A stretch of DNA of 64,000 bases from Promethearchaeota archaeon (lineage in GTDB: Archaea > Asgardarchaeota > Lokiarchaeia > Sigyniarchaeales > SOKP01), in the NCBI GenBank assembly GCA_019057795.1, contig JAHLWS010000082.1:1-64000 (forward strand). The letters are read 5' to 3'. The position numbers and the translations under genes were made by a program. The notes under the pieces were generated by a model. It made no database searches. It was not told where the DNA came from and saw only the letters and a program-made list of their open reading frames with translations. Below, piece by piece: positions 1 through 64,000 of this stretch; positions within the stretch are counted from its first letter, which is position 1; each line of letters opens with the position of its first letter.

Positions 1-99
1 AATTATTTAATGAAGGATGAAAAAAAGGAAAAAATAGGATATAAAATACCTGAAGGCAAGCGAATTTTCGTTCAAACCGTTCTAAGCGGCTACGAGTAA
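1..99 (+). CDS. 3' end of a gene running in from outside the window (hypothetical)
   Basis: Frame 1 is open from base 1: NYLMKDEKKEKIGYKIPEGKRIFVQTVLSGYE, then TAA at 97-99. Confidence 0.6.
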   Translation, partial: NYLMKDEKKEKIGYKIPEGKRIFVQTVLSGYE

Positions 100-227
100 A
101 AACTTAAATTCAATGATCACCTAAAAGGACTTATACCCAAAAAATTTGTTTTTCCTTATTTATTTAGTTTTATTATAAATTCTCAGAGTTTGAATTATTA
201 AATAACAATCCTTATTTATTATTGACA

Positions 228-1199
228 ATGGATTACTTCTATAACTTCGAGACATTTGATATAACTCACTTTACAGATCAATTTAGGGACAAGAAAATCG
301 AAGAGCTTTTCCGCAATCACACCATTGTAAGAAATAGCATGGGGCAGTTCATGGAAATTACATGGAAAGAAGAGACTTTTTCATGCGACTTAAATTTAAC
401 TCTCTCAAGGAAAAAACTTCTTGGTAACTTAAAGACGGTTTATTTTATTGGTGAAATTATAGAGCGTCAATTAAATAAAAAAGGAGTAAAATCTCTATAC
501 GATTTGAGAACTAATTTAAAATACAACACATCTGCTCATCATATTTTGGATCTAATTGAAAATAAAAAATACAACCTTCTGTGTAGAAATAGATATGTTT
601 ACGATTTAGATGTTGCTTTTTGTTTTAATAAGGAGGAATTACTTTTTCTCGATATAGAAACTTTAGGACTGTATGATAGCCCAATAATTATGATTGGTTT
701 AGGATATTTTAAAAACGATAAATTTGAAATCCACATACTATTCGCAAGAGATTTGGAAGAGGAGATCGCAATTTATGAATACTTTAAAACGGAAATTTTA
801 CCCAAGTTTAAATGTCTAATTAGCTATAACGGAAAATCATTTGATATTCCTTACATTGCCAACCGTTTTCTGTATTTTTTTGACGAAAATCCGATGATTA
901 CTAACGAGGAAGAGCCTTACGAGAGGTTTAACACAAAATTTCACCATATAGACCTTTATCATAATTGCCGTAGGAAATACAAAGGAAGTTTCGAGAATTA
1001 CACGCTAACAAACATGGAAGATAAACTATTAAAGATGAAAAGGGATAATGAATTACCAAGTGGATTAGTTGGATTATGCTACAAAAAGTATTTGGAAGAT
1101 TCTTTAAGATATGTGGGATTAGTAAAAGAAATTATTGAACATAACTATTGGGATATTTATTCTATGCCATTAATTCTTCAAAAATTATTGGAAGCGTGA
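228..1199 (+). CDS. YprB-like ribonuclease H-fold (DEDD) exonuclease
   Basis: Motifs FLDIETLGL, ISYNGKSFDIPYI, HIDLY and HNYWD. ATG at 228; the ORF track starts at TTG 222. Confidence 0.85.
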   Translation: MDYFYNFETFDITHFTDQFRDKKIEELFRNHTIVRNSMGQFMEITWKEETFSCDLNLTLSRKKLLGNLKTVYFIGEIIERQLNKKGVKSLYDLRTNLKYNTSAHHILDLIENKKYNLLCRNRYVYDLDVAFCFNKEELLFLDIETLGLYDSPIIMIGLGYFKNDKFEIHILFARDLEEEIAIYEYFKTEILPKFKCLISYNGKSFDIPYIANRFLYFFDENPMITNEEEPYERFNTKFHHIDLYHNCRRKYKGSFENYTLTNMEDKLLKMKRDNELPSGLVGLCYKKYLEDSLRYVGLVKEIIEHNYWDIYSMPLILQKLLEA

Positions 1200-1355
1200 T
1201 TTATTAGAAATAAATACTTATGTATAAAAAGAAAGGAAGAATCAAAATTTATATAGAGTTCAAACAGTACTTTAATTAAGTAAAATCAAATTATGTTCTA
1301 ATATTAATCATTTTTGCTTAAAAAATGGTATATAATTAAAACAAAGAAAATCAAG

Positions 1356-1751
1356 ATGTCAGACGAAGAACTTAGGGATCACATTAATAAGATAGCAGTA
1401 GAAATTGAGAAAATTGAACAGACAGCGAAACAAAAAGAAAACTATTTTACAAATAAATGTAATGAAGAATTTGATCCTAAAATTAAAGACCTTGGGGAAC
1501 AATTGCTTCATCAACAAACTAAATTAAATGAACTCCTCAAAAACATTAATGAATTAACAGTAGAAAAGAAAGAATTACTTTCTATTACAAAGAAATTGGA
1601 ATCAGAATACAATTCTTTGAAAAAAGAGAAGGAAAAAATCTTAAACCATAATTTAAAAGCGATTGAAAAAGAAAAGAAAACTAAAACGAAAGATATTGAC
1701 ACCAAAATTAAAATGCTAGAAAAAGAGTTGAAATCGAGCGAAAAAAAATAA
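1356..1751 (+). CDS. Hypothetical coiled-coil protein
   Basis: K/E/L-rich heptad pattern. ATG at 1356 (MSDEELR) is more plausible than TTG 1314. Confidence 0.7.
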   Translation: MSDEELRDHINKIAVEIEKIEQTAKQKENYFTNKCNEEFDPKIKDLGEQLLHQQTKLNELLKNINELTVEKKELLSITKKLESEYNSLKKEKEKILNHNLKAIEKEKKTKTKDIDTKIKMLEKELKSSEKK

Positions 1752-1809
1752 AATTTTAGAGATATCATCCTAAATTACCATATAATAATAATCAAACTCA
1801 TAAATTATT

Positions 1810-2115
1810 ATGTCAGATCTTAAAGAAATCGAACATTCGATTAAAGAAGAAATACATAAACTCCGAAATTTAGGAGAACATGCACGAGAAGGAAGTGATC
1901 ATCTTTCTTATAGATCTATGAGTAAATTTAAGTTAGGGAAACTAAAGAAAACAAAACGTTAAGGAAGATTAGCTTTTGAAGTTATTTGTACATATGATAT
2001 TTATACTGAAACTGAATTCATGCATTCTCCAGATATGGACGAACTCTATACGGAGCATTACAAGGATAAATTTATTATTGATAGCGATTTCAGAATCTTT
2101 CTCTCTCAAAAATAA
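1810..2115 (+). pseudogene. Small hypothetical gene (about 100 codons) interrupted by one in-frame TAA at 1960-1962
   Basis: Manual translation: MSDLKEIEHSIKEEIHKLRNLGEHAREGSDHLSYRSMSKFKLGKLKKTKR*GRLAFEVICTYDIYTETEFMHSPDMDELYTEHYKDKFIIDSDFRIFLSQK*. Both halves are in the same frame and fill the intergenic gap. Confidence 0.7.
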
Positions 2116-2185
2116 ATTTTAAATTTTTGTGTTTATAATACAATATAATTGTAGTATATATGTTGTAGAAATTAAATTTCTTTGT

Positions 2186-2824
2186 ATGGATGAAAAATTA
2201 AATATTATTTCATTAAACAAAAAAGCTTGGAATAATGTAGCAGAAAAGTATGCTAAAGCTAAATATACAAGTTTAAACCCGTTAATTGAATTTTTTTGTA
2301 ATAACCTCCCAAAAAATGGTTTCGTTTTAGATTTAGGCTCTGGAACTGGCTTACCTTTCGCTAAATTATTTGTAGAAAAGGGTTTTAATGTATTAGGGCT
2401 TGATATTTCGTCCCAGATGGTCAAAATTGCACAAAAAAATGTTCCTCTAGCTAATTTCAAAGAATTATCAATGACAGATTTAGACTATGATAAAAAATTT
2501 GATGGTGTTTTCTCAAGTTATTCCATGCTTTTACTTAACCCTCAGTTATTCAAGGATGTAGCAAATAGAATCTCTAAATCACTAAAAAACAATGGTTTAT
2601 TATACTTATCACTAAATGAACCCCGGTTTGAAGGTGAAGATGTGGACAAAGAAGTTATTGTTGAATTAATGGGCGAAAAAATGTATTCACGTGCTTACAG
2701 AGAAGAAGAGATTCTTATGATATTTTCTCCGTTAGGGATGAAACCTCTTAAAATCCATCACGAAATTCAAACTTCTAAGGAATTTGGAATTGAACATATG
2801 ATTGCGTTTGTATTTAAAAAATAA
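2186..2824 (+). CDS. Class I SAM-dependent methyltransferase
   Basis: Motif I VLDLGSGTG, then GLDISSQMV and FDGVFS. Probable ATG at 2186. Confidence 0.9.
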   Translation: MDEKLNIISLNKKAWNNVAEKYAKAKYTSLNPLIEFFCNNLPKNGFVLDLGSGTGLPFAKLFVEKGFNVLGLDISSQMVKIAQKNVPLANFKELSMTDLDYDKKFDGVFSSYSMLLLNPQLFKDVANRISKSLKNNGLLYLSLNEPRFEGEDVDKEVIVELMGEKMYSRAYREEEILMIFSPLGMKPLKIHHEIQTSKEFGIEHMIAFVFKK

Positions 2825-2905
2825 ATTTATAACTGTCTGAATTATAAGTTCATTTCCAATTGATTCATAATTAAATTTTATAAAAGATAAAGAATATCAT
2901 CATTT

Positions 2906-4090
2906 ATGTATAGGAAGCTAAACGACTACGATGTTACTTTAGAAACTTTAGATTCAATAACTAAAAAATTGGAAACTGTACAAACCAATGTAATAAAAAA
3001 GTCTTGTTTTTTAGGTTTTGATGGGTATGTTGATTCTCTTTATTCTTTGGTCCAGAGCAGGATGAGCGCAAAAAAATGGACAAGAATGGAGAGCATGAAG
3101 TCTTTTGGAGAACTATTAATCGATGTTGCTGGAAGTTCGGCAAATATTGAGAGGGTCTTAAAAAAGAAGATCTTTGGCGGTTTTGCTCCTAACACTTGTC
3201 GAGCGTTGAATGCTTTTGGAGTAAAAATTTATTTGATTGCAGCTTTAGGACATCCTAAACTTAACGAACTTTATTACCAACTACCTGAAGTAGAATCAAT
3301 TTCGATTTCTAATCCCGGTCAAACGTTAGGTTTAGAATTTGACGATGGAAAAGTTATGATAACTGATTTTACCCCCATTTTAAACATTGATTGGAAATTG
3401 CTAATGGATAATGTAAAACTAGACAAGTTAATTAAGATAATAGAAGCATCTGATATTATGGGCTTTGGTCATTGGGCTTTAATACCAAATCTAAACGATA
3501 TATGGCAACATTTCTTGGATGAGCTCTTTCCTTCTATATCCAATTTAAAAGAAAAAATATTTTTCGTAGATATAGCCGATATAAGAAAACGTTCGAAACA
3601 GGATCTTTTAGATTTGGTAAAAATGCTTCAAAAAATAGACCAACAAGTTCCAGTTATGCTAAGCGCAAACGATATGGAGGCTTATTTCCTCTCTAAAGTT
3701 TTAGATAATGTTAAAACTTTTGCTCCGTATCAAGAAAATTCAACTGATTATATTGATGGTGGAAAACGGCTTAATACAGAAATGAAATTATCCTATTTCG
3801 TAATTCATTCTCCTCACTTCGCAACGATCTCTACTGTAGAAGATCATTATTGGATAACTGAAGGATTTACTTCAAAACCTAAATTTACCGTTGGTGCAGG
3901 CGATTACTTTCATACGGGAACGATTTTAGGGTTATCGTGTGGCCTTACCCCTCCTGAAGCAATTCTCATGGGCAACGCTCTAACGGCTATTTTTGTAAGA
4001 ACTGGAAAATCTCCAAACGTTAATCAATTATCTCAATTTATAAGTAGATATATGGAATTTATTGAAAATGATAACCCTAATTTTCCTTAA
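2906..4090 (+). CDS. PfkB/ribokinase-family carbohydrate kinase
   Basis: C-terminal TVGAGDYF anion-hole motif and N-terminal GFDGYVD. Confidence 0.8.
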   Translation: MYRKLNDYDVTLETLDSITKKLETVQTNVIKKSCFLGFDGYVDSLYSLVQSRMSAKKWTRMESMKSFGELLIDVAGSSANIERVLKKKIFGGFAPNTCRALNAFGVKIYLIAALGHPKLNELYYQLPEVESISISNPGQTLGLEFDDGKVMITDFTPILNIDWKLLMDNVKLDKLIKIIEASDIMGFGHWALIPNLNDIWQHFLDELFPSISNLKEKIFFVDIADIRKRSKQDLLDLVKMLQKIDQQVPVMLSANDMEAYFLSKVLDNVKTFAPYQENSTDYIDGGKRLNTEMKLSYFVIHSPHFATISTVEDHYWITEGFTSKPKFTVGAGDYFHTGTILGLSCGLTPPEAILMGNALTAIFVRTGKSPNVNQLSQFISRYMEFIENDNPNFP

Positions 4091-4096
4091 AATACA

Positions 4097-5962
4097 ATGA
4101 AAAAAGTATATTTGGTTGATTACGATTCTTGTAATCTCCGGTTCTGTGGCCGACAATGCATTAAGAAATGTCCCATAACGCTTTCAAACGCAAGATTAAA
4201 ACCAAATAAGAAGAAGCAAGAAGTCCCAATTTGGTTTCAAAAATCTACAAAGCAAATTAAAATAAATAGCGAAATTTGCTTGAAATGTGGTGTGTGCGTC
4301 AATGTTTGTCCTGCAAAAGCAATATATGTAAAAAATATTTTAGAAGAGCCAACTGAATTGGTTCCTACTCATAAATACCCCAGCGAGGAAAAATCAGAGG
4401 GTTTTCGTCTATATAATTTGCCAACTCTGATCTCGGGAAAAGTCTCTGGATTGTGCGGTCCAAACGGAATAGGAAAGACCACTGTCTTAAATATCATTTC
4501 AGGAAATTTAAAACCAAATTTTGGAAATACTAATTTAGAATCTTATCAAATCCAATGGAAAGATGTTATAAAAAAAGTAAAAGAGAGTGAAATGCGAAAT
4601 CATTTCACACACTTATCTCAAAATGATCGAAAAATCGCATATAAGCAACAGGTTCTACGCGTTTTGTTTGAAAAGTATCAAGGAAAGAAAGTTATTGACA
4701 TTTTAAATGCAGAAAATGAGGTAAGTTCATTATTTTTCAAGAAGATTCAAGATTATTTAGACTTAAGCGCTATTGCTAATCGAATCCTAGAACAATGTTC
4801 TGGTGGAGAGTTGCAGAGATTTGCCATTGCTTCCGTTCTTATTAAAGAAGCAGATATTTACATTATTGATGAACCATGTACTTTTCTAGATGTGCAAAAA
4901 CGAATCAAATTAGCCCAATTATTGCGTGAGCGTGCTCAAGGGTTTGGGAATGAGAAACAATGCCCTATATTAGTAGTTGAGCACGACTTAACGATATTAG
5001 ATTATCTTTCAGATTTAATCCAACTGTTTTATGGGGTACCTCATCAATTTGGCATTATCTCAAGACCTTTAACAACAAAAAAGGGTATTAACGCATATTT
5101 AACTGGTTTTCTAAAGGCAGAAAATGTAGAGTTCCGAGAAAAAGAATATAGCTTTAAACGCTCAACTAGCGGTCGGACATGGAGCAACGCGAAGATTTTT
5201 GCTCGTTATGGAAATATTTCAAAGACATTTGAGTCATTTCATTTATCTGTGAACCCTGGAACGATTTATGCTTCTGAGATTTTGGGTATTGTTGGTGAAA
5301 ATGGATGTGGTAAGTCTACCTTTGCAAAAATCCTCGCGGGTGAGCTCCAACCTGACTTTGGATCTGAATTTGAAGGAATTCAAGCTATTGTCTCTTACAA
5401 ACCACAATACATTACTCAAGAATCTTCTCAAACTGTAAGAGATTTCATCATAGAACGAGCACTAAATTACAATTTTTCTGAAGAAATTTTACGAGTATTA
5501 TATAGACCTTTAGGTGTTGATAAATTATTCGATTTACAAGTATCAGCACTCTCAGGAGGCGAACTTCAGCGTGTTTTTATATGCTCTTGCCTTGCTAAGC
5601 GTGCGGATCTATATATTCTTGATGAACCTTCAGCCTATCTTGATGTAGAAGAAAGAATTCATATAGGTCAAATAATTCGTACTATTACAAAAAGAAATAA
5701 TGCTGTTGCTATTTGTATAGAACATGACATTCAAATTGCAGATACTTTGATTGACCGACTTCTTCTTTTTACTGGAAAGCCAGGAGTTCATGGAAAAACC
5801 ATTGGACCCTTAAATAAACGCGAAGGGATGAACCTCTTTCTAAAAGAAATTGGCGTAACTTTCCGAAGGGACACTAAAACGGGTAGAGCTCGATTAAATA
5901 AAAAAGATTCTCAATTAGATAGAGCACAACGAGCATCTGGGCAGTTATGGGGGGTGCGTTAA
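4097..5962 (+). CDS. rli: ABCE1/Rli-family Fe-S ABC ATPase (ribosome recycling factor, divergent)
   Basis: N-terminal CX4CX3CX3CP...CX2CX2CX3CP, two nucleotide-binding domains (GPNGIGKTT, GENGCGKST), two SGGELQR signatures and C-terminal hinge TFRRD. Confidence 0.9.
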   Translation: MKKVYLVDYDSCNLRFCGRQCIKKCPITLSNARLKPNKKKQEVPIWFQKSTKQIKINSEICLKCGVCVNVCPAKAIYVKNILEEPTELVPTHKYPSEEKSEGFRLYNLPTLISGKVSGLCGPNGIGKTTVLNIISGNLKPNFGNTNLESYQIQWKDVIKKVKESEMRNHFTHLSQNDRKIAYKQQVLRVLFEKYQGKKVIDILNAENEVSSLFFKKIQDYLDLSAIANRILEQCSGGELQRFAIASVLIKEADIYIIDEPCTFLDVQKRIKLAQLLRERAQGFGNEKQCPILVVEHDLTILDYLSDLIQLFYGVPHQFGIISRPLTTKKGINAYLTGFLKAENVEFREKEYSFKRSTSGRTWSNAKIFARYGNISKTFESFHLSVNPGTIYASEILGIVGENGCGKSTFAKILAGELQPDFGSEFEGIQAIVSYKPQYITQESSQTVRDFIIERALNYNFSEEILRVLYRPLGVDKLFDLQVSALSGGELQRVFICSCLAKRADLYILDEPSAYLDVEERIHIGQIIRTITKRNNAVAICIEHDIQIADTLIDRLLLFTGKPGVHGKTIGPLNKREGMNLFLKEIGVTFRRDTKTGRARLNKKDSQLDRAQRASGQLWGVR

Positions 5963-6390
5963 ATGTTTTGTAAAAAATCATTCAAAACAGAGGTAATAGC
6001 TTGAAGATCCATTAGGGCTTCACTGCTACCATCAAAGCTGACATCTCCGGCTTCATGCGCACCAGAAATTTCAATTGTTCCAAAAAGAATTCCGGTAAAA
6101 GTCGCCATATTGGTTGTAAAGGCTAATGAGGGATTATCGACATCACCCTCTCCATAATCCACTTTTCCCTCTTTGAATTTAAGCCAAAAATTCTTGTTTT
6201 CATCTGATATGATTATTTGTCCTAAGAAGTCCATATCTAACATGGCCATATCTTCGAATTCATCTCTTAATCCCGCATTTTCTGATGAAACCTGCTTATA
6301 TATTTCAAAAAGCTTCAAATAATCTCCGGGCATAGCATTACCATCAGATAATTTCAATTTAACCTCATTTAATAATTCTGAATTTACCAT
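5959..6390 (-). CDS. SCP2 sterol/lipid-carrier domain protein
   Basis: Pattern FWLKFKEGKVDYGEGDVDNPSLAF...ILFGTIEISGAHEAGDVSFDGS. GGTGA SD lies 5 nt before ATG 6390. Confidence 0.8.
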   Translation of the reverse strand: MVNSELLNEVKLKLSDGNAMPGDYLKLFEIYKQVSSENAGLRDEFEDMAMLDMDFLGQIIISDENKNFWLKFKEGKVDYGEGDVDNPSLAFTTNMATFTGILFGTIEISGAHEAGDVSFDGSSEALMDLQAITSVLNDFLQNI

Positions 6391-6518
6391 TTTTATCACC
6401 TTATAATATATAAAACAATTAGATTACAACTATATCAATTTATTTACGTCTTAAAAATCAAATGTATCGACAATAGAAACTTTAAGAAACCTTATTTATA
6501 GTCCAGAATTTTCTAAAC

Positions 6519-8210
6519 ATGGTTAAAATGGAAGATTTGGAAAAAAAATTATTTGATCAAGCTTGGAATTATAAAAACAGAGATGTTTTTATTAAGAAAT
6601 TAAGAGAAGAAAGTTACGATCTTTTTATAATAGGGGCAGGTATTACGGGAGCAGGAGTAGCCCGAGAAGCAACAATGAGAGGGCTTAAAGTAGCCATAGT
6701 AGATATGCAAGATTTTGCTGCAGGGACTTCATCGAGAAGTACAAAAATGGCGCATGGTGGAATTAGATATATAGCTCGTAGTGAAATGGATTTAGTTAAA
6801 AAAGCATCTCGTGAAAGAAATTGGATGCGAGTTCAAATACCTCATTTAGTTAGACCTCTTCCATTTGCTTTACCATTTATTGAAGGAGCAAAGTATAAAA
6901 AGCGCGATTTACAAAATGCCACTAAAATTTATGATTTTTTAAGCGATGATAAATCAGAATTTAAAAATTACCAAAAAAGTAAAACCTACACCGCTGAAGA
7001 ATTTTATAAATTAGAACCTGAATTTACAAAAAGGGGTCTACAAGGGGGTGTAATATATTACGATACGAACATTGATGATGCTCGTTTAACAATTGAAATT
7101 CTAAAGGAAGCAGTAATAAGAGGAGCGGATGTGATAAATTATTGTAAGGTTATTGGGTATATCAAAAACAATGGGACAATCGTTGGGATAAAATGCAGAG
7201 ATCTAGTTAATGAATTTGATTTTAAAATTCGGGCTACTTTAGTAATCAATGCAACAGGTATATGGACGGATAATCTATTGGAGAGCTATCCCGAAAATAT
7301 TCCAAAACCACTAGTTAGATCAACTAAAGGTGTTCATCTCCTCTATAAACGTGAAGACATTGGAAATAATATGGCAAATGGTCTATATTCAGATATTGAT
7401 AATAGATTCTTCTTTGTTATTCCAAGGGATAAAAAGTATACACTAGTAGGAACGACTGATACTGATTTCCACGGTGATTTAGCAAATCCGTTTTGTGATA
7501 AAGAGGATGCAGACTACTTAATTAAGTCCGTTAAGAAATTTTATCCGAACGCAAATTTAGATTATGATCATATTCTTTCTACATATGCAGGAATTAGACC
7601 ATTAGTAATGCAAAAAGGAAAATCAGAAAGTGAAGTTTCACGACAACATGTTATCTTTTTTTCAGATGATAATTTGTTAACAATAACTGGCGGAAAACTG
7701 ACTGAATGGCGTGAAATGGCCGAAGATTTATTTGAATCTGTGGAAGAAAAGGAAATTTTTCCAGGAATTAAAAGAGAAAAATACTGGTCTCGACAACCCT
7801 TCATAATTTCACTAGAGAAAGATGAATGGTTAAATATACTAGAAAAATCAGGTGTCAAATTAGATGAGGAACTTTCAGATCACCTTTATCGACAATACGG
7901 GAAAGGTGCAATCCAAATCCTCGAGATGATAAAAGAAGACAAGTCTCTAAAAGAACGAATCATCGATGAAAATGATTTTATAAATGCGGAAATTCTTTAT
8001 GTGTTAAGATACGAACTATCACCTCATTTGATTGATGTATTTTGTCGACGAACAGAGATGTCACTATGGATACATCACCGAAGAGCTTCTGAAGCAGCAG
8101 AAAAAGTGGCAAAGATTATGCAGAAAGAATATTCTTGGGGAGACGAGACAACGAAAAAAGAAATCAATAAATATTTGAATTACATTAAAAAAACGGTTTC
8201 ATTCATATAA
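6519..8210 (+). CDS. glpD: FAD-dependent glycerol-3-phosphate dehydrogenase/oxidase
   Basis: Motifs IIGAGITGAG, DFAAGTSSRSTKMAHGGIRY, DDARL, GTTD, AGIRPL and GGKLT. Confidence 0.92.
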   Translation: MVKMEDLEKKLFDQAWNYKNRDVFIKKLREESYDLFIIGAGITGAGVAREATMRGLKVAIVDMQDFAAGTSSRSTKMAHGGIRYIARSEMDLVKKASRERNWMRVQIPHLVRPLPFALPFIEGAKYKKRDLQNATKIYDFLSDDKSEFKNYQKSKTYTAEEFYKLEPEFTKRGLQGGVIYYDTNIDDARLTIEILKEAVIRGADVINYCKVIGYIKNNGTIVGIKCRDLVNEFDFKIRATLVINATGIWTDNLLESYPENIPKPLVRSTKGVHLLYKREDIGNNMANGLYSDIDNRFFFVIPRDKKYTLVGTTDTDFHGDLANPFCDKEDADYLIKSVKKFYPNANLDYDHILSTYAGIRPLVMQKGKSESEVSRQHVIFFSDDNLLTITGGKLTEWREMAEDLFESVEEKEIFPGIKREKYWSRQPFIISLEKDEWLNILEKSGVKLDEELSDHLYRQYGKGAIQILEMIKEDKSLKERIIDENDFINAEILYVLRYELSPHLIDVFCRRTEMSLWIHHRRASEAAEKVAKIMQKEYSWGDETTKKEINKYLNYIKKTVSFI

Positions 8211-8348
8211 TACTAAATAGAACAAGTCTTATTTTTACATTTTATTCAATATTATGCTTTTTAAAAATTGGACTAGATATAATATAAATACTTAATAGTG
8301 ATATTCAACATAATAACAAATTTAAACAATTTAAAAGAGTGAAATTTA

Positions 8349-9020
8349 TTGATATATCAATTTGGTTTTACTGAGGTTTTTTTAAGACCTTTGGCAGAAC
8401 TCGCGGGATTTTTCATTTTACTTCTTGGCATTATGTGGTTAGTCTACGCAGTGTATGAAGCTAAAAGAAGAGGGTCTGTCAAAAAAAGAAAGGTAGAGGA
8501 CTGGAATTTCGATGTTACTAAGTTCTTAAAAATTTTAACGTATTTAGGGATAGTTATCGGTATTTTTGGTTTACTTAGCGGTGTTGGTGGGCTTATTCTC
8601 GATCAAGCGCCCAGCGTAGCATACGCGGCTAATACTCAAGAAGCGAAAAGTTTATTTACATCGATTTTCCTTATCATTCTAGGAACATTAACGCTTTTAA
8701 AACCTTTAAACGATCTCCCTATTTCAAGCGTTATAGGAATTTTATTAGCGTCACTTGTAGTTGTTGTCGTTGTATTGGCTATTCCAGATCAACTCGTTCA
8801 AGTAATTGCGGTTTTTATTGACCCAAGAATAGTTTTAGCAATTATATTTATTTTTGTATTTGCTATTGTTGCTCTTACCGTCAAATTTTACATTGGAACT
8901 TTAATGTCAATTTCAAAAGCAATATCATGGCCTGTTTTTGCATTTATAATCGCAATATTCTGCCTACTTCAAGGATTCTTACTCATTGTTATAGGAGTTT
9001 CAATTACAGGATATTTTTAA
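8349..9020 (+). CDS. Hypothetical multi-pass membrane protein
   Basis: About 6 hydrophobic segments; TTG start behind GAGTGA. Confidence 0.75.
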   Translation: MIYQFGFTEVFLRPLAELAGFFILLLGIMWLVYAVYEAKRRGSVKKRKVEDWNFDVTKFLKILTYLGIVIGIFGLLSGVGGLILDQAPSVAYAANTQEAKSLFTSIFLIILGTLTLLKPLNDLPISSVIGILLASLVVVVVVLAIPDQLVQVIAVFIDPRIVLAIIFIFVFAIVALTVKFYIGTLMSISKAISWPVFAFIIAIFCLLQGFLLIVIGVSITGYF

Positions 9021-9059
9021 TTTAACTTTTTAATATTTTTTCTTTTTACATCTAAATTT

Positions 9060-10172
9060 TTAAAAGAAGCTAAATCTATGAGAGGTTTTTCTATTAATTT
9101 CTCCTTTAATCTCATTACTTAAATCATAATGACAGCTTGGGCAATGTTTTGTATCTGTAATATCAATTTTGGTAAATCTATAACCACTTCTACCTAAAAT
9201 TAAATGATTACAATTTGGACAGTAAGTATTTCCTCCTTTTTCGTGACTAATATTTCCAACATAAACATAATTCAAACCTGCTTTTTTGGCTATATTATAA
9301 GCATTATCTAATGTTTCAAATGGAGTCCTTTTCATAGATGGTTGCTTAAAGTCAGGATGGTATGCTGAGAAGTGAGTAGGCGTATCATCTCCTAAATTCT
9401 CAACAATCCAATTAGATAATTTTTCAATTTCTATATCACTATCGTTCAAATCTGGAATGATTAAGTTAGTTATTTCTACATGAACCCCATTGGATTTAAA
9501 TCTTTTTGCAGTATCCAAAACAGGCTGTACTGAATTAGCACCACATATTTTCTTATAGAACTCATCTGACATAGACTTAATATCAATATTAGCCGCATCA
9601 ATTCCAACCTCTATTAATTCTTTTGTAGCTTCTGCCGTAGAATACCCATTTGTTACTAAAATGGTATTAATATTTTCTTGTTTAAGTAATTTTGTGGTAT
9701 CCAGTATCCATTCATGCCAAATTAATGGTTCATTATATGTATATGCTAGTGTCGTAGCTCCACTTTTTTTAACCTTTTCAATGAGTTGTTTTGGTGTCAT
9801 TTCTACTAAGGACATTTTGCGATTTTCTAATCCTTCTAAGGTATAAAATCCATTTTTTCCATTATCAGTAGGATTTGCTTGGCTTATATTCCAATTTTGG
9901 CAATTCTGGCATCTAAAAGAACATCCTATAGAAGCGATCGAATAAGCAGTAGCACCAGGCCAAAAATTGTATAAAGGCTTTTTTTCAATAGGGTCTAAAC
10001 TTCCACTAGATATCATTGATCCATAAATAAGAGTAAATAATTCTCCATCAAAATTTTTTCGGGTTCTACAAATTCCAACTTTCCCGGGCAGGATAACACA
10101 TTCATTAGCGCAAACACAACATTTTACTTTATTATCTTCCAGTGAATCCCACAATCTTGCTTTAAATTTCAA
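9060..10172 (-). CDS. amrS: AmmeMemoRadiSam system radical SAM enzyme
   Basis: N-terminal CCVCANEC...GICRTR, DPIEKKPLY, CSFRCQNCQNW, AYTYNEP and YVYVGN...TYCPNC. Confidence 0.9.
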   Translation of the reverse strand: MKFKARLWDSLEDNKVKCCVCANECVILPGKVGICRTRKNFDGELFTLIYGSMISSGSLDPIEKKPLYNFWPGATAYSIASIGCSFRCQNCQNWNISQANPTDNGKNGFYTLEGLENRKMSLVEMTPKQLIEKVKKSGATTLAYTYNEPLIWHEWILDTTKLLKQENINTILVTNGYSTAEATKELIEVGIDAANIDIKSMSDEFYKKICGANSVQPVLDTAKRFKSNGVHVEITNLIIPDLNDSDIEIEKLSNWIVENLGDDTPTHFSAYHPDFKQPSMKRTPFETLDNAYNIAKKAGLNYVYVGNISHEKGGNTYCPNCNHLILGRSGYRFTKIDITDTKHCPSCHYDLSNEIKGEINRKTSHRFSFF

Positions 10173-10325
10173 TTCAAATCAGCACTTTGTTAAAAAATTA
10201 TCATTTAATTCATTAATTAAATAATAGATAAGGATTTTAATAATATTTATACATATATATACGCCCTTTTAAGATATTGAGAATTAAAATAAAACAACAA
10301 TAAAACTAAATGGTGAAATAAGAAT

Positions 10326-11249
10326 ATTCACGTTAAAGAACATATTGAGCTAACAAGAGAAGAAATCGAAAAATTAATTAAAGAAACTGAAGAGAGATTA
10401 AAAGAATTAGAAAAGTACGGTAAACATTCAGAATATATTAAAGAATTAAGTAATTTAGCATTCTTGCAACTTGAAGTTGAACAATACACAAACTCAGAAA
10501 AAAATTTACAAGTTTGTTTAAAACATTTCATAAAACAAAAAGATAAATTAGGAAAAGCTGCTGTTTATGGGATTCTAGGAATTTTACATTTCACAAGTGG
10601 AGCATACCAGAAATCTATTAATTATTACAATATGGCACATGAAATTTATAAAGAGTTTAATCAGGTACAAGAGCAAATTACTTGCTTAAAAGGAATTGGG
10701 ATCAATCTAATTAAAATAAACCATTTTGACGAAGCGTGTGATAACTTGCTTGAATGTAGCGCTTTATGTTCAGATAACAACGATATTTACAACTTATTGG
10801 ACTGTTTAGGTAATTTAATTTATGTTCATGAAAAACGAGAGAATTGGGACATTGTATTTGAATTGTACAAAAAAACTCTCAAAGCTTTTAAAGAACTAAG
10901 TGATAGTAAGGGCATTATTGTTTCTTATTTTAATTTAGGCATCCTTAAAAAAAGAGGGAGTGATTTTAATCAAGCCATTAGATATTTTAAAAAAGGAACT
11001 AATATTGCAATTGATTCAAATTATATAGAACTAATTTTAAAAGGGTTAGGATATATTGGGGAGCTTTTGGTTTACCAAGGTAAGATGAATGACGCTAAAG
11101 AAGTATATATTAAAGCATTAAGTACTGCTGAAAAATTTAAAGTAAAGAATTCAATTATTCAAATAAAAATTCTTCTAAAATCATTAGGATTAAATGAGGA
11201 AGAAATAGAAAAAGAGCTAAGAAATTATCGAAATCTTAGGATAAAATAG
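10326..11249 (+). CDS. Tetratricopeptide repeat protein
   Basis: TPR-like repeats. The frame is open back to TGA 10314-16, about 46 codons upstream of the ORF-track TTG 10464. Start uncertain; ATT 10326 is proposed behind GGTGA. Confidence 0.75.
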   Translation: MHVKEHIELTREEIEKLIKETEERLKELEKYGKHSEYIKELSNLAFLQLEVEQYTNSEKNLQVCLKHFIKQKDKLGKAAVYGILGILHFTSGAYQKSINYYNMAHEIYKEFNQVQEQITCLKGIGINLIKINHFDEACDNLLECSALCSDNNDIYNLLDCLGNLIYVHEKRENWDIVFELYKKTLKAFKELSDSKGIIVSYFNLGILKKRGSDFNQAIRYFKKGTNIAIDSNYIELILKGLGYIGELLVYQGKMNDAKEVYIKALSTAEKFKVKNSIIQIKILLKSLGLNEEEIEKELRNYRNLRIK

Positions 11250-11371
11250 TAATGATTAGTAAATTGGAAAATAATCATGTTTCAAAACACAATTTAAAAA
11301 ATTATAAATGAACGAATTTTCATTTTTAATTAAAGTAATCTAAATATAATACTTCGAGTGTTCACTTAGTA

Positions 11372-12805
11372 ATGAAATATTGTCCATTTTGTAAGAAGCC
11401 AATTGAGCAATATTGGACGTATTGCCGTAATTGTAATAAACCCTTAATTACGAACCTTGATAACGAATTAAATATAAGAGACTCTCACGATGAGGCCTCA
11501 TTTTATACTAACGATTTTGAAGAAGATTATTATGATATCAACATTCTCGACGATGAGGTCGTTGAACGCGAGCTGAACGAATTAGAAGATCAACTAGCAG
11601 AGTGCGAAAGATTAGGAAAAAATATGGGAGATCTCTTATTAAAGAAAGCAAGTTTATTTTATAAAAAAAGAGATTTCCCTAACGCCTTAAAAAATTTAGA
11701 GTTGGCGTTAGAAAACTTTCTTGACGAAAAAGAATTCTTAAATACAGTCATATGCCATAACGAATTAGGTTTAATCCATGAAGAAACAGGGTTTTTTGAT
11801 CAAGCAATCTATCATTTTGATAGAGCTCTTATAATTTTAGAAGATATTGAAGATAATCAGAAGAAAGTTCAAGTTTTGAATAACTTAGGAAATGTATATT
11901 ATTTAATCAATGATTTAAAAAGCTCCTATAAATATTATCAAAAAGCGTTAATTTTAACCGAAAAAGAAAACCTAGAATTAGACGCTATAAAAACTTCAAG
12001 TAATTTAGTTGAAATCCTAATTTCTTTAAAAGATTATGATCGTGTTACCAAAATATTGAAAAATAATCTGGAATTCTTTACAAAAACCAATGATGTTTAT
12101 GGAGTCATCCAAACTCGTATAAAGTATGGCAAATTATATTATTATCTTGGAGACGAGTATTATGACCAATCCTATCAGAGCTTTACCAAAGTATTAGAGC
12201 TTGTTGATACTATAAAAAACCAAATTTCTATTTTTATAAAAAAAAAATTAGAATGGGAATCCTTTCTCTATTTAGGAAAATTACATTTGTTATGGGATAA
12301 CGATTCAGAAGCAGAACATTACCTATTAAACAGCTTAGAAGCAATAAGAACGTTTGGAATTCGAGAAAATATTAAAGAAGGAGTAGTTTTAAAAACAATA
12401 GCTAAGTTTTATTCGTTAAAAGGGGAAGATAATAAAGCGATCGACTATTATAGCTATTCTACAGAGATATATCAAAAATTTGGAGATAAACTCAAAATTG
12501 CTGAGATGAAATTTGAAGTCGCAAAAATTTTTCAAAACTACATTCAAAATGAACAGAAAGCAATACAATATTATGTAGAAGCTTTAGAAATTTTCGAAAG
12601 TTTAAATAACTTAGAAAAGCTTGCAGAAATTCGTAATAATTTAGGTGATATTTATGTTTCAAAGGAATTGTTTGATTTAGCATTAAATAACTTTATAATG
12701 GCAAAAAAATTTTACGCTGAATTAGAGGACGAATATAACAAAAATCTTATATTAGGGAAAATAAATTCCTTGAAGGAAACTGAACCAAATAGTCTTAGTC
12801 CTTAA
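11372..12805 (+). CDS. Zinc-ribbon plus TPR repeat protein
   Basis: N-terminal CPFC...CRNC, an acidic linker and multiple TPRs (NNLGNVYY, HNELGLIH). Confidence 0.85.
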   Translation: MKYCPFCKKPIEQYWTYCRNCNKPLITNLDNELNIRDSHDEASFYTNDFEEDYYDINILDDEVVERELNELEDQLAECERLGKNMGDLLLKKASLFYKKRDFPNALKNLELALENFLDEKEFLNTVICHNELGLIHEETGFFDQAIYHFDRALIILEDIEDNQKKVQVLNNLGNVYYLINDLKSSYKYYQKALILTEKENLELDAIKTSSNLVEILISLKDYDRVTKILKNNLEFFTKTNDVYGVIQTRIKYGKLYYYLGDEYYDQSYQSFTKVLELVDTIKNQISIFIKKKLEWESFLYLGKLHLLWDNDSEAEHYLLNSLEAIRTFGIRENIKEGVVLKTIAKFYSLKGEDNKAIDYYSYSTEIYQKFGDKLKIAEMKFEVAKIFQNYIQNEQKAIQYYVEALEIFESLNNLEKLAEIRNNLGDIYVSKELFDLALNNFIMAKKFYAELEDEYNKNLILGKINSLKETEPNSLSP

Positions 12806-13946
12806 TTTTTCCTCCTACTTTTTTAAACATCCAATCTAAGGATAGAATGGATTTTCCAAACTTTTCCCAGAAATATATTAAAAGCCCGAGTAAGATGATA
12901 TAACCTATTGAAAATTGAAAAAACAATAAAAATGTTAACTTTTGATAAAAAATAGGTAAAAATAAGAATTGAATAAGTAATAGGGTTAAAGAATACTTCC
13001 CATAAATAGATAAAATCTTAGCAATTTTGTTATTAATATGTAATACATCGAAAAGGTAATATGTTACCCCAATTATGAGCAACGAAAGTCCCATTATAAA
13101 AAATAGATTAGACGGCGTGCCCTTGAGCAGAAATAAGGGTGATCCTGGAATGAATTGTATGAAATGTGTTATTAAAATAGAGATTGCATCGATAAAGGGA
13201 TACTTAGCGGGATTAAAATTGTCTAAAGTAATTATAAACCCTATGTCTATAAAGGGGACTAATAGAGCAATAATTAATAAAACCCAACCATATTTTATTA
13301 CTGAATGAGTTGACCGCATATTAGCAACATCAGAGTCCAGCATGATTGACTCGTAAATAAGTTCCCCAAAAACTGTTGAGAAAAAAGATATAGCAGCATA
13401 AGGTAATAGCGAATAAGTTGGAAAGGGCGAGACAACAAAGAAATATATTATCGCAATAACTGGATTAATATCTTTTCCAAAGTAAAGCGCTTCTCGAATG
13501 CCTAGCGTTAAAAACAATATGGTTATCCCGATTACTAGTCTTGCCCATCTCACCATTTTATAAGAGTAATAGCAAATAATTTGAGAGAACCCTAAAAAAA
13601 AAAGAATGTTCCAACCCCATATGTTTTGAGGAAATCCGCAGGTAGCATTTAAAAGTAAATTATAAAAACTTCCTAATAAAATTAGGAAACTCCCTTGTTT
13701 TAAGATTTTATTTCGATTCGATTTTTCAGGAACGCGACCCATTTTTTTTTTTAATGTAAAGGAAACTGAGAAAGATGTCAAGAAAATGTATAAGGACGGA
13801 CCAATAACATCTAAAATAGTTAATATAAAGCCATAAATATATTTTAGTTCATCCCCAAAATATAGCCAATAATAAATAGTATTAGAAAAAAGAATTATTA
13901 ATATTGAAAAACCCTTGGCGATTTCAATGCTCCTTAAGTTTACCAT
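12795..13946 (-). CDS. HGSNAT/DUF1624-like transmembrane acyltransferase
   Basis: N-terminal LRSIEIAKG (cf. RxxxIDxxRG), WNILFFLG, YSLLPY and about 10 TM segments. Confidence 0.65.
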   Translation of the reverse strand: MVNLRSIEIAKGFSILIILFSNTIYYWLYFGDELKYIYGFILTILDVIGPSLYIFLTSFSVSFTLKKKMGRVPEKSNRNKILKQGSFLILLGSFYNLLLNATCGFPQNIWGWNILFFLGFSQIICYYSYKMVRWARLVIGITILFLTLGIREALYFGKDINPVIAIIYFFVVSPFPTYSLLPYAAISFFSTVFGELIYESIMLDSDVANMRSTHSVIKYGWVLLIIALLVPFIDIGFIITLDNFNPAKYPFIDAISILITHFIQFIPGSPLFLLKGTPSNLFFIMGLSLLIIGVTYYLFDVLHINNKIAKILSIYGKYSLTLLLIQFLFLPIFYQKLTFLLFFQFSIGYIILLGLLIYFWEKFGKSILSLDWMFKKVGGKIKD

Positions 13947-14000
13947 AAAAAATCACCTTCTTTAATGAAAAATTAATTAATTGTTTAAAAATAAATAAAT

Positions 14001-14681
14001 TTAGGAGTCAATATCAAAATCTTCACTTTTATAAACTTTTCTAGCAAACTCCTCGAATCCTATAGATTTTATGAAGTTATAAGAAACTATATTATCTTTA
14101 TAAACCTCACATCTAAGCTCTTTGACGCCTTTCTTTTTAAAATAATTCCATGCTGCCATGCCTATAACTGTCCCAAGCCCTTTACGTTGAAAACGAGGGA
14201 TTACTCCTAGTCCTGCGATTATACCAATTTCATTTTTTGATCCTTCATAATCTAGTATAACAAATGCGGCATCGGATCCATATACCCTAGCGATTAAAAT
14301 TATTGTTTCTGGATATTCATAAATAGTTTTTAAGGAATTAAGTGTAATTGATGAATAAGGCGTATTTGAAGTCATCCAACTTCTATTATACAAAGCTCTA
14401 ACGCTCTCTAAATCCTCTACTTTAGCTTCTCTTATCTTGGCTCGAAGTATATTATGCTCCACTTTTTCTGTAAGCATCTCCTCAAATTCGGGCGTAATTT
14501 TAGCAACGGGTAATTTCATTTGAATGTACTCCATTCCCGTTGTAGCTAATTCATTCTCGATTTCTTCTTCTGTTTTATCTTTTTTTTCAAACGCCAGCAT
14601 AAAGCTACGAACTTTTCTTTTCTTTAAACTTATTTTTGATTCTGTCATGGTATGATAGATTTTGTTATTTGAATTAATCAA
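14001..14681 (-). CDS. GNAT-family N-acetyltransferase
   Basis: LGVIPRFQRKGLGT acetyl-CoA motif A and N..SYNFIKSIGF. The true start may be ATG 14648. Confidence 0.9.
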   Translation of the reverse strand: MINSNNKIYHTMTESKISLKKRKVRSFMLAFEKKDKTEEEIENELATTGMEYIQMKLPVAKITPEFEEMLTEKVEHNILRAKIREAKVEDLESVRALYNRSWMTSNTPYSSITLNSLKTIYEYPETIILIARVYGSDAAFVILDYEGSKNEIGIIAGLGVIPRFQRKGLGTVIGMAAWNYFKKKGVKELRCEVYKDNIVSYNFIKSIGFEEFARKVYKSEDFDIDS

Positions 14682-14732
14682 CTAGTATTATTAAACGATC
14701 AAAAAATAAAAAGGTTTTATGGAGTAATAATT

Positions 14733-15398
14733 TTATAACTCAAAATCTTCTTTGCGATAAATTTTTTTTCCAAATTCTTCGAAATTTAATCCTTTAATAA
14801 AATTATAAGATATTTGATTATCCTTATAAACTTCACACCTTAATTCCTTCAAGCCCTTCTCTTTAAAAAAGTTCCATGCTGCCATACCTAATATCGTACC
14901 TAATCCCTTACCTTGAAAGCGTGGTAGGACCCCAAGCCCCGCTATTACTCCAAATTCTTTATTTTCACCTTCAAAGTCTAAAATAATAAATCCTCCATCA
15001 ATATTGTAAATCTTTGCTATAAGAAAAACTGTGTCTGGGTCGTTAAATATTTTTTTAAGAGAGTCTTTTTCGATAGGTCTAAAAGGAGTATTAGACGTTA
15101 ACCAAGCTCTATTATAGATATTTTTCACGGTTGCAAGGTCCTTTTCTGTTGCTTCACGGATTTTAGCGTGAAAAATCTTATGTTCAATCTTTTCTTTTAA
15201 GGAATTCTCATATTCCTTAGTAATTTTGTTGATAGGTAATCTCATTTGGAGATAAACCATCCCCTGATCGAGAATCTCTTTTTGGAATTGGCTAATTTCA
15301 CCCTTTTTACCACCTTCTTCAATGTGTAAAAAATAAGTTCTTAAGGCTTTCTTTTTAAAATCCAGTTTCCTCTTCAAACCTTTGCCTTTTCGACTCAT
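14733..15398 (-). CDS. GNAT-family N-acetyltransferase (paralog of the adjacent gene)
   Basis: LGVLPRFQGKGLGT; clearly alignable with 14001..14681. Confidence 0.9.
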   Translation of the reverse strand: MSRKGKGLKRKLDFKKKALRTYFLHIEEGGKKGEISQFQKEILDQGMVYLQMRLPINKITKEYENSLKEKIEHKIFHAKIREATEKDLATVKNIYNRAWLTSNTPFRPIEKDSLKKIFNDPDTVFLIAKIYNIDGGFIILDFEGENKEFGVIAGLGVLPRFQGKGLGTILGMAAWNFFKEKGLKELRCEVYKDNQISYNFIKGLNFEEFGKKIYRKEDFEL

Positions 15399-15415
15399 CT
15401 TATTCTAAAGGAGAT

Positions 15416-17053
15416 TTAGGGTTTTAATATCAAATTTAAATTACTTCTTATAGTTTTTTCGATCTCATCATTTATTATAGCATAACTTCTTAAAAGCGAG
15501 ATTCCTTGCTGAATTTTTTTGGCTAAACTTTTATCATCAATAAGATTTTTATTTTCGCTCGAAAATTCAAAATTAGATCTTAAAGCCATGTCTTCTTCAA
15601 TTCTTTCTTTGAATGTTTTTTTAAAATTAACCATTGTATCAGAAATTTCTTGATATATATTATTTGGGTCGTTTGTAACGATACCTGGGAGAATTAATTC
15701 CATTTTTTCTTCCATTGTATCTTTATTTTCAATAAACATAACATATAATGGCATGTAAATCCACTGAATTGGTCGAGAAAATAATTCTGATTGATTATCA
15801 TTTAATGACCAAGATAATAAGTCCTTTACTTCTTGTAGACAATTTCCATTACTAGAATGAATAATATTTTTTATTTGTGAATACAGCTCTTCTAACCTTA
15901 TTCGTATAGAATCAATTTCCGAAATTTTTTCTTGTTTTTCATTTTCAAATGCAGATAAATCTTTATCTCTATCTTTTAACTTAAGATCTAATGACGAACC
16001 AAACTCCTCTAATTTTTTCTTTGCTTCTACATCAATTTGGAACGCTCGTTCTTTTAACTCCATATATTTTAGAGTTAGTGAAGTTACCATACTAACAAAA
16101 TTATTGCCTTCATTTATCAAATACTTGAAGTGATTCTCAAAAGGTTCAGTAAGATCATTAAAAACCCTACCCTTTAATATCTCACTTTGGGTATAGAATT
16201 TGTTCTTTTTAAGAATATCTTCTAAATACCTTTCAGCTGTTTTAAATAATACTGATATGTTTTCAATTACTTTCCTTTTTTCATTCACCTTCCATTGATC
16301 GCTTTTATCGCTTTCTAACGCAATTTGATCTTTCATCTGATTAGAGTCAATTATCTGGGATGTCTTATTAATTTGAGAGGAGTATCGGGTATTAATATCT
16401 TTTAATTGAACGTTTAAATCAATTAACCATTTGTCTACTTCTTTTCCAATTAATTCAGTCTGGGTGTCCCATCTTAAAGCATTTCCTCTCATATAATCAA
16501 TTGAATTTCGATATTTTTCCGCAACATCTAAAGCCTGTTCAGTCGTAAAATTCGTCTCTAAAGGCATATATTCCGAAATTGGCTTGAATTCTACTAAGGG
16601 TAATAACTTTGCTAAAGTTTGAAGGAATTCAGGATTAACTAATGCGTTAATTTTTAACTTCTGAAATTTTGAATCTTCCCCTAGACCAATTTCTTCTGCT
16701 TCTTTATCAATATAGGATAAAACTTCGATAATTTTGTTTAATTGCTCAGATCTCGTAAGACCCTCAATATTTCTCAAAATATGCCCTATTACAGGTTGTC
16801 TTGGAGGGTTAGAAAGCTTTCCTTTTTTTGAAAAAACCTCTAAACCATCTAATATTATATGTGTACCAATAGCACCTTGGACACAAAGAAATGGCCATAA
16901 TAATCTAGAAAATGAGATGACTCTCTCATCTTGTTTAAGATTTTTTGTTAAAAGATAAAATGCTAATGCTAATTCGTCATATTCTTTAATTGGGGGTAAG
17001 CCTTGGCGAGTGTTAAATAAGGGTAAGATTTGTTGATTGCCATGGATTGACAT
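15416..17053 (-). CDS. Hypothetical protein with a long central coiled coil
   Basis: 545 aa ORF with a helical K/E/Q-rich middle flanked by globular ends; no family recognised. Confidence 0.8.
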   Translation of the reverse strand: MSIHGNQQILPLFNTRQGLPPIKEYDELALAFYLLTKNLKQDERVISFSRLLWPFLCVQGAIGTHIILDGLEVFSKKGKLSNPPRQPVIGHILRNIEGLTRSEQLNKIIEVLSYIDKEAEEIGLGEDSKFQKLKINALVNPEFLQTLAKLLPLVEFKPISEYMPLETNFTTEQALDVAEKYRNSIDYMRGNALRWDTQTELIGKEVDKWLIDLNVQLKDINTRYSSQINKTSQIIDSNQMKDQIALESDKSDQWKVNEKRKVIENISVLFKTAERYLEDILKKNKFYTQSEILKGRVFNDLTEPFENHFKYLINEGNNFVSMVTSLTLKYMELKERAFQIDVEAKKKLEEFGSSLDLKLKDRDKDLSAFENEKQEKISEIDSIRIRLEELYSQIKNIIHSSNGNCLQEVKDLLSWSLNDNQSELFSRPIQWIYMPLYVMFIENKDTMEEKMELILPGIVTNDPNNIYQEISDTMVNFKKTFKERIEEDMALRSNFEFSSENKNLIDDKSLAKKIQQGISLLRSYAIINDEIEKTIRSNLNLILKP

Positions 17054-17194
17054 AAAATGAGCTCTTCCAATTATAATTTGGTTACTTATTACTGATTAAA
17101 AATATCTAATTAATCATTACTAAAAATTCTATTTTTTTTTATATTGATTTTCAAATGTGTCTTTAAAATAAATTGTAAAAGAAAATTTAGAGAT

Positions 17195-18049
17195 TCATTT
17201 AAGTTGTTCGTAATGGTTGGCAATTACAATGATCAACAATGAGAGTAAGATCAATAAAGGAGGCAAAACAGCTCTTACATGATAAAACCCAAATGTTTCC
17301 ATTAAACCTTGAGTTATTCTTCCGAAAAAATAGATGAAAAACCCTATTGCGTTTAAGGCGTAAGATCTCCTTAGGACCCCAAATGTTTTTAAAGCTAAAT
17401 ACACAAATAGGACTGGAATAACTAATACCATCAAAGGTAAAAGAATAAAGTTAAGTACAAATCTGCCTGCGGGGTACCCAAATATAGTTATTAATTCAAT
17501 TCCTACGCTATAAGGGGCTTCATTAAAATCGGGATCCATAAAAAGCGAGTCAGGCAAAATAAGTGCGAGAATTCCAATTACAATTGGGAAGAGGACCAAT
17601 AAGATTTTAAGTGATTTTCTAACGCGATTCAATCTTAAAAGCGTATTAATTTTAAATTTTAAATCCTCCTTTTCTGATGGCTTTTCTTCTTCAGTATATG
17701 ACGGAAAAATCAGAGTACCAAAAACGCCCATCAAACAAGCTATACCCAACCAAGTAGAAAATGTAGCTAATCGATAATGCATCATAAGTAATCCAACTAA
17801 CTCTAAATTGGTCATCGTTCCTAAGAGTTCTGGAATGTAAAAATAATAAACAATAAAAAAAACTCTCCCCGCTGCTAGACACAAGAATAATAGTGAAAAA
17901 TATAACCAATAAAATTTTTTAGAGGTTCTAAATCTCATCAAAAAGAAATATGCAAATATGAGAAAATAAAAACCTACTATTGCGTAGTAAAGGCCCGACT
18001 CTATTGAGTCCCAAATATCGAAGTACTGGAAGGGATCTTGAAAAATCAT
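17195..18049 (-). CDS. Hypothetical 7-TM membrane protein
   Basis: Seven hydrophobic segments with a charged loop after TM3. Confidence 0.75.
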   Translation of the reverse strand: MIFQDPFQYFDIWDSIESGLYYAIVGFYFLIFAYFFLMRFRTSKKFYWLYFSLLFLCLAAGRVFFIVYYFYIPELLGTMTNLELVGLLMMHYRLATFSTWLGIACLMGVFGTLIFPSYTEEEKPSEKEDLKFKINTLLRLNRVRKSLKILLVLFPIVIGILALILPDSLFMDPDFNEAPYSVGIELITIFGYPAGRFVLNFILLPLMVLVIPVLFVYLALKTFGVLRRSYALNAIGFFIYFFGRITQGLMETFGFYHVRAVLPPLLILLSLLIIVIANHYEQLK

Positions 18050-18248
18050 ATTCGATCAAACACCAATTTTATTCTACAAAATAATTTGATTTAATAACTT
18101 AAAATTATAATATTATTAGTTATATAAAAATTTATATTATAAAACTATAATATCAAAATTGATTGCTACATCCAAACTAAGGAATAATCTTAAAATACAA
18201 ATATTATCGATAATTCTAAAAACTACTATTGTAAAGTTTTGATTAAAA

Positions 18249-19733
18249 ATGAAGATCGAGGATAATATTGATACATTTAATTCATTACTTCGACGACGTG
18301 GATTTATTTGGGGGCCCTTTCCAGAGATATATGGTGGCTTAGCGGGATTTTATTCGTACGGCCCGGCTGGAAAAGCTTTAAAAAATAATGTAATTTCAAT
18401 TTTTAGGCGCGAACTCCGAGCTTTTGGTTTTAGTGAAGTCGAATGTCCTGAAATTTTACCTAAAATCGTATGGGAGGCATCAGGACATTTAGAACGTTTT
18501 ATTGATCCCGTAATCCGTTGTAAAAAATGTAATACGATGATAAGAGCCGATAAATTTCTACAAGAACAGCTTCCGGATCAAACGATTGATGGGTTATCTT
18601 TTGAAGACATGGACAAATTAATAGAACAGCATGGATTTACTTGTCAAAAATGTGATACTCCATTTGAAAAAATTGAAGAATACAATTTAATGTTAAAAAC
18701 ATCGGTCGGTAATAATGTTACCGCTTATTTGCGGCCAGAAACCGCAACAACAACGTACTTATTGTTTAATCGCTTGAACCAGGACGCACGAAGGCAATAC
18801 CCTCTAAAAGTTTTCCAATACGGAAAGGCTTATAGAAATGAAATATCTCCTAGACAACAAGTTCTTCGTATGAGAGCTTTCGAACAATTCGAAATCCAGT
18901 TATTTATAGGGAAAGAGCAAGAAATGAATTTTGAAGAATTTGAAGAGATAAAGAACACTAAATTACCATTACTGGACTGGAAATCGCAAGAAAGTAAAAT
19001 AATTATTCCAAGTAGCATATCACTAGAAGAAGCAATAAACACAGGTATTCTTAAAAAACCTGCTTTTGCCTATTGCCTATTTTTAGGATATTACCTCATC
19101 TCGAAATTGGGATTTCCGGAGGAAACTATTAGGTTTAGGCAACATTCTCCCACTGAAATGGCTCACTATGCAGACGATGCGTGGGATTTAGAAATTAACA
19201 CTAAACAATATGGATGGGTAGAAATTTGTGGAATTCACGATAGAACAGACTACGATTTAAAAAGGCATGGAAGGTTTTCAAATCAAAATTTTGAAATTCC
19301 AATGGGCACGGATACGAATTTAAAAGAAATCCCCCAAATTCTTGAAATTGCTTTTGGTCCCGATAGAATTATATATACTCTCCTTGAAACTACCTTTAAT
19401 GTTGAGGATGAGAGAATAATTTTGAAGTTAAATCCACAACTTGCCCCTAACCTCGTTGCAGTATTTCCGTTAGTAAGAAATAAAGAAAATATTGTAGAAT
19501 TGGCGAAAAAAGTACATAAAGAAATACTTGACAATCGAAATACTTCATTTTTTGATTCAGCAGGATCAATTGGAAAGAGATATAGAAGACAAGACGAGTT
19601 AGGAACGCCTTATTGCGTAACGATAGATTACGATTCTTTAGATGATAATACGGTTACCCTTAGATATAGAGACACTATGGATCAAAAGAGAGTATCAATT
19701 TCAGAAATTCTGAAAATAATCAATAAAAATTAA
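18249..19733 (+). CDS. glyS: Glycine--tRNA ligase (alpha2, archaeal/eukaryal type)
   Basis: RRRGF...EIYGG, WEASGH, YLRPETA, GKAYRNEISPRQ and SIGKRYRRQDELGTP. Confidence 0.96.
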   Translation: MKIEDNIDTFNSLLRRRGFIWGPFPEIYGGLAGFYSYGPAGKALKNNVISIFRRELRAFGFSEVECPEILPKIVWEASGHLERFIDPVIRCKKCNTMIRADKFLQEQLPDQTIDGLSFEDMDKLIEQHGFTCQKCDTPFEKIEEYNLMLKTSVGNNVTAYLRPETATTTYLLFNRLNQDARRQYPLKVFQYGKAYRNEISPRQQVLRMRAFEQFEIQLFIGKEQEMNFEEFEEIKNTKLPLLDWKSQESKIIIPSSISLEEAINTGILKKPAFAYCLFLGYYLISKLGFPEETIRFRQHSPTEMAHYADDAWDLEINTKQYGWVEICGIHDRTDYDLKRHGRFSNQNFEIPMGTDTNLKEIPQILEIAFGPDRIIYTLLETTFNVEDERIILKLNPQLAPNLVAVFPLVRNKENIVELAKKVHKEILDNRNTSFFDSAGSIGKRYRRQDELGTPYCVTIDYDSLDDNTVTLRYRDTMDQKRVSISEILKIINKN

Positions 19734-19848
19734 GAAAAAAATAATGTTGAAATATCCTTAAATAACAGAGGTTTTCAGAAAAAAATATTAAAGAGAAGAA
19801 CATTTTTTTTAAAACTATACTATTAAAAAATAATTTTAAAGATTTATT

Positions 19849-22626
19849 ATGAATTTTGTCAATGATTTTGCTCTAAAAATGAAAGGAAATAAAGGACTTA
19901 GAAAGACTAAAGTAATTTTATGTACTTTCTTCATTTTTATGTTCATATTTAATGTATTATACTTTAATGATAACTACTTTCAAAAGATTAATCCCCATAA
20001 CGATTTTATTTCTCAGGATAATGTTGAATTTAACGTTGATGAAATAAATCTTGCTGCGGGTCCAGAAATTTTTCAAGACCCATTTAAAGTTAATTTTTCT
20101 GATATTTGGAGCTTTTTTAAAGCTAAATATGAATCAGATTTAGCTCTAGATATAAACACATATTTTCGAGAAGGTGATGAGACAGGAGTTATAACCGATG
20201 ATAAAGTTTATCCTATTGATAATTTACTTTTATATAAAACCCTTTTAAAAGATGATACGGATGCGTTTGAAACGTTTGATACGTATTTGAAATTAAAAGA
20301 GTCACCTTTATGGTATCAAAGCAGTACTGACGAAGATGCTTATGGTTTTATAAGGGCAGTTGATAACACTACGGGTCAAATATTTGACGATGAAAGATAT
20401 TTAACTGACAATCTTATGCCGATCTTTCTATTAATTGAAAATATTGGCAACGACATTGACGATATTACCATTAATAGCATTTACCCTAAGGATTCAATTG
20501 AAGAAATTTTTAATTTAATAAATTCAACTCAATTTTGGGATGATGAATTTGAAGGATTCTACGATCATAACGCAACAACAGACAAATACGCAGAAAGTAA
20601 TATGAATGCGGTATTAGCTATGCTTCAAATTCACCGAATTTACGAAGAGATTGATCCGACTAGTGATATAAAGAATAGAGCTCTTGAATTGGCAAATATA
20701 ACAATGAAAAAACTTGTAGATAAGTTATGGGACGCTCCAAATGGAGGAGGTTTTTCTTATTATGGTGAAGATGATTGGATTTATGCAGGACCAGGTAGTG
20801 ATTATAAACATTTACAAACTAACGCTTTAGGAATTATAACTCTATTAGAATATTGGATTGGATCTGGAATGCAAAAAGATTCCCTCTATTTACAAAACGC
20901 GACTTACTTGTTTGACAAATTAGAAGAAGAATTATGGAATTCAACGCTCAAGGCATATGAAAGAAATCGAGGTAATGACTGGGGCCCTTCAGGACAAAAT
21001 ACCGCCATAGAATTAGAACCAAATGCTGTTATGATGTCGGCATGCTTAAAATTATTCGAGTATACTGGAAATATTACTTATTACGATAGAGCTTGGGATT
21101 TATTTAACGCTTTTGAAAGTTCCTTTTATGATGGAGCAGTTAGTTCTTATAAAACATCAATAGATCCTCCACCAGATAACGATAAGAATTTTCATGCAAA
21201 CCTTATCTTGTGTGAGGCTTATTTAAACGCATACGATATATATAACAGTACAACGCTAAACTCATTTTACAACGTAACTGATGAAATTCCTGATTATGTA
21301 TTTTATCAAGACACTCTAAACATTACCAGTATTTATTCTTTCATAAAATCTAATCAATATTACAATGTTACAACAAAAGATTATGAGCAATTTACAATTG
21401 AATATAATATTGACAATGCAACTATTAATTATATCTTCAAAAATCCAGAAAAGGTAATCTTGAACACAACGACACAGCAAATTATTGAAAATTCTACAAC
21501 TTTGTTATATGATATAACCGATACATTCGAAATAGAAAATGGGAATTATCTCCAAATATTTACTAATTGTTCGAATTTTGGCACAGCACACATTCTAAAA
21601 CAGTTTAATGTAACTTCTGGATTGATAAATCACCCGATCCAAGGTTTACCAGACATATTATATCAAGGTCCTGTTTTAAATATTATAATTCCCGTCAATA
21701 ACACCCGCAATAAAGACATTAATTTAACAGTCTACTTGGAAGGGGATAATATAATTAATGAAATTCAAGATATTACTTTTAATACTCTCGTTTTAACTAA
21801 TGTTTCATTTAACCTTGCTACTACCCTCGGAGCCACTATAGGGTCCCATACACTTAGCATTAATTTCAAAAACGGAACAGTTACATATTTAGAAATAATT
21901 ATAATTATTGATATTGGGAATTCATTTGATTATACTAATTTAATTTATGAAAGTTATATTGTAAGTGGAGAAAGTGCGTTTGTGTCAATGAATTTAATTA
22001 ATTTCCTCCCCGATAACACTCAAACATTTAATGTGAGTTTCTTTGAAGATGATTCCTTAATTCTTAAAGAAGAAACACTTTTATTTGAAAACGAAATCAA
22101 AAGCGTCTATTATTATTTGAATCTTACTGATACTGAAACACATCTTGTTAATGTAACAATGGAAATTTCGAAGAGTTCTACAATCTTCTACACTAAGCAA
22201 TTTTATGTTGAAATTATTCATAAATTTGAAATATTAAGCGTATTTTTTCCTGAAATTATTTCCCAAGGTGCTGTTGCTCAGTTTTTTATGATTATTCAAA
22301 ACAATCAAGAACAATCTGAATCCTTTACACTATATATGAATGGAGCACTTGTAGAAACCGATATTGATGGATTGGGACCGGGTATTAATAGAATTGTGGC
22401 AGAAGTAATTCCTAGTATAAATCCTTATGATTTTGGAATTGTTTCTTATACATTTGAATTGAGAGACAGCTCTGGTGAAACTATTGTGCAATATTACTTC
22501 GAAGTAAAATTAGAATTATCACTTTTTAATTTAGTTTTCTTTTATATTGTTCCAATATTAATTCCAATAGGCGTTATTTTACTTTATAAAAATAAAGAGA
22601 TTAAACACAGGTTATTAAGAAGATGA
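19849..22626 (+). CDS. Large membrane-anchored secreted protein with an (alpha/alpha)6-barrel glycosidase-like domain and beta-rich C-terminal domains
   Basis: N-terminal TM/signal; repeats such as FWDDEFEGFY, LWDAPNGGGF and LFEYTGNITYYDRA (GH76/AGE-like); many N-X-S/T sites; C-terminal TM. Confidence 0.7.
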   Translation: MNFVNDFALKMKGNKGLRKTKVILCTFFIFMFIFNVLYFNDNYFQKINPHNDFISQDNVEFNVDEINLAAGPEIFQDPFKVNFSDIWSFFKAKYESDLALDINTYFREGDETGVITDDKVYPIDNLLLYKTLLKDDTDAFETFDTYLKLKESPLWYQSSTDEDAYGFIRAVDNTTGQIFDDERYLTDNLMPIFLLIENIGNDIDDITINSIYPKDSIEEIFNLINSTQFWDDEFEGFYDHNATTDKYAESNMNAVLAMLQIHRIYEEIDPTSDIKNRALELANITMKKLVDKLWDAPNGGGFSYYGEDDWIYAGPGSDYKHLQTNALGIITLLEYWIGSGMQKDSLYLQNATYLFDKLEEELWNSTLKAYERNRGNDWGPSGQNTAIELEPNAVMMSACLKLFEYTGNITYYDRAWDLFNAFESSFYDGAVSSYKTSIDPPPDNDKNFHANLILCEAYLNAYDIYNSTTLNSFYNVTDEIPDYVFYQDTLNITSIYSFIKSNQYYNVTTKDYEQFTIEYNIDNATINYIFKNPEKVILNTTTQQIIENSTTLLYDITDTFEIENGNYLQIFTNCSNFGTAHILKQFNVTSGLINHPIQGLPDILYQGPVLNIIIPVNNTRNKDINLTVYLEGDNIINEIQDITFNTLVLTNVSFNLATTLGATIGSHTLSINFKNGTVTYLEIIIIIDIGNSFDYTNLIYESYIVSGESAFVSMNLINFLPDNTQTFNVSFFEDDSLILKEETLLFENEIKSVYYYLNLTDTETHLVNVTMEISKSSTIFYTKQFYVEIIHKFEILSVFFPEIISQGAVAQFFMIIQNNQEQSESFTLYMNGALVETDIDGLGPGINRIVAEVIPSINPYDFGIVSYTFELRDSSGETIVQYYFEVKLELSLFNLVFFYIVPILIPIGVILLYKNKEIKHRLLRR

Positions 22627-22633
22627 TGGAAAA

Positions 22634-24361
22634 ATGATTAGACAAAAACATTTTATTAGTATTTTTTTGATATTATTTACTTTTACTGCTATATTGTTTA
22701 ACTTTTGGGTTATTTCAATAAATTATAATAGCGAGTACTTTAATAACGAAAAAATAAGTGACGGAAGTGATTTTAACAGTATTTTTGATTTAAAAAATTC
22801 TGATAACGGAAACCCCTCTTTAAATTATTCATCAATACATCCAAATGCAACAATAATTTATAGATTGTTAGAATCTATAAAATTTGACATCAACGCATCT
22901 TATTTTACTGAGGCAAATTATACAGTTATGCAAATACATTTTTCAAATAATGTAGTAGAAGAATTTAACATGGATCCTGTTCCTGAAAACAATTTTACTT
23001 ATACATACAACCCCAAATACGACGCTCCATTAGGGTTTCACAATGTAAGTTTCTTAATTTACAACGAAACTGATGTTCTCTTAAGTTCGCCAGTTCCAAT
23101 TACTAACTTCACAATCACAACCAATTATTTGTTGAGATTTGTTGGTGACATCTCAGAATATAGTAAAGGTGAAACGCTCTACGCAGATTTAATTGTAAGT
23201 GATGAACCTCAACCGTATATCTTTGATTGGAATATAACAATTGTTGATAATGACAATGAAACTCTTCAAAATAATCTTTTTGATGTTGGTAATAATCTAG
23301 GGCACTTTTCTTTTGAAATTGACGACAGATTTAATCATATTAATAAGATTTATTACATAAAAATCAATATGTCAGATACCTCTGAGAACTTTAAAGCAGC
23401 AGCGTATTTTCCTTTTAAAGCTTTAAATTCTTTACCGGAAATAGATGTTTCAACTATAATTTTTTCACCAAGCACGATAAAGAGAGCAGAAGATTGTACT
23501 CTTAAGTTAAATGTTACCGATGTTGACATTTATACTTTACCAGAAAATTTAACCGTCTCTATGACAATTCAAAGTCCTACTGGTGAATTAAAGTCACCTA
23601 CTGAATTAACTAACAATAATAATTGGACTTTTACAACAACATTTTCGATAGGTATAAATAATCCATTAGGAAAATATCAAATTATTATCGAAGCAAAAGA
23701 CCAATATAATGACACGGATTCCCATACGGCTTTCTTATATGTTGAAAATAATGCTCCTGAAATTCATAGCTATTCAGTTAACGGATTAAGTATGAATCAG
23801 AGTGTTTCAGTAAATTATGGCGAAGATTTTATTTTTACTTTTAATGTTTCTGATGTGGAAAACACAATTGCTTATATCACAGTCTCTCTTTTAGACCCAG
23901 AAAATAATTGGTATAATCTTTCAAGAGCGTATACGCCCGACATGAATATTACAGTCAGAACGGTAGAATCAATAACGGGCGTTTGGTTTGTTTATATTTC
24001 TGTGACAGACATTGATGGCGCAACTACTTATCTAAATTCAGATTATGGTTTAGCTCCACAAGAAATTAGGGTAATCCCTGATTTATTATCACCCATTCTT
24101 CCATGGATTGGGTTTGCGATTGGTGTTGCGATTGGTGTTTTAGTAGGCATAGGTTTATTGTATAAAAAATTTAAGAGTAAATATATCGAACCAAAAGACA
24201 CTGCCCCAAAAAAGCCTACTTCTAAAAAAATATCGAAGAAACCTAAAATTAAGCCTTCTAAAAAAGAAAGTGTAAAGGAAGAAGATGCTAAAGTTGAACC
24301 TCAAGAAACCAAAGAAATACTAAAAGAACCTCAAAGAAAAATAAAAAGAAAATTAAAATAA
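22634..24361 (+). CDS. Secreted Ig-like/cadherin-like repeat protein with C-terminal TM and Lys-rich tail
   Basis: Signal/TM, NSLPEI and NNAPEI repeat starts, NVTDVD and NVSDVE motifs, C-terminal TM and a KKP-rich cytoplasmic tail. Confidence 0.7.
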   Translation: MIRQKHFISIFLILFTFTAILFNFWVISINYNSEYFNNEKISDGSDFNSIFDLKNSDNGNPSLNYSSIHPNATIIYRLLESIKFDINASYFTEANYTVMQIHFSNNVVEEFNMDPVPENNFTYTYNPKYDAPLGFHNVSFLIYNETDVLLSSPVPITNFTITTNYLLRFVGDISEYSKGETLYADLIVSDEPQPYIFDWNITIVDNDNETLQNNLFDVGNNLGHFSFEIDDRFNHINKIYYIKINMSDTSENFKAAAYFPFKALNSLPEIDVSTIIFSPSTIKRAEDCTLKLNVTDVDIYTLPENLTVSMTIQSPTGELKSPTELTNNNNWTFTTTFSIGINNPLGKYQIIIEAKDQYNDTDSHTAFLYVENNAPEIHSYSVNGLSMNQSVSVNYGEDFIFTFNVSDVENTIAYITVSLLDPENNWYNLSRAYTPDMNITVRTVESITGVWFVYISVTDIDGATTYLNSDYGLAPQEIRVIPDLLSPILPWIGFAIGVAIGVLVGIGLLYKKFKSKYIEPKDTAPKKPTSKKISKKPKIKPSKKESVKEEDAKVEPQETKEILKEPQRKIKRKLK

Positions 24362-24413
24362 AATAATTTTTTTAAATTTACTTTCAAAACATTATTTCTA
24401 ATTTTTTAGTGGT

Positions 24414-25325
24414 TTAAGCTAAAATATCATATAATCGATATTGAAATTTTCCTAGTTTACCGCCATAATTTCCTGCACTGATTTTTGTAACACCCGGGAC
24501 TTGAACAGCCGCTTTAATTCCTAACTTCAAAGCTTCTTTTATAACTTCTTCATTAGCACCGTCAAGAATTACTTCGTACACATAATTATCTTTCTCTCCG
24601 AGTAAAGAATTCTCAGTTTTTCCTCGCAGTGTTGGACAAAGAGGATCGTTCGTTGAAGCATTTAAAAAACTATATTGCGATCCTACTTTTGAACCAGACC
24701 GTGCGATCCCACCAGGAAAAGGAGCTATTATATTTTCTAAATCTTTTATTGCATCAATTGCTTTTTCTGCAGCTTCTAAGGCTGCCTCTTGAGTTTCACC
24801 ATAAATTAAGAAATTTCCTCCCGCGATTCCTTTTCCAACTTTGAATGTGCTTTGAACGATAAATTCACCGTCCATAACGGGAATTTTCCACGCTTCAAAA
24901 GGATAGACTCCTTCTATTTTTTCTTCAAATTTATCACCGAAAAATTTTAACTTATATCCTGTTTTTATTTCAAATTCTTTCTCTGGAACAAGAGAGCCAT
25001 TAAATGCATCAAAACAAGCTGTTGTTGGGCATGTTAATACACATTGACCCATCCTATTCAATAAAACACCATCCATTTTATCTTTTCTAGTCTTAAAAAA
25101 CATCAATACAACTCCAGGTCGTTTATCTGGTGTTTTTTCAGCAGAAACAAATACATCTATACCCGCTTCTGAATCGCAGTGGATTGTTGAAGTTCCATAA
25201 CCAGTTGCGATTTGACCAACAATTTTCGCCCATTTTTCATTTATGGTAGTTACTAAAATTCTAGTAAAAACAGCTCCAAACGCTTCACAGAAAGTATCTT
25301 CAATTTCTACTCCATTTATTTCCAT
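24414..25325 (-). CDS. ftr: Formylmethanofuran--tetrahydromethanopterin formyltransferase
   Basis: MEINGVEIEDTFCEAF, TPDKRPG, RMGQCVLTCPTTA, RSGSKVGS and ISAGNYGGKLG. Confidence 0.96.
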   Translation of the reverse strand: MEINGVEIEDTFCEAFGAVFTRILVTTINEKWAKIVGQIATGYGTSTIHCDSEAGIDVFVSAEKTPDKRPGVVLMFFKTRKDKMDGVLLNRMGQCVLTCPTTACFDAFNGSLVPEKEFEIKTGYKLKFFGDKFEEKIEGVYPFEAWKIPVMDGEFIVQSTFKVGKGIAGGNFLIYGETQEAALEAAEKAIDAIKDLENIIAPFPGGIARSGSKVGSQYSFLNASTNDPLCPTLRGKTENSLLGEKDNYVYEVILDGANEEVIKEALKLGIKAAVQVPGVTKISAGNYGGKLGKFQYRLYDILA

Positions 25326-25502
25326 TTTTTAATCAACATTTCTATTTTGTAATTTAAATCCTACTATTTATTATAAATTTTAATAGAGCGCAATAATATT
25401 TAAAATTTTTAAGAAAAAAAGCTAAAAATTTTAATTAATTATCAATTTAAGAAATTCATAATAGAATCTTTTTGATTTTCAATAAATTTAAAGTTGTCAA
25501 AA

Positions 25503-26342
25503 ATGAGTGAAGAAACAGTTTTAAAAATTGGGATACTTAAGAACGGAACAATTGGTTCTTCGTTATTACTTGCTTTTTTATTGGATGAAAGGGCAGAATC
25601 TAAGAATATAATTGTGCGAGAAGTTACCTCGGGAGCGAAGATGAACCCTCCAGAGGAATGCGTAGAAACAATGAAAAAATTATTGGAATTTGAGCCGGAA
25701 TTAATCTTAATGTCCAGCCCAAACGCGGCGTTAAAAGGACCGAAAGCAGCAAGAGAATTAGCAGGAAATATTCCTACGATTGTAATCTCTGATGCCCCAG
25801 CAAAAAAGGCTTTCGAAGAATTTAAAGAAAAAAACATGGGATATATAATAGTAGGCTGTGACTCAATGATAGGAGCAAGGCGTCCATTTCTAGACACTGT
25901 CGAGATGAGTTGTTTCAATGCAGATCTATTAAAAGTTCTTGCGATTACTGGTGCTTTTAATATAATAACTAACGAATTAAATAAAGTTATAATGGATATG
26001 TTAGAAGGGAAGGTTCCTACTTTACCTCAGATTGAGATTAAAGCAACTAACGCTACAGAGGCAGCAGGCTTTTCAAATCCTTACGCTCAAGCTAAAGCTA
26101 TCGCAGCTTTCGAATTAGCAGCTTCAGTTTCTAAGATTACGGGAAGAGCGTGCTTTGTTTTAAAAGATAGAGCCGAATATATGCCTTTATTGGCTGCATC
26201 TCACGAAATGATGAAAACAGCTGCAGAATTATGCACACAAGCCAGAGAAATAGAAAAATCTAACGATACAGTATTGAGAACGCCTCATCATGCTAAGCAA
26301 CATCTTTTAACCAAGAGAAAGCTTCACGAAAAAGAGGCTTAA
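25503..26342 (+). CDS. mtd: F420-dependent methylene-H4MPT dehydrogenase
   Basis: LLDERA, SGAKMNP, SPNAALKGP, DSMIGARRPFLD, NPYAQAKA and REIEKSNDTVLRTPH. Confidence 0.95.
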   Translation: MSEETVLKIGILKNGTIGSSLLLAFLLDERAESKNIIVREVTSGAKMNPPEECVETMKKLLEFEPELILMSSPNAALKGPKAARELAGNIPTIVISDAPAKKAFEEFKEKNMGYIIVGCDSMIGARRPFLDTVEMSCFNADLLKVLAITGAFNIITNELNKVIMDMLEGKVPTLPQIEIKATNATEAAGFSNPYAQAKAIAAFELAASVSKITGRACFVLKDRAEYMPLLAASHEMMKTAAELCTQAREIEKSNDTVLRTPHHAKQHLLTKRKLHEKEA

Positions 26343-26437
26343 TTATTATTATTAAAATATATTTTTAAAAAATTCTTATTTTTTTAATTTAATTTCTTAA
26401 AATAGGCAATAATACTAAAAAAATTAAGGGAATCCTC

Positions 26438-26689
26438 TTAAAACATTTTTTGGATTCCCATTATTTCAGATTTTAATAAATATATTAAAGATTCTATATA
26501 TTGTCTATTAAATGAGTCTTTCTCACGAATAGCATTATACGCATTTAAATATTCATTTAATTGCGTTTCTTTTTCAATTATCTCCGCTTCAAAGTAACCT
26601 CGACCAAATTCAGATATAAATTCACTTTTAGAAGATAAAACGATTTTTTCTCCAAAACTATTTACGTCATTAACCAAACATATCACCAT
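26438..26689 (-). CDS. Small hypothetical protein
   Basis: ORF of about 83 aa. AGGTG SD precedes ATG 26689, and it has its own promoter-like upstream region. Confidence 0.7.
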   Translation of the reverse strand: MVICLVNDVNSFGEKIVLSSKSEFISEFGRGYFEAEIIEKETQLNEYLNAYNAIREKDSFNRQYIESLIYLLKSEIMGIQKMF

Positions 26690-26730
26690 TATGTACACCT
26701 TTTAATTTTTATTTAATTTTTTTATAACTT

Positions 26731-26810
26731 CTAATTAAATACTCTTAAGCGATAAACTTAAAGAATTTGATAAGAAAAATTTTTGATAAATTGATAATTT
26801 TATTTTTCAA
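26731..26810 (-). promoter_or_regulatory. Promoter/operator copy A, upstream of the 26689 gene
   Basis: Aligns without gaps to 31656..31735, with the core 26759-26797 34/39 identical. Contains a minus-strand TTTAAG TATA-like box and TTGATAA-N6-TTTTCAA. Confidence 0.65.
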
Positions 26811-26843
26811 AAAATATCATTGACAAGTTTAATTAATTTTTTT

Positions 26844-29117
26844 TTATCTGTAAATATCTTCGACAGTTTCTTTAATAGTTTCTTCATAAGCCCTTTTAGC
26901 TTTATTAGCGCCTAATTGAACTTTTTCTATTGCTTTTTCAAAATCAGCTTGAGAAATTTTAACCTTTTTATATGAATCAGGATTTTGGGTATCTATATTA
27001 TCGTCAATAACACCTCTGCGAATGGCCAAAAGTGTGGCTTCCTCGCAGATTGCTTTTATATCCGCTCCTGTATTTCCTTCTAACCTTTCTGCTAGTTTTT
27101 CAATATCAATATTATTATCTATCGGACGATTAGCGAGGTGTATTCTAAATATCTTAATTCGGGAGGTTTTATTTGGCAATGGAACTTCTATATGCCTTCC
27201 GAATCTTCCTGAACGTAGAATGGCAGGATCGAGAATATCGGGTCTATTTGTAGCCGCTATTAAAATGACATCGTTTAATTCTTCTAAACCATCCATTTCT
27301 GTTAAAAATTGTGCTACTACTTGTTCAATAACCCTTGAACCTGAAGATGTTGATCTTCTTGCTGCGATAGCATCAATTTCGTCAAAAAATATAATACAAG
27401 GAGCAGCCGCTCTTGCTTTTCGAAATATTTCTCTTACAGCTTTAGCACTTTCACCAACCCATTTTGATAGAAATTCAGGACCCTTTACAGAAATAAAATT
27501 TATTTCGGTTTCATGGGCAAGCGCTTTCGCCATTAATGTCTTACCCGTCCCAGGAAGACCAAACATTAAAATTCCATTAGGGGGTCTTGATTTCATATGT
27601 TTATAAAACCCCGAGTACTTAAATGGCCATTCAACAATTTCTCTTAATTGCTGCTTTGCGTCTTCTAATCCGCCAATATCTTCCCAAGTTTCAGTTGGTT
27701 GCGTAACAAATACTTCTCTTAATGCAGATGGCTCAATACTATTTAATGCTGTAATAAAATGTGTCATTTTAATTATTAATTTGTTTAAAATTTCTTCCGG
27801 TATAGGTTTATCTAAGTCAATATTAGGTATTATCTCCCTAATCGCAAGCATAGCTGCTTCTTTGCATAAAGCTTTTATATCCGCACCGACAAAACCATGT
27901 GTTTTTTCAGCAATAAGATTTAGATCAATATCCCCATTTAAAGGCATCCCTCGAGTATGGATCAATAAAACTTCATAGCGGCCTTTAGTACCAGGTACTT
28001 TAATTTCAATTTCTCTATCAAAACGCCCTGGTCTTCTTAGTGCTATATCAATAGTATTAACTTTATTCGTTGCACCAATGACTATGACTTCACCTCTCCC
28101 TTCTAAACCATCCATAAGGGATAGAAGTTGAGCCACAACTCTTGATTCTACCTGACCTTTGTTTTCATCCCTTTTATGAGCAATTGAATCTAATTCATCG
28201 AGAAAAATAATAGAGGGGGCGTTATTTTTTGCTTCTTCAAATCTATTTCGAAGATTTTCTTCACTTTGACCAAAAAATTTGCTCATTATTTCAGGTCCAC
28301 TGATATTTATAAAATAGGCATCAGTCTCATAAGCTACTGCTTTTGCTAGTAATGTTTTACCTGTACCTGGAGCCCCATGGAGTAGAACTCCTTTTGGAGG
28401 ATCAATTCCAATTCTTTCAAAAAGTTCAGGATGTCTAATAGGTAGTTCAATTATTTCTCTAATCTTTTGAATCGCATCCTCTAAACCCCCTATATCCTCG
28501 TATGTTATTTTTCCCTGAATTTCTTTTAATCTATGTTCTAAATCACTAATTCCTTCATATGTTATTTCTTTTTTTTTTATTTCGTTAATTTCTTGAGTTG
28601 ATTTTTCGCTAAATAATATTTTTGTATCAAGTTGAATTTTAACCGCTTCAGAATTAGGCATGTAATCAACGACTACAAGGTCAATTCTGCGTGCCATAGC
28701 GTAGAAACTTAAGCTATCTCCTTTTGTTATTGACCTATTTTCTAATTTTCTAGCTAAGGCTTGAGGATCTCGTGGGATTAATGAATTATCTAACCCAGTA
28801 AAGGTTATTGTATTGGCAATATCTACACTGATTTTTTTAATTTCAACAAGGTCATCAATTGAGGCTCCTAAATTTCGTCTTAGGGAGGGATCCATACGAA
28901 TAATCTTTTTTCCTTTATCTTCATTTTTTCCTGTAGACAAAGAAGCAACAGTTTTTTTATTTACTACAGGATGGATGATTTTAATTACATCACCTACCCT
29001 AAGATTTAAATTTGAAACTATCTCTGGGTCTATTCTTACAATACCTCTCCCTGCGTCTTCTTTGAATGCGTCTTTAATCCTTACTTTACTTACAATCCCA
29101 TCAATATTCTCAACCAT
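26844..29117 (-). CDS. cdc48: CDC48/VCP/p97-family AAA+ ATPase
   Basis: N domain ([11 protein letters not shown]), D1 GAPGTGKT...DELD...[10 protein letters not shown]2 GLPGTGKT...DEID...RSGRF, and C-terminal HbYX-type IYR. Confidence 0.96.
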
Positions 29118-29168
29118 TTTATTCCCCTCTAAACTAACTAATAATTCAATAAAAAAAAATTAAAAAAT

Positions 29169-30182
29169 TTACATCTTAGATAACAATTTTTTAGCAACTT
29201 CGAACGCATAGTTATAATCAAATACCTTTGTACCTTTAGTTTTTGTTGCTTCTTTTAATATTTCTCCCTCCGAATTTGCTTTTAAACGACCTAATGCTAG
29301 TGCTCCGATTCCAAAAATTCCTGGATATATTTCTTCATTATCGTGTTTTGGTCTTATTCCTTCAATTCCATAAGGGGGAACTAAATTGATATCTACTACA
29401 ATTTTCTTACCTTCTAACCTTTCCATAAGATCGCTTGATAAAATTTCAACACCAGCAGCAGCTAGAGACCAGATAATAAGCGCATCTTTAGCAACATCAT
29501 ATCTTTGTTCTTTTTCAGGCGCAAAAATCCCTTTAATCTCGGTTGCATCCTCCCCAGCTTCTTCGGTTACTTCTTTAGCAAGATTTTTTATAAATTCTTC
29601 GTTCGATTTATCCCAAGTTTCAACTAAAAATGTATTCAACCCTTCTTTTGCTGCTAATATGGCAGCAATTCTGGCAACTGGACCTGCCCCATAGATTACG
29701 ACTTTTTCTCCTTTTAAATCACTAATTTTATGTATATTTTTAGCATCGTATAAAGTCTTAGCTACAACTGCAGAAGCAGTAGTATGAGAACCCCTTGGAT
29801 CTATTATTACGGGACATTCAAATGGAGGTACTAAGGATTCAATAACTTTCTTAGCGATTTTTTCCCCTTCCTTTACATTAGATCCCCCAATAAAAAATGC
29901 TGTAGGTGCTTTAGGTTTACGTGAAAATATAGCATCCTGGACAAGTTTAGGAACTTGGTCCGCTGTCATTCTACTTATTGGCACAACAATATCAAAACCA
30001 GCGTCGTAAGCCATGTTAATGTCAAACGGAGAAGCGTTATCATCCGTGTCAAAAAAATAACAAATCTTATCTGAGGTATCCTTTTTCTTTATTTTAATTG
30101 GTGTTAATTCTATTATTGATTTTTTACCAAGAATACTTTCAATTTTACTTCCAATTTCATTATTTTGAGTAATTTTTCTCAT
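29169..30182 (-). CDS. mtdB: NAD(P)-dependent methylene-H4MPT dehydrogenase (MtdB/MtdA family)
   Basis: SPFDINMAYDAGF, VQDAIFSR, FIGG, VPPF...DPRGSHTTASAVVA, DINLVPPYGIEG and GIGALALG match the methylotroph MtdB pattern. Confidence 0.85.
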   Translation of the reverse strand: MRKITQNNEIGSKIESILGKKSIIELTPIKIKKKDTSDKICYFFDTDDNASPFDINMAYDAGFDIVVPISRMTADQVPKLVQDAIFSRKPKAPTAFFIGGSNVKEGEKIAKKVIESLVPPFECPVIIDPRGSHTTASAVVAKTLYDAKNIHKISDLKGEKVVIYGAGPVARIAAILAAKEGLNTFLVETWDKSNEEFIKNLAKEVTEEAGEDATEIKGIFAPEKEQRYDVAKDALIIWSLAAAGVEILSSDLMERLEGKKIVVDINLVPPYGIEGIRPKHDNEEIYPGIFGIGALALGRLKANSEGEILKEATKTKGTKVFDYNYAFEVAKKLLSKM

Positions 30183-30235
30183 CTCACATCGTTAATTAAA
30201 TTATAAAATTCAAAGAAATTATAACTAAAAAAAAA

Positions 30236-30967
30236 TTATTTAGATATTTCAACTTCTACCTCTTCTTCATACTCTTTTTCGATTTCTGCGGTTTTAATAG
30301 TTCTTTTGATTTTAATCTGTTCTGTATCGATGCCTAAATCGTTTGCTAACTTATCTAAACCTTCAAAGTGCCTTAAATCGCAAATAAATAACCCCTTTAA
30401 TTTTTTCCCTTTAATCTCCTTTGCAAGGTTTAAAGTATTCATCATCATCCAAGCTTCTCTAACTTTATATCGAATTTCATCTTCTTGTGAGTCATAATCA
30501 TTTTTGAGATATTCTTTCCATAAAACTAATTGTTGGAAGAGTTCATCCTCGGAAGGAACACCACCGTTTTCTGTAATTATCTCTTTTATTCGCTCTTCAA
30601 GTGTTTGTAGCATATTTCTGTGTTCATCCAATGCCGCAGAAAGATAAAATTCCGCATTTTCAGAGATATCAGCATGTTTAAATCGAATTCCTTTCTTTTT
30701 GAATAAGGTTTTTAGAGGATCGTTAGGGTTTAACGGGTCATCCCAAAAATTTGGTTTTTCTTCTAAAGCAAAATCAGGTGAATATTTGTCTATTAAACCA
30801 TCAATGAGCTGAAGATATTCTTTGCTAATAAGATGTAAAGACCATAGCAAATCTTCCTTTTTTTCTTTAGGAACTTCGAACCACCAATCTATTGGAAACT
30901 CACTTTCTACCATGATAAGCTTTAGATGCTTATCTTTTAATGGCTTTAATTCTAATACTTCTGGCAT
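30236..30967 (-). CDS. Hypothetical protein (paralog of 30992..31609)
   Basis: 243 aa with an AGGAG SD. Shares the EVLELKP start and overall layout with the upstream gene. Confidence 0.8.
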   Translation of the reverse strand: MPEVLELKPLKDKHLKLIMVESEFPIDWWFEVPKEKKEDLLWSLHLISKEYLQLIDGLIDKYSPDFALEEKPNFWDDPLNPNDPLKTLFKKKGIRFKHADISENAEFYLSAALDEHRNMLQTLEERIKEIITENGGVPSEDELFQQLVLWKEYLKNDYDSQEDEIRYKVREAWMMMNTLNLAKEIKGKKLKGLFICDLRHFEGLDKLANDLGIDTEQIKIKRTIKTAEIEKEYEEEVEVEISK

Positions 30968-30991
30968 ATTTTTTTAACTCCTTTTTTTTAA

Positions 30992-31609
30992 TTAAAATAT
31001 AATATTTTGAATAGTATGTTTTTTAGTATAGGAAATTACTTTTACTCCCAAATCTCTTAAATCTGCTACGACTTGAGGGCAAATATCCTCGCAAATATCC
31101 TCCTGAACAAAATGTACAAAAGAAACAACTTCATTTTCAAAATGACGTGCAAAATCTAACATTTTTTTTACGATCCACTGTGGTCTTAGCTTTAAGCTTA
31201 AAAAAATCTCTTTTTCTTGAATTTCTTCGCTTAACATGTCAATCCAATTTTTTAGACTTTGTCCTTTGAAAGATTCTTTATCACTCATATTGTCGTATTC
31301 TTCAAATAATTCATTTTGAAGTTCTTGTTTTTCAACAATCTCTTCGTAAAGATATCCCATTGCATAATCTGGAATATCTACTTGAATATATTGTATTCCA
31401 AGTTTATCTAATGTTTGTGCAAAAGGTGTTTTCTTAAATTCCTTCATATCTACTTGAAAATCTACGGTAACAAAATTAACATCTTTCTTTTTAAGAAAAT
31501 CGGTTAATTTTGATGTATCTTTATTTTGAAAATACCTGCCATTTTCTTTTGAGGACATATACGCTATTATTTTTTTATTTTTTACTGGTTTCAATTCCAA
31601 AACTTCCAT
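30992..31609 (-). CDS. Hypothetical protein (paralog of 30236..30967)
   Basis: GAGGTG SD, then ATG 31609 (MEVLELKP). Confidence 0.8.
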   Translation of the reverse strand: MEVLELKPVKNKKIIAYMSSKENGRYFQNKDTSKLTDFLKKKDVNFVTVDFQVDMKEFKKTPFAQTLDKLGIQYIQVDIPDYAMGYLYEEIVEKQELQNELFEEYDNMSDKESFKGQSLKNWIDMLSEEIQEKEIFLSLKLRPQWIVKKMLDFARHFENEVVSFVHFVQEDICEDICPQVVADLRDLGVKVISYTKKHTIQNIIF

Positions 31610-31655
31610 ATAATAATACACCTCTTTTATTTCAACTTTTTAAAAAAGTATTTAC

Positions 31656-31735
31656 CTAATTGAATTGTCGTAAGCTTAAAATATAAAGAATTTGACAAGA
31701 AAATTTTTTAACATATTGATAAGGAATATTATCAA
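31656..31735 (-). promoter_or_regulatory. Promoter/operator copy B with inverted repeat TTGATAA-N6-TTATCAA (31716-31735)
   Basis: Minus-strand TTTATAT box. Lies in the divergent intergenic region and matches 26731..26810. Confidence 0.65.
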
Positions 31736-31931
31736 AATTTTTATCTAAACAATTTTTTTAGTTAATTGAAAATCGTCATTTTTATTGATGGAATCCGTGG
31801 GTCACATGATCATTTTCTAACACATTTATATATTTTTACAACATATATTATCATGAAGAAAAAATAATTTGTCAAAAAAAAGTTTTTAACAAAAAAAATT
31901 CGAAATAAAAACACAATAGAGAAGCTCAAAA

Positions 31932-34478
31932 ATGGATATTTATTCAATTTTAGCCCATCCAATGAGAAGAAAACTCTTATACCTTCTCAAAGAAGAGGGT
32001 TTTATCCCATATACCGAATTAATGAAGAAGTTAGGGATAGAACAAACAGGACAATTAAATTTTCATTTGAAAAAGCTTAATAATTTAGTGAGTAAAAACA
32101 AAAAATCGTATTATTTAACTGATGATGGTAAAAGAGTTTTAAGGATATTAGGATTAAACAAAAGAATTTTATCCGGAGAGGAAATAGAATATTTGAAATC
32201 AAAGGGGAGCGAAATAAACAGAATAGGTGTTATTATCTGTAATTGTAATACAGAAGTTTCAAATGTCCTTAACATTAACTCCTTAGAAAACTATGTAAGT
32301 AAAATAAATAATGTAGTTTCAGTTAAAATCCTTGATAATTTATGTCAAGAAAAAAACCAAGATAAAATTAATAATTGGATTACTGATAACTTCATAAATA
32401 AAATTGTCATCGCTGCTTGTTCTCCTAAAACACATCAACATATATTTGAACGTCTTTTTCAAAATATAATTGATAATGCAAATATTGAGATTGCAAATAT
32501 AAGAGAACAATGTTGTTGGGTACATTATTCAAGTAAAAAGCACATTGATAGTCTTTTAACTCTGAAAAAAGCGCAATTACTTATAGAAGCCTCAGTTAAT
32601 CGAGTAAGTCTTCAAAAACCAATTAAAATAAAAAGAGTTGAAGTTGAAAAAAGTTGCGCTATTGTTGGAGGTGGGATTGCGGGTATGAACACGGCGTTAA
32701 ACTTATCAAGGGCAGGTATCAAGTGTTACCTAATTGAAAAGTCTCCTACATTAGGAGGTAAAGTAGCAAGATGGCAAAAGGTTTCTAAAATGGGAGATTG
32801 CTCTGCTTGTTTCATCTCTGAATTAATTGGGGAAATTGTAAAAGAAAAAAAAATCGAGATCTTGACAAATACGGAAATAATAAGTGTATCGGGAGAAGTT
32901 GGCAATTTTACTATAGGTTTAATTAAAAAACCTCGCTATATTGATGAGACTAAATGCACAGGTTGTAAACAATGTATTGATGTATGTGCTCGAGAGAAAG
33001 TTAATATGTATGAATTTGGATTAACAAATAGAAAAATAATTCACTTTCCTTTTCAATACTGTTATCCTTATGTCCCCGTTATTGAAGATGAAGATATTAA
33101 TAACTGCCTTGAGTGTGGAGTATGTGAACGCGCTTGTGCAAATAAAGCAATAAATTTAAGAGAAAAACCTAAGGAATTAAGAATTAAAGTAGGCGCAAAA
33201 GTTATAGCTATTGGTTCAGATCTTTATTCAAATTTAAAAGAATATAATTATAATCCACGAAATAATGTTATAACTTCAGCAGAATTTGAACGAATCTTAT
33301 CTTCAGATGGCCTAACTGATGGAAAGATCGTAAAATTGTCTGATGGGAAACCAGTAAAAACAATATCAATTATTCAAGAAGTAGGACCTTCAAATTATCT
33401 ATGTGAATATTCGGATATTTTAACCCTAAAGTATATAGATGTTATTAAAGTAAAGAATCTTGATTGTGAAGTTAATGTTTTTTACGATTTAAGTAAACTA
33501 AAAGAAAAAGACGAGATAATACTAAAATCTACTCATCCTAGATTTCTTTACGCTAATAATGTATTAATTGAGACAAGAGAGAATATTAATTATGTAGTTG
33601 CGGATTCTATTGAGTTTCAGAGTGATTTGATTGTTTTAAATCTTAAATTAATTCCAAATGAGGATCTGAAATCTCTAAGAAAGATTATGGACTTCACTTT
33701 AAATGATTATGGTTTTATGAGTGAAGAAACTTTAGCTTCTGGTATTTATGGTGTTGGAACAATATTTGGGCCATTAAATTATCACTCTACTATTGCAACC
33801 ACAAATAACATAGCGTTAAAAGTAATATCACTTCTTTCAAATGATTATTTAATAACAGAATATACTGGAATAGAGATTAATGAAGACAAGTGTGGATTGT
33901 GTAGCCTCTGCGTTAATTCTTGCCCTTACAATGCAATAAGCATAAACTCCGAAAAAATTGCTGTTGATAAGTTTAAATGTAAAGCTTGTGGTATGTGTGT
34001 CAGTGTTTGTCCTACTAATGCCATCGAAATGAATATAAATACATCAGAAAAGATTTTAAAAACGATCGAAATTTTCTCAAAATTCAATAAAAAACCAAAA
34101 ATCATCGCTTTTTGTTGCCAATCGTGCGGTTACGCTGCCGCTGACGATGCAGGATTAAAGAAATTGTTATATCAGCCTAATGTTTTTATAATCTCTGTTC
34201 CTTGTACCGGGCGTGTTGATACTGAATTCATTATTAAATCTTTTGAAATGGGGTTTGATGGAGTTATGATTATCGGCTGTAGAAAGGATTCTTGTAGATA
34301 TATTGATGGGATTGAAAAATTAAAAAAAAGAGTTGGGCTTTTAAAAAAAATTCTAGGACCAAAGTTAAGCAGACGGATAATAGTGATGGGTTTAAACGGA
34401 GTTGAAGGACATATATTTGCTGAAATCTCTACTAAATTCTATAATTTATTAAAGGAGGAGATTAAAAGTGAGGCTTAA
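31932..34478 (+). CDS. wHTH (ArsR-like) - HdrA-like flavoprotein - ferredoxin - MvhD fusion protein
   Basis: Residues 1-80: ILAHPMRRKLL...YTELMKKLG..TGQLNFHLKKL...YYLTDDG. HdrA part: RIGVIICNC, AACSPKTH, NIREQCCWVH, GGGIAG, DCSAC, ITSAEFER. Four CxxCxxCxxxC motifs. MvhD part: AFCCQSCGY, PCTGRVD, GC...C.Y. Confidence 0.9.
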   Translation: MDIYSILAHPMRRKLLYLLKEEGFIPYTELMKKLGIEQTGQLNFHLKKLNNLVSKNKKSYYLTDDGKRVLRILGLNKRILSGEEIEYLKSKGSEINRIGVIICNCNTEVSNVLNINSLENYVSKINNVVSVKILDNLCQEKNQDKINNWITDNFINKIVIAACSPKTHQHIFERLFQNIIDNANIEIANIREQCCWVHYSSKKHIDSLLTLKKAQLLIEASVNRVSLQKPIKIKRVEVEKSCAIVGGGIAGMNTALNLSRAGIKCYLIEKSPTLGGKVARWQKVSKMGDCSACFISELIGEIVKEKKIEILTNTEIISVSGEVGNFTIGLIKKPRYIDETKCTGCKQCIDVCAREKVNMYEFGLTNRKIIHFPFQYCYPYVPVIEDEDINNCLECGVCERACANKAINLREKPKELRIKVGAKVIAIGSDLYSNLKEYNYNPRNNVITSAEFERILSSDGLTDGKIVKLSDGKPVKTISIIQEVGPSNYLCEYSDILTLKYIDVIKVKNLDCEVNVFYDLSKLKEKDEIILKSTHPRFLYANNVLIETRENINYVVADSIEFQSDLIVLNLKLIPNEDLKSLRKIMDFTLNDYGFMSEETLASGIYGVGTIFGPLNYHSTIATTNNIALKVISLLSNDYLITEYTGIEINEDKCGLCSLCVNSCPYNAISINSEKIAVDKFKCKACGMCVSVCPTNAIEMNINTSEKILKTIEIFSKFNKKPKIIAFCCQSCGYAAADDAGLKKLLYQPNVFIISVPCTGRVDTEFIIKSFEMGFDGVMIIGCRKDSCRYIDGIEKLKKRVGLLKKILGPKLSRRIIVMGLNGVEGHIFAEISTKFYNLLKEEIKSEA

Positions 34479-35232
34479 ATTTTTAATTACATCTTTAACA
34501 TCTTGTACTGGATGTATATCCACATTAATATCGTTAGATGTATTTCCACAATTTCTTGAGAGAACGAAAATCGAATATTTTCCATTTATATCTGACAATT
34601 TAGAGATCAAAGAATGCGATGTAGCGCTAGTAGAGGGGTGCGTATCTGAAAAGAATCAAATCGAATATCTTCAAGAAATACGAAAAAATGCAAAAAAACT
34701 ATATGCATTAGGTACATGCTCAGCATTTGGGGGGATTCTTAGCCTCTCAAATAAAAAAGGATCGTATCCCATTTCCAAGTTTGTAGATGTTGATGGTATT
34801 ATACCGGGATGTCCTCCTCCGTCCATACTTTTAGGAAATTGTTTATTGAGGTTAGTTGAGAATAAAAAAATCAAGCTAAGCTTAAAAAATATGTGTTCTA
34901 CTTGTCCTTTAAACAACCAGGCAAAATTAGATTTACCATTAACAATAGAAAAGATTGTTCCAAGGAACAATGAAATTCGCTTTCCGGAAGAAAATTTATC
35001 GTGTTTTTTGAACGATGGGATTTTATGTTTAGGTCCTATTACTCGAGATGGCTGCGACCATCTCTGTATAAATCAAGGATTACCATGTGAAGGATGTTTA
35101 GGTCCGGTTTCAAAGGGGTTTACATCGAATTTAATCAATTTCTTAAGCCTTTTTAACCTTTCTAAAGATTTAAGAAAATATAAAGGGATATATTATAGGT
35201 TCTCAAAATCACCTATGGGAGGGAAGGTTTGA
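34468..35232 (+). CDS. mvhG: Group 3 [NiFe]-hydrogenase small subunit (MvhG-like)
   Basis: SCTGC, LVEG, GTCSAFGG, PGCPP, CSTCP and CFL..GILCLGPITRDGC...C....PCEGCLGP. Confidence 0.85.
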   Translation: MRLKFLITSLTSCTGCISTLISLDVFPQFLERTKIEYFPFISDNLEIKECDVALVEGCVSEKNQIEYLQEIRKNAKKLYALGTCSAFGGILSLSNKKGSYPISKFVDVDGIIPGCPPPSILLGNCLLRLVENKKIKLSLKNMCSTCPLNNQAKLDLPLTIEKIVPRNNEIRFPEENLSCFLNDGILCLGPITRDGCDHLCINQGLPCEGCLGPVSKGFTSNLINFLSLFNLSKDLRKYKGIYYRFSKSPMGGKV

Positions 35233-36533
35233 TGGATAAAGTTGTAGAAGCATGCACAAGGGTTGAAGGTTGTGGAAACTTAAACATTTATTTAAAAAAT
35301 GATGAAATTTATCAAACTGAATTAAACTTTTCAGTATTTAGAGGATTTGAAAATATTTTAGTAGGCAAAAAGTTATTAGATCTTCCAAAAATAGCATCTA
35401 GAATTTGTGGACTGTGCTACGCATCTCAAACAATTGCAAGTTGCAAAGCAATAGAAGATATATACGGAATAGAACCATCACACCAATCAATTTTGCTCAG
35501 AAGGCTTTTATTATCCGGAGAATTAACAAAATCGCACATTATGCATTATTTTTTCCAATCCTTTCCAGATTTATTAAAAATATTTAAAATTAATACTACA
35601 ATTAACGATCCTTATAATTTAATTAATTACAATCCTCATTTAACGACAAATATTTTTAATTTAATAAAAATTGGTTCAGAAATAAATAAATTAATAGGAG
35701 GAAGGGTGCTACATCCAATTACTCCGATTCCTGGAGGATTAATATTCAATCCCACTCGAAAGAGTTTAATTTTTATGGAGAAATATCTAAAAAAGGGAAT
35801 TTACTACATAGAAACTATAATTGAAAATTTTATAGATTTATTTTCTGCTTATGATCCTCCTACAGAATTTAATCTTTCTAATCCTATATATTTCAGCTTG
35901 AAAAACAATACGGGGTTTGATAGATATGAAGGAGACCTCAGAATTGAACAAAATGAAACAACTTACGACGATTTTCAAGCAAAAAATTATTCAAAATATT
36001 TTGATAAAGACCCTAATCTTTATGGGATTATGTTTAAGTCAAATTCGAAAAATGAAATTTTAACAGGACCAATAGCGCGCTATAAGTTAACTCAAAGTTA
36101 TGGGATAGATAAAATATCCGAATATTTAAGCAATTTTGGAAAAAAATGGAAAAGCAATTTATTATTTTTAAACTTTTTACAATTAATCGAAAGTTATTAT
36201 GAAATTCAAAAATGTGTTGAAATATTCAATACTACTTCACTAAAAAGTAGAACAAAACTTAAACAACTGAACTCAATAAAAAAATCAAATGGAATAGGGG
36301 TTATCGAAGCACCAAGAGGCATACTAATGCATCATTATCATTTAAATAAAGCTAAAATCGTTGATCAAGTAAAACTTTTCATTGCAACCGAAATAAATTT
36401 GCCTATTCTTAACAAAATGATCACTGAATATGCTAAAAAGCTATATGAAAAAGAAGATATCGATTCTGTTAAAGAAAAAATTCAAATAATGATAAGAGCA
36501 TTTGATCCTTGCATATCGTGCGCTTCTCATTAA
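35229..36533 (+). CDS. mvhA: Group 3 [NiFe]-hydrogenase large subunit (MvhA-like) with no C-terminal extension
   Basis: TRVEG, RGFE, L1 RICGLC, EAPRG, and L2 RAFDPCISCASH followed directly by TAA. Confidence 0.88.
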   Translation: MMDKVVEACTRVEGCGNLNIYLKNDEIYQTELNFSVFRGFENILVGKKLLDLPKIASRICGLCYASQTIASCKAIEDIYGIEPSHQSILLRRLLLSGELTKSHIMHYFFQSFPDLLKIFKINTTINDPYNLINYNPHLTTNIFNLIKIGSEINKLIGGRVLHPITPIPGGLIFNPTRKSLIFMEKYLKKGIYYIETIIENFIDLFSAYDPPTEFNLSNPIYFSLKNNTGFDRYEGDLRIEQNETTYDDFQAKNYSKYFDKDPNLYGIMFKSNSKNEILTGPIARYKLTQSYGIDKISEYLSNFGKKWKSNLLFLNFLQLIESYYEIQKCVEIFNTTSLKSRTKLKQLNSIKKSNGIGVIEAPRGILMHHYHLNKAKIVDQVKLFIATEINLPILNKMITEYAKKLYEKEDIDSVKEKIQIMIRAFDPCISCASH

Positions 36534-36591
36534 CATTAAAAATCATAATAATTAAATGTAATTAATTTAATGAAGAAGAGGATGATTTAAA

Positions 36592-37632
36592 TTGAAAGAA
36601 AATCTCTTAAATAACGCCAATAAAGAATGTCCATTTAGCGAATTGTGTGAGACTCTTTTGTTTTATTTTGATGAGACTATAGGCCATGTCCCACTTCTTA
36701 TTTGTCCAGAAAATGCGCTAGATGATGATTCGGGAAAAATGCGTCTTATAAGATACCATCCAATTTGGTTTTTAGAACTTAAAGATAAAACTACAATTAA
36801 CCGAATCGATTTAGAATACGGTAATCAAATGTATTTTGCGAAGAAATTTATTATTGAATCTAAGAGGGTTAAAAGAAGAGCAGGGTCTTTTCAAAAATCG
36901 GGTGAAATAGTTGTGTTGATACTTGTGTTACCTACAGATTTAGATATTTTTGGGGGAGAAGTATTAAATTTATTAACGAAAAAATTAGTCGACAAATTTG
37001 AAAATACGCTTTATCTTGTAATCGAGTCAGAAATTGCGAAACTGGAAGTTATTAAAACGGAGAAAATAATCAATAAGATAAAAAAAGGAGAACAAATAAA
37101 AGAAGAAATAAAAGCTATAGTTAACCTTACTTGTGAGGAATATTTTTCATCAGTAATTAAACAAACTGATGCGACCTCTTTCAAATTGCAAAAAGCAATT
37201 TCTTATTTAACATTTAAAGGAATCGATATTGACCACATTGTTATAAATGCTCAAAATGAATCGTTTTCTAAAATTCGATTATTTGATTATGATAGAGTTG
37301 TTCAACAAAAATTAGGAATAAAAGCTCAATTTAAAATAATGAATATAAATATTAGTAACAATTTTCAGGAAATAGAAGTTTTAGTAAAGAATAAGAGTAA
37401 AAAGGAATTCAATGATCTCATTGTCCGAATTACTTACATTAAAGAATTTTTTGAAAAAGAGGTATTAAACGAAAAAGTTGAAAAATGCCTTCCCGAAGAA
37501 GAATTATTGTTTATAACGCCTGTAATTAAAAATACAAACAATTATTTGTTTTCCATTATTGAAGAACATTCTAATAGAACAATGTTTTCTAATAAAATTG
37601 ATTTAGAATTAATTAAAAGTCGTCCCTACTAA
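36592..37632 (+). CDS. Hypothetical protein with putative N-terminal longin/uDENN-like domain
   Basis: LLFYFDETIGHVPLLICP resembles the F-D-x-x-x-G-P beta-hairpin start of longin/uDENN folds. The ORF is solid; the fold call is tentative. Confidence 0.55.
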   Translation: MKENLLNNANKECPFSELCETLLFYFDETIGHVPLLICPENALDDDSGKMRLIRYHPIWFLELKDKTTINRIDLEYGNQMYFAKKFIIESKRVKRRAGSFQKSGEIVVLILVLPTDLDIFGGEVLNLLTKKLVDKFENTLYLVIESEIAKLEVIKTEKIINKIKKGEQIKEEIKAIVNLTCEEYFSSVIKQTDATSFKLQKAISYLTFKGIDIDHIVINAQNESFSKIRLFDYDRVVQQKLGIKAQFKIMNINISNNFQEIEVLVKNKSKKEFNDLIVRITYIKEFFEKEVLNEKVEKCLPEEELLFITPVIKNTNNYLFSIIEEHSNRTMFSNKIDLELIKSRPY

Positions 37633-38566
37633 GGTATTTTTTCAAATTTTGGAAATCTTCGCCGTTTAAGTCGTTCATCACCGCATTAAAAATTCCCAGA
37701 GTTTTCTCTTTTGTAACAACCATCAGTACCGATCCATTGCTAACTTCCTTTACAAAAATATAGTTGTGTTCGCTCTCATATATAACCGTTGATAATTCTA
37801 AAGGAGAAATCGAAGTATTTGAAAGTTCCATGATCTTTGAAAAAATTTGATAAATATTAGAATCAAGGCTTCCGATTTCAAAACGGAGGAATTGAAGAGG
37901 TCTGTGCTCGAATTTACCTAAAGTTGAAGCTATCAATAAACCATCGGGTTGATTGAATAAGAAGTAATCAGAAAGCGTAGTTAACTTCAGCTGATCTAAC
38001 ATATACCGTATTTTTCCGAGTCTTTGTAAAGCTATTGTGTTTTGTTGAATTTTATAATCGAGTATTTCGATCATTCGATGTTGAGCACTTCCTTCTTTTA
38101 CGGATACGGGTGTAAAAGAAATATTACTTTTTAAATCATCTGTAAGATCTTTAATTAACAGTTCATAAATGTCATCTTCCTTTGATTCTTGAAGATCAGT
38201 TTTATTTAATAAGACATATACTTTTCCTACTTCAGGACTAAACTCAAAAAGGTATTTCAAGAATTTACCAAAAGTTTCTTTTAGTTTTGGTTCTTTTGCT
38301 GCCGAATCAACCATGAAAATTGCAGCTAATACTTCAGAAAATACAAGCTCTCGCTTTTTTTCCGAGAAATATCTTTCCATATAAAGTTCTTGGCCTCCTA
38401 AATCCCAGATGGAAAGTTCCATTATTCCCCTAAATATAAAATTTTCCCTTGAGACTCCTTTTGTAGGTTTCAGATTAAGCACTTTCATGAAATTATAACC
38501 TAAACAAGTAGTCCTCATTAATGACGTTTTACCCGCACCACCAGGGCCAAATAGAAGTACTTTTAT
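37613..38566 (-). CDS. Rag/Gtr-like small GTPase fused to a C-terminal roadblock-like domain
   Basis: Extending upstream of ATG 38518 recovers IKVLLFGPGGAGKTS (P-loop). Also PT (G2), WDLGGQ..YM..YF (G3), NKTD (G4) and C-terminal DGLLIAS...VLMVVT. ATA start proposed at 38566. Confidence 0.85.
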   Translation of the reverse strand: MKVLLFGPGGAGKTSLMRTTCLGYNFMKVLNLKPTKGVSRENFIFRGIMELSIWDLGGQELYMERYFSEKKRELVFSEVLAAIFMVDSAAKEPKLKETFGKFLKYLFEFSPEVGKVYVLLNKTDLQESKEDDIYELLIKDLTDDLKSNISFTPVSVKEGSAQHRMIEILDYKIQQNTIALQRLGKIRYMLDQLKLTTLSDYFLFNQPDGLLIASTLGKFEHRPLQFLRFEIGSLDSNIYQIFSKIMELSNTSISPLELSTVIYESEHNYIFVKEVSNGSVLMVVTKEKTLGIFNAVMNDLNGEDFQNLKKYLSRDDF

Positions 38567-38796
38567 TTTATTTCACCGTTAAACTTTTATTGTTTAAAAT
38601 AAAGCGATAATTGATTTAATATTAAATATACTTTAATCGTCTAATATATTTTTTATAAATTAACATTTATTTAATTTTTTCTAATTATTATACGATTTAT
38701 TAGATTTTAATTGCATGGATGATTCAATTAAATATAATTTTTAATTAACATAATTAATTTGTTAGATATATTTATAAAAAATATTGGAGAAATGAA

Positions 38797-39324
38797 ATGG
38801 ATTTACTGAAAGAAATTAGGAATGTACCTGATTGGCCAAAACCAGGTATTCAATTTAAAGATATAACTACTTTAGCGAAAAATCCAGCAGCTTTCAAAGA
38901 ATCATGCGACCTTATAATTAAAAAATATAAGAAAAAAAATATTGATGAAGTTGCTGCAATTGAGGCTAGAGGTTATGTTTGGGGTGGAGTTATAGCTTAT
39001 CAACTAGGAACAGGGTTTATATTAATTCGAAAACCAGGTAAATTACCTGCAGACACAATTATTGAAGAATACGAATTAGAATATGGAACAGACAAGATTG
39101 AGATGCATGTTGATGCTATAAAGAAAGGTGAAAGAGTATTATTATTTGACGACTTATTAGCCACTGGAGGGACTGCAAAAGCAGCCTGTAATCTGATTGA
39201 AAAGGCAGGTGGGGTTGTTGCTGGAATAGCATTTGTGATAGAGCTTACAGGTAGTTTACATGGTCGTGATAAATTAGAAGGATATGACGTCCTTAGCCTT
39301 CTCGAAATACCGGTTGAAGAGTAA
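38797..39324 (+). CDS. apt: Adenine phosphoribosyltransferase
   Basis: PDWPKPGIQFKDIT, IEARG, RKPGKLP, LEYG and DDLLATGGT. Confidence 0.96.
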   Translation: MDLLKEIRNVPDWPKPGIQFKDITTLAKNPAAFKESCDLIIKKYKKKNIDEVAAIEARGYVWGGVIAYQLGTGFILIRKPGKLPADTIIEEYELEYGTDKIEMHVDAIKKGERVLLFDDLLATGGTAKAACNLIEKAGGVVAGIAFVIELTGSLHGRDKLEGYDVLSLLEIPVEE

Positions 39325-39449
39325 CCGAAATTTTTTATTTACATGTCTACCCATTTTTTTCCCTTAATTCTCTCTTTTTTTTAGTCTGAAAACTTAAATA
39401 ATTCTCTGTACTTTATACTCACAGTATTAAAATAAACACATTACAAGGT

Positions 39450-40544
39450 GTGGATGTGATTCAAGAACTGAAAAAAACTCCATTTTATAATATTCACGTG
39501 AATTTAGGAGCAAGGATGGTTGACTTTGCTGGTTTTAGTATGCCAGTGCAGTACGAAAGCATTATAAAAGAACACGAAGCGGTACGCAATAAAGCGGGTG
39601 TGTTTGACGTGTCACATATGGGGGAATTCCTGTTAGAAGGGAAAGATGTAATATCACTTCTTCAATATGTTATGATTAACGATTTAAAGCTACTAGAACC
39701 CACAAAAGGACAATATTCATGTATGTGTTACGAAAATGGGACTGTTGTTGACGATCTTGTTTATTACGAGGAAGAACCTGAGCGATTTAGAATGATCGTT
39801 AACGCTAGCAATATCGAAAAAGATTTTCAATGGTTAAACGAGCATATTGGAAGTAAAGATGTTAAAATTACTAATTTATCCTTAAAGCGATGTCGTTTAG
39901 CGTTTCAAGGTCCAAAATCTGACGAATATCTCCAACCGTTAGTGGATGTTGATTTATCTTCGATAAACAGGTTTTATTTTGCTCACACTACGTTAAACGG
40001 GGCTCCAATATTTATAGCTAGAACTGGGTATACAGGTGAGCGAGGGTTTGAAATTTCATTTGATAATAAATATGCTGAGAAAATATGGAATGATTTAATT
40101 AAAACTGGAGCCTCACCAGCAGGTTTAGGAGCGCGAGATTCGTTGAGATTAGAAGCAACATACTCATTATATGGACACGAAATTAGCGATTCAATTACGC
40201 CTATTGAAGCTGGACTTTTTTGGCTCGTCAAACCTAAAGAGGGTATCGATTATATTGGAAAAGAAATTTTATTAAAACAAAAATCCGAAGGAACAGATCG
40301 AATTATTGTTGGGTTGAATCTGCTGGATAGAGGTATTATTAGAGAGCATTATAAACTTTTTATTAAAGGCGAGGAAATTGGATATGTAACATCAGGTGGA
40401 TATTCACCTACCCTCAAAAAAACAATAGGCTTAGGCCTAATTAAAAATCAATATCGTGAGGAAGGAAATAAGCTTGAAATTGAAATTCGCAATAGACTCT
40501 TAAAAGGAGAAATAGTTTCTACACCGTTTTATCGTAATGTTTGA
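39450..40544 (+). CDS. gcvT: Glycine cleavage system T protein (aminomethyltransferase)
   Basis: [34 protein letters not shown] and [12 protein letters not shown]. Confidence 0.96.
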
Positions 40545-40579
40545 GTGAAGTAAATATAATAATTTAAATGTGAAAAATT

Positions 40580-40975
40580 ATGGAATACGAATTTCCAGAT
40601 GATTTAAAATATATGAAGACACATGAATGGGTGCGAATTGAAGGCGATACGGCTACAATAGGTATTACCGATTATGCTCAACATCAATTAGGTGATATAG
40701 TTTATGTTGAATTACCCGAAATAGGAAGAACGCTAGAAAAAAATAGTAGTGCCGGTGAAATTGAATCCGTTAAGGCAGTTGGAGAAATTCTGATGCCATT
40801 ATCCGGAGAAATCGTTGAGATTAACGCTATTATAATAGAAAACCCCGAATCAATTAATTCTTCTCCTTATGGGGATGGTTGGATGATGAAGATAAAGGTT
40901 TCAAATAGTAGCGAAATTAACGAACTTTTATCCGTTGAAGATTATAAAAAAATAGTAGAAGAAGAGAAAAAATAA
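40580..40975 (+). CDS. gcvH: Glycine cleavage system H protein
   Basis: HEWV, GITDYAQHQLGDIVYVELP, lipoyl motif IESVKA and PYGDGW. Confidence 0.96.
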   Translation: MEYEFPDDLKYMKTHEWVRIEGDTATIGITDYAQHQLGDIVYVELPEIGRTLEKNSSAGEIESVKAVGEILMPLSGEIVEINAIIIENPESINSSPYGDGWMMKIKVSNSSEINELLSVEDYKKIVEEEKK

Positions 40976-41012
40976 ACTTTTTTTCCAATTTTTAATTTTA
41001 TTTCTTAATTTC

Positions 41013-42377
41013 TTGAAGTATGAGTTGGTTAATTTGGATTTTGTACCTCATGACGATAAAACAATTACTGAAATGCTTAAAGTTATTGGCGTTAATAATT
41101 TAGAAGAATTATTCCAAGATATTCCTAAAGATTTAATTATTAACAGTTTAAATTTACCTTTAGGCTTATCCGAACCAGATGTTCTGAAAAATTTAAAAGA
41201 ACTTTCTCAAAAGAATAAAGTTTATTCTAATTCCTTTTTGGGAGCAGGTTATTATTTCCATTACATTCCTTCTTTAGTTGATTTTGTAATAAGTCGTACA
41301 GAGTTCTATACTTCATACACTCCCTATCAAGCAGAAGCTAGTCAAGGTTATTTACAAGCGATCTATGAATATCAAAGTGTAATTTCTCGACTCACTCAGA
41401 TGGATGTTGCCAATGCTAGTATGTACGATGGCTCCACTGCGCTTGCGGAAGCGGCTATTATGGCAACTATAATAACAAGGAAAAACCGTTTATTATTATT
41501 GGAAGGCATTCATCCCGAATATTCTGAAGTTGTCAAAACTTATTGTTGGGGACAAGGAATCAATCTTAGAATTATCGCTGAAAATGAATTAATAGACGAA
41601 TTAAACCAAGATATTGCAGCTGTTTTATTTCAGAGTCCAAATTTCTTTGGAGATATTGAAGATGTATCGTCGTTAGCAAAAAAAGTGAAAGAAAAAGCTC
41701 CTAATTGCTTATTGATACAATGTATGACCGATCCCACCTGTTTAGGTGTTCTGAAACCACCAGGAGAAACAGATGTAGATATTTTTGTAGCAGAAGGACA
41801 GTCTTTCGGAATTAGTCCCTCATTTGGTGGACCGGGATTAGGGATTTTTACAGCAAAGCAAAAATATTTGAGGAAAATGCCAGGTAGATTGGTTGGCAAA
41901 ACAAAAGAAATTAACGGCGAACGCGAGGGATTTTTATTAACGTTACAAGCCCGTGAGCAACATATACGAAGAGAAAAAGCGAGTTCAAATATATGCACAA
42001 ACCAAGCATTATGTTCATTATCTGCCTTAATTTATATTATATCTTTAGGAAAAACAGGATTGCGCGAAATCGCAAGCCAAAACTTTCAAAAAGCTAATTA
42101 TGTTAAAAACAAACTAAATGAAATTCCTGGTTATGAAATTTTAAACAAAAAACCAACTTATAACGAATTTATTGTAAAATGTCCAGATGTTGATGCTCTT
42201 ACTCATGAATGCAAGCAATTAAACTTGCTTCCTCCCCTCCGTCTCTCAAAGTATTTTCCAAATTTGAAGAACACAGTTTTAGTGTGTGTAACAGAAATTA
42301 ATTCTCGGGAATCAATTGAAAAGTTTATCAATGCTGCTAAAAACGCTCTATATAACAAAAAGGAGGGAAAAAAATAA
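41013..42377 (+). CDS. gcvPA: Glycine dehydrogenase (decarboxylating) subunit 1
   Basis: FLGAGYY, EFYTSYTPYQAEASQG, NASMYDG and REQHIRREKASSNICTNQAL. The start may be TTG 41034. Confidence 0.95.
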   Translation: MKYELVNLDFVPHDDKTITEMLKVIGVNNLEELFQDIPKDLIINSLNLPLGLSEPDVLKNLKELSQKNKVYSNSFLGAGYYFHYIPSLVDFVISRTEFYTSYTPYQAEASQGYLQAIYEYQSVISRLTQMDVANASMYDGSTALAEAAIMATIITRKNRLLLLEGIHPEYSEVVKTYCWGQGINLRIIAENELIDELNQDIAAVLFQSPNFFGDIEDVSSLAKKVKEKAPNCLLIQCMTDPTCLGVLKPPGETDVDIFVAEGQSFGISPSFGGPGLGIFTAKQKYLRKMPGRLVGKTKEINGEREGFLLTLQAREQHIRREKASSNICTNQALCSLSALIYIISLGKTGLREIASQNFQKANYVKNKLNEIPGYEILNKKPTYNEFIVKCPDVDALTHECKQLNLLPPLRLSKYFPNLKNTVLVCVTEINSRESIEKFINAAKNALYNKKEGKK

Positions 42378-43813
42378 TGGATAATAATGATTCTTTGATT
42401 TTTGAAAAAGGGGTTGACCGCGCCCAAAAGAATTTTATTCCAAAAATGGATGTTAATGGTGAAAAACTTGAGGACATCCTCCCCAAGAATCTCTTAAGAG
42501 ATGTGCTTCCAATTCCAGATGTTCCTGAGGTGGAGATCGTTCGCCATTATGTTAAATTAAGCACATTAAACTACGGTGTAGATTCAGGAATTTATCCTTT
42601 AGGCTCTTGTACCATGAAATATAACCCCAAAATTAACGAGATAGTAGTACGATTGACTGAATTTTCGCAAATACATCCACTTCAGGATGAAAGTGAAGGT
42701 TCACTTGAATTATTATACAATATTTCAATAATGTTAGGTGAAATTACTGGTATGGACGGATTTACCTTACAACCTGCAGCAGGAGCGCATGGAGAATTAG
42801 TTGGTTTATTAATAATAAAAAAATATTTCGAGACTAAAGGGATTATCAAAGATAAAATTATAGTTCCAGATTCGGCACACGGCACTAATCCTGCGTCGGC
42901 GAAAATGGCGGGATTTTCAATTATTGAATTACAATCAAACGAATACGGTGAAGTTCCACTAGACCATCTTGAATTTGCAATGCAACAAGGAGATGTAGCA
43001 GGAATTATGCTTACAAATCCTAACACATTAGGTGTTTTTGACAGACAAATTAAAGATATAACTAGAATCGTCCATAAGCATGGGGGGTTATGTTATTACG
43101 ATGGAGCAAATTTAAATCCCATGTTAGGAATTTGTCGCCCCAGAGATATGGGTTTTGATATAATTCATTTGAACTTACATAAAACTTTTTCAACCCCTCA
43201 CGGTGGTGGAGGACCTGGTTCGGGACCTATTGGTGTTACAAATGAACTCATCCCATTTTTACCAAAACCCTGTATAATTTCGACTAATGATGGTATTGTT
43301 TGCGAACAGAATAATAATAAATCAATTGGCCGAATTAAAGCTTTTTGGGGTAATTTTGAGGTAATATTAAGAGCATATACTTATATTCTATCTTTAGGAG
43401 CAGAGGGGTTAAAACGGGTTGGCCAGATAGCCGTTTTAAACGCTAACTACCTAAAAAGTTTGCTACAAAAGAAATATGAGCTTCCATATAACCGCAGGTG
43501 TCAACACGAATTTGTTTTGTCAGATAAAAATTTACCAAACGATATTACAACTGAAGATGTTGCTAAAAGAATTCTTGATTATGGTTATTACGCTCCAACT
43601 ATTTACTTCCCCTTAATTGTAAATGGAGCAATAATGATTGAACCAACAGAAACAGAATCTAAACATTCCTTAGATAAATTCGTTGAAGCAATGTTAAAGA
43701 TTTACGATGAAGCGTTGGAAAAACCTGGACTCTTGAAAACTGCGCCACATAACACTCCAATTGGACGATTAGACGCAGTGTTCGCTGCAAGAAAACCAAT
43801 CTTGCATGATTAA
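42377..43813 (+). CDS. gcvPB: Glycine dehydrogenase (decarboxylating) subunit 2
   Basis: YPLGSCTMKYNP, QPAAGAHGE, SAHGTNPAS and the PLP motif HLNLHKTFSTPHGGGGPG. Confidence 0.96.
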   Translation: MDNNDSLIFEKGVDRAQKNFIPKMDVNGEKLEDILPKNLLRDVLPIPDVPEVEIVRHYVKLSTLNYGVDSGIYPLGSCTMKYNPKINEIVVRLTEFSQIHPLQDESEGSLELLYNISIMLGEITGMDGFTLQPAAGAHGELVGLLIIKKYFETKGIIKDKIIVPDSAHGTNPASAKMAGFSIIELQSNEYGEVPLDHLEFAMQQGDVAGIMLTNPNTLGVFDRQIKDITRIVHKHGGLCYYDGANLNPMLGICRPRDMGFDIIHLNLHKTFSTPHGGGGPGSGPIGVTNELIPFLPKPCIISTNDGIVCEQNNNKSIGRIKAFWGNFEVILRAYTYILSLGAEGLKRVGQIAVLNANYLKSLLQKKYELPYNRRCQHEFVLSDKNLPNDITTEDVAKRILDYGYYAPTIYFPLIVNGAIMIEPTETESKHSLDKFVEAMLKIYDEALEKPGLLKTAPHNTPIGRLDAVFAARKPILHD

Positions 43814-43889
43814 TTTTATTTATTTTTATAATCGATCCAAAAACAAGCAGAAATTAAAAAAAAATTACAAATAGAATTAAACTATTTTT

Positions 43890-44768
43890 TTAAATAATTG
43901 CTCCAGTCAAAGTATGTTTACAAGCACAATCTCTTTCAGTGTCTATTTTTGGAATAGTTAATTCCAACATTTTTTTAAGATTGCCAGCATTTTTCTCCAT
44001 TGTTCCTAAAATTTCTTCTATACTTACCGCGAGCTTTTCTACGGGGCCTCCACATTTCGCACATTTTTCTTGAACTTCAACAACCCCACAAATTGAGCAT
44101 TCTCCTGCCCACACATCTAAATCAGTCACCATCGCAATACAACAATAACAAATCTCTTTTTCGGCAGCTAATACTACTTCTGGATATGTTGTCATTCCAA
44201 TGATATCTCCGCCCCATTGTCTAAACATTTTAGATTCTGCTCTAGTTGAGAATCGAGGTCCTTCGATACAAACATATGTACCGCCGTTTTGAATTTCTAA
44301 CCCCTCAATGGATTTTCCAGTTTCGTAAAATAAATTATTTAAATAAGAGCAATAAGGGTCCGCTTGGCTAATGTGACAAACTTGCCCACCTTCATAAAAA
44401 GTATCCAACCTCTTTTTAGTTCTATCAATGTATTGATCAACCATTACAAATTTGCGTTTGTCATGCTCCTTTTTCAGAGATCCAACTGCTGAAGGTGAAA
44501 TTATAAATTTTACTCCCAATTCTTTTAAAGCCCAGAGATTAGCTCTAGAATTTACTTTATGAGGTGGTGTTGTATGTCCAGCTCCATGACGAGATATAAA
44601 TGCGACTTTCTTTCCTTTAAATTCACCAACTTTAACAAAATCAGATGTATTTCCATATGGTGTGTATACCTTTATTTCCTCAATATTATCGAGTTCAACA
44701 CCTGAACCCGTTCCACCAATAATTGCTATTGAAGCGGATTTCGACTTTAAATCTTGTTTTGATAGCAT
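43890..44768 (-). CDS. mtnP: S-methyl-5'-thioadenosine phosphorylase
   Basis: IIGGTG, TPYG, RHG, ANLWAL, EGPRFSTRAES, GMT and VTD.D.W. Also carries an extra CxxC...CxxC insert near the C-terminus. Confidence 0.92.
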   Translation of the reverse strand: MLSKQDLKSKSASIAIIGGTGSGVELDNIEEIKVYTPYGNTSDFVKVGEFKGKKVAFISRHGAGHTTPPHKVNSRANLWALKELGVKFIISPSAVGSLKKEHDKRKFVMVDQYIDRTKKRLDTFYEGGQVCHISQADPYCSYLNNLFYETGKSIEGLEIQNGGTYVCIEGPRFSTRAESKMFRQWGGDIIGMTTYPEVVLAAEKEICYCCIAMVTDLDVWAGECSICGVVEVQEKCAKCGGPVEKLAVSIEEILGTMEKNAGNLKKMLELTIPKIDTERDCACKHTLTGAII

Positions 44769-44849
44769 AATAAAAACCAATTTTTACTTATAGAAGTATT
44801 AGTTATTTTAGGTAATTGAATTAATTATTTTTATTGAATATTTCTAATA

Positions 44850-45362
44850 TTAAAAATCATTTTTTCTACTACTTACTTCTTTTTTATTATTATTATTGTT
44901 ATTAATAAAATATTCAATAAATTTATTAGAATAATCTTTAACAATATCATATGCTCCATTCTCTAATGCTAATTCTGCTCTATTTAGCTTTAAACAAAGT
45001 ATTGGCGGATAGATTATTTCAGGGTTTATATTGTCTTTAAGAAATTCAACCCAGAATGGTTCGATTTTAATATCGGCTAGTACAATATAAAAACCTGATA
45101 CTGCCTTAATAATGAGATTAGTTTTTTTTGAGATTTCCAAATATTTAAGCAACCAATTTTGAATTTCCAAACTTGGGATAACCTCGCTTATATAGTCTCC
45201 GACAATCAAGTAATCTAGCCTTTCTTCAACCAAGAAAGCAGGATCAATCTTTTTAGCATTTCCTAAAGATACATCAATGTAATCTTCCAAGCGATCCTGA
45301 AGCATCTCAGCAATAATCTTTGAGAATCCAATTCCTTCTTTATATATTATCCATAATTTCAT
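44850..45362 (-). CDS. Hypothetical protein, degenerate flavodoxin-like fold
   Basis: IIYKEGIGFSKIIAEML resembles the flavodoxin start (Y.S..GNT..IAE). GGTGA SD present. Confidence 0.6.
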   Translation of the reverse strand: MKLWIIYKEGIGFSKIIAEMLQDRLEDYIDVSLGNAKKIDPAFLVEERLDYLIVGDYISEVIPSLEIQNWLLKYLEISKKTNLIIKAVSGFYIVLADIKIEPFWVEFLKDNINPEIIYPPILCLKLNRAELALENGAYDIVKDYSNKFIEYFINNNNNNKKEVSSRKNDF

Positions 45363-45402
45363 TTTAATTCACCTAATTTTATCAAAATTAAATCTATTCT
45401 GT

Positions 45403-45507
45403 TTAATAACTTATTTCTATTTCATAACCTAGTGGCAGTAGCAATATTAAATATACAACCAAAATAAACAGAAAGAGAAACCCAGATAACCACATTTCGA
45501 TACTCAA
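45403..45507 (-). pseudogene. Probable truncated 5' remnant of a membrane-protein gene
   Basis: TTG overlaps the upstream stop (TTGA). Translates as [34 protein letters not shown], a single TM segment followed by an abrupt end at the island edge. Confidence 0.45.
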
Positions 45508-46523
45508 GGGGAACCCTCTAATTTATTCTTCATATTTTTCTCCATAGTTATTACTACATTCCCCTTTTTGTGTCCTGTTTCAACATACTTGTGGGCCTCG
45601 GCAGTCTGGTCCAGCGGATAGCGTCTATCTATGACCGATTTTATCTTCCCTGCCTCAATAAGCTCTTTGAGGAAGAGTAAATCTTCAGTCTTTAGGTATG
45701 CTGCCCCGAATATCACTTTCTTGCTGCTTGTCATTGAAGTCCATCGCCCTCGAATAATTGATGACAGCTTAGGGTTAGCTATAAGATAGCGTCCGTTTTC
45801 CTTTAGCGAACTTATACTACCTGAAAATGTACTCTTGCTTACCACATCAAGAATAAAATCATAGGTCTCACCGTTTTTGGTGAAATCTTCTTGAGTGTAA
45901 TCAATGACCTGATCTGCACCAATGGAGTACAGCTTGTCCAATTTCCTCGCGCTATCCACACCAGTCACTTCAGCTCCAAAGTACTTGGCAAGCTGTACCG
46001 CAAATGTACCTATAGTCCCCCCCGCACCATTAATCAGAACCTTTTGTCCGCTCTGGATATTTCCTTGTCTAATAAAATGCAATGCTTCAAGTCCCCCAAC
46101 AGGAACGGTGGCAGCTTCCTCCAAGGTCATATTGGCCGGTTTTATTGCCAGTACCCCTTCTTCAGGTTCTTCAGGCAAACATATATACTCGGCACAAGCA
46201 CCCATACCAGCAAAACCGGTAGCTGCAAAAACTTGGTCACATTTCTTAAACAGTTTTACATCTTTGCCTACTGATTCAATTTCCCCGGCTAACTCCATCC
46301 CTAGTATAGTTATTCTCTTTGGTTTTCTGAGACCAATATATAGTCGCATGAGGTACCGGTACAAGATTGCGTTTTTCATTCTTCGCATTTCACAGTCCCC
46401 TGCTGTTACTGTTGTCGCATGTATTTTTACCAGTATTTCATTGTCCTTGGGAGTTGGTTTTTCTACTTCTTTGAGTTGAAGAACTTCCGGTGGTCCGTAC
46501 TTTGTCCATACAATCGCTTTCAT
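45504..46523 (-). CDS. MDR-family NAD(P)-dependent oxidoreductase (quinone reductase/alcohol dehydrogenase-like)
   Basis: MKAIV...[34 protein letters not shown] and HKKGNVVI. Confidence 0.92.
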
Positions 46524-46531
46524 AAGGATCC

Positions 46532-47485
46532 CTACAGGGTTATTACAACATTCCCCTTTTTGTGTACTTTATCGACATATTTGTGAGCCTCAACAATTTC
46601 TTCCAACGGATAGGTTCTATCTATGGCCGATTTAAGCTTTCCCGCTTCAATAACTTCTTTGAGAAAGAGGAGATCTTCAGTTTTTAAGTTTTTTCCATTA
46701 CCCGAAGATTTCATTACGTTAAGATAGATTCCTCCCTTCTTTAGAGCCTTTTTACCTCGTGAAGACGAAATCTTGGCTACTGCATCAAAAATAACGTCAT
46801 AAGTTTCACCACTTTGGGTAAAATCCTCTTTTGTGTAATCAATTACCTTATCAGCTCCTAGAGATCTCACCATTTCAAAATTCGTGGTACTGCATACCCC
46901 AGTAACTTCTGGCCCAAAGTGTTTGGCAAGCTGGACTGAAAATGTACCTACACTTCCTGATGCTCCATAAATAAGGACTTTTTGTCCGCTCTGGATATTT
47001 GCCTTTCTAATACAAGTTAATGCTGTAATTCCCCCACCAGCAACAGGGGCGGCTTCCTCAAAAGTCATGTTGGTCGGTTTTATTGCCAGCATCCCTTCTT
47101 TTGGCACCCTTCCTTTGTCAACTTCTTCAGACAGACATATGTACTCGGCATAAGCACCTTAACCAAAACCAGAAAATGAAAAAACTTGGTCACCTTTTTT
47201 AAATCGTTTTACATCTTTACCTACTGCTTCAACCTCCCCGGCTAGCTCAAACCCTAGTATAGTTATTTTTTTTGGTCCTCTGAGACCATACACCAGTCGC
47301 GCAAAGAACGTTATCAGGGGAGAAAATCTTATAAAGCCGCTTCGAAATGTAATGTCCCCTTGTGTTACTGTTGTTGCATGAATCTTCACGAGTACTTCAT
47401 TGTCCTTGGGAGTTGGTTTTTCTACTTCTTTGAGCTGAAGAACTTCCGGAGGTCCGTATTTTGTGTAAACAATCGCTTTCATCAA
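46532..47485 (-). pseudogene. Second MDR oxidoreductase paralog with one in-frame TAA at 47159-47161
   Basis: ORFs 47159..47485 and 46532..47107 are in the same frame. The junction reads [13 protein letters not shown] and is collinear with the intact paralog ([15 protein letters not shown]). Confidence 0.85.
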
Positions 47486-47641
47486 ACCATCCTGTCTTAA
47501 ATCAGCCGAATCCTCTTTTTCTTTTATATATTTTGTAATTTTTTATCACCTTTTATTTTGTAAAATTTTATCCATATTTACTTGATTTTCTTTAAAAAAT
47601 TAAAAAAATTAATTAAATCTTAGATTAAATAACCTCCAATC

Positions 47642-48226
47642 TTAGTGCTTCTCTGTTTTTACAAACCCAGAAGTGAACACATCTTCGTTAAATCCTTTAG
47701 CAATAAGCCATATCGCTAGAAATACCTCATTCAACATTATTGGAAGAAAAAGAAAGATCAACATTGCAAGACTAAAGCCCATTATTTCTAACAAGTTTCC
47801 TACCAACAACATTATGACTGCAATAACACCCCAGACTGATATAAATCGTGGAATAAGTTTTGATTGATACAATAAATAATAAAATATCAGAGCACCTAGG
47901 ATAAAAATGTATGCATGACTCACATAAATCCAATCACGTATCTCTAGTAACAGAGTGTTCTGAGATAAAAACATAATTCCAGCAATAATCATTAGTCCGC
48001 CCTCAATAATCTTGATGATAATATACCCAAGATCTAATTTTTCGTTGTATGTTTTTAAGATTGGAAACATTATAACTGCAATACCAATAACTGCAACGCC
48101 ACTAATTAACTCAATGAGCATTATTATCAATGCTTCTAAAGTGCCACTAAATAGCACAGCATACGCAATTAGAATTAATGCTCCCACAATTATTGAGGAT
48201 CTACGTTGTGTTGTATCGAAGGTCAT
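47642..48226 (-). CDS. DUF4386-family membrane protein
   Basis: AVIGIAVIMFPILK, LLYQSKLIPRFISVWG and NEVFLAIWLIAKGF. May start at ATT 48259. Confidence 0.8.
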   Translation of the reverse strand: MTFDTTQRRSSIIVGALILIAYAVLFSGTLEALIIMLIELISGVAVIGIAVIMFPILKTYNEKLDLGYIIIKIIEGGLMIIAGIMFLSQNTLLLEIRDWIYVSHAYIFILGALIFYYLLYQSKLIPRFISVWGVIAVIMLLVGNLLEIMGFSLAMLIFLFLPIMLNEVFLAIWLIAKGFNEDVFTSGFVKTEKH

Positions 48227-48539
48227 TTCAGGTTTTTCATTTTTTTTTGTTTTATTAATTTTTAATCACCTTGTATTAATTTTTTTTAAATTATTAATTT
48301 TAATAGGTAGTGGGGCTCTAATAAGAGCATGTTCGAAGATAAGGAAAAAAACTAACAATGAGACCTTTTAGTAATTAAATGAGAAGATATGTATTTTTTA
48401 GTTTGAAATTAAAACAATATAAAATCTAAAAGGTCAACAAAATCCACCTTTTTCCTCTCAAATGAATAAATAATGGAACTAAATATACCATAATTTTTAC
48501 TAATTAGTTGAAATTCGGGAATAGAATAAAACTATGTTT

Positions 48540-49424
48540 TCATTTAGTTCTAAGCAACTGATCAATCCAACAATCATAATATTTCATAGAGAAGAAAATA
48601 TGCGGAATGATATCCTTGAATCCTTCAGTTTGCAGTTCTTCCTGAATTTTTTGTGAGTCTTGAGGTGTTTTTGTCCATATATACAGCATAAAGAAGTTAG
48701 GTATGTTACTAAAGCTCAAAATAAATGTAATATTTCGAGAATATTTTTCATTAATATACTGCATTGTTGAGTTTATGTTAGTGCCTTCATTTAAACGAAT
48801 AAGAAACACCGTAGTCAAATTATTTTCAGCTTTAAAAGACGTTTCAATAGTAAACGTAGCTAAATTATTCTCTCTCATTCGAACTAATCGCTTTCTAACA
48901 GTTTTGACAGATAACCCTACATCATCAGCTATATCTGTTATAGGTTTCCTTGCATTTCTATTTAGAGTCCTTAATATCTTATAATCAATGCTTGTAAGTG
49001 GTTCTGGGGTTGTTATATAAGGCACGTTCACAATCCCTACAGTTGGGTCGTTAAATTGAGCGGTATTTGAAACATAACTGGTATAATCTTGAAGTTCTGA
49101 GATATCTCTTAATGACCCTACAATCATCAGAAATTTACCACTTGCAATTGTAATAGCATAAATATTTTCATGTTGCCCTAACTCTTTACTAACAGCATCT
49201 AATGATTTTGCTTTAGAAGTACCAAAAATTACTACTACTAGATATTTCAATGCAATAAGACTCGGTCGGGCAATAAAAGCCTCAATAATCTCATCGTCTA
49301 CAAGGTTTTTTATACGTTTATGTATTGCACTTACCGACATGTTAGTAATTTCTGCTAATTCTCTATATGTCAAACGAGCATTTTCTAAAAGTTTCCTTTG
49401 AATGATTAAGTCGATTTCATCCAT
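48540..49424 (-). CDS. Lrp/AsnC-family transcriptional regulator with duplicated HTH-RAM architecture
   Basis: MDEIDLII..L.ENAR..YRELA...SAIHKRI, and a second IDYKILRTL..NARKPITDIADDVGLS..TVRKRL. Confidence 0.88.
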   Translation of the reverse strand: MDEIDLIIQRKLLENARLTYRELAEITNMSVSAIHKRIKNLVDDEIIEAFIARPSLIALKYLVVVIFGTSKAKSLDAVSKELGQHENIYAITIASGKFLMIVGSLRDISELQDYTSYVSNTAQFNDPTVGIVNVPYITTPEPLTSIDYKILRTLNRNARKPITDIADDVGLSVKTVRKRLVRMRENNLATFTIETSFKAENNLTTVFLIRLNEGTNINSTMQYINEKYSRNITFILSFSNIPNFFMLYIWTKTPQDSQKIQEELQTEGFKDIIPHIFFSMKYYDCWIDQLLRTK

Positions 49425-49614
49425 TGCGTTTTCAAGAATTAATATTTTTTATATATTTTTTATTTTAAAAATTTTTTTCAATGTTTGAATTATACTAAAT
49501 AAAAAACTTGATATTTTTGGATTGTTTTAACTAAGTAAAAAGTTTTTTGATATTTTATAGTTTAATAAGCTTTTTAAATTACAGTTTGGGTTAATTATCT
49601 AAAACAAAAAAACA

Positions 49615-50922
49615 ATGCCGTATATAAGATTTCTTGGTGGATGTAGAGAAGTAGGGAGGTCAGCAGTCCTAATTGAGTCAAATAATGGGGCACAATGCAT
49701 TTTGGATTATGGTATTAGATTCAAGGGCGAAGAGAGATTACCTTTAGATGATGATTTTGGCAATCTTAAAGCAATTGCGTTGTCTCACTGCCATGTAGAC
49801 CATTCTGGAGCTTTACCTTTTTTATTTAAAAACAAAGACATTCCCCTCTTTACCAACCCTCTAACGCTTAGAATGTCAGAGATATTGATAAAAGATACAA
49901 TAAAGATCTCCAATTATCCCTACCCCTTCGGGTATAGAGAGTTACAAAAAACAATTAAAAACGCTTCTTTTCTTAACAACGAAGTACGCCAGAAGATTGA
50001 CGATAATTTCTATATTACATTTTACGACGCAGGACACATTCCTGGTAGCGTATCTATATTAGTAGAAGTTGATAATAAGAGAATTCTTTACACGGGAGAT
50101 ATCAATACTCAAGAAACGAACCTAGTTTCTCCCGCAGAACCTTCTAAATTGCCTGAAATTGATGTTTTAATTACAGAATCCACGTATTCTTTAAGAGAAC
50201 ATCCTATAAGAGCGGAACTTGAAAAAAGATTTACTGATGATACCCTAAATATTATCGAAAACGGCGGAAAGGTCCTCGTTCCTGCTTTTGGGGTTGCTCG
50301 CTCACAAGAGATCTTGTTAGTTTTGCAAAAATACAATTTTAAAAGTGAAATATTTCTTGATGGTTTAGCAAGAAAAGTTTCGATAGAGTACGCTCAATTT
50401 CCTAATTCTTTTAGAAATTTTGCTGAATATAAGTCTGCTTTTAAAAAAGCTCAATTAATAACATCTAGAGAAAAAAGAAAGAATGTTAAAAAGAGATCAG
50501 ATGGTTTAATCATATCTCCATCAGGTATGTTAAAAGGAGGTGCTGCTCTTGAATATATCAGCTCAATTTTAAATGATCCAAGCTCAGCTGTTTTTCTCGT
50601 GGGATACCAAGTCGAAGGAACTCCAGGAAGAAAATTAATTGACGAAAGAATTTTCGAGTTTAAAGAAAGAAACAGTAGGAATTATCGTACAAGAGATATT
50701 TTTATCAAGGCAAAATGTAATGTAGATTATTACGATTTTTCTAGCCACGCGGATAAAATTCATTTACACAGATATATTGAAGATTTAAAGTTTCAAAACG
50801 ATTCTAAATTTATTTTTTGTATACATGGAGATCCAAAAGCAACAACATCATTTGCTTACGATTTGTCAGACAAAGGTTTTAATTCAGTTGCTCCTGAAAT
50901 CGGTGAAACTTATAAGATATAA
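49615..50922 (+). CDS. MBL-fold beta-CASP ribonuclease (aCPSF2/YSH1-like)
   Basis: GGCREVGRS, SHCHVDHSG, AGHIPGS, YTGD, ESTY, FSSHAD and IHGD. Confidence 0.9.
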   Translation: MPYIRFLGGCREVGRSAVLIESNNGAQCILDYGIRFKGEERLPLDDDFGNLKAIALSHCHVDHSGALPFLFKNKDIPLFTNPLTLRMSEILIKDTIKISNYPYPFGYRELQKTIKNASFLNNEVRQKIDDNFYITFYDAGHIPGSVSILVEVDNKRILYTGDINTQETNLVSPAEPSKLPEIDVLITESTYSLREHPIRAELEKRFTDDTLNIIENGGKVLVPAFGVARSQEILLVLQKYNFKSEIFLDGLARKVSIEYAQFPNSFRNFAEYKSAFKKAQLITSREKRKNVKKRSDGLIISPSGMLKGGAALEYISSILNDPSSAVFLVGYQVEGTPGRKLIDERIFEFKERNSRNYRTRDIFIKAKCNVDYYDFSSHADKIHLHRYIEDLKFQNDSKFIFCIHGDPKATTSFAYDLSDKGFNSVAPEIGETYKI

Positions 50923-50950
50923 AAAATTGCAGATTAAAGGAACAATTTCG

Positions 50951-52456
50951 TTATTCTTGTAATTGCTTTTTAATTATTTTATTACAGTTTTCTAAAAAGA
51001 CATCAATTTTATCAACTGGGACTTTTGTACCTGCAGCTGGCGGATGACCTCCCCCTAATGCGTCTAAATTTGAAAGTTTTAGTGCTTCTCTAATCACCTC
51101 TGAAAGGTTTACCCCCTTTTTCACAATACTTTCATGTGCCCTACCCGATATTTTATATACTTCTTCCTCGTTTCTTTTTGCACACCCAAAAATAGGTTTT
51201 GATTTATCTATTATATCACTTTTACTAAACATTAACATAGAAGCAATCGTACCAATAATAGTTTCTGATATGACTTCTTCTCCAAAAAAAAATTGGATGT
51301 GCTCTTTGAGTTGAATTTTATTTTCATCCTGTATCCATGATAATGCTTGGGCTAAAGATTTCTTGTACTCTATTAAATGCTCTCTTGCTTTCTTATAAGC
51401 GATTCTTCTATCACCCATTGCAATAGCGATTCCTAACGATCCATTATGACTTCTCCCGCATGAATTTAAAAGATAAGAAAATTCTTTTAAATCGTGTAAT
51501 TCAGAACTAACTAATTCATTTTTTAATATATACCTATTAATAATAAGCTTGTTTGTAATTTCAGAAGGCTCAACACCAAGTTTAAGAGATACATATCTAA
51601 TTATGGCCGAAGAAATTTTCTGTTTTTCTTCTTGGTTAAAATCATTTAATGTTCTTATATTTCCATCTGAATTTTCCATTAAAATTCCTAAAGTTTGTAA
51701 AAATTTTAACATTTTACTCGTATTTCCACTTAATCCCGGTAGATTAATATCGGAAGAGTAGGCTATTGCTTCATTTATAGGTTTAATAGGAGAAAAATTC
51801 AAGTCATTTATCTTTTCGACTAAATCTGCCTTAGTGGCATGTTCTAAAATAATAGAATTTAACCCGGTAAAAGAATTATAAGGCCCCCGATTTTGAATAT
51901 CACCCGTTGCCCCTATTAGTGCTATTGGAGACAAATCTAAATTATTCTCATTTAACGCTTTAGCAAAGAAGTAACAAATTCCTGCTCCAGAAATTTCTGT
52001 ACTACCATCAATTTCATAAAAATAAGGATTTATATGCCAAGGCTTTGAATTTTTGTAAACTTCTTTAATTTTATCGTCATTCTTATCTGAAATATTCTGG
52101 GGGAAATGGTGATCTAAAATAATATAAGGAGTATTTATTTTATCATTATTCAATTTATCATCGAGTTCTAAATATTGTCCACTTCCAAAATCGGAAAAAA
52201 TCACCAAATTATTATAGTCCTGAACCTTTTCTGCGATTTTTATAATCTCTTCTCTTTCTAATTGTCTTAACACAGAAATCTGAAAAGGAATACGCTCTCT
52301 ATATAGAGCCTTCCCAAGAATTGCCCCAGATGTTAACCCATCTGCATCTAAATGAGTATATATCTGAACAGAAGCCTCAGATTTTTTTAAATGATCTTGA
52401 AACCATTTTATTGTTTCTGTTAGATCAGAGGTTAATAATTTAAGTTTTTTTTTCAT
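50951..52456 (-). CDS. RecJ/GAN (Cdc45-related) DHH-family protein
   Basis: HLDADG, SDFGSG, LDHH, GATGDIQ, LNSCGR and DHHA1 GGGHPPAAG. Confidence 0.88.
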   Translation of the reverse strand: MKKKLKLLTSDLTETIKWFQDHLKKSEASVQIYTHLDADGLTSGAILGKALYRERIPFQISVLRQLEREEIIKIAEKVQDYNNLVIFSDFGSGQYLELDDKLNNDKINTPYIILDHHFPQNISDKNDDKIKEVYKNSKPWHINPYFYEIDGSTEISGAGICYFFAKALNENNLDLSPIALIGATGDIQNRGPYNSFTGLNSIILEHATKADLVEKINDLNFSPIKPINEAIAYSSDINLPGLSGNTSKMLKFLQTLGILMENSDGNIRTLNDFNQEEKQKISSAIIRYVSLKLGVEPSEITNKLIINRYILKNELVSSELHDLKEFSYLLNSCGRSHNGSLGIAIAMGDRRIAYKKAREHLIEYKKSLAQALSWIQDENKIQLKEHIQFFFGEEVISETIIGTIASMLMFSKSDIIDKSKPIFGCAKRNEEEVYKISGRAHESIVKKGVNLSEVIREALKLSNLDALGGGHPPAAGTKVPVDKIDVFLENCNKIIKKQLQE

Positions 52457-52541
52457 TTTTTTATAAAATTTTAATATAAACTTAATTTAATATATTAAAA
52501 TAAGAATTTAATATTAAATACTCAATTAAAAAAAATTTTAA

Positions 52542-53549
52542 GTGAAAAATATGACACACCATGTCAAAATTAATGAGCTAACTTTAAAGCTTGTTGAAAA
52601 AATAATTGAAAATAAAGAATTTTATAAAGCCGAAATACATAAATTTGATAATGGCGCTACAGTCTTAGATATGACAAATGCATCTTGGAACGGGGGAAAA
52701 CTAGTTGGTGAAATTTGTATGGGCGGATTAGGAACGGTTGATTTTACTTCCTATAACTTAGATGGTCATTATATACCGAGTGTCAATGTTTATACTTCCG
52801 AACCAATAATTTCTTGTATGGCATCTCAACTAGCGGGATGGAATGTAAAATTGAAAAAAGAAGTAGAAAAAGAAGGCGTAATAAAAAAAAAGACAATTTT
52901 TCAATCATTAGGTTCAGGACCTGCTAGAGCTAAAAGTAAAGTTGAAAAGTTATTTGAAGAAATTAATTACGCCGATGATTCGGACTGTGCTGTGATTGTT
53001 TTTGAAACCGCAAAGTTGCCTAACGAAGAAGTGATGGCAATAGTAGCAGAAAAATGTGGAGTAGATGCAAGTAAGACTTATGCCGTCTGCGCGCCTACTG
53101 CTTGTTTAACGGGGTCTATCCAAGTTGCTGCTAGAATCGTAGAAACGGGTATACATAAACTCCATGAAATACATTTTCCTTTAGATGTGCTCAAAGATGG
53201 TTTTGGAACGACTACAATAGCTCCTATTGCTAAAGATGATCTTGGAGCTATGGGGCGAACTAATGATTCAATTAGTGCAGCTGGTATGACTTACTATACA
53301 ATTGATGTCGAAAAAGACAAACAAGCTGAGATTTTTGATCTGCTTAAAAAAGCTCCAGCCAATACATCGTCTAGCTATGGAAGACCATTTATAGAAACAT
53401 TTAAAGCAGCGAATTATGATTTTTATGCGATTGATCCAGGATTATTCGCTCCGGCTATTTATACTGTAACGAATGTTCAAACAGGAAAGAGTATTACAGT
53501 TGGTGAAATTAACCATAATTTATTAAAAGAGTCCTATAAGTTAAATTAA
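52542..53549 (+). CDS. mch: Methenyl-H4MPT cyclohydrolase
   Basis: ICMGGLG, CMASQLAGW, GSGPARA, GSIQVAARIVETG, AMGRTND and YDFYAIDPGLFAPA. Confidence 0.96.
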   Translation: MKNMTHHVKINELTLKLVEKIIENKEFYKAEIHKFDNGATVLDMTNASWNGGKLVGEICMGGLGTVDFTSYNLDGHYIPSVNVYTSEPIISCMASQLAGWNVKLKKEVEKEGVIKKKTIFQSLGSGPARAKSKVEKLFEEINYADDSDCAVIVFETAKLPNEEVMAIVAEKCGVDASKTYAVCAPTACLTGSIQVAARIVETGIHKLHEIHFPLDVLKDGFGTTTIAPIAKDDLGAMGRTNDSISAAGMTYYTIDVEKDKQAEIFDLLKKAPANTSSSYGRPFIETFKAANYDFYAIDPGLFAPAIYTVTNVQTGKSITVGEINHNLLKESYKLN

Positions 53550-53612
53550 AATTAACTTTATCAATATAACTCTAATTTTTTTTTATTTTATACTAAATAA
53601 CGGTTCAAAAAT

Positions 53613-54806
53613 CTAAAAATTAGTTAATTCTCTTTGATATTTTAATATTTCTACATCGGAGATATCTTTATCAACTTTAATTTGTTTATGGATTCCTAAA
53701 TAAGCACAAGCTATTTTAGCTGCTGCAGCAATTTCAGCTTTTTTTAAGGTTAGAGAATATTCGTCAACAGGTTGTGCTTGATCGATATAGCGTGTTTTTC
53801 GATAATTTCTCTCATTTTGTATTGATTCATCTAAAAATGGGTCGTATTGGTAATTTTTTTCTTGTAATTCTGTAGCTCTTTCAGATTTCATCTTGTATAA
53901 TAAAGAAGCCATTTTATCAGCTACATTGAAAGGTAATTGATTTTTTATTATAATTCTAATGATGTTGTTTATGTCAAAATAATTTAAGGTGTCATACTTT
54001 GCTCTTATAAAGCATTTAAGGTTTTCAGAATTTTTTTGACATTCTATCTCTGTCCAATCGTGAATCGCCATCTTCCTTCGGAAAAAGATTAATTCCCAAT
54101 CGATTCCTAACTCTTTTAAAAATTTAAATAATTTGTCATCATTCGGTTTTCTTGATTCTATAATAATAAATAATTGTAGACCATAGTACTTATGCTCTTC
54201 TTGTAGGAAATATCCTCGCTGTTGCATTGACGCAAGAATTTTGATCTTTAAAGAGTAAATATTATCAGAAACTTCCCTTTTTTCACAATTTAAATAAATT
54301 ACATTTCCTTCTTCACTAATATATTCACTATCAAGAAAGCCTAAAATGCTATCATCGTTTTCTTGAATAAAATCCCTCAATCCACTAAGAGTTGGTTTTA
54401 CATCATACTTTGTTAAATCATTTTCTCTGATTGTAACGTAATCCGTATTACTTCCTCCAACTGCTAATTTAATAGATTTCAATTTTAACTCTTTTTCCTC
54501 TCCAAACACAATTTTAAAAGCATCAATTAAGGGAAAAATTTCATTCTCTAAAATTTTTAGATTAGCCATTGAACTTTCAAAAGGTTGCGGCGAATCAAGC
54601 AATTTGTTTAATACTGGCGCCTCTGAAGCATCGACTTCAATTTCATAATCTTTTGCTAAGTTCTTTCGAATAATACAAAAAGATCTTCTTTTTTTATTAT
54701 ATATAGAAAGAGATGTATAATTGTCTATAACCGCTCGAAATTGTTCGTTGTACATATCATCAAAACTTTTCGATTTGAGCTTTCTTTTTCTCATGAGCTT
54801 AGCCAA
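53613..54806 (-). CDS. Hypothetical protein
   Basis: 397 aa ORF; no family recognised. Confidence 0.75.
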   Translation of the reverse strand: MAKLMRKRKLKSKSFDDMYNEQFRAVIDNYTSLSIYNKKRRSFCIIRKNLAKDYEIEVDASEAPVLNKLLDSPQPFESSMANLKILENEIFPLIDAFKIVFGEEKELKLKSIKLAVGGSNTDYVTIRENDLTKYDVKPTLSGLRDFIQENDDSILGFLDSEYISEEGNVIYLNCEKREVSDNIYSLKIKILASMQQRGYFLQEEHKYYGLQLFIIIESRKPNDDKLFKFLKELGIDWELIFFRRKMAIHDWTEIECQKNSENLKCFIRAKYDTLNYFDINNIIRIIIKNQLPFNVADKMASLLYKMKSERATELQEKNYQYDPFLDESIQNERNYRKTRYIDQAQPVDEYSLTLKKAEIAAAAKIACAYLGIHKQIKVDKDISDVEILKYQRELTNF

Positions 54807-55068
54807 AAAATATTCTTTGTTTATTTAATAAAAAAACAATTTTATAATTTTATGTATATGAAAAAATATAATTGTCTTTTATTAATATTACTCAATTAAT
54901 AATCTTTTGATAACTTTTTATTAAAAAATAGCATAGCTAGTTAGTTTATTATTACATTATACGGTATTTAGAATTTTATGCGATCCTAATCTCTTAATTA
55001 AACATAAATCAAGTAAAAGTTCTAAAAGCAGAGTAACAAAAGTAAATTCATTGAACTTAAATAAAATT

Positions 55069-55248
55069 CTAATCTAATTCGTCCTCTAAGAAGTATTTAC
55101 TTCCCTTTTTCTTATATATTATTGTTGAGCCAAAAGTATTTCGCATAGTATATTTGTCTCCTTCAACTTCTAATAATTCAATAGAATAAGGCAACGCTCT
55201 ATCTTTTAGTATTTCATTGACAATTCTTTTTTCTTCTGCAGGGTCCAT
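55069..55248 (-). CDS. Small hypothetical protein (59 aa), missed by the ORF track
   Basis: MDPAEEKRIVNEILKDRALPYSIELLEVEGDKYTMRNTFGSTIIYKKKGSKYFLEDELD*. Protein-like composition; fills the gap between genes. Confidence 0.7.
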   Translation of the reverse strand: MDPAEEKRIVNEILKDRALPYSIELLEVEGDKYTMRNTFGSTIIYKKKGSKYFLEDELD

Positions 55249-55319
55249 AATATAAAAATATCATGCGGTAAAAAAAAATTTTCTGTTTTCTTAAAATGAT
55301 ATGTTTAAATAAAAGTTAC

Positions 55320-55802
55320 TTACAACGATGCTTTTCCCGTTATCTCAATAATATTTAATCTTATAATACATATGTTATCATATGCTTGTTTATTTTTAAG
55401 GAGTCTTTTTTTAATTTTACCTGGATTATCTTCTAAGTGATTTAGAATGATGTTAAACCCGTGTTTTTTTTCTTCCAAATCCTCTACAGTTGCCATTTTA
55501 CCCCAGAACACGATAGAACGGTACTTATGAGAACAATCGTTCATTACATAACCTAGATCGTCCACTATTGTGCCACACACATTCGAGTTTTCCCTTAAAA
55601 ACTCAACCTTTAACCCTTCTTTAGCACTATGAAAGTATAAAGAATTCCGTTTCAAGTCAAAACCATAACTTAAAGTTACGATATAAGGTTCGTTAGCTCT
55701 ACACATTGAAATCGTCGCAAACTTTCCATTTTTCAATATTTCAATTATTTTATTTTTATTCGTTATTTCCCTTTCTTTTTTTTTCATATGATATTTCAGC
55801 AT
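55320..55802 (-). CDS. Pyridoxamine 5'-phosphate oxidase-like / NimA-family flavin-binding protein
   Basis: KEREIT, PYIVTLSYG, LYFHSAKEGLK, YRSIVFWG and ITGK. Confidence 0.88.
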   Translation of the reverse strand: MLKYHMKKKEREITNKNKIIEILKNGKFATISMCRANEPYIVTLSYGFDLKRNSLYFHSAKEGLKVEFLRENSNVCGTIVDDLGYVMNDCSHKYRSIVFWGKMATVEDLEEKKHGFNIILNHLEDNPGKIKKRLLKNKQAYDNICIIRLNIIEITGKASL

Positions 55803-56058
55803 ATCTCACACTAATATTTAAATTATTATTTCCAAATAATTTTGCCTAAAAATTGCGTAATAATAGTAATTCCTCTGGATATTACTCTATTATTTAAAAA
55901 ACTAATCTCAATCAAAAATAATCGTAAATAAAACTAACGGTCTCAACGGTTTTATTAAGAAATCGTGAAAAATTTAATAAAAACTTATGTTTAAAATATA
56001 AATAAACTTCTAGATAAACATACAATACAATTAAAATATTTGTTTTTGGATAATAACC

Positions 56059-57306
56059 ATGGCTAAACAGGTACTTGAAATCGGCTTTTTCAGCACAATG
56101 TACAGTCAGATTAATGGTACTGCTCATGCTGTTCGATTTTTATCCGAAGCAATCGCAAAACTTGGTCATAATGTTCATGTTTTTGCTCCTCGAGTTCAAA
56201 ATGGGTACAAAAAGCCGAAAACTTTACATTTTCACGAAGTTGGGGGTGTAATGATTGCACCTAAAACGGGTTTTGTTTTAAGTGCCCCTATACATAAAAT
56301 CTTTTTCTGCAAACACGATTATCTCGATATTTCCCACATCCATACGCATGCTGTTGTAGGATCTATGGCCGTAAATTGGTCCAAATATTTAGGGATTCCA
56401 ATGATAGGAACTCATAATAGTCCTATGCAATATTACACAGCTCAATATGTTCCGATCATTGGTAAACTACTGACAAAAGGCGACCTTATTTGGAGATACG
56501 AACGCCATATAGTAGATAAATACGATATTGTTCATGTCGCTACAAAATCCAAAAAAGATTTGTTAAGAGATTACAGATTTAAAGAACCAATAGTTTGTAT
56601 GACGAATGGTATTCACGATTTATATTTTACAAATTTGAAAGAAAATGGGATTCGTGAAAAATATAATTTAGAAGGTAAAAAGGTCCTTTTATATGCATCA
56701 AGGCTATCCCCAGAAAAACACCCCATAGATATTATTAAAATATTTAAAGAAGTACATAAAGCAATTCCTAACGCTCACCTATTATTAGTTGGAAGCGACG
56801 GTCCATCAACTGACCAAGTAAAAAGAATAATTAAAAAGAAACAATATCGAGATTTCGTTTCGTATGCTGGTAGAATACCTTTTCCAGATTTATTAAAATT
56901 ATATGATACAGCAGATCTAACTTGCTTGTGGTCGTGGGTTGAAGCTGAGGGGCTTGTACTACTCGAAGCGATGGCTCAGGGAACCCCTTCTGTTGGAGCA
57001 AATGCTTGTGGAATTAGCAATATAATTCGACATGGTGAAACGGGATATTTAGCAAATAATCTCGATCAATTTAAAGATTATGTTATAAAGTTATTAAAAG
57101 ATGACGATCTTAGGGCAGAATTTGGAAAAAATGCTCAAAAAGTAGCTCAAGATTATAGAGTAAGCGAAATTGCAAAAACATGGATTAAGTTATACAATTT
57201 CACAATTAACGAACTCTATCCTTTACGATACAATAGAAAAGATAGAAAAACTCGTGTGGAGTTAGTAAAAGAATTTATCCTACACTTGCCAAATGTAACC
57301 TTTTAA
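56059..57306 (+). CDS. GT4-family glycosyltransferase (diacylglycerol glucosyltransferase-like)
   Basis: YSQINGT, GHNVHVFAP, RLSPEK and EAEGLVLLEAMAQGTP. Confidence 0.9.
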   Translation: MAKQVLEIGFFSTMYSQINGTAHAVRFLSEAIAKLGHNVHVFAPRVQNGYKKPKTLHFHEVGGVMIAPKTGFVLSAPIHKIFFCKHDYLDISHIHTHAVVGSMAVNWSKYLGIPMIGTHNSPMQYYTAQYVPIIGKLLTKGDLIWRYERHIVDKYDIVHVATKSKKDLLRDYRFKEPIVCMTNGIHDLYFTNLKENGIREKYNLEGKKVLLYASRLSPEKHPIDIIKIFKEVHKAIPNAHLLLVGSDGPSTDQVKRIIKKKQYRDFVSYAGRIPFPDLLKLYDTADLTCLWSWVEAEGLVLLEAMAQGTPSVGANACGISNIIRHGETGYLANNLDQFKDYVIKLLKDDDLRAEFGKNAQKVAQDYRVSEIAKTWIKLYNFTINELYPLRYNRKDRKTRVELVKEFILHLPNVTF

Positions 57307-58004
57307 AAATTATCTCTCTCTCTAACTTTTTCTAGTTTTAATTTACATTTCTCACATAGATAAATAGATTTTCTATCAATTTCTTTAATATTTTTAGAGA
57401 AGCGCATAACACAATAATCGTTAAGGCAATGCCCACAATCTAATATTAAATGTCCAATTTCATGAATTACTTCTTTAAAGATCCTCCTTTCTATCTTTTT
57501 CAATTTAAACTCTTCAAGATTAAATAAATCTATAAGGTTATGAGTAGACACTATAGCACACATATATTTAATATGTGCCTCTCCAAATAGAAATAATAAA
57601 TTTTCATTACTACTAGAATAGATTGGTAAATTTGTCAATCCTAGACCAATATCTATATTATATTCAAATTTTTTATCAATAATAATTTCATAAAATTTAC
57701 TAGTTGGTTGGAGGAGCACCTTTTCTGAAGATTTATTTAATAAATTATATTCCTCCTTAACCCTTAATTCAAACATATCAGGGTGTAAATTTGTATCTGC
57801 TATAAATTGAATGTCAAAAAAAAAAGAATCGAATGTTTGATCCAAATGAAATCTCAACTTGTTTAACATAGACATTGAAACATTACCTATAAAAATAATT
57901 CCCAAATGACATGGAAAAATAATTTGTCTATATTTAGATTGATTTATTGGTAAAGCTAGAGCGTGCTTATTTAAAAAATCTTTATCATTTTGAAATTTTG
58001 ACAT
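57303..58004 (-). CDS. Archaemetzincin (M54)-like zinc metalloprotease
   Basis: FLFGEA and RIFKEVIHEIGHL...GHC....CVMRFS....DRK....C..C. Confidence 0.85.
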   Translation of the reverse strand: MSKFQNDKDFLNKHALALPINQSKYRQIIFPCHLGIIFIGNVSMSMLNKLRFHLDQTFDSFFFDIQFIADTNLHPDMFELRVKEEYNLLNKSSEKVLLQPTSKFYEIIIDKKFEYNIDIGLGLTNLPIYSSSNENLLFLFGEAHIKYMCAIVSTHNLIDLFNLEEFKLKKIERRIFKEVIHEIGHLILDCGHCLNDYCVMRFSKNIKEIDRKSIYLCEKCKLKLEKVRERDNF

Positions 58005-58123
58005 AATAAAATTATTTTAACAAACGGTTATACTCTTTTTTTATTCATAATTATTATCTATTTAAGCTATTAATAATTTTATTAATTTAAATAATTATTA
58101 TAAAAATCTTTCCTAATATTGTA

Positions 58124-59191
58124 ATGTCGGATAATCCTAAACATGTAAATTCTCAAGACGATGACCAAAGAGATGCTCAATTAAATTTGGAAATTAACGA
58201 GAAGCAAAAAGAAGTAATAGAAAAAGATTTTGTACCTCACTTTCTACCTACATACAGAATTAAATCTTTGTTATATCCCTTACCTATTATAATAGTTATT
58301 GTTTTTGCTGCTATTTTAGCTTACCTCACATTTTTTGTTGCGGGTATTCAGATTGAAGAAAGCTACTTTCCTGAAGACGAATTTGGGCCCTTGGCCGTCG
58401 TATTAAATGGGGTTATATTCACTATAGTGGCAGTAGTTTCAGCGTTTGTTATCGTCTTTTTAATAAAAAAATTTGGAATAGGCGTTTTAAAATACATTTT
58501 TGGACTGAGTTTTGCTTTTATAAGTTTCTTTATGACTCTATTGTTTTCTGAGGTAATTATATATTTAATCTTTGTCCAATTTCCTGAAACTACTTTCGTT
58601 TTGAAACTTTATTTTCTATTTATTAACGTCTACTTGCCAATACTGACGGCAATTTTAGTCTTTCTACTACTTTACAAATACTTTACTTCAAAATCAATTA
58701 ATACAAAAAACTTAATCGTTTTATACGTCAGCTTATTAATTAGTGCTTCGATGAGTATTATTTTGCCCTTTTGGAGCACATTAGCTATATTAATTGGCAT
58801 CTCGCTTTGGGATATCTTTGGAGTTCTTTATAAACATGGTCCAATTAAAGCTATGATGGATATAGCTACCCAAAATGACGATGAAAATAGCTTAACAAAA
58901 GCAGAAATAAAAGAAAAAATTAAAAACGGTGAGACAATCTACGATACCTCTAAACTAGAGATTGGTATCGGAGATTTGGCTTTTTACAGTTTACTTACTT
59001 CCAGCGTCCTTCTTTATACAAATAACATAATAATTATGATTTTAACCACAGTTGCAATTCTGATCGGAACAGGAATTACAATATCGGGATTAAAAAGAAA
59101 TAAAATTTTGCCTGGGCTCCCAATTTCTATTTTCTTAGGCATAGGTGCTTTTTTACTGTCTCAATTTGTAATTAATATCTTTTTTATGTGA
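58124..59191 (+). CDS. Presenilin-family (A22) intramembrane aspartyl protease
   Basis: About 9 TM segments, catalytic SLWD and GIGD, and PGLP (PAL motif). Confidence 0.88.
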   Translation: MSDNPKHVNSQDDDQRDAQLNLEINEKQKEVIEKDFVPHFLPTYRIKSLLYPLPIIIVIVFAAILAYLTFFVAGIQIEESYFPEDEFGPLAVVLNGVIFTIVAVVSAFVIVFLIKKFGIGVLKYIFGLSFAFISFFMTLLFSEVIIYLIFVQFPETTFVLKLYFLFINVYLPILTAILVFLLLYKYFTSKSINTKNLIVLYVSLLISASMSIILPFWSTLAILIGISLWDIFGVLYKHGPIKAMMDIATQNDDENSLTKAEIKEKIKNGETIYDTSKLEIGIGDLAFYSLLTSSVLLYTNNIIIMILTTVAILIGTGITISGLKRNKILPGLPISIFLGIGAFLLSQFVINIFFM

Positions 59192-59269
59192 TTTTCGATT
59201 TTCTACTATATAATGGATTGATAAATTATGTTCATTATTAATTAAAAATTCTAAAAGTTGAGAGAAATA

Positions 59270-60460
59270 ATGGTTGATTTAAGTCTTATTAAAACATTTA
59301 CGGTTGTTGGTGCCGGAACTATGGGGAGAGAAATAGCACAAGTTGCTTTAATGTCAGATATGTTTGACAAGGTTATTTTGAACGACATTAACGAAAATGC
59401 TCTAAATAACGCGAAAAAATATATTAAACTTGGTATAGAAAAAATTGAATCTAAAGGAAAGTTAGGCCAAGGATTAACCACGCTTTCTCTAATTAAAAAC
59501 CTCATTATTGATAAAAATCTAATTAATTCTATTAAAGAAGCAGATTTTATTGTAGAAGCGATACCCGAAGTAATGGAATTAAAGCAAGATCTATTCAAAG
59601 AACTAGGGCAACACGCGCCAGAACATGCAGTATTAGCAACAAATACGTCAACGATGAGCATTTCTAAAATCGCCGAAGCGTCAAACAGGCCCGAACAAGT
59701 AATTGGGATGCATTTTTTTACGCCTATTCCGTTACTCCGATTAATTGAATTAATTAAAGGAGAAAAAACATCTCAAGAAGCGTTTAACTTGGGAGTAGCA
59801 ATTGGTCAAAAGCTACCAGCGCTCAAAGGCAAAAGATATATAGCAAAAATAGAAAAAGAAAGTCCAGGCTTTATTGTAAACCGCTTAACCATTGCAACAA
59901 GCCTCTTATTTAATTGGATTTTAGATATGGCTACTGATAAAGGGATTCCTTACGAGAAAATCGACAACGACTTCGTGTCTCCCCCTGGATTGGGGCCTTT
60001 AGCTAAATGGGATTTTTTAGGCTTAGATGTTGTTTGTGATGTCATGAATTACTTTGTCAAAGAAATATCGCCTGAATTTACTCCTGGTAAAACGCTTACA
60101 AACCTTCTCAAAGAAGGTAATCTGGGACGAAAAACGGCGAGAGGTATTTACGAATGGGTTGAAGGAAAACCTAATCGTAAAACTGATGAAAAAGCAGGAT
60201 TATTCAACCCAGAACAATATTATGCAATTCAATTAAACGAAGGTTGTAGATTATTAGAGGAAAAAATTGTTTCTGGATATAAAGTAATTGACGACACTAT
60301 GTTAGCTGGAATGGACATGCCCGGACCTTTTGGAGTTGGTAAAAAGAATTACGAAAAATGGTCTCAAATGTTAGACGATCTTTCAGAATTTACTGGAATA
60401 GCCTATTTTAGACCGTGCAACTTAATGAAATCTGGAAATTTTCTAAAAATGCGAAAATAA
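59270..60460 (+). CDS. 3-hydroxyacyl-CoA dehydrogenase
   Basis: VVGAGTMG, EAIPE...K, LATNTST, GMHFF, PGFIVNR and a duplicated C-terminal domain. Confidence 0.93.
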   Translation: MVDLSLIKTFTVVGAGTMGREIAQVALMSDMFDKVILNDINENALNNAKKYIKLGIEKIESKGKLGQGLTTLSLIKNLIIDKNLINSIKEADFIVEAIPEVMELKQDLFKELGQHAPEHAVLATNTSTMSISKIAEASNRPEQVIGMHFFTPIPLLRLIELIKGEKTSQEAFNLGVAIGQKLPALKGKRYIAKIEKESPGFIVNRLTIATSLLFNWILDMATDKGIPYEKIDNDFVSPPGLGPLAKWDFLGLDVVCDVMNYFVKEISPEFTPGKTLTNLLKEGNLGRKTARGIYEWVEGKPNRKTDEKAGLFNPEQYYAIQLNEGCRLLEEKIVSGYKVIDDTMLAGMDMPGPFGVGKKNYEKWSQMLDDLSEFTGIAYFRPCNLMKSGNFLKMRK

Positions 60461-60578
60461 TTTGTCATAAAGCTCTAATTAAGATATCAAATTTTAAGTA
60501 AATAAATTTTCAAGAATAAATATTAATTTATAACATATATTAATCTAAATTATCGATACAATTATTTCTTCATGAAAA

Positions 60579-60866
60579 ATGAATGAAAAAGATTCAGCTC
60601 CTAAAACGGGTTTCCAAAAAATTATAAATTTTTTTAACAATAATCTTGAAATGAATCATCCAATCGCAATCGCTGAAGTAGTTGAGAAAACCGGATTCTC
60701 GTGGAGCTTCGTGAAAAAAACACTAGCTAAAATAAAAGAAGAATACGATGGATTTCATTTTGAAAAATCAGGAAGCACCTGGATTATGTGGAAAGATAGA
60801 AATCATATTATAAAGAAATTGGACGAAACTTGTTCTCGATTTTTAAAAGATGATGATAAATGCTGA
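60579..60866 (+). CDS. Small putative winged-helix DNA-binding protein
   Basis: PIAIAEVVEKTGFSWSFVKKTL HTH-like segment plus a beta wing. Confidence 0.6.
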   Translation: MNEKDSAPKTGFQKIINFFNNNLEMNHPIAIAEVVEKTGFSWSFVKKTLAKIKEEYDGFHFEKSGSTWIMWKDRNHIIKKLDETCSRFLKDDDKC

Positions 60867-60869
60867 GGA

Positions 60870-62006
60870 TTATCTTTTTTTTCTCAACTTTTTACCAGCT
60901 AAATATAAGATACAGCACCCTGGACATATTGGCATGAATTTTTTTGACTCCATATAATCTCTGAACTTCTTATATTTCTCTCCATTCCAAATGTCGGCAA
61001 TACTATTCTCATGTAGATTTCCAAGCACTAAATCATAGAAGATATGGCAAGGGGCAACATCACCATTAGCAACAATCTCAGTTGACACCCAAGGAATAAT
61101 GCACTTCTCATATACATCAGTCATCTGATCCCAATTCGAAGTTAGATACGCTTCTAAATTCTGTGAAGAAAAAGTAGGTGGTAGAAGCACCGCGTACTTA
61201 TTTTGACTCGAATAATAGGTTCGCACTCTATTTACTTGTCTAGATAACTCAGTTCTATCTATTTCATTGAATTCAGATGGTAAACGGACCAAACCCTTCC
61301 AATAGGTATCACTTTGAATTCCAAATTCTGAACTGAGAAATTCTGCGTAATCTTCTCCCATCTGTTTTGTAATATAGTTCTGCATTTGTATTGTAATACG
61401 GTCTAATTTTGAAATATCAAGATCCTGCAAGAAAAATTCCTCGATTGTTAGAAAGTTATCAGAAGTTACAGTGAAAATTATATCAATAAGAGGTTTTTTT
61501 GCTTTATTCTTCTCTTTCACCTCAAAAAGATCATTTATTCCTTGTATTGCCTTTTCATAGCTCCCTACCCCTCTCATTTTATCATTTATATCTCGAGGTC
61601 CATCAAGGGAAACCCGCACCAAGTCAAATTCTTTTTTTACCAATAATTCTGCATTATCGGACAAAAGTGTTCCATTTGTTGGAGTATTTACAAAGGAATT
61701 TTTCTTTTTAATTTCATCTATTAACTCTTCAAAATAAGGATATAGTAGCGGTTCTCCACCGAATAGCGAATAAGTTGGTTTTGCAATCGCAAGTTCCCTG
61801 ATCAAGTTCCTAACGATTTCAAAATTTAGAGTCTTGGGTTTTTTTTTGGTCTGAGATGTAGAATACGCACCAGTTTCCCCCCAATAATAACATATTTTAC
61901 AACGCAAATTACAATTTTCAGTAAGATGGAGCGTTATATTACGAGGTAACGAAGGAATTTTTGACATTGAAATCGAAATTAATAGATCATTAAAGTATTT
62001 TAGCAT
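60870..62006 (-). CDS. Radical SAM/SPASM-domain protein
   Basis: CNLRCKIC, GGEPLL, SLDG and C-terminal CIIPW...GDVAPC...C.GC. Confidence 0.9.
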   Translation of the reverse strand: MLKYFNDLLISISMSKIPSLPRNITLHLTENCNLRCKICYYWGETGAYSTSQTKKKPKTLNFEIVRNLIRELAIAKPTYSLFGGEPLLYPYFEELIDEIKKKNSFVNTPTNGTLLSDNAELLVKKEFDLVRVSLDGPRDINDKMRGVGSYEKAIQGINDLFEVKEKNKAKKPLIDIIFTVTSDNFLTIEEFFLQDLDISKLDRITIQMQNYITKQMGEDYAEFLSSEFGIQSDTYWKGLVRLPSEFNEIDRTELSRQVNRVRTYYSSQNKYAVLLPPTFSSQNLEAYLTSNWDQMTDVYEKCIIPWVSTEIVANGDVAPCHIFYDLVLGNLHENSIADIWNGEKYKKFRDYMESKKFMPICPGCCILYLAGKKLRKKR

Positions 62007-62062
62007 GTAAAATAATTTGTATAATTTAAATTGATGTGTTTAATCTCACATGTTTCTAAAAG

Positions 62063-62443
62063 CTAATCTACAATAGAACTAAGTGATTTTGGTAGGTTAG
62101 GCGAAAAAAAAGACTGGATAAATTCAACATCGATTTCGTTTAATAAAGTGGCACTCTTACATGAAGCAATTAAGATTCCATAATGGTTTAACGGTTGTAT
62201 TAATATTGCCCCATTAGAACAATCAATTAGTATTCGTTTTAGGTTACCAGCTATTATTTCACCAAGAAATTGTCTTCCTATCCACCTTAGGGCTGCACAT
62301 ATCGCGGCAATAAGAGTCCGGTCTGTGTTTTCATCTACAAAAGAAGCAATGGGTAAGCCTTCATTACCCATAACTATGATTGCGCTAATTCCTACGTTTT
62401 TCTTACACAAATTTTCTAGGTATTCTTCTAGATTAGACATCAT
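62063..62443 (-). CDS. Roadblock/LC7 (MglB-like) domain protein
   Basis: IIVMGNEGLPIAS, IAAICAAL and LKRILIDCSNGAILI. Confidence 0.85.
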   Translation of the reverse strand: MMSNLEEYLENLCKKNVGISAIIVMGNEGLPIASFVDENTDRTLIAAICAALRWIGRQFLGEIIAGNLKRILIDCSNGAILIQPLNHYGILIASCKSATLLNEIDVEFIQSFFSPNLPKSLSSIVD

Positions 62444-62590
62444 AAATAGAAACTTTGATTTCGGATAAAAATAATTTTAACAAGAAAATATTAGGAATCC
62501 TAAATATATATGTATTTGCGTAGAGTGTAAAATAAAAATATCGGAATTTTTAAACCTTAATTTATACGGTTCAGGCCTTAGAAAATAGAG

Positions 62591-62608
62591 AGTGTGAATA
62601 TTCACACT
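62591..62608. promoter_or_regulatory. Perfect 18-bp palindrome AGTGTGAAT|ATTCACACT, candidate operator
   Basis: Exact inverted repeat in the divergent intergenic region between the roadblock and FrhB-like genes. Confidence 0.55.
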
Positions 62609-62673
62609 AGCTTTATATTTTATGTTCCATTTTATAAAACAAATTTTTATCTATAAAAATTATACATATTAAA

Positions 62674-63627
62674 GTGTCTAATTTAATGAAGATTGAAAAA
62701 TCTAGTCAAGAACTTGAAAATGAAGTAATTTATGCTGGTTTGTGCATTCATTGCGGAAGTTGTAACGCGTTTTGCCCACATATGGATTTTAATGAAGAAA
62801 CTGGATTAGCTTACGTCGTTGACGAATGTGCTGAGACTGTAGGTTTGTGCTATAATGCATGCCCACGAAGTTTCCTTCCTATTTCCGAAATTGAACAAAA
62901 AATGTTCGGTCAAAATCGCGTTGACTTAGCTGTTGGGGTATATAAAGATATAATTCAGGTTAAATCCAAAAACAAAGATGAGATTTTATACAATTTAGTT
63001 TCAGCCGCATTCGACTCTGGAATTGTTAAACATTTTGTTTTGAGCAAACCTAAAAGCCAAAAACCACCTGTCGCTTTTCCTGTAGTTGTTGATAGCGCGA
63101 ATGATGCTAAACAATACATTCCTAACAATCCCAATCAAAACGCCGGGCCGTTAATCACTGGAATTGGAAGAGCTTATTTGGATAGAAAGCGGGAAATAGG
63201 TATTATTGCGAATCCATGTCATCTTCAAGGGCTTGCAAAAATTGTAACAAGCGATTTTAATACGGGGGCTGAGCGTACTTCCCTAAAAATAGGCTTTGCC
63301 TGCTCTTCTGGTGGAATGGCAGGGTGTAAATATTGTACTGATTACACTGGAGAGTTTTCTGATATTTCTTATAGCCCATGGGGCGCACCTAAAGGCTCTG
63401 GAGAAGCATTTTTGATTGTTAGAACTGATGTAGGCCAAAAAGTCGTTGATCACGCAATAAAGAATAAATTAATCGAAGTTACCAATAAAGAGCCCGATCT
63501 TAGCGAAATGAAAAAGTTCATAAATAAGAAGAGAAAGAAAAACTTCTTAAATTTGTTAGGTAGAGATTTAATTACTGCCAAATACTTACATTTAAACATT
63601 GACGAATTCAAGGACTTACTCGAATAA
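62674..63627 (+). CDS. Coenzyme F420 hydrogenase/dehydrogenase beta-subunit (FrhB/FdhB)-like protein
   Basis: N-terminal LCIHCGSCNAFCP and C...CYNACPR, then ANPCH..G, GCKYCTDYTGEFSDIS and IVRTDVG. Confidence 0.82.
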   Translation: MSNLMKIEKSSQELENEVIYAGLCIHCGSCNAFCPHMDFNEETGLAYVVDECAETVGLCYNACPRSFLPISEIEQKMFGQNRVDLAVGVYKDIIQVKSKNKDEILYNLVSAAFDSGIVKHFVLSKPKSQKPPVAFPVVVDSANDAKQYIPNNPNQNAGPLITGIGRAYLDRKREIGIIANPCHLQGLAKIVTSDFNTGAERTSLKIGFACSSGGMAGCKYCTDYTGEFSDISYSPWGAPKGSGEAFLIVRTDVGQKVVDHAIKNKLIEVTNKEPDLSEMKKFINKKRKKNFLNLLGRDLITAKYLHLNIDEFKDLLE

Positions 63628-63641
63628 AATTTTTGAAGTAG

Positions 63642-64000
63642 TTAACCCAAACCTATTTTTTTTTGTATTTCTTTTATTAATATTTCAAATATAATTTTAT
63701 TATTTTCCCCCGATTTTGAGCTCGTTTCAAAAAGATGATGGATACCATGTTCTTTCTGAAACTCCTCAGCTTCTTCTCGCTCAACAGTTCGTCTAACATT
63801 AGCTAGATCAACTTTTCCGCCAACTAGCACAAACACGGGATCTGAAGAATGGTCTTGAATAATATCGTACCATTCTTGAAGGTTCTGGAAACTTGTATAT
63901 CTTGTAATATCGTAACATAGCAGGCAACCGTGAGCGCCTCTTGCATAATTCGGTAAAAAAAATCTGAACCTTTTTTCGCCAGCAAAGTCCCAAATTTGAA
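63642..64000 (-). CDS. Rab-like small GTPase (5' end lies outside the window)
   Basis: The frame is open from the window end: QIWDFAGEKRFRFFLPNYARGAHGCLLCYDIT...VLVGGKVDL...FETSSKSGEN. Confidence 0.9.
   Translation of the reverse strand, partial: QIWDFAGEKRFRFFLPNYARGAHGCLLCYDITRYTSFQNLQEWYDIIQDHSSDPVFVLVGGKVDLANVRRTVEREEAEEFQKEHGIHHLFETSSKSGENNKIIFEILIKEIQKKIGLG

Follow-up and report, generated by a model that had tools for sequence, protein, structure and literature searches.

Among the described systems closest to the locus analysed here are the MvhAGD-HdrABC complexes of methanogens (5ODC, 8RVU, and 9SW2), which match it in the families of their subunits and in how these are wired: the [NiFe] large subunit is joined by a small subunit with three clusters, an MvhD [2Fe-2S] protein, and an HdrA protein that has FAD, an N-terminal cluster, the CxxC pair, and two ferredoxin domains. 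In contrast to these complexes, the locus encodes an N-terminal DNA-binding-type domain and an MvhD that is fused to HdrA; HA4 is lost, hdrBC is not adjacent, and the large subunit has Gln for His in L1, has no C-terminal extension, and falls in a well-supported clade of its own. In HdrA2 of Methanosarcina (NF040770), HdrA and MvhD are fused in the same order as in our window (the whole 64-kb stretch of DNA that was analysed), and this family matches the window protein best, with an E value of 2e-166 and a score of 555 bits that is far under the family cut-off of 1100. HdrA2 pairs with HdrB2C2 and is without a winged helix-turn-helix (wHTH); the window protein has lost HA4 and is partnered by a hydrogenase.

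The group 2b H2 sensors HoxBC/HupUV share the L1 Gln and the end at the L2 His with the window MvhA (PMC5665086), and they likewise have a three-cluster small subunit and a separate catabolic hydrogenase in the genome. In contrast to this locus, where no histidine kinase or response regulator is encoded and the putative output domain is covalently attached through HdrA, they signal via the HoxJ/HupT kinase and HoxA/HupR. The window MvhA is only 21% identical to HoxC and its nearest relatives are group 3 enzymes; its HoxC-like features are convergent.

With respect to the N-terminal domain, the ArsR/SmtB repressors (CadC, SmtB, and NolR) are alike in fold and in the order of their helices, give a sequence signal at the family level, and have a palindrome of approximately 18 bp as their target, as is predicted here. 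These are stand-alone proteins of approximately 100 aa, whereas here the sensing part would be an attached redox protein of 750 aa. The flavoenzyme PutA begins with a ribbon-helix-helix domain and represses its own genes in response to the redox state of its FAD. We take its logic to be like that of the window locus, in that a flavoprotein carries an N-terminal DNA-binding domain and operators lie in its own divergent promoter; the folds and chemistry are unrelated, and here the input would be H2 or ferredoxin via a multi-subunit hydrogenase.

Operon organization and distribution

The features of the locus are listed in Table 1. The last 11 nt of the fusion gene are shared with mvhG, whose GTG start has GGAGGAG 8 nt 5' of it, and mvhG and mvhA overlap at TGATG, ahead of which lies GGGAGGGAAGG; the start of mvhA is probably the ATG at 35232. 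The fusion gene is translationally coupled to mvhG and mvhA. The ORF coordinates are exactly those of the preliminary description, which had placed the three genes in tight overlapping order and had read the wHTH, HdrA, ferredoxin, and MvhD domains as a single frame; the sequence between the domains is stop-free and all three genes are on the + strand. The same description had placed hdrB/C and the hyp and maturation protease genes outside the window. This is borne out: no HdrB or HdrC homologue was found in the 64-kb window by tblastn, and HypD and the single HycI-type protease of the genome are encoded elsewhere, on contigs C62 and C74. Pfam searches matched no kinase domain in the fusion protein, MvhG, MvhA, or P0004, nor in the ten neighbouring genes covered (26844-31621 and 37613-43813). 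The source genome comprises 87 contigs and has an estimated contamination of 7.5%.

Table 1. Features of the fusion operon and its surroundings
Feature	Position	Strand	Description
Divergent conserved cluster	29169-31621	-	u209, u243, u337
u337	29169-30182	-	MtdA-like methylene-H4MPT dehydrogenase; Pfam Mpt_N; divergent cluster
u243	30236-30967	-	divergent cluster
u209	30992-31621	-	divergent cluster
O1, operator-like palindrome	31717-31734	.	exact TGAYAA-N6-TTRTCA; divergent intergenic region
TATA-like box	31825-31832	+	TTTATATA; operon promoter, predicted from sequence
O2, operator-like palindrome	31836-31853	.	one mismatch; begins 4 nt past TATA box
Fusion gene (wHTH-HdrA-MvhD)	31932-34478	+	848 aa; single ORF
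ArsR-like wHTH	31932-32171	+	fusion residues 1-80; DUF7347, AF2, Foldseek
Linker wHTH-HdrA	32172-32219	+	residues 81-96; column conservation 0.79
HdrA-like flavoprotein	32220-34076	+	NCBIfam HdrA2, E 2e-166; PDB HdrA 8rvu, E 5e-105
Lost HA4 [4Fe-4S] site	33375-33422	+	thioredoxin-reductase domain; three of four Cys ligands gone
MvhD [2Fe-2S] domain	34101-34454	+	fused C-terminally; Pfam FlpD, E 2e-32; PDB MvhD chains, E ~1e-21
mvhG	34468-35232	+	[NiFe]-hydrogenase small subunit; 254 aa; Cys ligands of three clusters kept
mvhA	35229-36533	+	[NiFe] large subunit; 434-aa ORF
P0004	36592-37632	+	conserved 346-aa protein; downstream of mvhA

The search of Asgard genomes for the HTH+HdrA+MvhD architecture that had been proposed with the first reading shows it to be widespread. 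Over 120 protein clusters formed at 90% identity, each with PF24038 and FlpD, have the fusion unbroken, as do 80 species loci. Of 400 genomes sampled from the phylum, 131 carry it, and these span several classes. Wherever the contig extends in the 80 loci, mvhG and then mvhA lie downstream of the fusion gene. Neither hdrB nor an hdrBC pair is adjacent in any of these loci, and a weak HdrC-like ferredoxin match lies downstream in five. The data support a fusion that is real, ancient, and under selection.

The winged-helix domain

Residues 2-72 of the fusion protein match DUF7347 (E 2e-12; 47.6 bits versus a Pfam cut-off of 27.6). Matches below cut-off were obtained to ArsR/SmtB NF033788 (E 9e-8; 31.8 bits, cut-off 55), HTH_20, and HTH_5. 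The AF2 model of the domain has a pLDDT of 92-95 across residues 11-70, and its best Foldseek matches are CadC, a NolR-DNA complex, and SmtB, with ArsR also found (ArsR/SmtB-type matches have a probability of 1.0, an rmsd of 2-3 Å over approximately 83 residues, and E values of approximately 1e-3). Recognition-helix residues T39-H45 are invariant across 59 sequences, and the recognition helix and wing together form the most conserved stretch of the domain, as is usual for DNA readers of the ArsR family. Mean column conservation is 0.86 for the wHTH and 0.77-0.82 for the catalytic domains, so the wHTH is conserved no less than they are. These results support an ArsR-type DNA-binding fold for the N-terminal domain, the recognition helix of which is invariant. 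As read from its sequence, the domain has no cysteines and no metal site. In the linker, G82 does not vary, and E83, Y87, and S93 vary hardly at all.

The HdrA and MvhD parts

Position 1 of the HdrA2 profile aligns at fusion residue 97. From there the HdrA-like part runs through an N-terminal cluster domain, a FAD domain, an inserted ferredoxin domain, and a C-terminal ferredoxin domain; two Fer4 domains are located at residues 647-700 and FlpD/MvhD at residues 724-841. The FAD fold, N-terminal cluster, CxxC pair, and both ferredoxin domains all align to HdrA of 8rvu, and the Cys ligands of this part and its GGGIAG motif are invariant (59 sequences). The exception is HA4: in alignments to the 8rvu HdrA and to orthologues, three of the four cysteines of the motif CxGSRD...CxxxCC are lost, here and clade-wide. 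Two HdrA paralogues of the same genome (contigs C80 and C46) retain the HA4 ligands. HA4 is the electron route to HdrBC (PMC12350162, PMC13580544, PMC9012536), and the alignments support an HdrA part that has lost the cluster feeding HdrBC.

The hydrogenase subunits

When MvhG is aligned with chain E of 5odc (5odc_E), every Cys motif is found to be kept. MvhA has RICGLCYASQ as L1 (35400-35429), RVEGC as L0, and DPCISCASH followed by the stop codon as L2 (36504-36533). The four Ni-Fe cysteines (L1 CxxC and L2 DPCxxCxxH) are present and are conserved in 67-68 orthologues. The L1 His position is occupied by Gln (Q67 here) in 67/67 MvhA orthologues, and Q67 pairs with the Gln of Cupriavidus necator HoxC by direct alignment; the L0 His is variable, with another residue in 11 of 67. 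The L1 Gln has been called characteristic of H2 sensors, although for the bacterial sensor the same source writes that this residue 'seems not to be involved in H2 sensing' (PMC5665086).

MvhA had been called extension-less, and the protein does stop at the L2 His; the MvhA of solved structures and the large subunit of A. mobile run approximately 25 residues longer. All but one of 68 orthologues terminate at this residue. Sixteen His-type group 3 representatives in our tree also end without a C-terminal extension, and because 15 of these are outside the window clade (one is inside), the missing extension is weakly diagnostic of group 2b. In this FastTree phylogeny of 132 unlabelled representatives, the window MvhA is placed in a separate clade with SH-like support of 99-100, apart from the long-tailed Mvh-like sequences. 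Its best NCBIfam match is ShyA (3b) and its best PDB match is 7t2r. MvhD and HdrA are fused in the gene directly upstream of the overlapping mvhG and mvhA, a gene arrangement of the group 3c type.

All cofactor sites that remain are invariant: the four Ni-Fe cysteines, the three MvhG clusters, and the MvhD cluster, together with the FAD site, the N-terminal cluster, the CxxC pair, and the two ferredoxin domains of the HdrA part. Such a pattern would be expected of a working electron-transfer enzyme. The genome also encodes a second hydrogenase, a canonical Vhu-type [NiFeSe] enzyme with a C-terminal extension and adjoining hdrCB, which can cover the catabolic role.

Promoter region and divergent genes

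The 18-bp palindrome TGAYAA-N6-TTRTCA is present as an exact match in 23 of 65 dereplicated orthologous upstream regions (versus 0.03 in shuffles) and with at most one mismatch in 33 of them (versus 0.72), and the order of a TATA-like box followed by a palindrome is common to many orthologous upstream regions. An exact site lies 203-236 nt 5' of the start in 21/80 loci; in the 14 loci that also bear a divergent u209, the range is 205-230 nt. In approximately 20 of the 80 loci the paired palindromes lie farther out, 1.2-1.5 kb before the fusion gene. Insertion of an frhB-like gene ahead of the fusion gene shifts the sites together with the promoter, to about -1300 to -1500. In L076, the one locus examined of these 20 or so, the intervening gene encodes an FrhB-like cofactor-reducing subunit.

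The 4.95-Mb genome has 6 exact sites, which is the chance expectation, and 121 sites with at most one mismatch. Only two pairs of sites no more than 300 nt apart occur genome-wide: O1/O2 and a pair on contig C87, in the promoter of the sole paralogous u209 and MtdA-like module. The divergent cluster is kept upstream in 47/80 loci, and the paralogue of u337 matches MtdA (1lu9, E 6e-36). The cluster is predicted to be a co-regulated target.

Three basal members (P0127, P0129, and P0141) share the same wHTH fusion and retain the L1 His, and all four HA4 cysteines are retained in the HdrA of locus L131. Exact palindrome sites are located upstream in the distant lineages L130 and L131 (MvhA 31-36% identical), and L128 has none. 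Since the wHTH occurs in basal lineages with the L1 His or an intact HA4, the DNA-binding domain predates the sensor-like changes and is independent of them.

Proposed function

We give roughly even odds (a probability of about 0.5) to the operon encoding an H2/redox-responsive transcription regulator built on a hydrogenase. MvhA and MvhG would form a three-protein complex in which the fused MvhD [2Fe-2S] domain connects them to an HdrA-type FAD/iron-sulfur protein. Because HdrA proteins form dimers, the complex would offer a pair of winged helices, and these would bind the 18-bp palindrome TGAYAA-N6-TTRTCA. O2 lies just past the TATA box of the operon, in the position of a repressor site, and O1 lies in the shared divergent region. 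Paired sites are also found at the sole paralogous u209/MtdA-like module, and the predicted regulon therefore consists of the operon and one step of the Wood-Ljungdahl pathway. How reduced the FAD and clusters are would depend on electrons from H2, or on reverse flow from ferredoxin, and their redox state would in turn alter DNA affinity through the conserved linker. A hydrogenase complex of many Asgard archaea may in this way let H2 or redox state switch genes directly.

A further reading, to which we give a less than even chance, is a one-component H2 sensor, in which the [NiFe] active site would be coupled by an intramolecular iron-sulfur/flavin wire to a covalent DNA-binding domain, with H2 directly setting transcription of its own operon and of MtdA-like Wood-Ljungdahl modules. 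If true, no earlier transcription factor of archaea would sense H2, and the sensing would need neither a kinase nor a second messenger. With HA4, the L1 His, and the extension gone and no hdrBC nearby, the enzyme of the window lineage appears to have departed from heterodisulfide-reductase chemistry, and its catalytic turnover may be low. The preliminary description had read the locus as a hydrogenase repurposed as a sensor, and this holds in part: the ArsR-type fold, promoter palindrome, L1 Gln, absent extension, and HA4 loss agree with it, whereas the wHTH and operator of L1-His lineages (one with an intact HA4), the conservation of the other cofactor sites, the FrhB-like gene in the L076 operon, and the published statement on the Gln (PMC5665086) speak against a pure form of it.

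These latter points leave room for an enzyme-repressor resembling PutA, to which we assign an appreciable but less than even chance. The complex would be a working hydrogenase first, not a heterodisulfide reductase, and the wHTH would only autoregulate by flavin redox; the reaction would be H2:ferredoxin, or H2:F420/NAD(P) where an FrhB-like subunit is encoded, and the targets would be the operon and metabolic partner genes. This alternative is serious because the basal lineages keep the L1 His or HA4 yet carry the same domain and operator (an exact operator in two of the three checked). It is also consistent with the invariance of every electron-transfer cofactor site but HA4, with the frhB-like gene between promoter sites and fusion gene in L076 (spacing is alike in approximately 20 of 80 loci), and with the tight conserved linkage to the MtdA-like dehydrogenase module, which suggests metabolic coupling. 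However, in the window clade the L1 Gln, absent extension, variable L0 His, and loss of HA4 point to relaxed or altered catalysis, the genome has a separate canonical Vhu/Hdr-type hydrogenase, and the window operon has no second, high-potential acceptor module; these speak against the enzyme-repressor.

Winged helices have protein-protein roles in many systems, and stand-alone proteins of approximately 300 aa with a related domain occur in other Asgard families. The wHTH could accordingly be a docking or dimerisation module, for another protein or for the complex itself, with the palindromes bound by a separately encoded regulator, but this is improbable: conservation peaks in the recognition helix and wing, as in ArsR DNA readers, the palindrome tracks the operon promoter over deep divergence and past gene insertions, and the only paired sites of the genome are at the operon and the neighbour's paralogue. 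That the assembly is chimeric here, or that two separate genes were mis-called as one, was considered and rejected as negligibly likely: assemblies made independently in many studies have the same unbroken frame (43-96% identity), the wHTH start of orthologues is preceded by Shine-Dalgarno-like motifs, and the window protein has no Met at the domain junction (residues 90-100, KGSEINRIGVI).

The downstream gene

P0004 has no Pfam match, and the atlas gives Asgard hypothetical proteins only. In 29 of the 80 loci it is the gene after mvhA, with 31-95% identity. The 58-nt gap between mvhA and P0004 (36534-36591) is free of a T-run, and P0004 is probably co-transcribed with the operon.

Organization of the fusion operon

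The fusion gene, mvhG and mvhA occupy exactly the positions that the preliminary description had given them, and its observation was confirmed in every detail, as the ORFs, domains, overlaps, end of MvhA and absent genes are all as described. Domain searches show no stop between the domains of the 848-aa protein, which had been read as an in-frame fusion of a winged helix, HdrA and MvhD. Residues 2-72 match the Pfam family DUF7347 above its cut-off (E 2e-12), with sub-threshold matches to ArsR/SmtB (NF033788, E 9e-8), HTH_20 and HTH_5. The NCBIfam HdrA2 profile aligns from its position 1 at residue 97 with E 2e-166, short of the family cut-off, and two Fer4 domains (residues 647-700) and FlpD/MvhD (residues 724-841) follow.

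Both overlaps on which the proposal of a tight operon was based were found: mvhG starts with GTG in an 11-nt overlap with the fusion gene, GGAGGAG lying 8 nt ahead of this codon, and mvhA starts at a TGATG stop/start overlap with mvhG, with GGGAGGGAAGG just ahead. The three genes are translationally coupled. MvhA, described as lacking an extension, stops directly after DPCISCASH. The window was also said to lack hdrB/C, hyp and maturation protease genes; no HdrB or HdrC homologue was found in it, and the genes for HypD and for the only HycI-type protease of the genome lie on other contigs. P0004, the gene after mvhA, may be a fourth operon member; it matches no Pfam family, and an atlas search returned hypothetical proteins only.

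In five orthologous loci (L063, L077, L098, L105 and L119), the codon at the conserved fusion N-terminus (aligned with Met1) is ATA or ACG, or there is no ATG, GTG or TTG before essential motifs; mvhA shows the same oddity in loci L033 and L036. These start codons point to non-canonical initiation in several orthologous operons.

Features of the window and of related loci in its genome (G000)
Feature	Position	Strand	Remarks
Cdc48-type AAA ATPase	26844-29117	-	flanking gene
u209/u243/MtdA-like module	29169-31621	-	paralogue G000:C87:24599-26865 (L134:5600-7896)
Exact palindrome	31717-31734		window
TATA-like box	31825-31832		window
One-mismatch palindrome	31836-31853		window; 4 nt after TATA-like box
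Fusion gene	31932-34478	+	848 aa
mvhG	34468-35232	+	254 aa
mvhA	35229-36533	+	434 aa
P0004	36592-37632	+	346 aa; 58-nt gap without T-run after mvhA; present in 29/80 loci, 31-95% identity
Gtr1/RagA-family small GTPase	37613-38518	-	flanking gene; RagA denotes a family of eukaryotic GTPases
Complete glycine cleavage system (T, H, P1, P2)	39450-43813	+	flanking genes
Second hydrogenase (L021)	G000:C60:2367-6685		genome's only other [NiFe] hydrogenase; canonical Vhu-type

Distribution and conservation of the fusion

Of 24 genus-mates sampled, 17 carry the first 330 residues of the fusion protein without interruption, at 64-96% identity, as do two further families of the order. A protein search yielded over 120 clusters (90% identity), almost all with lengths of 840-855 aa, with DUF7347 in all and FlpD in nearly all; these come from Promethearchaeota/Lokiarchaeota MAGs, and the sole names given to them by NCBI are 'hydrogenase iron-sulfur subunit' and 'FAD-dependent oxidoreductase'. 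The preliminary description had proposed that the fusion and its synteny be sought across Asgard genomes. A scan of species-representative genomes gave 80 loci, the closest being that of 'Promethearchaeota archaeon Loki_b31' (at least 95%); mvhG and mvhA come next in every locus with a continuing contig, and hdrB never adjoins the operon in any of the 80. Across the phylum, 131 of 400 sampled genomes from several classes contain a match. The operon was found in none of the 14 genomes sampled from family f2, three of which are single-contig assemblies.

Conservation of the winged helix equals or exceeds that of the catalytic domains (0.86 vs 0.77-0.82 by column), and the recognition-helix residues T39, G40, Q41, L42, N43, F44 and H45 are invariant among 59 diverse sequences.

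The N-terminal winged helix

An AF2 model of the N-terminal domain, built from 52 sequences, has a pLDDT of 92-95 over residues 11-70 and shows two helices, a recognition helix, a beta hairpin wing and a final helix, in that order. In a Foldseek search, the model matched best to CadC, DNA-bound NolR, SmtB, ArsR, Rv0081, YodB and MarR-type regulators (probability 1.0, rmsd 2-3 Å over approximately 83 residues); owing to a disordered tail in the model, the E-values do not go beyond about 1e-3. As modelled, the domain has an ArsR-type DNA-binding fold. It contains no cysteine, so metal or thiol sensing by the domain itself is unlikely. Prediction of a homodimer from two copies of residues 1-92 scored 0.25, the mark being 0.42, and weighs on neither side.

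Proteins of approximately 300-340 aa in the other Asgard families f13 and f18 (genomes G052, G059-G079, G129 and G131) open with a related winged helix (residues 5-90 match) and lack HdrA, so the same DNA-binding domain is used in other contexts.

A palindrome in the promoters of the operon

In many promoters of orthologous operons, the operator-like palindrome TGAYAA-N6-TTRTCA comes after a TATA box. Among 65 dereplicated 260-nt upstream regions, this sequence is present exactly in 23, compared with 0.03 in shuffles, and with at most one mismatch in 33, compared with 0.72 in shuffles. In the window, the one-mismatch copy sits just past the TATA-like box, the classic position for archaeal repressors. 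Deeply divergent lineages, whose MvhA is 31-36% identical to that of the window, keep exact sites as well (locus L130 at -70; locus L131 at -126 and -70). CATGAT...ATCATG arms around the TATA box were considered as an operator and dropped, TGAYAA-N6-TTRTCA being the statistically enriched motif.

Approximately 20 loci without the motif near the start codon have exact sites at about -1300 to -1500. In L076, the sole one of these examined, the far-upstream sites precede an inserted frhB-like gene; therefore, the sites travel with the promoter. These loci, among L048-L127, belong to one sub-clade, and 1.2-1.5 kb separate their exact palindromes from the fusion gene downstream. The gene between palindromes and fusion gene in L076 (L076:4742-5899) encodes a FrhB/FdhB-like protein of 385 aa that has a 2x[4Fe-4S] domain at its N-terminus, which suggests a cofactor-reducing output there (F420 or NAD(P)).

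Genomic specificity and predicted regulon

The 4.95-Mb genome contains six exact palindromes, equal to the expectation from base composition, and 121 sites with at most one mismatch. Only two pairs of sites are less than 300 nt apart: one in the window's intergenic region and one at C87:24441/24477. The exact sites on contigs C4, C5, C6 and C78 and at C87:88368 were rejected as targets, since they are mostly within ORFs and their number matches chance expectation.

The C87 pair precedes, by 120-160 nt, a gene whose 209-aa product is 31% identical (E 6e-32) to that of u209 (30992-31621), the first gene of the module divergent from the fusion operon. The next gene encodes a 556-aa Mpt_N/AlaDh protein, the C-terminal half of which matches the NADP-dependent methylene-H4MPT dehydrogenase MtdA (1lu9, 6tlk; E ~1e-36). 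The corresponding window genes, u243 (30236-30967) and u337 (29169-30182), the latter for the MtdA-like methylene-H4MPT dehydrogenase, are split; in the C87 copy and in L130 they are fused, encoding a 556-560-aa protein. By tblastn, the module is present in exactly two copies in the genome, and the promoters of both carry paired TGAYAA-N6-TTRTCA sites. In 47 of 80 loci, the module lies ahead of the fusion operon in divergent orientation, and it is nearby again in the distant loci L128-L130. Where other genes intervene between module and operon (L076, L091, L094 and L099), an exact palindrome is still directly upstream of u209.

Because operator-like sites are found at both, the predicted regulon comprises the fusion operon and the u209/MtdA-like modules, which encode a step of the Wood-Ljungdahl pathway. 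The AF2 model of u209 (pLDDT 86) gave only generic helical-hairpin or weak SRP-GTPase/ChaN-like matches when searched with Foldseek against the PDB and with VIA-align, and an atlas search with u209 returned only Asgard hypothetical proteins.

Redox cofactor sites

Aligned to HdrA 8rvu, the window protein has the cysteines of the N-terminal cluster, the DCSxC pair, the GGGIAG motif and the two ferredoxin domains, and an alignment of 59 sequences shows these motifs to be invariant clade-wide. The motif for HA4, the [4Fe-4S] cluster of the thioredoxin-reductase domain, is CxGSR(D/N)...C...CC in solved HdrA and in paralogues from the same genome; here, one non-conserved cysteine is left, and the loss is clade-wide. 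HA4 passes the high-potential electron from FAD to HdrBC (PMC12350162, PMC13580544, PMC9012536), and without it the known mode of heterodisulfide reduction is closed to the fusion protein.

All three clusters of MvhG retain their ligands, and MvhA retains its four Ni-Fe cysteines. In MvhA, the L1 histidine position is occupied by glutamine (RICGLCYASQ) in 67/67 orthologues, and the protein ends at the L2 histidine in 67/68; at L0, the histidine has given way to another residue in the window (RVEGC), as it has in 11 of 67 orthologues. Beyond the L2 histidine, the solved MvhA (5odc_F) and the large subunit from A. mobile (7t2r_D) have approximately 25 more residues, and the window MvhA has none. 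Direct alignment shows that C. necator HoxC, the large subunit of an H2 sensor, has RVCGICSVSQ and likewise ends at the L2 histidine, in contrast to the energy-conserving HoxG, which has the L1 histidine and a 15-residue tail. Glutamine at L1 is characteristic of regulatory hydrogenases, yet 'seems not to be involved in H2 sensing' (PMC5665086).

MvhA phylogeny and interpretation

In a search of 1.8 billion representatives, relatives of the window MvhA drop steeply past approximately 10 clusters. A FastTree phylogeny of 132 full-length MvhA-type representatives places it in a distinct clade (SH-like support 99-100), apart from both long-tailed Mvh-like and short-tailed sequences. The glutamine arises once within this clade, the most distant Gln-type representative being P0137; the contig of representative P0148 is too short to include neighbouring genes. 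P0127, P0129 and P0141, which branch off earlier, still have the L1 histidine, yet are encoded beside DUF7347-HdrA-FlpD fusions. In L131, the HdrA part keeps all four HA4 cysteines, MvhA is of the His type and two exact palindromes are upstream. From these sequences we infer that the winged helix and operator came first, followed by loss of HA4 and then by the change from histidine to glutamine with loss of the tail. The C-terminal extension is also absent from 16 His-type representatives in the tree, 15 of them outside the window's clade, and its absence is not specific. This evolutionary context limits a sensor reading.

We consider it most likely, with a probability of about one half, that the operon encodes an H2/redox-responsive transcription factor on a hydrogenase-HdrA complex, drifting to a sensor in the window's lineage. 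Second in rank, and plausible although somewhat less probable, is a working enzyme that also autoregulates, as PutA does. Every step shown here is common to both readings, and the only difference is the catalytic flux carried by the complex. Comparative data argue strongly, though indirectly, that the fused domain binds DNA in a sequence-specific manner and that there is a small regulon with the operon and the MtdA-like modules at its centre. A non-DNA role for the winged helix is improbable. An artefact is scarcely credible: the genus-mates, the more than 120 clusters and the 80 loci rule out an assembly chimera.

All parts of the complex belong to known families. What is new is the architecture, a hydrogenase complex as would-be transcription factor without a kinase, and the known kinds to which it relates are regulatory hydrogenases and enzyme-repressor fusions. 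To our knowledge, all characterised [NiFe] sensors signal via a separate kinase, and we know of no archaeal H2 sensor; H2 exchange is central to the supposed Asgard lifestyle and to syntrophy models of eukaryote origins. Full-text literature searches retrieved no account of HdrA or a hydrogenase complex bearing a DNA-binding domain, nor any paper mentioning DUF7347. A survey of archaeal fusion proteins includes HdrA-HdrA-MvhD fusions in Asgard archaea; the wHTH-HdrA-MvhD fusion is absent there.

The operon is thus a candidate for a hydrogenase complex acting itself as a transcription factor, in a widespread form with a defined 18-bp predicted target and a small, testable predicted regulon. The series within the clade (intact HA4 with His-type MvhA, HA4 lost, glutamine gained) would let the path from enzyme to possible sensor be rebuilt. 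Should the autoregulating enzyme be the true reading, no earlier HdrA/hydrogenase complex would have had gene control built into it, and the analogy would be with PutA.

Other hydrogenase and HdrA genes of the genome

The large subunit of the second hydrogenase, L021, is split after residue 434 and has the L1 motif HH and a C-terminal extension. An in-frame stop at the first L2 cysteine position (DC*LSCAAH) probably encodes selenocysteine. L021 also encodes a 438-aa small subunit, with hdrC and hdrB immediately downstream. A further locus, L022 (G000:C80:37040-44706), contains hdrC, hdrB, hdrA, mvhD and genes for a 413-aa protein and an 821-aa FrhB-GltD-like fusion; the 413-aa protein has a small-subunit-like (Oxidored_q6) domain only, and L022 has no [NiFe] large subunit.

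The genome encodes at least eight HdrA paralogues (contigs C5, C22, C42, C87 and others), some of which are double-HdrA fusions of 900-1170 aa. Selenocysteine-containing HdrA/VhuD have been reported for Asgard archaea, and the one to four in-frame TGA codons in several of these paralogues are consistent with such proteins.

Follow-up and report, generated by a model that had tools for sequence, protein, structure and literature searches.

In the window (the whole 64-kb stretch of DNA that was analysed, to which all positions refer), the gene P0001 occupies positions 31932 to 34478 of the forward strand. It encodes a protein of 848 residues in which a winged helix-turn-helix (wHTH), an HdrA core and an MvhD domain are fused, as judged from the open reading frame and its translation and from Pfam and NCBIfam searches. 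Database entries for the family bear the names 'hydrogenase iron-sulfur subunit' or 'heterodisulfide reductase subunit A', and a PDB sequence search with the fusion protein gave HdrA and MvhD of solved complexes as the top matches. The wHTH (residues 2 to 72; 31935 to 32147, forward strand) is an ArsR-like DUF7347 domain (PF24038, 47.5 bits against a cut-off of 27.6), which also matches HTH_20, HTH_24 and HTH_5 more weakly in Pfam. The 3′ end of the gene overlaps by 11 nucleotides with an mvhG-like gene for a [NiFe] hydrogenase small subunit (34468 to 35232; PF01058). Next comes an mvhA-like gene for the large subunit (35229 to 36533; PF00374), also on the forward strand, whose product has the four Ni-Fe cysteines. 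The best NCBIfam match of the small subunit is VhuG, and the large subunit matches ShyA and VhuA, all below their cut-offs. The large subunit ends with a His residue directly after the C-terminal CxxC and has no extension. The mvhG-like gene lies downstream of the fusion gene in all loci examined, and the mvhA-like gene is conserved in all of them but L012, whose contig stops inside mvhG. The operon is tight and pairs a complete, highly conserved flavoprotein of the HdrA-MvhD kind, bearing an ArsR-like wHTH at its N terminus, with a dedicated [NiFe] hydrogenase of the MvhG/MvhA type. All the Ni-Fe cysteines are kept, and the predicted hydrogenase may be fully active.

The core has the same domain order (N-terminal Fe-S, thioredoxin reductase (TrxR)-like FAD, inserted and C-terminal ferredoxin domains) as the HdrA subunits of the methanogen MvhAGD-HdrABC, Elp-Hdr and Fdh-Hdr complexes (5ODC, 8RVU/8RVY, 7BKB, 9SW2), to which it is about 30% identical (E 1e-102 to 5e-105). 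Residues 97 to 720 are confidently predicted to have an HdrA fold; the AlphaFold model has a pLDDT of 90.4 and a TM score of 0.85 to 8rvy_A and 7bkd_A. For residue mapping, the Methanothermobacter marburgensis (Mm) HdrA sequence 8rvu_a was used as the reference (HMMER, E 5e-105).

The initial annotation stated that the flavin-side residues, the N-terminal cluster cysteines and the ferredoxin motifs are retained, and all of them are present in the alignment. The N-terminal Fe-S domain (32220 to 32621, forward strand, as for all features of the gene) keeps Cys103, Cys105, Cys138, Cys163 and Cys194, whose columns show 100% conservation across the family and its wHTH relatives. The FAD-binding GxGxxG motif (residues 246 to 251; 32667 to 32684) is overlapped by FAD/Rossmann Pfam matches (about residues 241 to 320), and Gly246, Gly248 and Gly251 are invariant across the 53-sequence alignment A1. 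The inserted ferredoxin domain (residues 342 to 402; 32955 to 33137), with the HA5 and HA6 sites, keeps eight cysteines (Cys342/345/348/352/392/395/398/402) that are 100% conserved in all groups. Another eight (Cys654/657/660/664/683/686/689/693) are conserved in the C-terminal ferredoxin domain (residues 654 to 693; 33891 to 34010), which includes the site of the 'shuttle' cluster HA3, a cluster assigned to the HdrA C terminus (PMC12350162). In all, the 21 cysteine columns of the N-terminal cluster and the two 2x[4Fe-4S] ferredoxin domains are conserved, and Pfam also detects Fer4 domains in the protein. The MvhD [2Fe-2S] domain (residues 724 to 841; 34101 to 34454; PF02662 FlpD, E 1.8e-32) matches the MvhD chains of 5odc, 8rvu and 7bkb with conserved Cys729/732/758/783/788.

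Around the flavin, the picture is similar. E453 (Mt E356, aligned to Mm E364), in the segment from 33270 to 33293, and K500 (Mt K409) are each found in 121 of 121 family members; Y501 is invariant in the family as well, and K500 is also invariant in all 53 sequences of A1. The roles of E356 and K409 at the HdrA flavin have been described (PMC12054007). The two residues are proposed markers of bifurcating flavins, and with both of them invariant the flavin may still be catalytic. It was confirmed that the DKTFPT segment is replaced, as the initial annotation had it (residues 282 to 287; 32775 to 32792), and this replacement is common to all wHTH-fused relatives, including those with all the cluster cysteines. 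The adjoining CxxC pair C290/C293 (within 32775 to 32810 in the alignment to 8rvu_a) is again present in 121 of 121. It corresponds to Mm Cys202/205, located between the MvhD cluster and FAD, where an unknown ligand is held in cryo-EM maps (PMC13580544). The input side is thus intact in its MvhD cysteines, CxxC pair, FAD motif and Lys/Glu residues.

Exactly one cofactor site is gone: the [4Fe-4S] cluster of the thioredoxin reductase domain (HA4). The loss of a cluster cysteine motif had been noted between 33270 and 33800, and the HMMER alignment agrees, placing the degenerate segment at 33369 to 33431. Cys394, Cys407, Cys411 and Cys412 of Mm HdrA (Cys386, Cys399, Cys403 and Cys404 in M. thermolithotrophicus) align with E483, L490, S494 and D495, followed by the retained K500. 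C491 is shifted by one residue from the register and varies within the family (Cys in 19 of the 121 members). The expected motif, CxGxRD-x(6-8)-CSxxCC, is absent from all 121 representatives; none has more than two cysteines between residues 480 and 499, and 74 have none there. This absence is not a matter of chance: ordinary HdrA-MvhD fusions have Cys in all four columns (27 of 27), and at least seven other HdrA paralogs of the same genome keep the four-Cys motif. The segment is relaxed, lying at the 11th percentile of conservation among 26-residue windows of the core. A reversion to NAD(P)H binding was considered and rejected, no GxGxxG being present in this segment.

I take the lost motif to be the HA4 site by elimination from the papers cited below and from Wagner et al. 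2017, not from coordinates; no explicit statement that the four-Cys motif ligates HA4 was found in the open literature searched. It has been described that the thioredoxin reductase domain of HdrA contains a single Fe-S cluster, ligated by the cysteines that are lost here (PMC12054007), which bears out the assignment made in the initial annotation. Recent structures place HA4 between FAD and HdrC/HdrB, on the route of the high-potential electron in methanogen Hdr (PMC12350162, PMC13580544), as had also been claimed.

Is the HdrBC branch itself missing? No CCG-type hdrB gene was found near the fusion gene by a CCG motif search of the 64-kb window and 12 ortholog loci, while the same search found the genes beside three canonical HdrA paralogs. 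Likewise, no CCG domain appears in the Pfam tables of four loci. The genome has about a dozen HdrA paralogs and two [NiFe] large subunits were found in it; the gene for the other large subunit lies on contig C60, with HdrC- and HdrB-like genes after it. The view that the output to HdrBC has been cut while the input persists is therefore sustained by the absent HA4 cysteines, the lack of a nearby hdrB and the intact input residues. The loss as a signature of a functional switch is not sustained, for the reasons given next.

The close family of 121 representatives (64-95% identity) occurs in Loki-, Thor-, Hod-, Hermod- and Odinarchaeota, and full-length orthologs free of internal stops were found in 69 of 301 Asgard genomes sampled, and in 49 of the 68 genomes of the window's own family. 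A check proposed in the initial annotation was whether every HTH-fused homolog has lost the cysteines. This is not the case: 17 deeper wHTH-HdrA-MvhD relatives from Bathyarchaeia, Thermoproteota and three other Asgard families keep all four cysteines in a shortened motif. These 17 share the mvhG/mvhA module and have no hdrBC alongside. Random loss across homologs is contradicted as well, the loss being fixed in a whole clade whose sequences are otherwise strongly conserved. In a tree rooted with type Ia HdrA-MvhD fusions as the outgroup, the wHTH clade has a support of 100/100. The HA4 loss lies on one branch, possibly two, of the crown Asgard clade (one change in the best tree and in 76% of bootstrap trees; range one to two). 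The cysteine counts decrease stepwise, from four in the f18 lineage to one or two in intermediate lineages and zero to two in the target family. Co-varying residues on the loss branch were also sought, and only 11 unremarkable positions were obtained, most of them in common with the Cys-retaining f18 lineage.

In all wHTH forms, the motif loop is trimmed from 23 to 18 residues and the second TrxR subdomain from about 173 to 154 residues (roughly 20 fewer). DUF7347 scores above the Pfam cut-off in all deeper fused relatives too. Judging from these distributions, the wHTH fusion, the trimming of the subdomain and the disappearance of hdrBC from the neighbourhood all predate the HA4 loss. Since the sensor-like architecture and wiring exist with HA4 intact in the deeper lineages, they do not need the loss, and the loss itself says little about sensing. 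The initial annotation had read the cluster loss as the mark of a sensor rather than a bifurcating enzyme. Rather, it is a late, lineage-specific consequence and not the signature of a functional switch.

How does the protein compare with known systems? Like methanogen HdrA, it has the FAD motif, the Lys and Glu residues, the CxxC pair and the 21 cluster cysteines, and is paired with MvhD, MvhG and MvhA. Unlike methanogen HdrA, it has no HA4 cysteines, a TrxR subdomain about 20 residues shorter and a replaced FPT, and it carries an N-terminal wHTH and a C-terminally fused MvhD with no hdrBC near its gene. The C-terminal MvhD resembles that of the HdrA2 type Ia fusions (Methanosarcina acetivorans HdrA2B2C2). 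The best NCBIfam match is NF040770, with 555.4 bits over residues 97 to 842, half of the cut-off of 1100 and below it. In contrast, type Ia proteins have the full Cys motif (27/27) and no wHTH, and type Ia HdrA2 works with HdrB2C2 (PMC5861303). Further parallels are the deeper wHTH-HdrA-MvhD proteins (for example P0124, P0294 and the L014-L019 orthologs), 35-52% identical to the fusion protein, which have the same DUF7347, trimmed subdomain, FPT loss, Lys, Glu, CxxC and mvhG/mvhA partners with no hdrBC nearby, but differ in keeping the HA4 cysteines as one Cys, about seven residues and C-S-x-aromatic-C-C.

As an idea, a hydrogenase that reports H2 to transcription recalls the H2-sensing group 2b hydrogenases (HoxBC-HoxJ-HoxA of Cupriavidus necator, HupUV), whose large subunit likewise lacks a cleavable tail. 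However, group 2b uses a separate histidine kinase and response regulator, whereas the DNA-binding domain here is on the flavoprotein; no HoxJ-type kinase is present in the operon, and the subunits match the group 3 models ShyA, VhuA and VhuG, not group 2. For a flavin-gated regulator, the best mechanistic analogue is PutA, in which an FAD enzyme and a DNA-binding domain of the repressor type form one protein that changes from DNA binding to catalysis, or back, with the reduction of its flavin. PutA differs in its PRODH/P5CDH fold with a ribbon-helix-helix, has neither Fe-S clusters nor a hydrogenase, and stays a full enzyme. The HdrA-like subunit of the sHdr system (Hyphomicrobium denitrificans, 6TJR) has the TrxR-like FAD core (structural match E 1.7e-20). 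It presumably keeps the flavin-proximal cluster and, if so, shows the opposite pattern of loss. Unlike the fusion protein, it is minimal (class A0, PMC12054007), without the ferredoxin and N-terminal domains.

From these results, a hydrogenase-wired HdrA with a decayed HA4 most likely reports the H2 or redox state to DNA, with a probability of roughly 0.55. HA4 most likely became dispensable when the module ceased to supply HdrBC, and would then have decayed. With neither HA4 nor HdrBC, the textbook H2:heterodisulfide bifurcation is excluded, and the flavin would exchange electrons only with the hydrogenase side and the HA3/HA5/HA6 clusters. On the hydrogenase side, electrons may pass from the NiFe site through the MvhG clusters, the MvhD [2Fe-2S] cluster and the CxxC region to FAD, so that FAD and the Fe-S chain would have their redox state set by the hydrogenase. 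In Mvh-Hdr complexes, the HdrA N-terminal domain is part of the rotating 'mobile arm' (PMC13580544). Since the wHTH hangs on this domain, a redox-linked movement could alter operator binding at palindromes in the gene's own promoter. The weakest of these predicted steps is the coupling of the redox state to DNA binding. The loss of the cluster fits an H2/redox-sensing regulator, but does not prove sensing. In a more specific form, offered tentatively and at somewhat less than even odds, the HA4-less HdrA core would be the signal transducer of a self-contained archaeal H2 sensor: the [NiFe] hydrogenase loads the flavin/Fe-S chain, the charge has no HdrBC drain, and a swing of the 'mobile arm' engages or releases the operator.

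ArsR-like winged-helix regulators bind specific palindromic operators, usually those of their own promoters. A candidate operator is a perfect 7-6-7 palindrome at 31716 to 31735, about 216 nucleotides upstream of the fusion gene. Exactly the same palindrome lies 244 nucleotides upstream of the L021 ortholog, and C/G variants of it lie upstream in L020, L013 and L015. Across the window, four palindrome sites with up to two mismatches were found against 2.4 expected, which is not above chance. The wHTH is the best-conserved part of the family, with a mean column conservation of 0.84 (0.80 overall).

It is possible, though I consider it less likely, that the protein is mainly a catalytic 'trigger enzyme', a non-bifurcating H2-ferredoxin hydrogenase working in either direction through FAD and HA3/HA5/HA6, for example in ferredoxin-driven H2 evolution in syntrophy. 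The wHTH would then only autoregulate the operon in the manner of PutA, and HA4 would have been lost because the HdrBC branch was unused. The retention of the Ni-Fe cysteines and of the small-subunit, MvhD, ferredoxin-domain and FAD features is in favour of this, as are the invariant K500 and E453, a core about as conserved as the wHTH (0.80 and 0.84) and the presence of only two [NiFe] large subunits in the genome. Asgard reconstructions also give H2 evolution to Mvh-Hdr-type enzymes (bioRxiv 10.1101/726976). On the other hand, a separate hydrogenase with adjoining hdrC and hdrB is available for catabolic use, the large subunit scores far under the cut-offs of catalytic equivalogs, and bulk catabolic enzymes do not usually carry a DNA-binding domain. 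This explanation overlaps with the sensor and differs from it only in the main role, turnover or signalling.

It is improbable that bifurcation or confurcation has been kept with a new high-potential exit in place of HA4. The exit could be C290/C293, if the pair works as a redox-active dithiol, or else a substrate or partner that binds directly at FAD, possibly an MtdB-like enzyme. In at least five lineages, deep ones included, an Mpt_N (MtdB-like) gene accompanies the module; its product may be a partner in metabolism and not a target of regulation. Both K500 and E453 are invariant, as is the C290/C293 pair sited between the MvhD cluster and FAD (PMC13580544), and it has been suggested that F420 has direct access to FAD in HdrA2-type fusions (PMC12054007). 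Nevertheless, the degenerate segment has no dinucleotide-binding GxGxxG motif, and a new exit would leave the wHTH unexplained. In addition, the methenyl/methylene-H4MPT couple is a low-potential one and would be a poor bifurcation acceptor.

Persistence of the cluster on alternative ligands (Glu, Asp, His, or the clade-specific Cys512, Cys242 and Cys195) is very unlikely, since no consistent replacement was found when one was looked for in the 121 sequences. An acidic residue does occupy position 495 in 112 of 121, E, D, N or C is common at position 483, and C512, missing from ordinary HdrA, is present in 117 of 121. However, conservation does not extend to any set of four ligands: position 490 is L, Q, H, V, E or K, position 494 is S, N, Q, M, K or H, and the segment is relaxed rather than constrained. 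C512 already exists in the four-Cys f18 lineage, so it is not a substitute, and from the secondary structure of the model it should sit at the opposite sheet edge, beyond the helix that comes after the former cluster loop and before the next strand. Simple decay of a dying paralog, with the Cys loss as one symptom, has the redundancy of a dozen HdrA paralogs in its favour but is hardly credible for an intact ORF with full-length orthologs in 69 of 301 Asgard genomes, 64-95% identity across several Asgard classes, every other cofactor ligand kept, a confident AlphaFold model and conserved operon partners.

No literature was found for DUF7347, and none of the papers found on Asgard HdrA with helix-turn-helix domains or on group 3c regulation reports the fusion. 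Metabolic reconstructions of Asgard archaea invoke MvhADG-HdrABC as a bifurcating or confurcating hydrogenase (bioRxiv 10.1101/726976). The widespread copy described here has neither the cluster nor the partners for bifurcating chemistry and should not be counted as such. The fusion protein is unable to work like the methanogen enzyme after which it is annotated and is more likely a hydrogen or redox gene switch; a possible alternative is a non-bifurcating hydrogenase that is catalytic and binds DNA as well. The series of proteins with HA4 present, partly lost and fully lost on a constant scaffold could be used to test the contribution of the flavin-proximal cluster to HdrA bifurcation. If the DNA-binding reading holds, the fusion would represent a new mode of H2 or redox sensing by cells. 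If the H2 sensor is true, it would be the first case of a hydrogenase with direct wiring to DNA, and the conformational cycle of a bifurcating enzyme would have been reused for signalling in archaeal relatives of eukaryotes.

The fusion gene of the window (31932-34478, + strand) encodes an 848-residue protein in which a DUF7347 ArsR-like winged helix (wHTH; aa 2-72, Pfam) is followed by an HdrA core (aa ~97-715) and an MvhD/FlpD domain (aa 724-841, Pfam/NCBIfam). The best NCBIfam model for the core is HdrA2, at 555 bits, half the model cut-off. HMMER aligned aa 92-713 with the Methanothermobacter marburgensis HdrA (8rvu_a; E 5e-105). In this alignment, Cys394, Cys407, Cys411, and Cys412 correspond to E483, L490, S494, and D495 of the fusion protein, while Lys417, Glu364, and Cys202/205 correspond to K500, E453, and C290/C293. 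The M. thermolithotrophicus numbers are lower by 8, which turns the Lys and the Glu into K409 and E356, the residues that PMC12054007 names. At aa 282-287, other residues stand in place of the FPT segment. The remaining cluster cysteines are all present in the N-terminal domain, the ferredoxin domains (eight each), and MvhD. On this evidence, everything that the initial annotation described in the sequence is correct. One specific cofactor site has been deleted and all others have been kept.

Which cluster was lost? HdrA has an Fe-S domain at its N terminus, a TrxR domain that binds FAD and one Fe-S cluster, and a pair of ferredoxin domains, each holding two clusters (PMC12054007). HA3 is located in the C-terminal domain, HA5 and HA6 are on the low-potential branch that leads to ferredoxin or MvhB, and the high-potential electron passes from FAD via HA4 to HdrC/HdrB (PMC12350162, PMC13580544). 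The lost motif sits five residues ahead of the flavin Lys, and therefore belongs to the flavin-proximal cluster of the TrxR domain. By elimination from the cited papers, and with Wagner et al. 2017 as background, I take it to be HA4; the literature search found no open text that outright equates the motif with HA4.

A search of 5.8 billion proteins gave 120 representatives of the same length as the fusion protein (64-95% identity) from Loki-, Thor-, Hod-, Hermod-, and Odinarchaeota, almost all with DUF7347 and FlpD. The four-Cys HA4 motif is absent from every one of the 121 family sequences; 74 have no cysteine in aa 480-499, 41 have one, and six have two. Is this loss common to all HTH-fused homologs, as the initial annotation asked? 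It is not. Exhaustive HMMER searching, together with a second word search and searches of genomes, recovered 17 deeper wHTH-fused proteins with 35-52% identity to the window protein, and all 17 have a compact four-Cys motif along with the Lys, the Glu, and the CxxC. They come from Bathyarchaeia (P0124, P0291, P0292), Thermoproteota (P0294, P0122), one Lokiarchaeia MAG (P0126), and three other Asgard families (loci L014-L019 and L022), with P0123, P0293, P0295, and P0296 as further proteins. The scanned representatives match DUF7347, and the others were assigned by precomputed Pfam lists or by alignment of the whole wHTH. This retention is where the first reading most needs correcting.

For a maximum-likelihood tree, the motif columns were taken out of the alignment, and ordinary HdrA-MvhD fusions served as the outgroup. 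The wHTH forms are monophyletic (support 100/100), and the Cys-less forms nest in a 100/99 clade whose other member is f18, an Asgard lineage with all four cysteines. The HA4 loss is one change on the best tree and in 76% of bootstrap trees (range 1-2). L020 and L021, which branch close to the base of the Cys-less group, retain one or two of the Cys positions, and the first Cys of the motif is kept in 28 of the 121 crown sequences. This pattern looks like a stepwise erosion of the HA4 cysteines.

Other changes are shared by all wHTH forms, Cys-less or not. In all of them the FPT segment is replaced, the motif loop is cut from ~23 to 18 residues, and the second TrxR subdomain is ~20 residues shorter than that of ordinary fusions. 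In all 14 loci examined, mvhG lies directly downstream of the fusion gene, and mvhA then follows in all but L012, whose contig ends within mvhG. No ORF with the CCG motif (HdrB-type) was found in the 13 loci examined as DNA or in the 64-kb window; when the test was applied around three canonical HdrA paralogs of the genome as a positive control, it did detect them, within 1.5 kb. At least seven HdrA paralogs with the canonical motif exist elsewhere in this genome. Several canonical paralogs, on contigs C5, C22, C87, and C42 (L003, L004, L006, L007), have two to four in-frame TGA codons, which fits a report of HdrA with selenocysteine in Asgard archaea (PMC11227280); the wHTH-fused copy has none. 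It is likely that the wHTH fusion, the remodelling of the TrxR subdomain, and the separation from hdrBC came first, and that the now dispensable HA4 site was eroded later, in one Asgard crown clade.

In the window (GC ~30%; nearest database proteins from Lokiarchaeota/Promethearchaeota MAGs), the fusion gene overlaps an mvhG-like small subunit gene (34468-35232, +), which in turn overlaps an mvhA-like large subunit gene (35229-36533, +). All four Ni-Fe cysteines are present in the large subunit. Its N-terminal R-x-E-G-H-G motif has Cys instead of His, Gln replaces His after the first CxxC, and its last residue is the His after the last CxxC. The only other [NiFe] large subunit found in the genome (434 aa) is on contig C60, with a 438-aa small subunit (L026 2367-6685). 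It has canonical His motifs, carries canonical residues at the sites altered in the window copy, and is directly followed by HdrC-like (Fer4_8) and HdrB-like (CCG) genes. It ends ahead of the C-terminal metal motif, which may reflect selenocysteine or a split VhuU-type end.

A perfect 7-6-7 palindrome, a candidate operator, lies at 31716-31735, 216 nt upstream of the fusion gene. The L021 ortholog has an identical one 244 nt upstream (L021 2352-2369), C/G variants occur upstream of the orthologs in L020, L013, and L015, and palindromes of the TTGAYAA-N6-TTRTCAA type are found again in several orthologous loci, 60-250 nt ahead of the fusion gene. A second copy in the window with one mismatch (26791-26810) lies immediately past the 3′ end of the cdc48 ORF (26844-29117, minus strand); across the window, the count at up to two mismatches does not exceed chance. 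A gene for an MtdB-like protein (Mpt_N domain) accompanies the module in lineages only 37-51% identical. It is divergent and upstream, with one or two no-Pfam paralogs alongside, in the window (29169-31621, minus strand), L012 (1766-4186), and L020 (1837-4225), and directly downstream of mvhA, encoding ~570 aa, in L014 (5811-7523) and L016 (10028-11734). It could be a regulated target or a metabolic partner of the module. In the f18 lineage, this downstream place is taken by a YjeF_N and Carb_kinase gene for a bifunctional NAD(P)H-hydrate repair enzyme (L018 10578-12188; L019 1710-3314).

The fusion protein has the HdrA/MvhD scaffold in common with bifurcating HdrA but lacks three features that define the latter: the HA4 motif, an adjacent HdrBC, and a score above the curated cut-off. 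With neither HA4 nor HdrBC, H2:heterodisulfide bifurcation would therefore be excluded, and the flavin would exchange electrons only with the hydrogenase side (MvhD cluster, CxxC region) and HA3/HA5/HA6. The wHTH is joined to the N-terminal domain of HdrA, which in Mvh-Hdr complexes forms, together with MvhAGD and the C-terminal domain, a "mobile arm" that moves in the redox cycle (PMC13580544). I prefer, with a probability of about 0.55, to regard the protein as a flavin-based regulator that responds to H2 or redox state, is wired to a hydrogenase, and has a vestigial HA4. The main rival, a non-bifurcating, ferredoxin-linked hydrogenase that is still catalytic and regulates itself, is possible though clearly less probable. 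It is doubtful that bifurcation persists through a new exit, such as the CxxC pair, a substrate at FAD, or the co-travelling MtdB-like enzyme.

Alternative ligands, also raised in the initial annotation, are unlikely to hold the cluster, and the chance appears slim. Positions 483, 490, and 494 vary widely in the family, and the only conserved replacement is an acidic residue at 495. Cys512 is typical of the clade but predates the loss, being already found in the four-Cys f18 lineage, and by the secondary structure of the AlphaFold model it would precede the next strand, away from the former cluster loop. No consistent ligand set was seen.

The former cluster segment is relaxed (conservation 0.68, the 11th percentile among 26-aa windows of the core), while mean column conservation in the family reaches 0.80 in the core and 0.84 in the wHTH, the most strongly conserved part of the protein. 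Simple decay of the gene, with random losses, is next to negligible and was rejected, given a Cys loss uniform across the 121 sequences with the rest conserved, invariant K500, Y501, E453, and C290/C293, a full-length, stop-free ortholog in 69 of the 301 genomes sampled of the phylum (for the window's own family, 49 of 68), and a confident AlphaFold model (aa 97-720; pLDDT 90.4) that superposes on the HdrA of 8RVY and 7BKD with a TM of 0.85.

The literature search found no paper on the wHTH-HdrA-MvhD fusion; this analysis adds the placement of the HA4 loss on the tree and the Cys-retaining wHTH relatives. Gain and loss of Fe-S domains are common among the HdrA classes of methane metabolisers (PMC12054007), so the absence of one cluster is not by itself an exception. 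The unusual feature here is the removal of the flavin-proximal cluster only, in a DNA-binding, hydrogenase-coupled form of HdrA.
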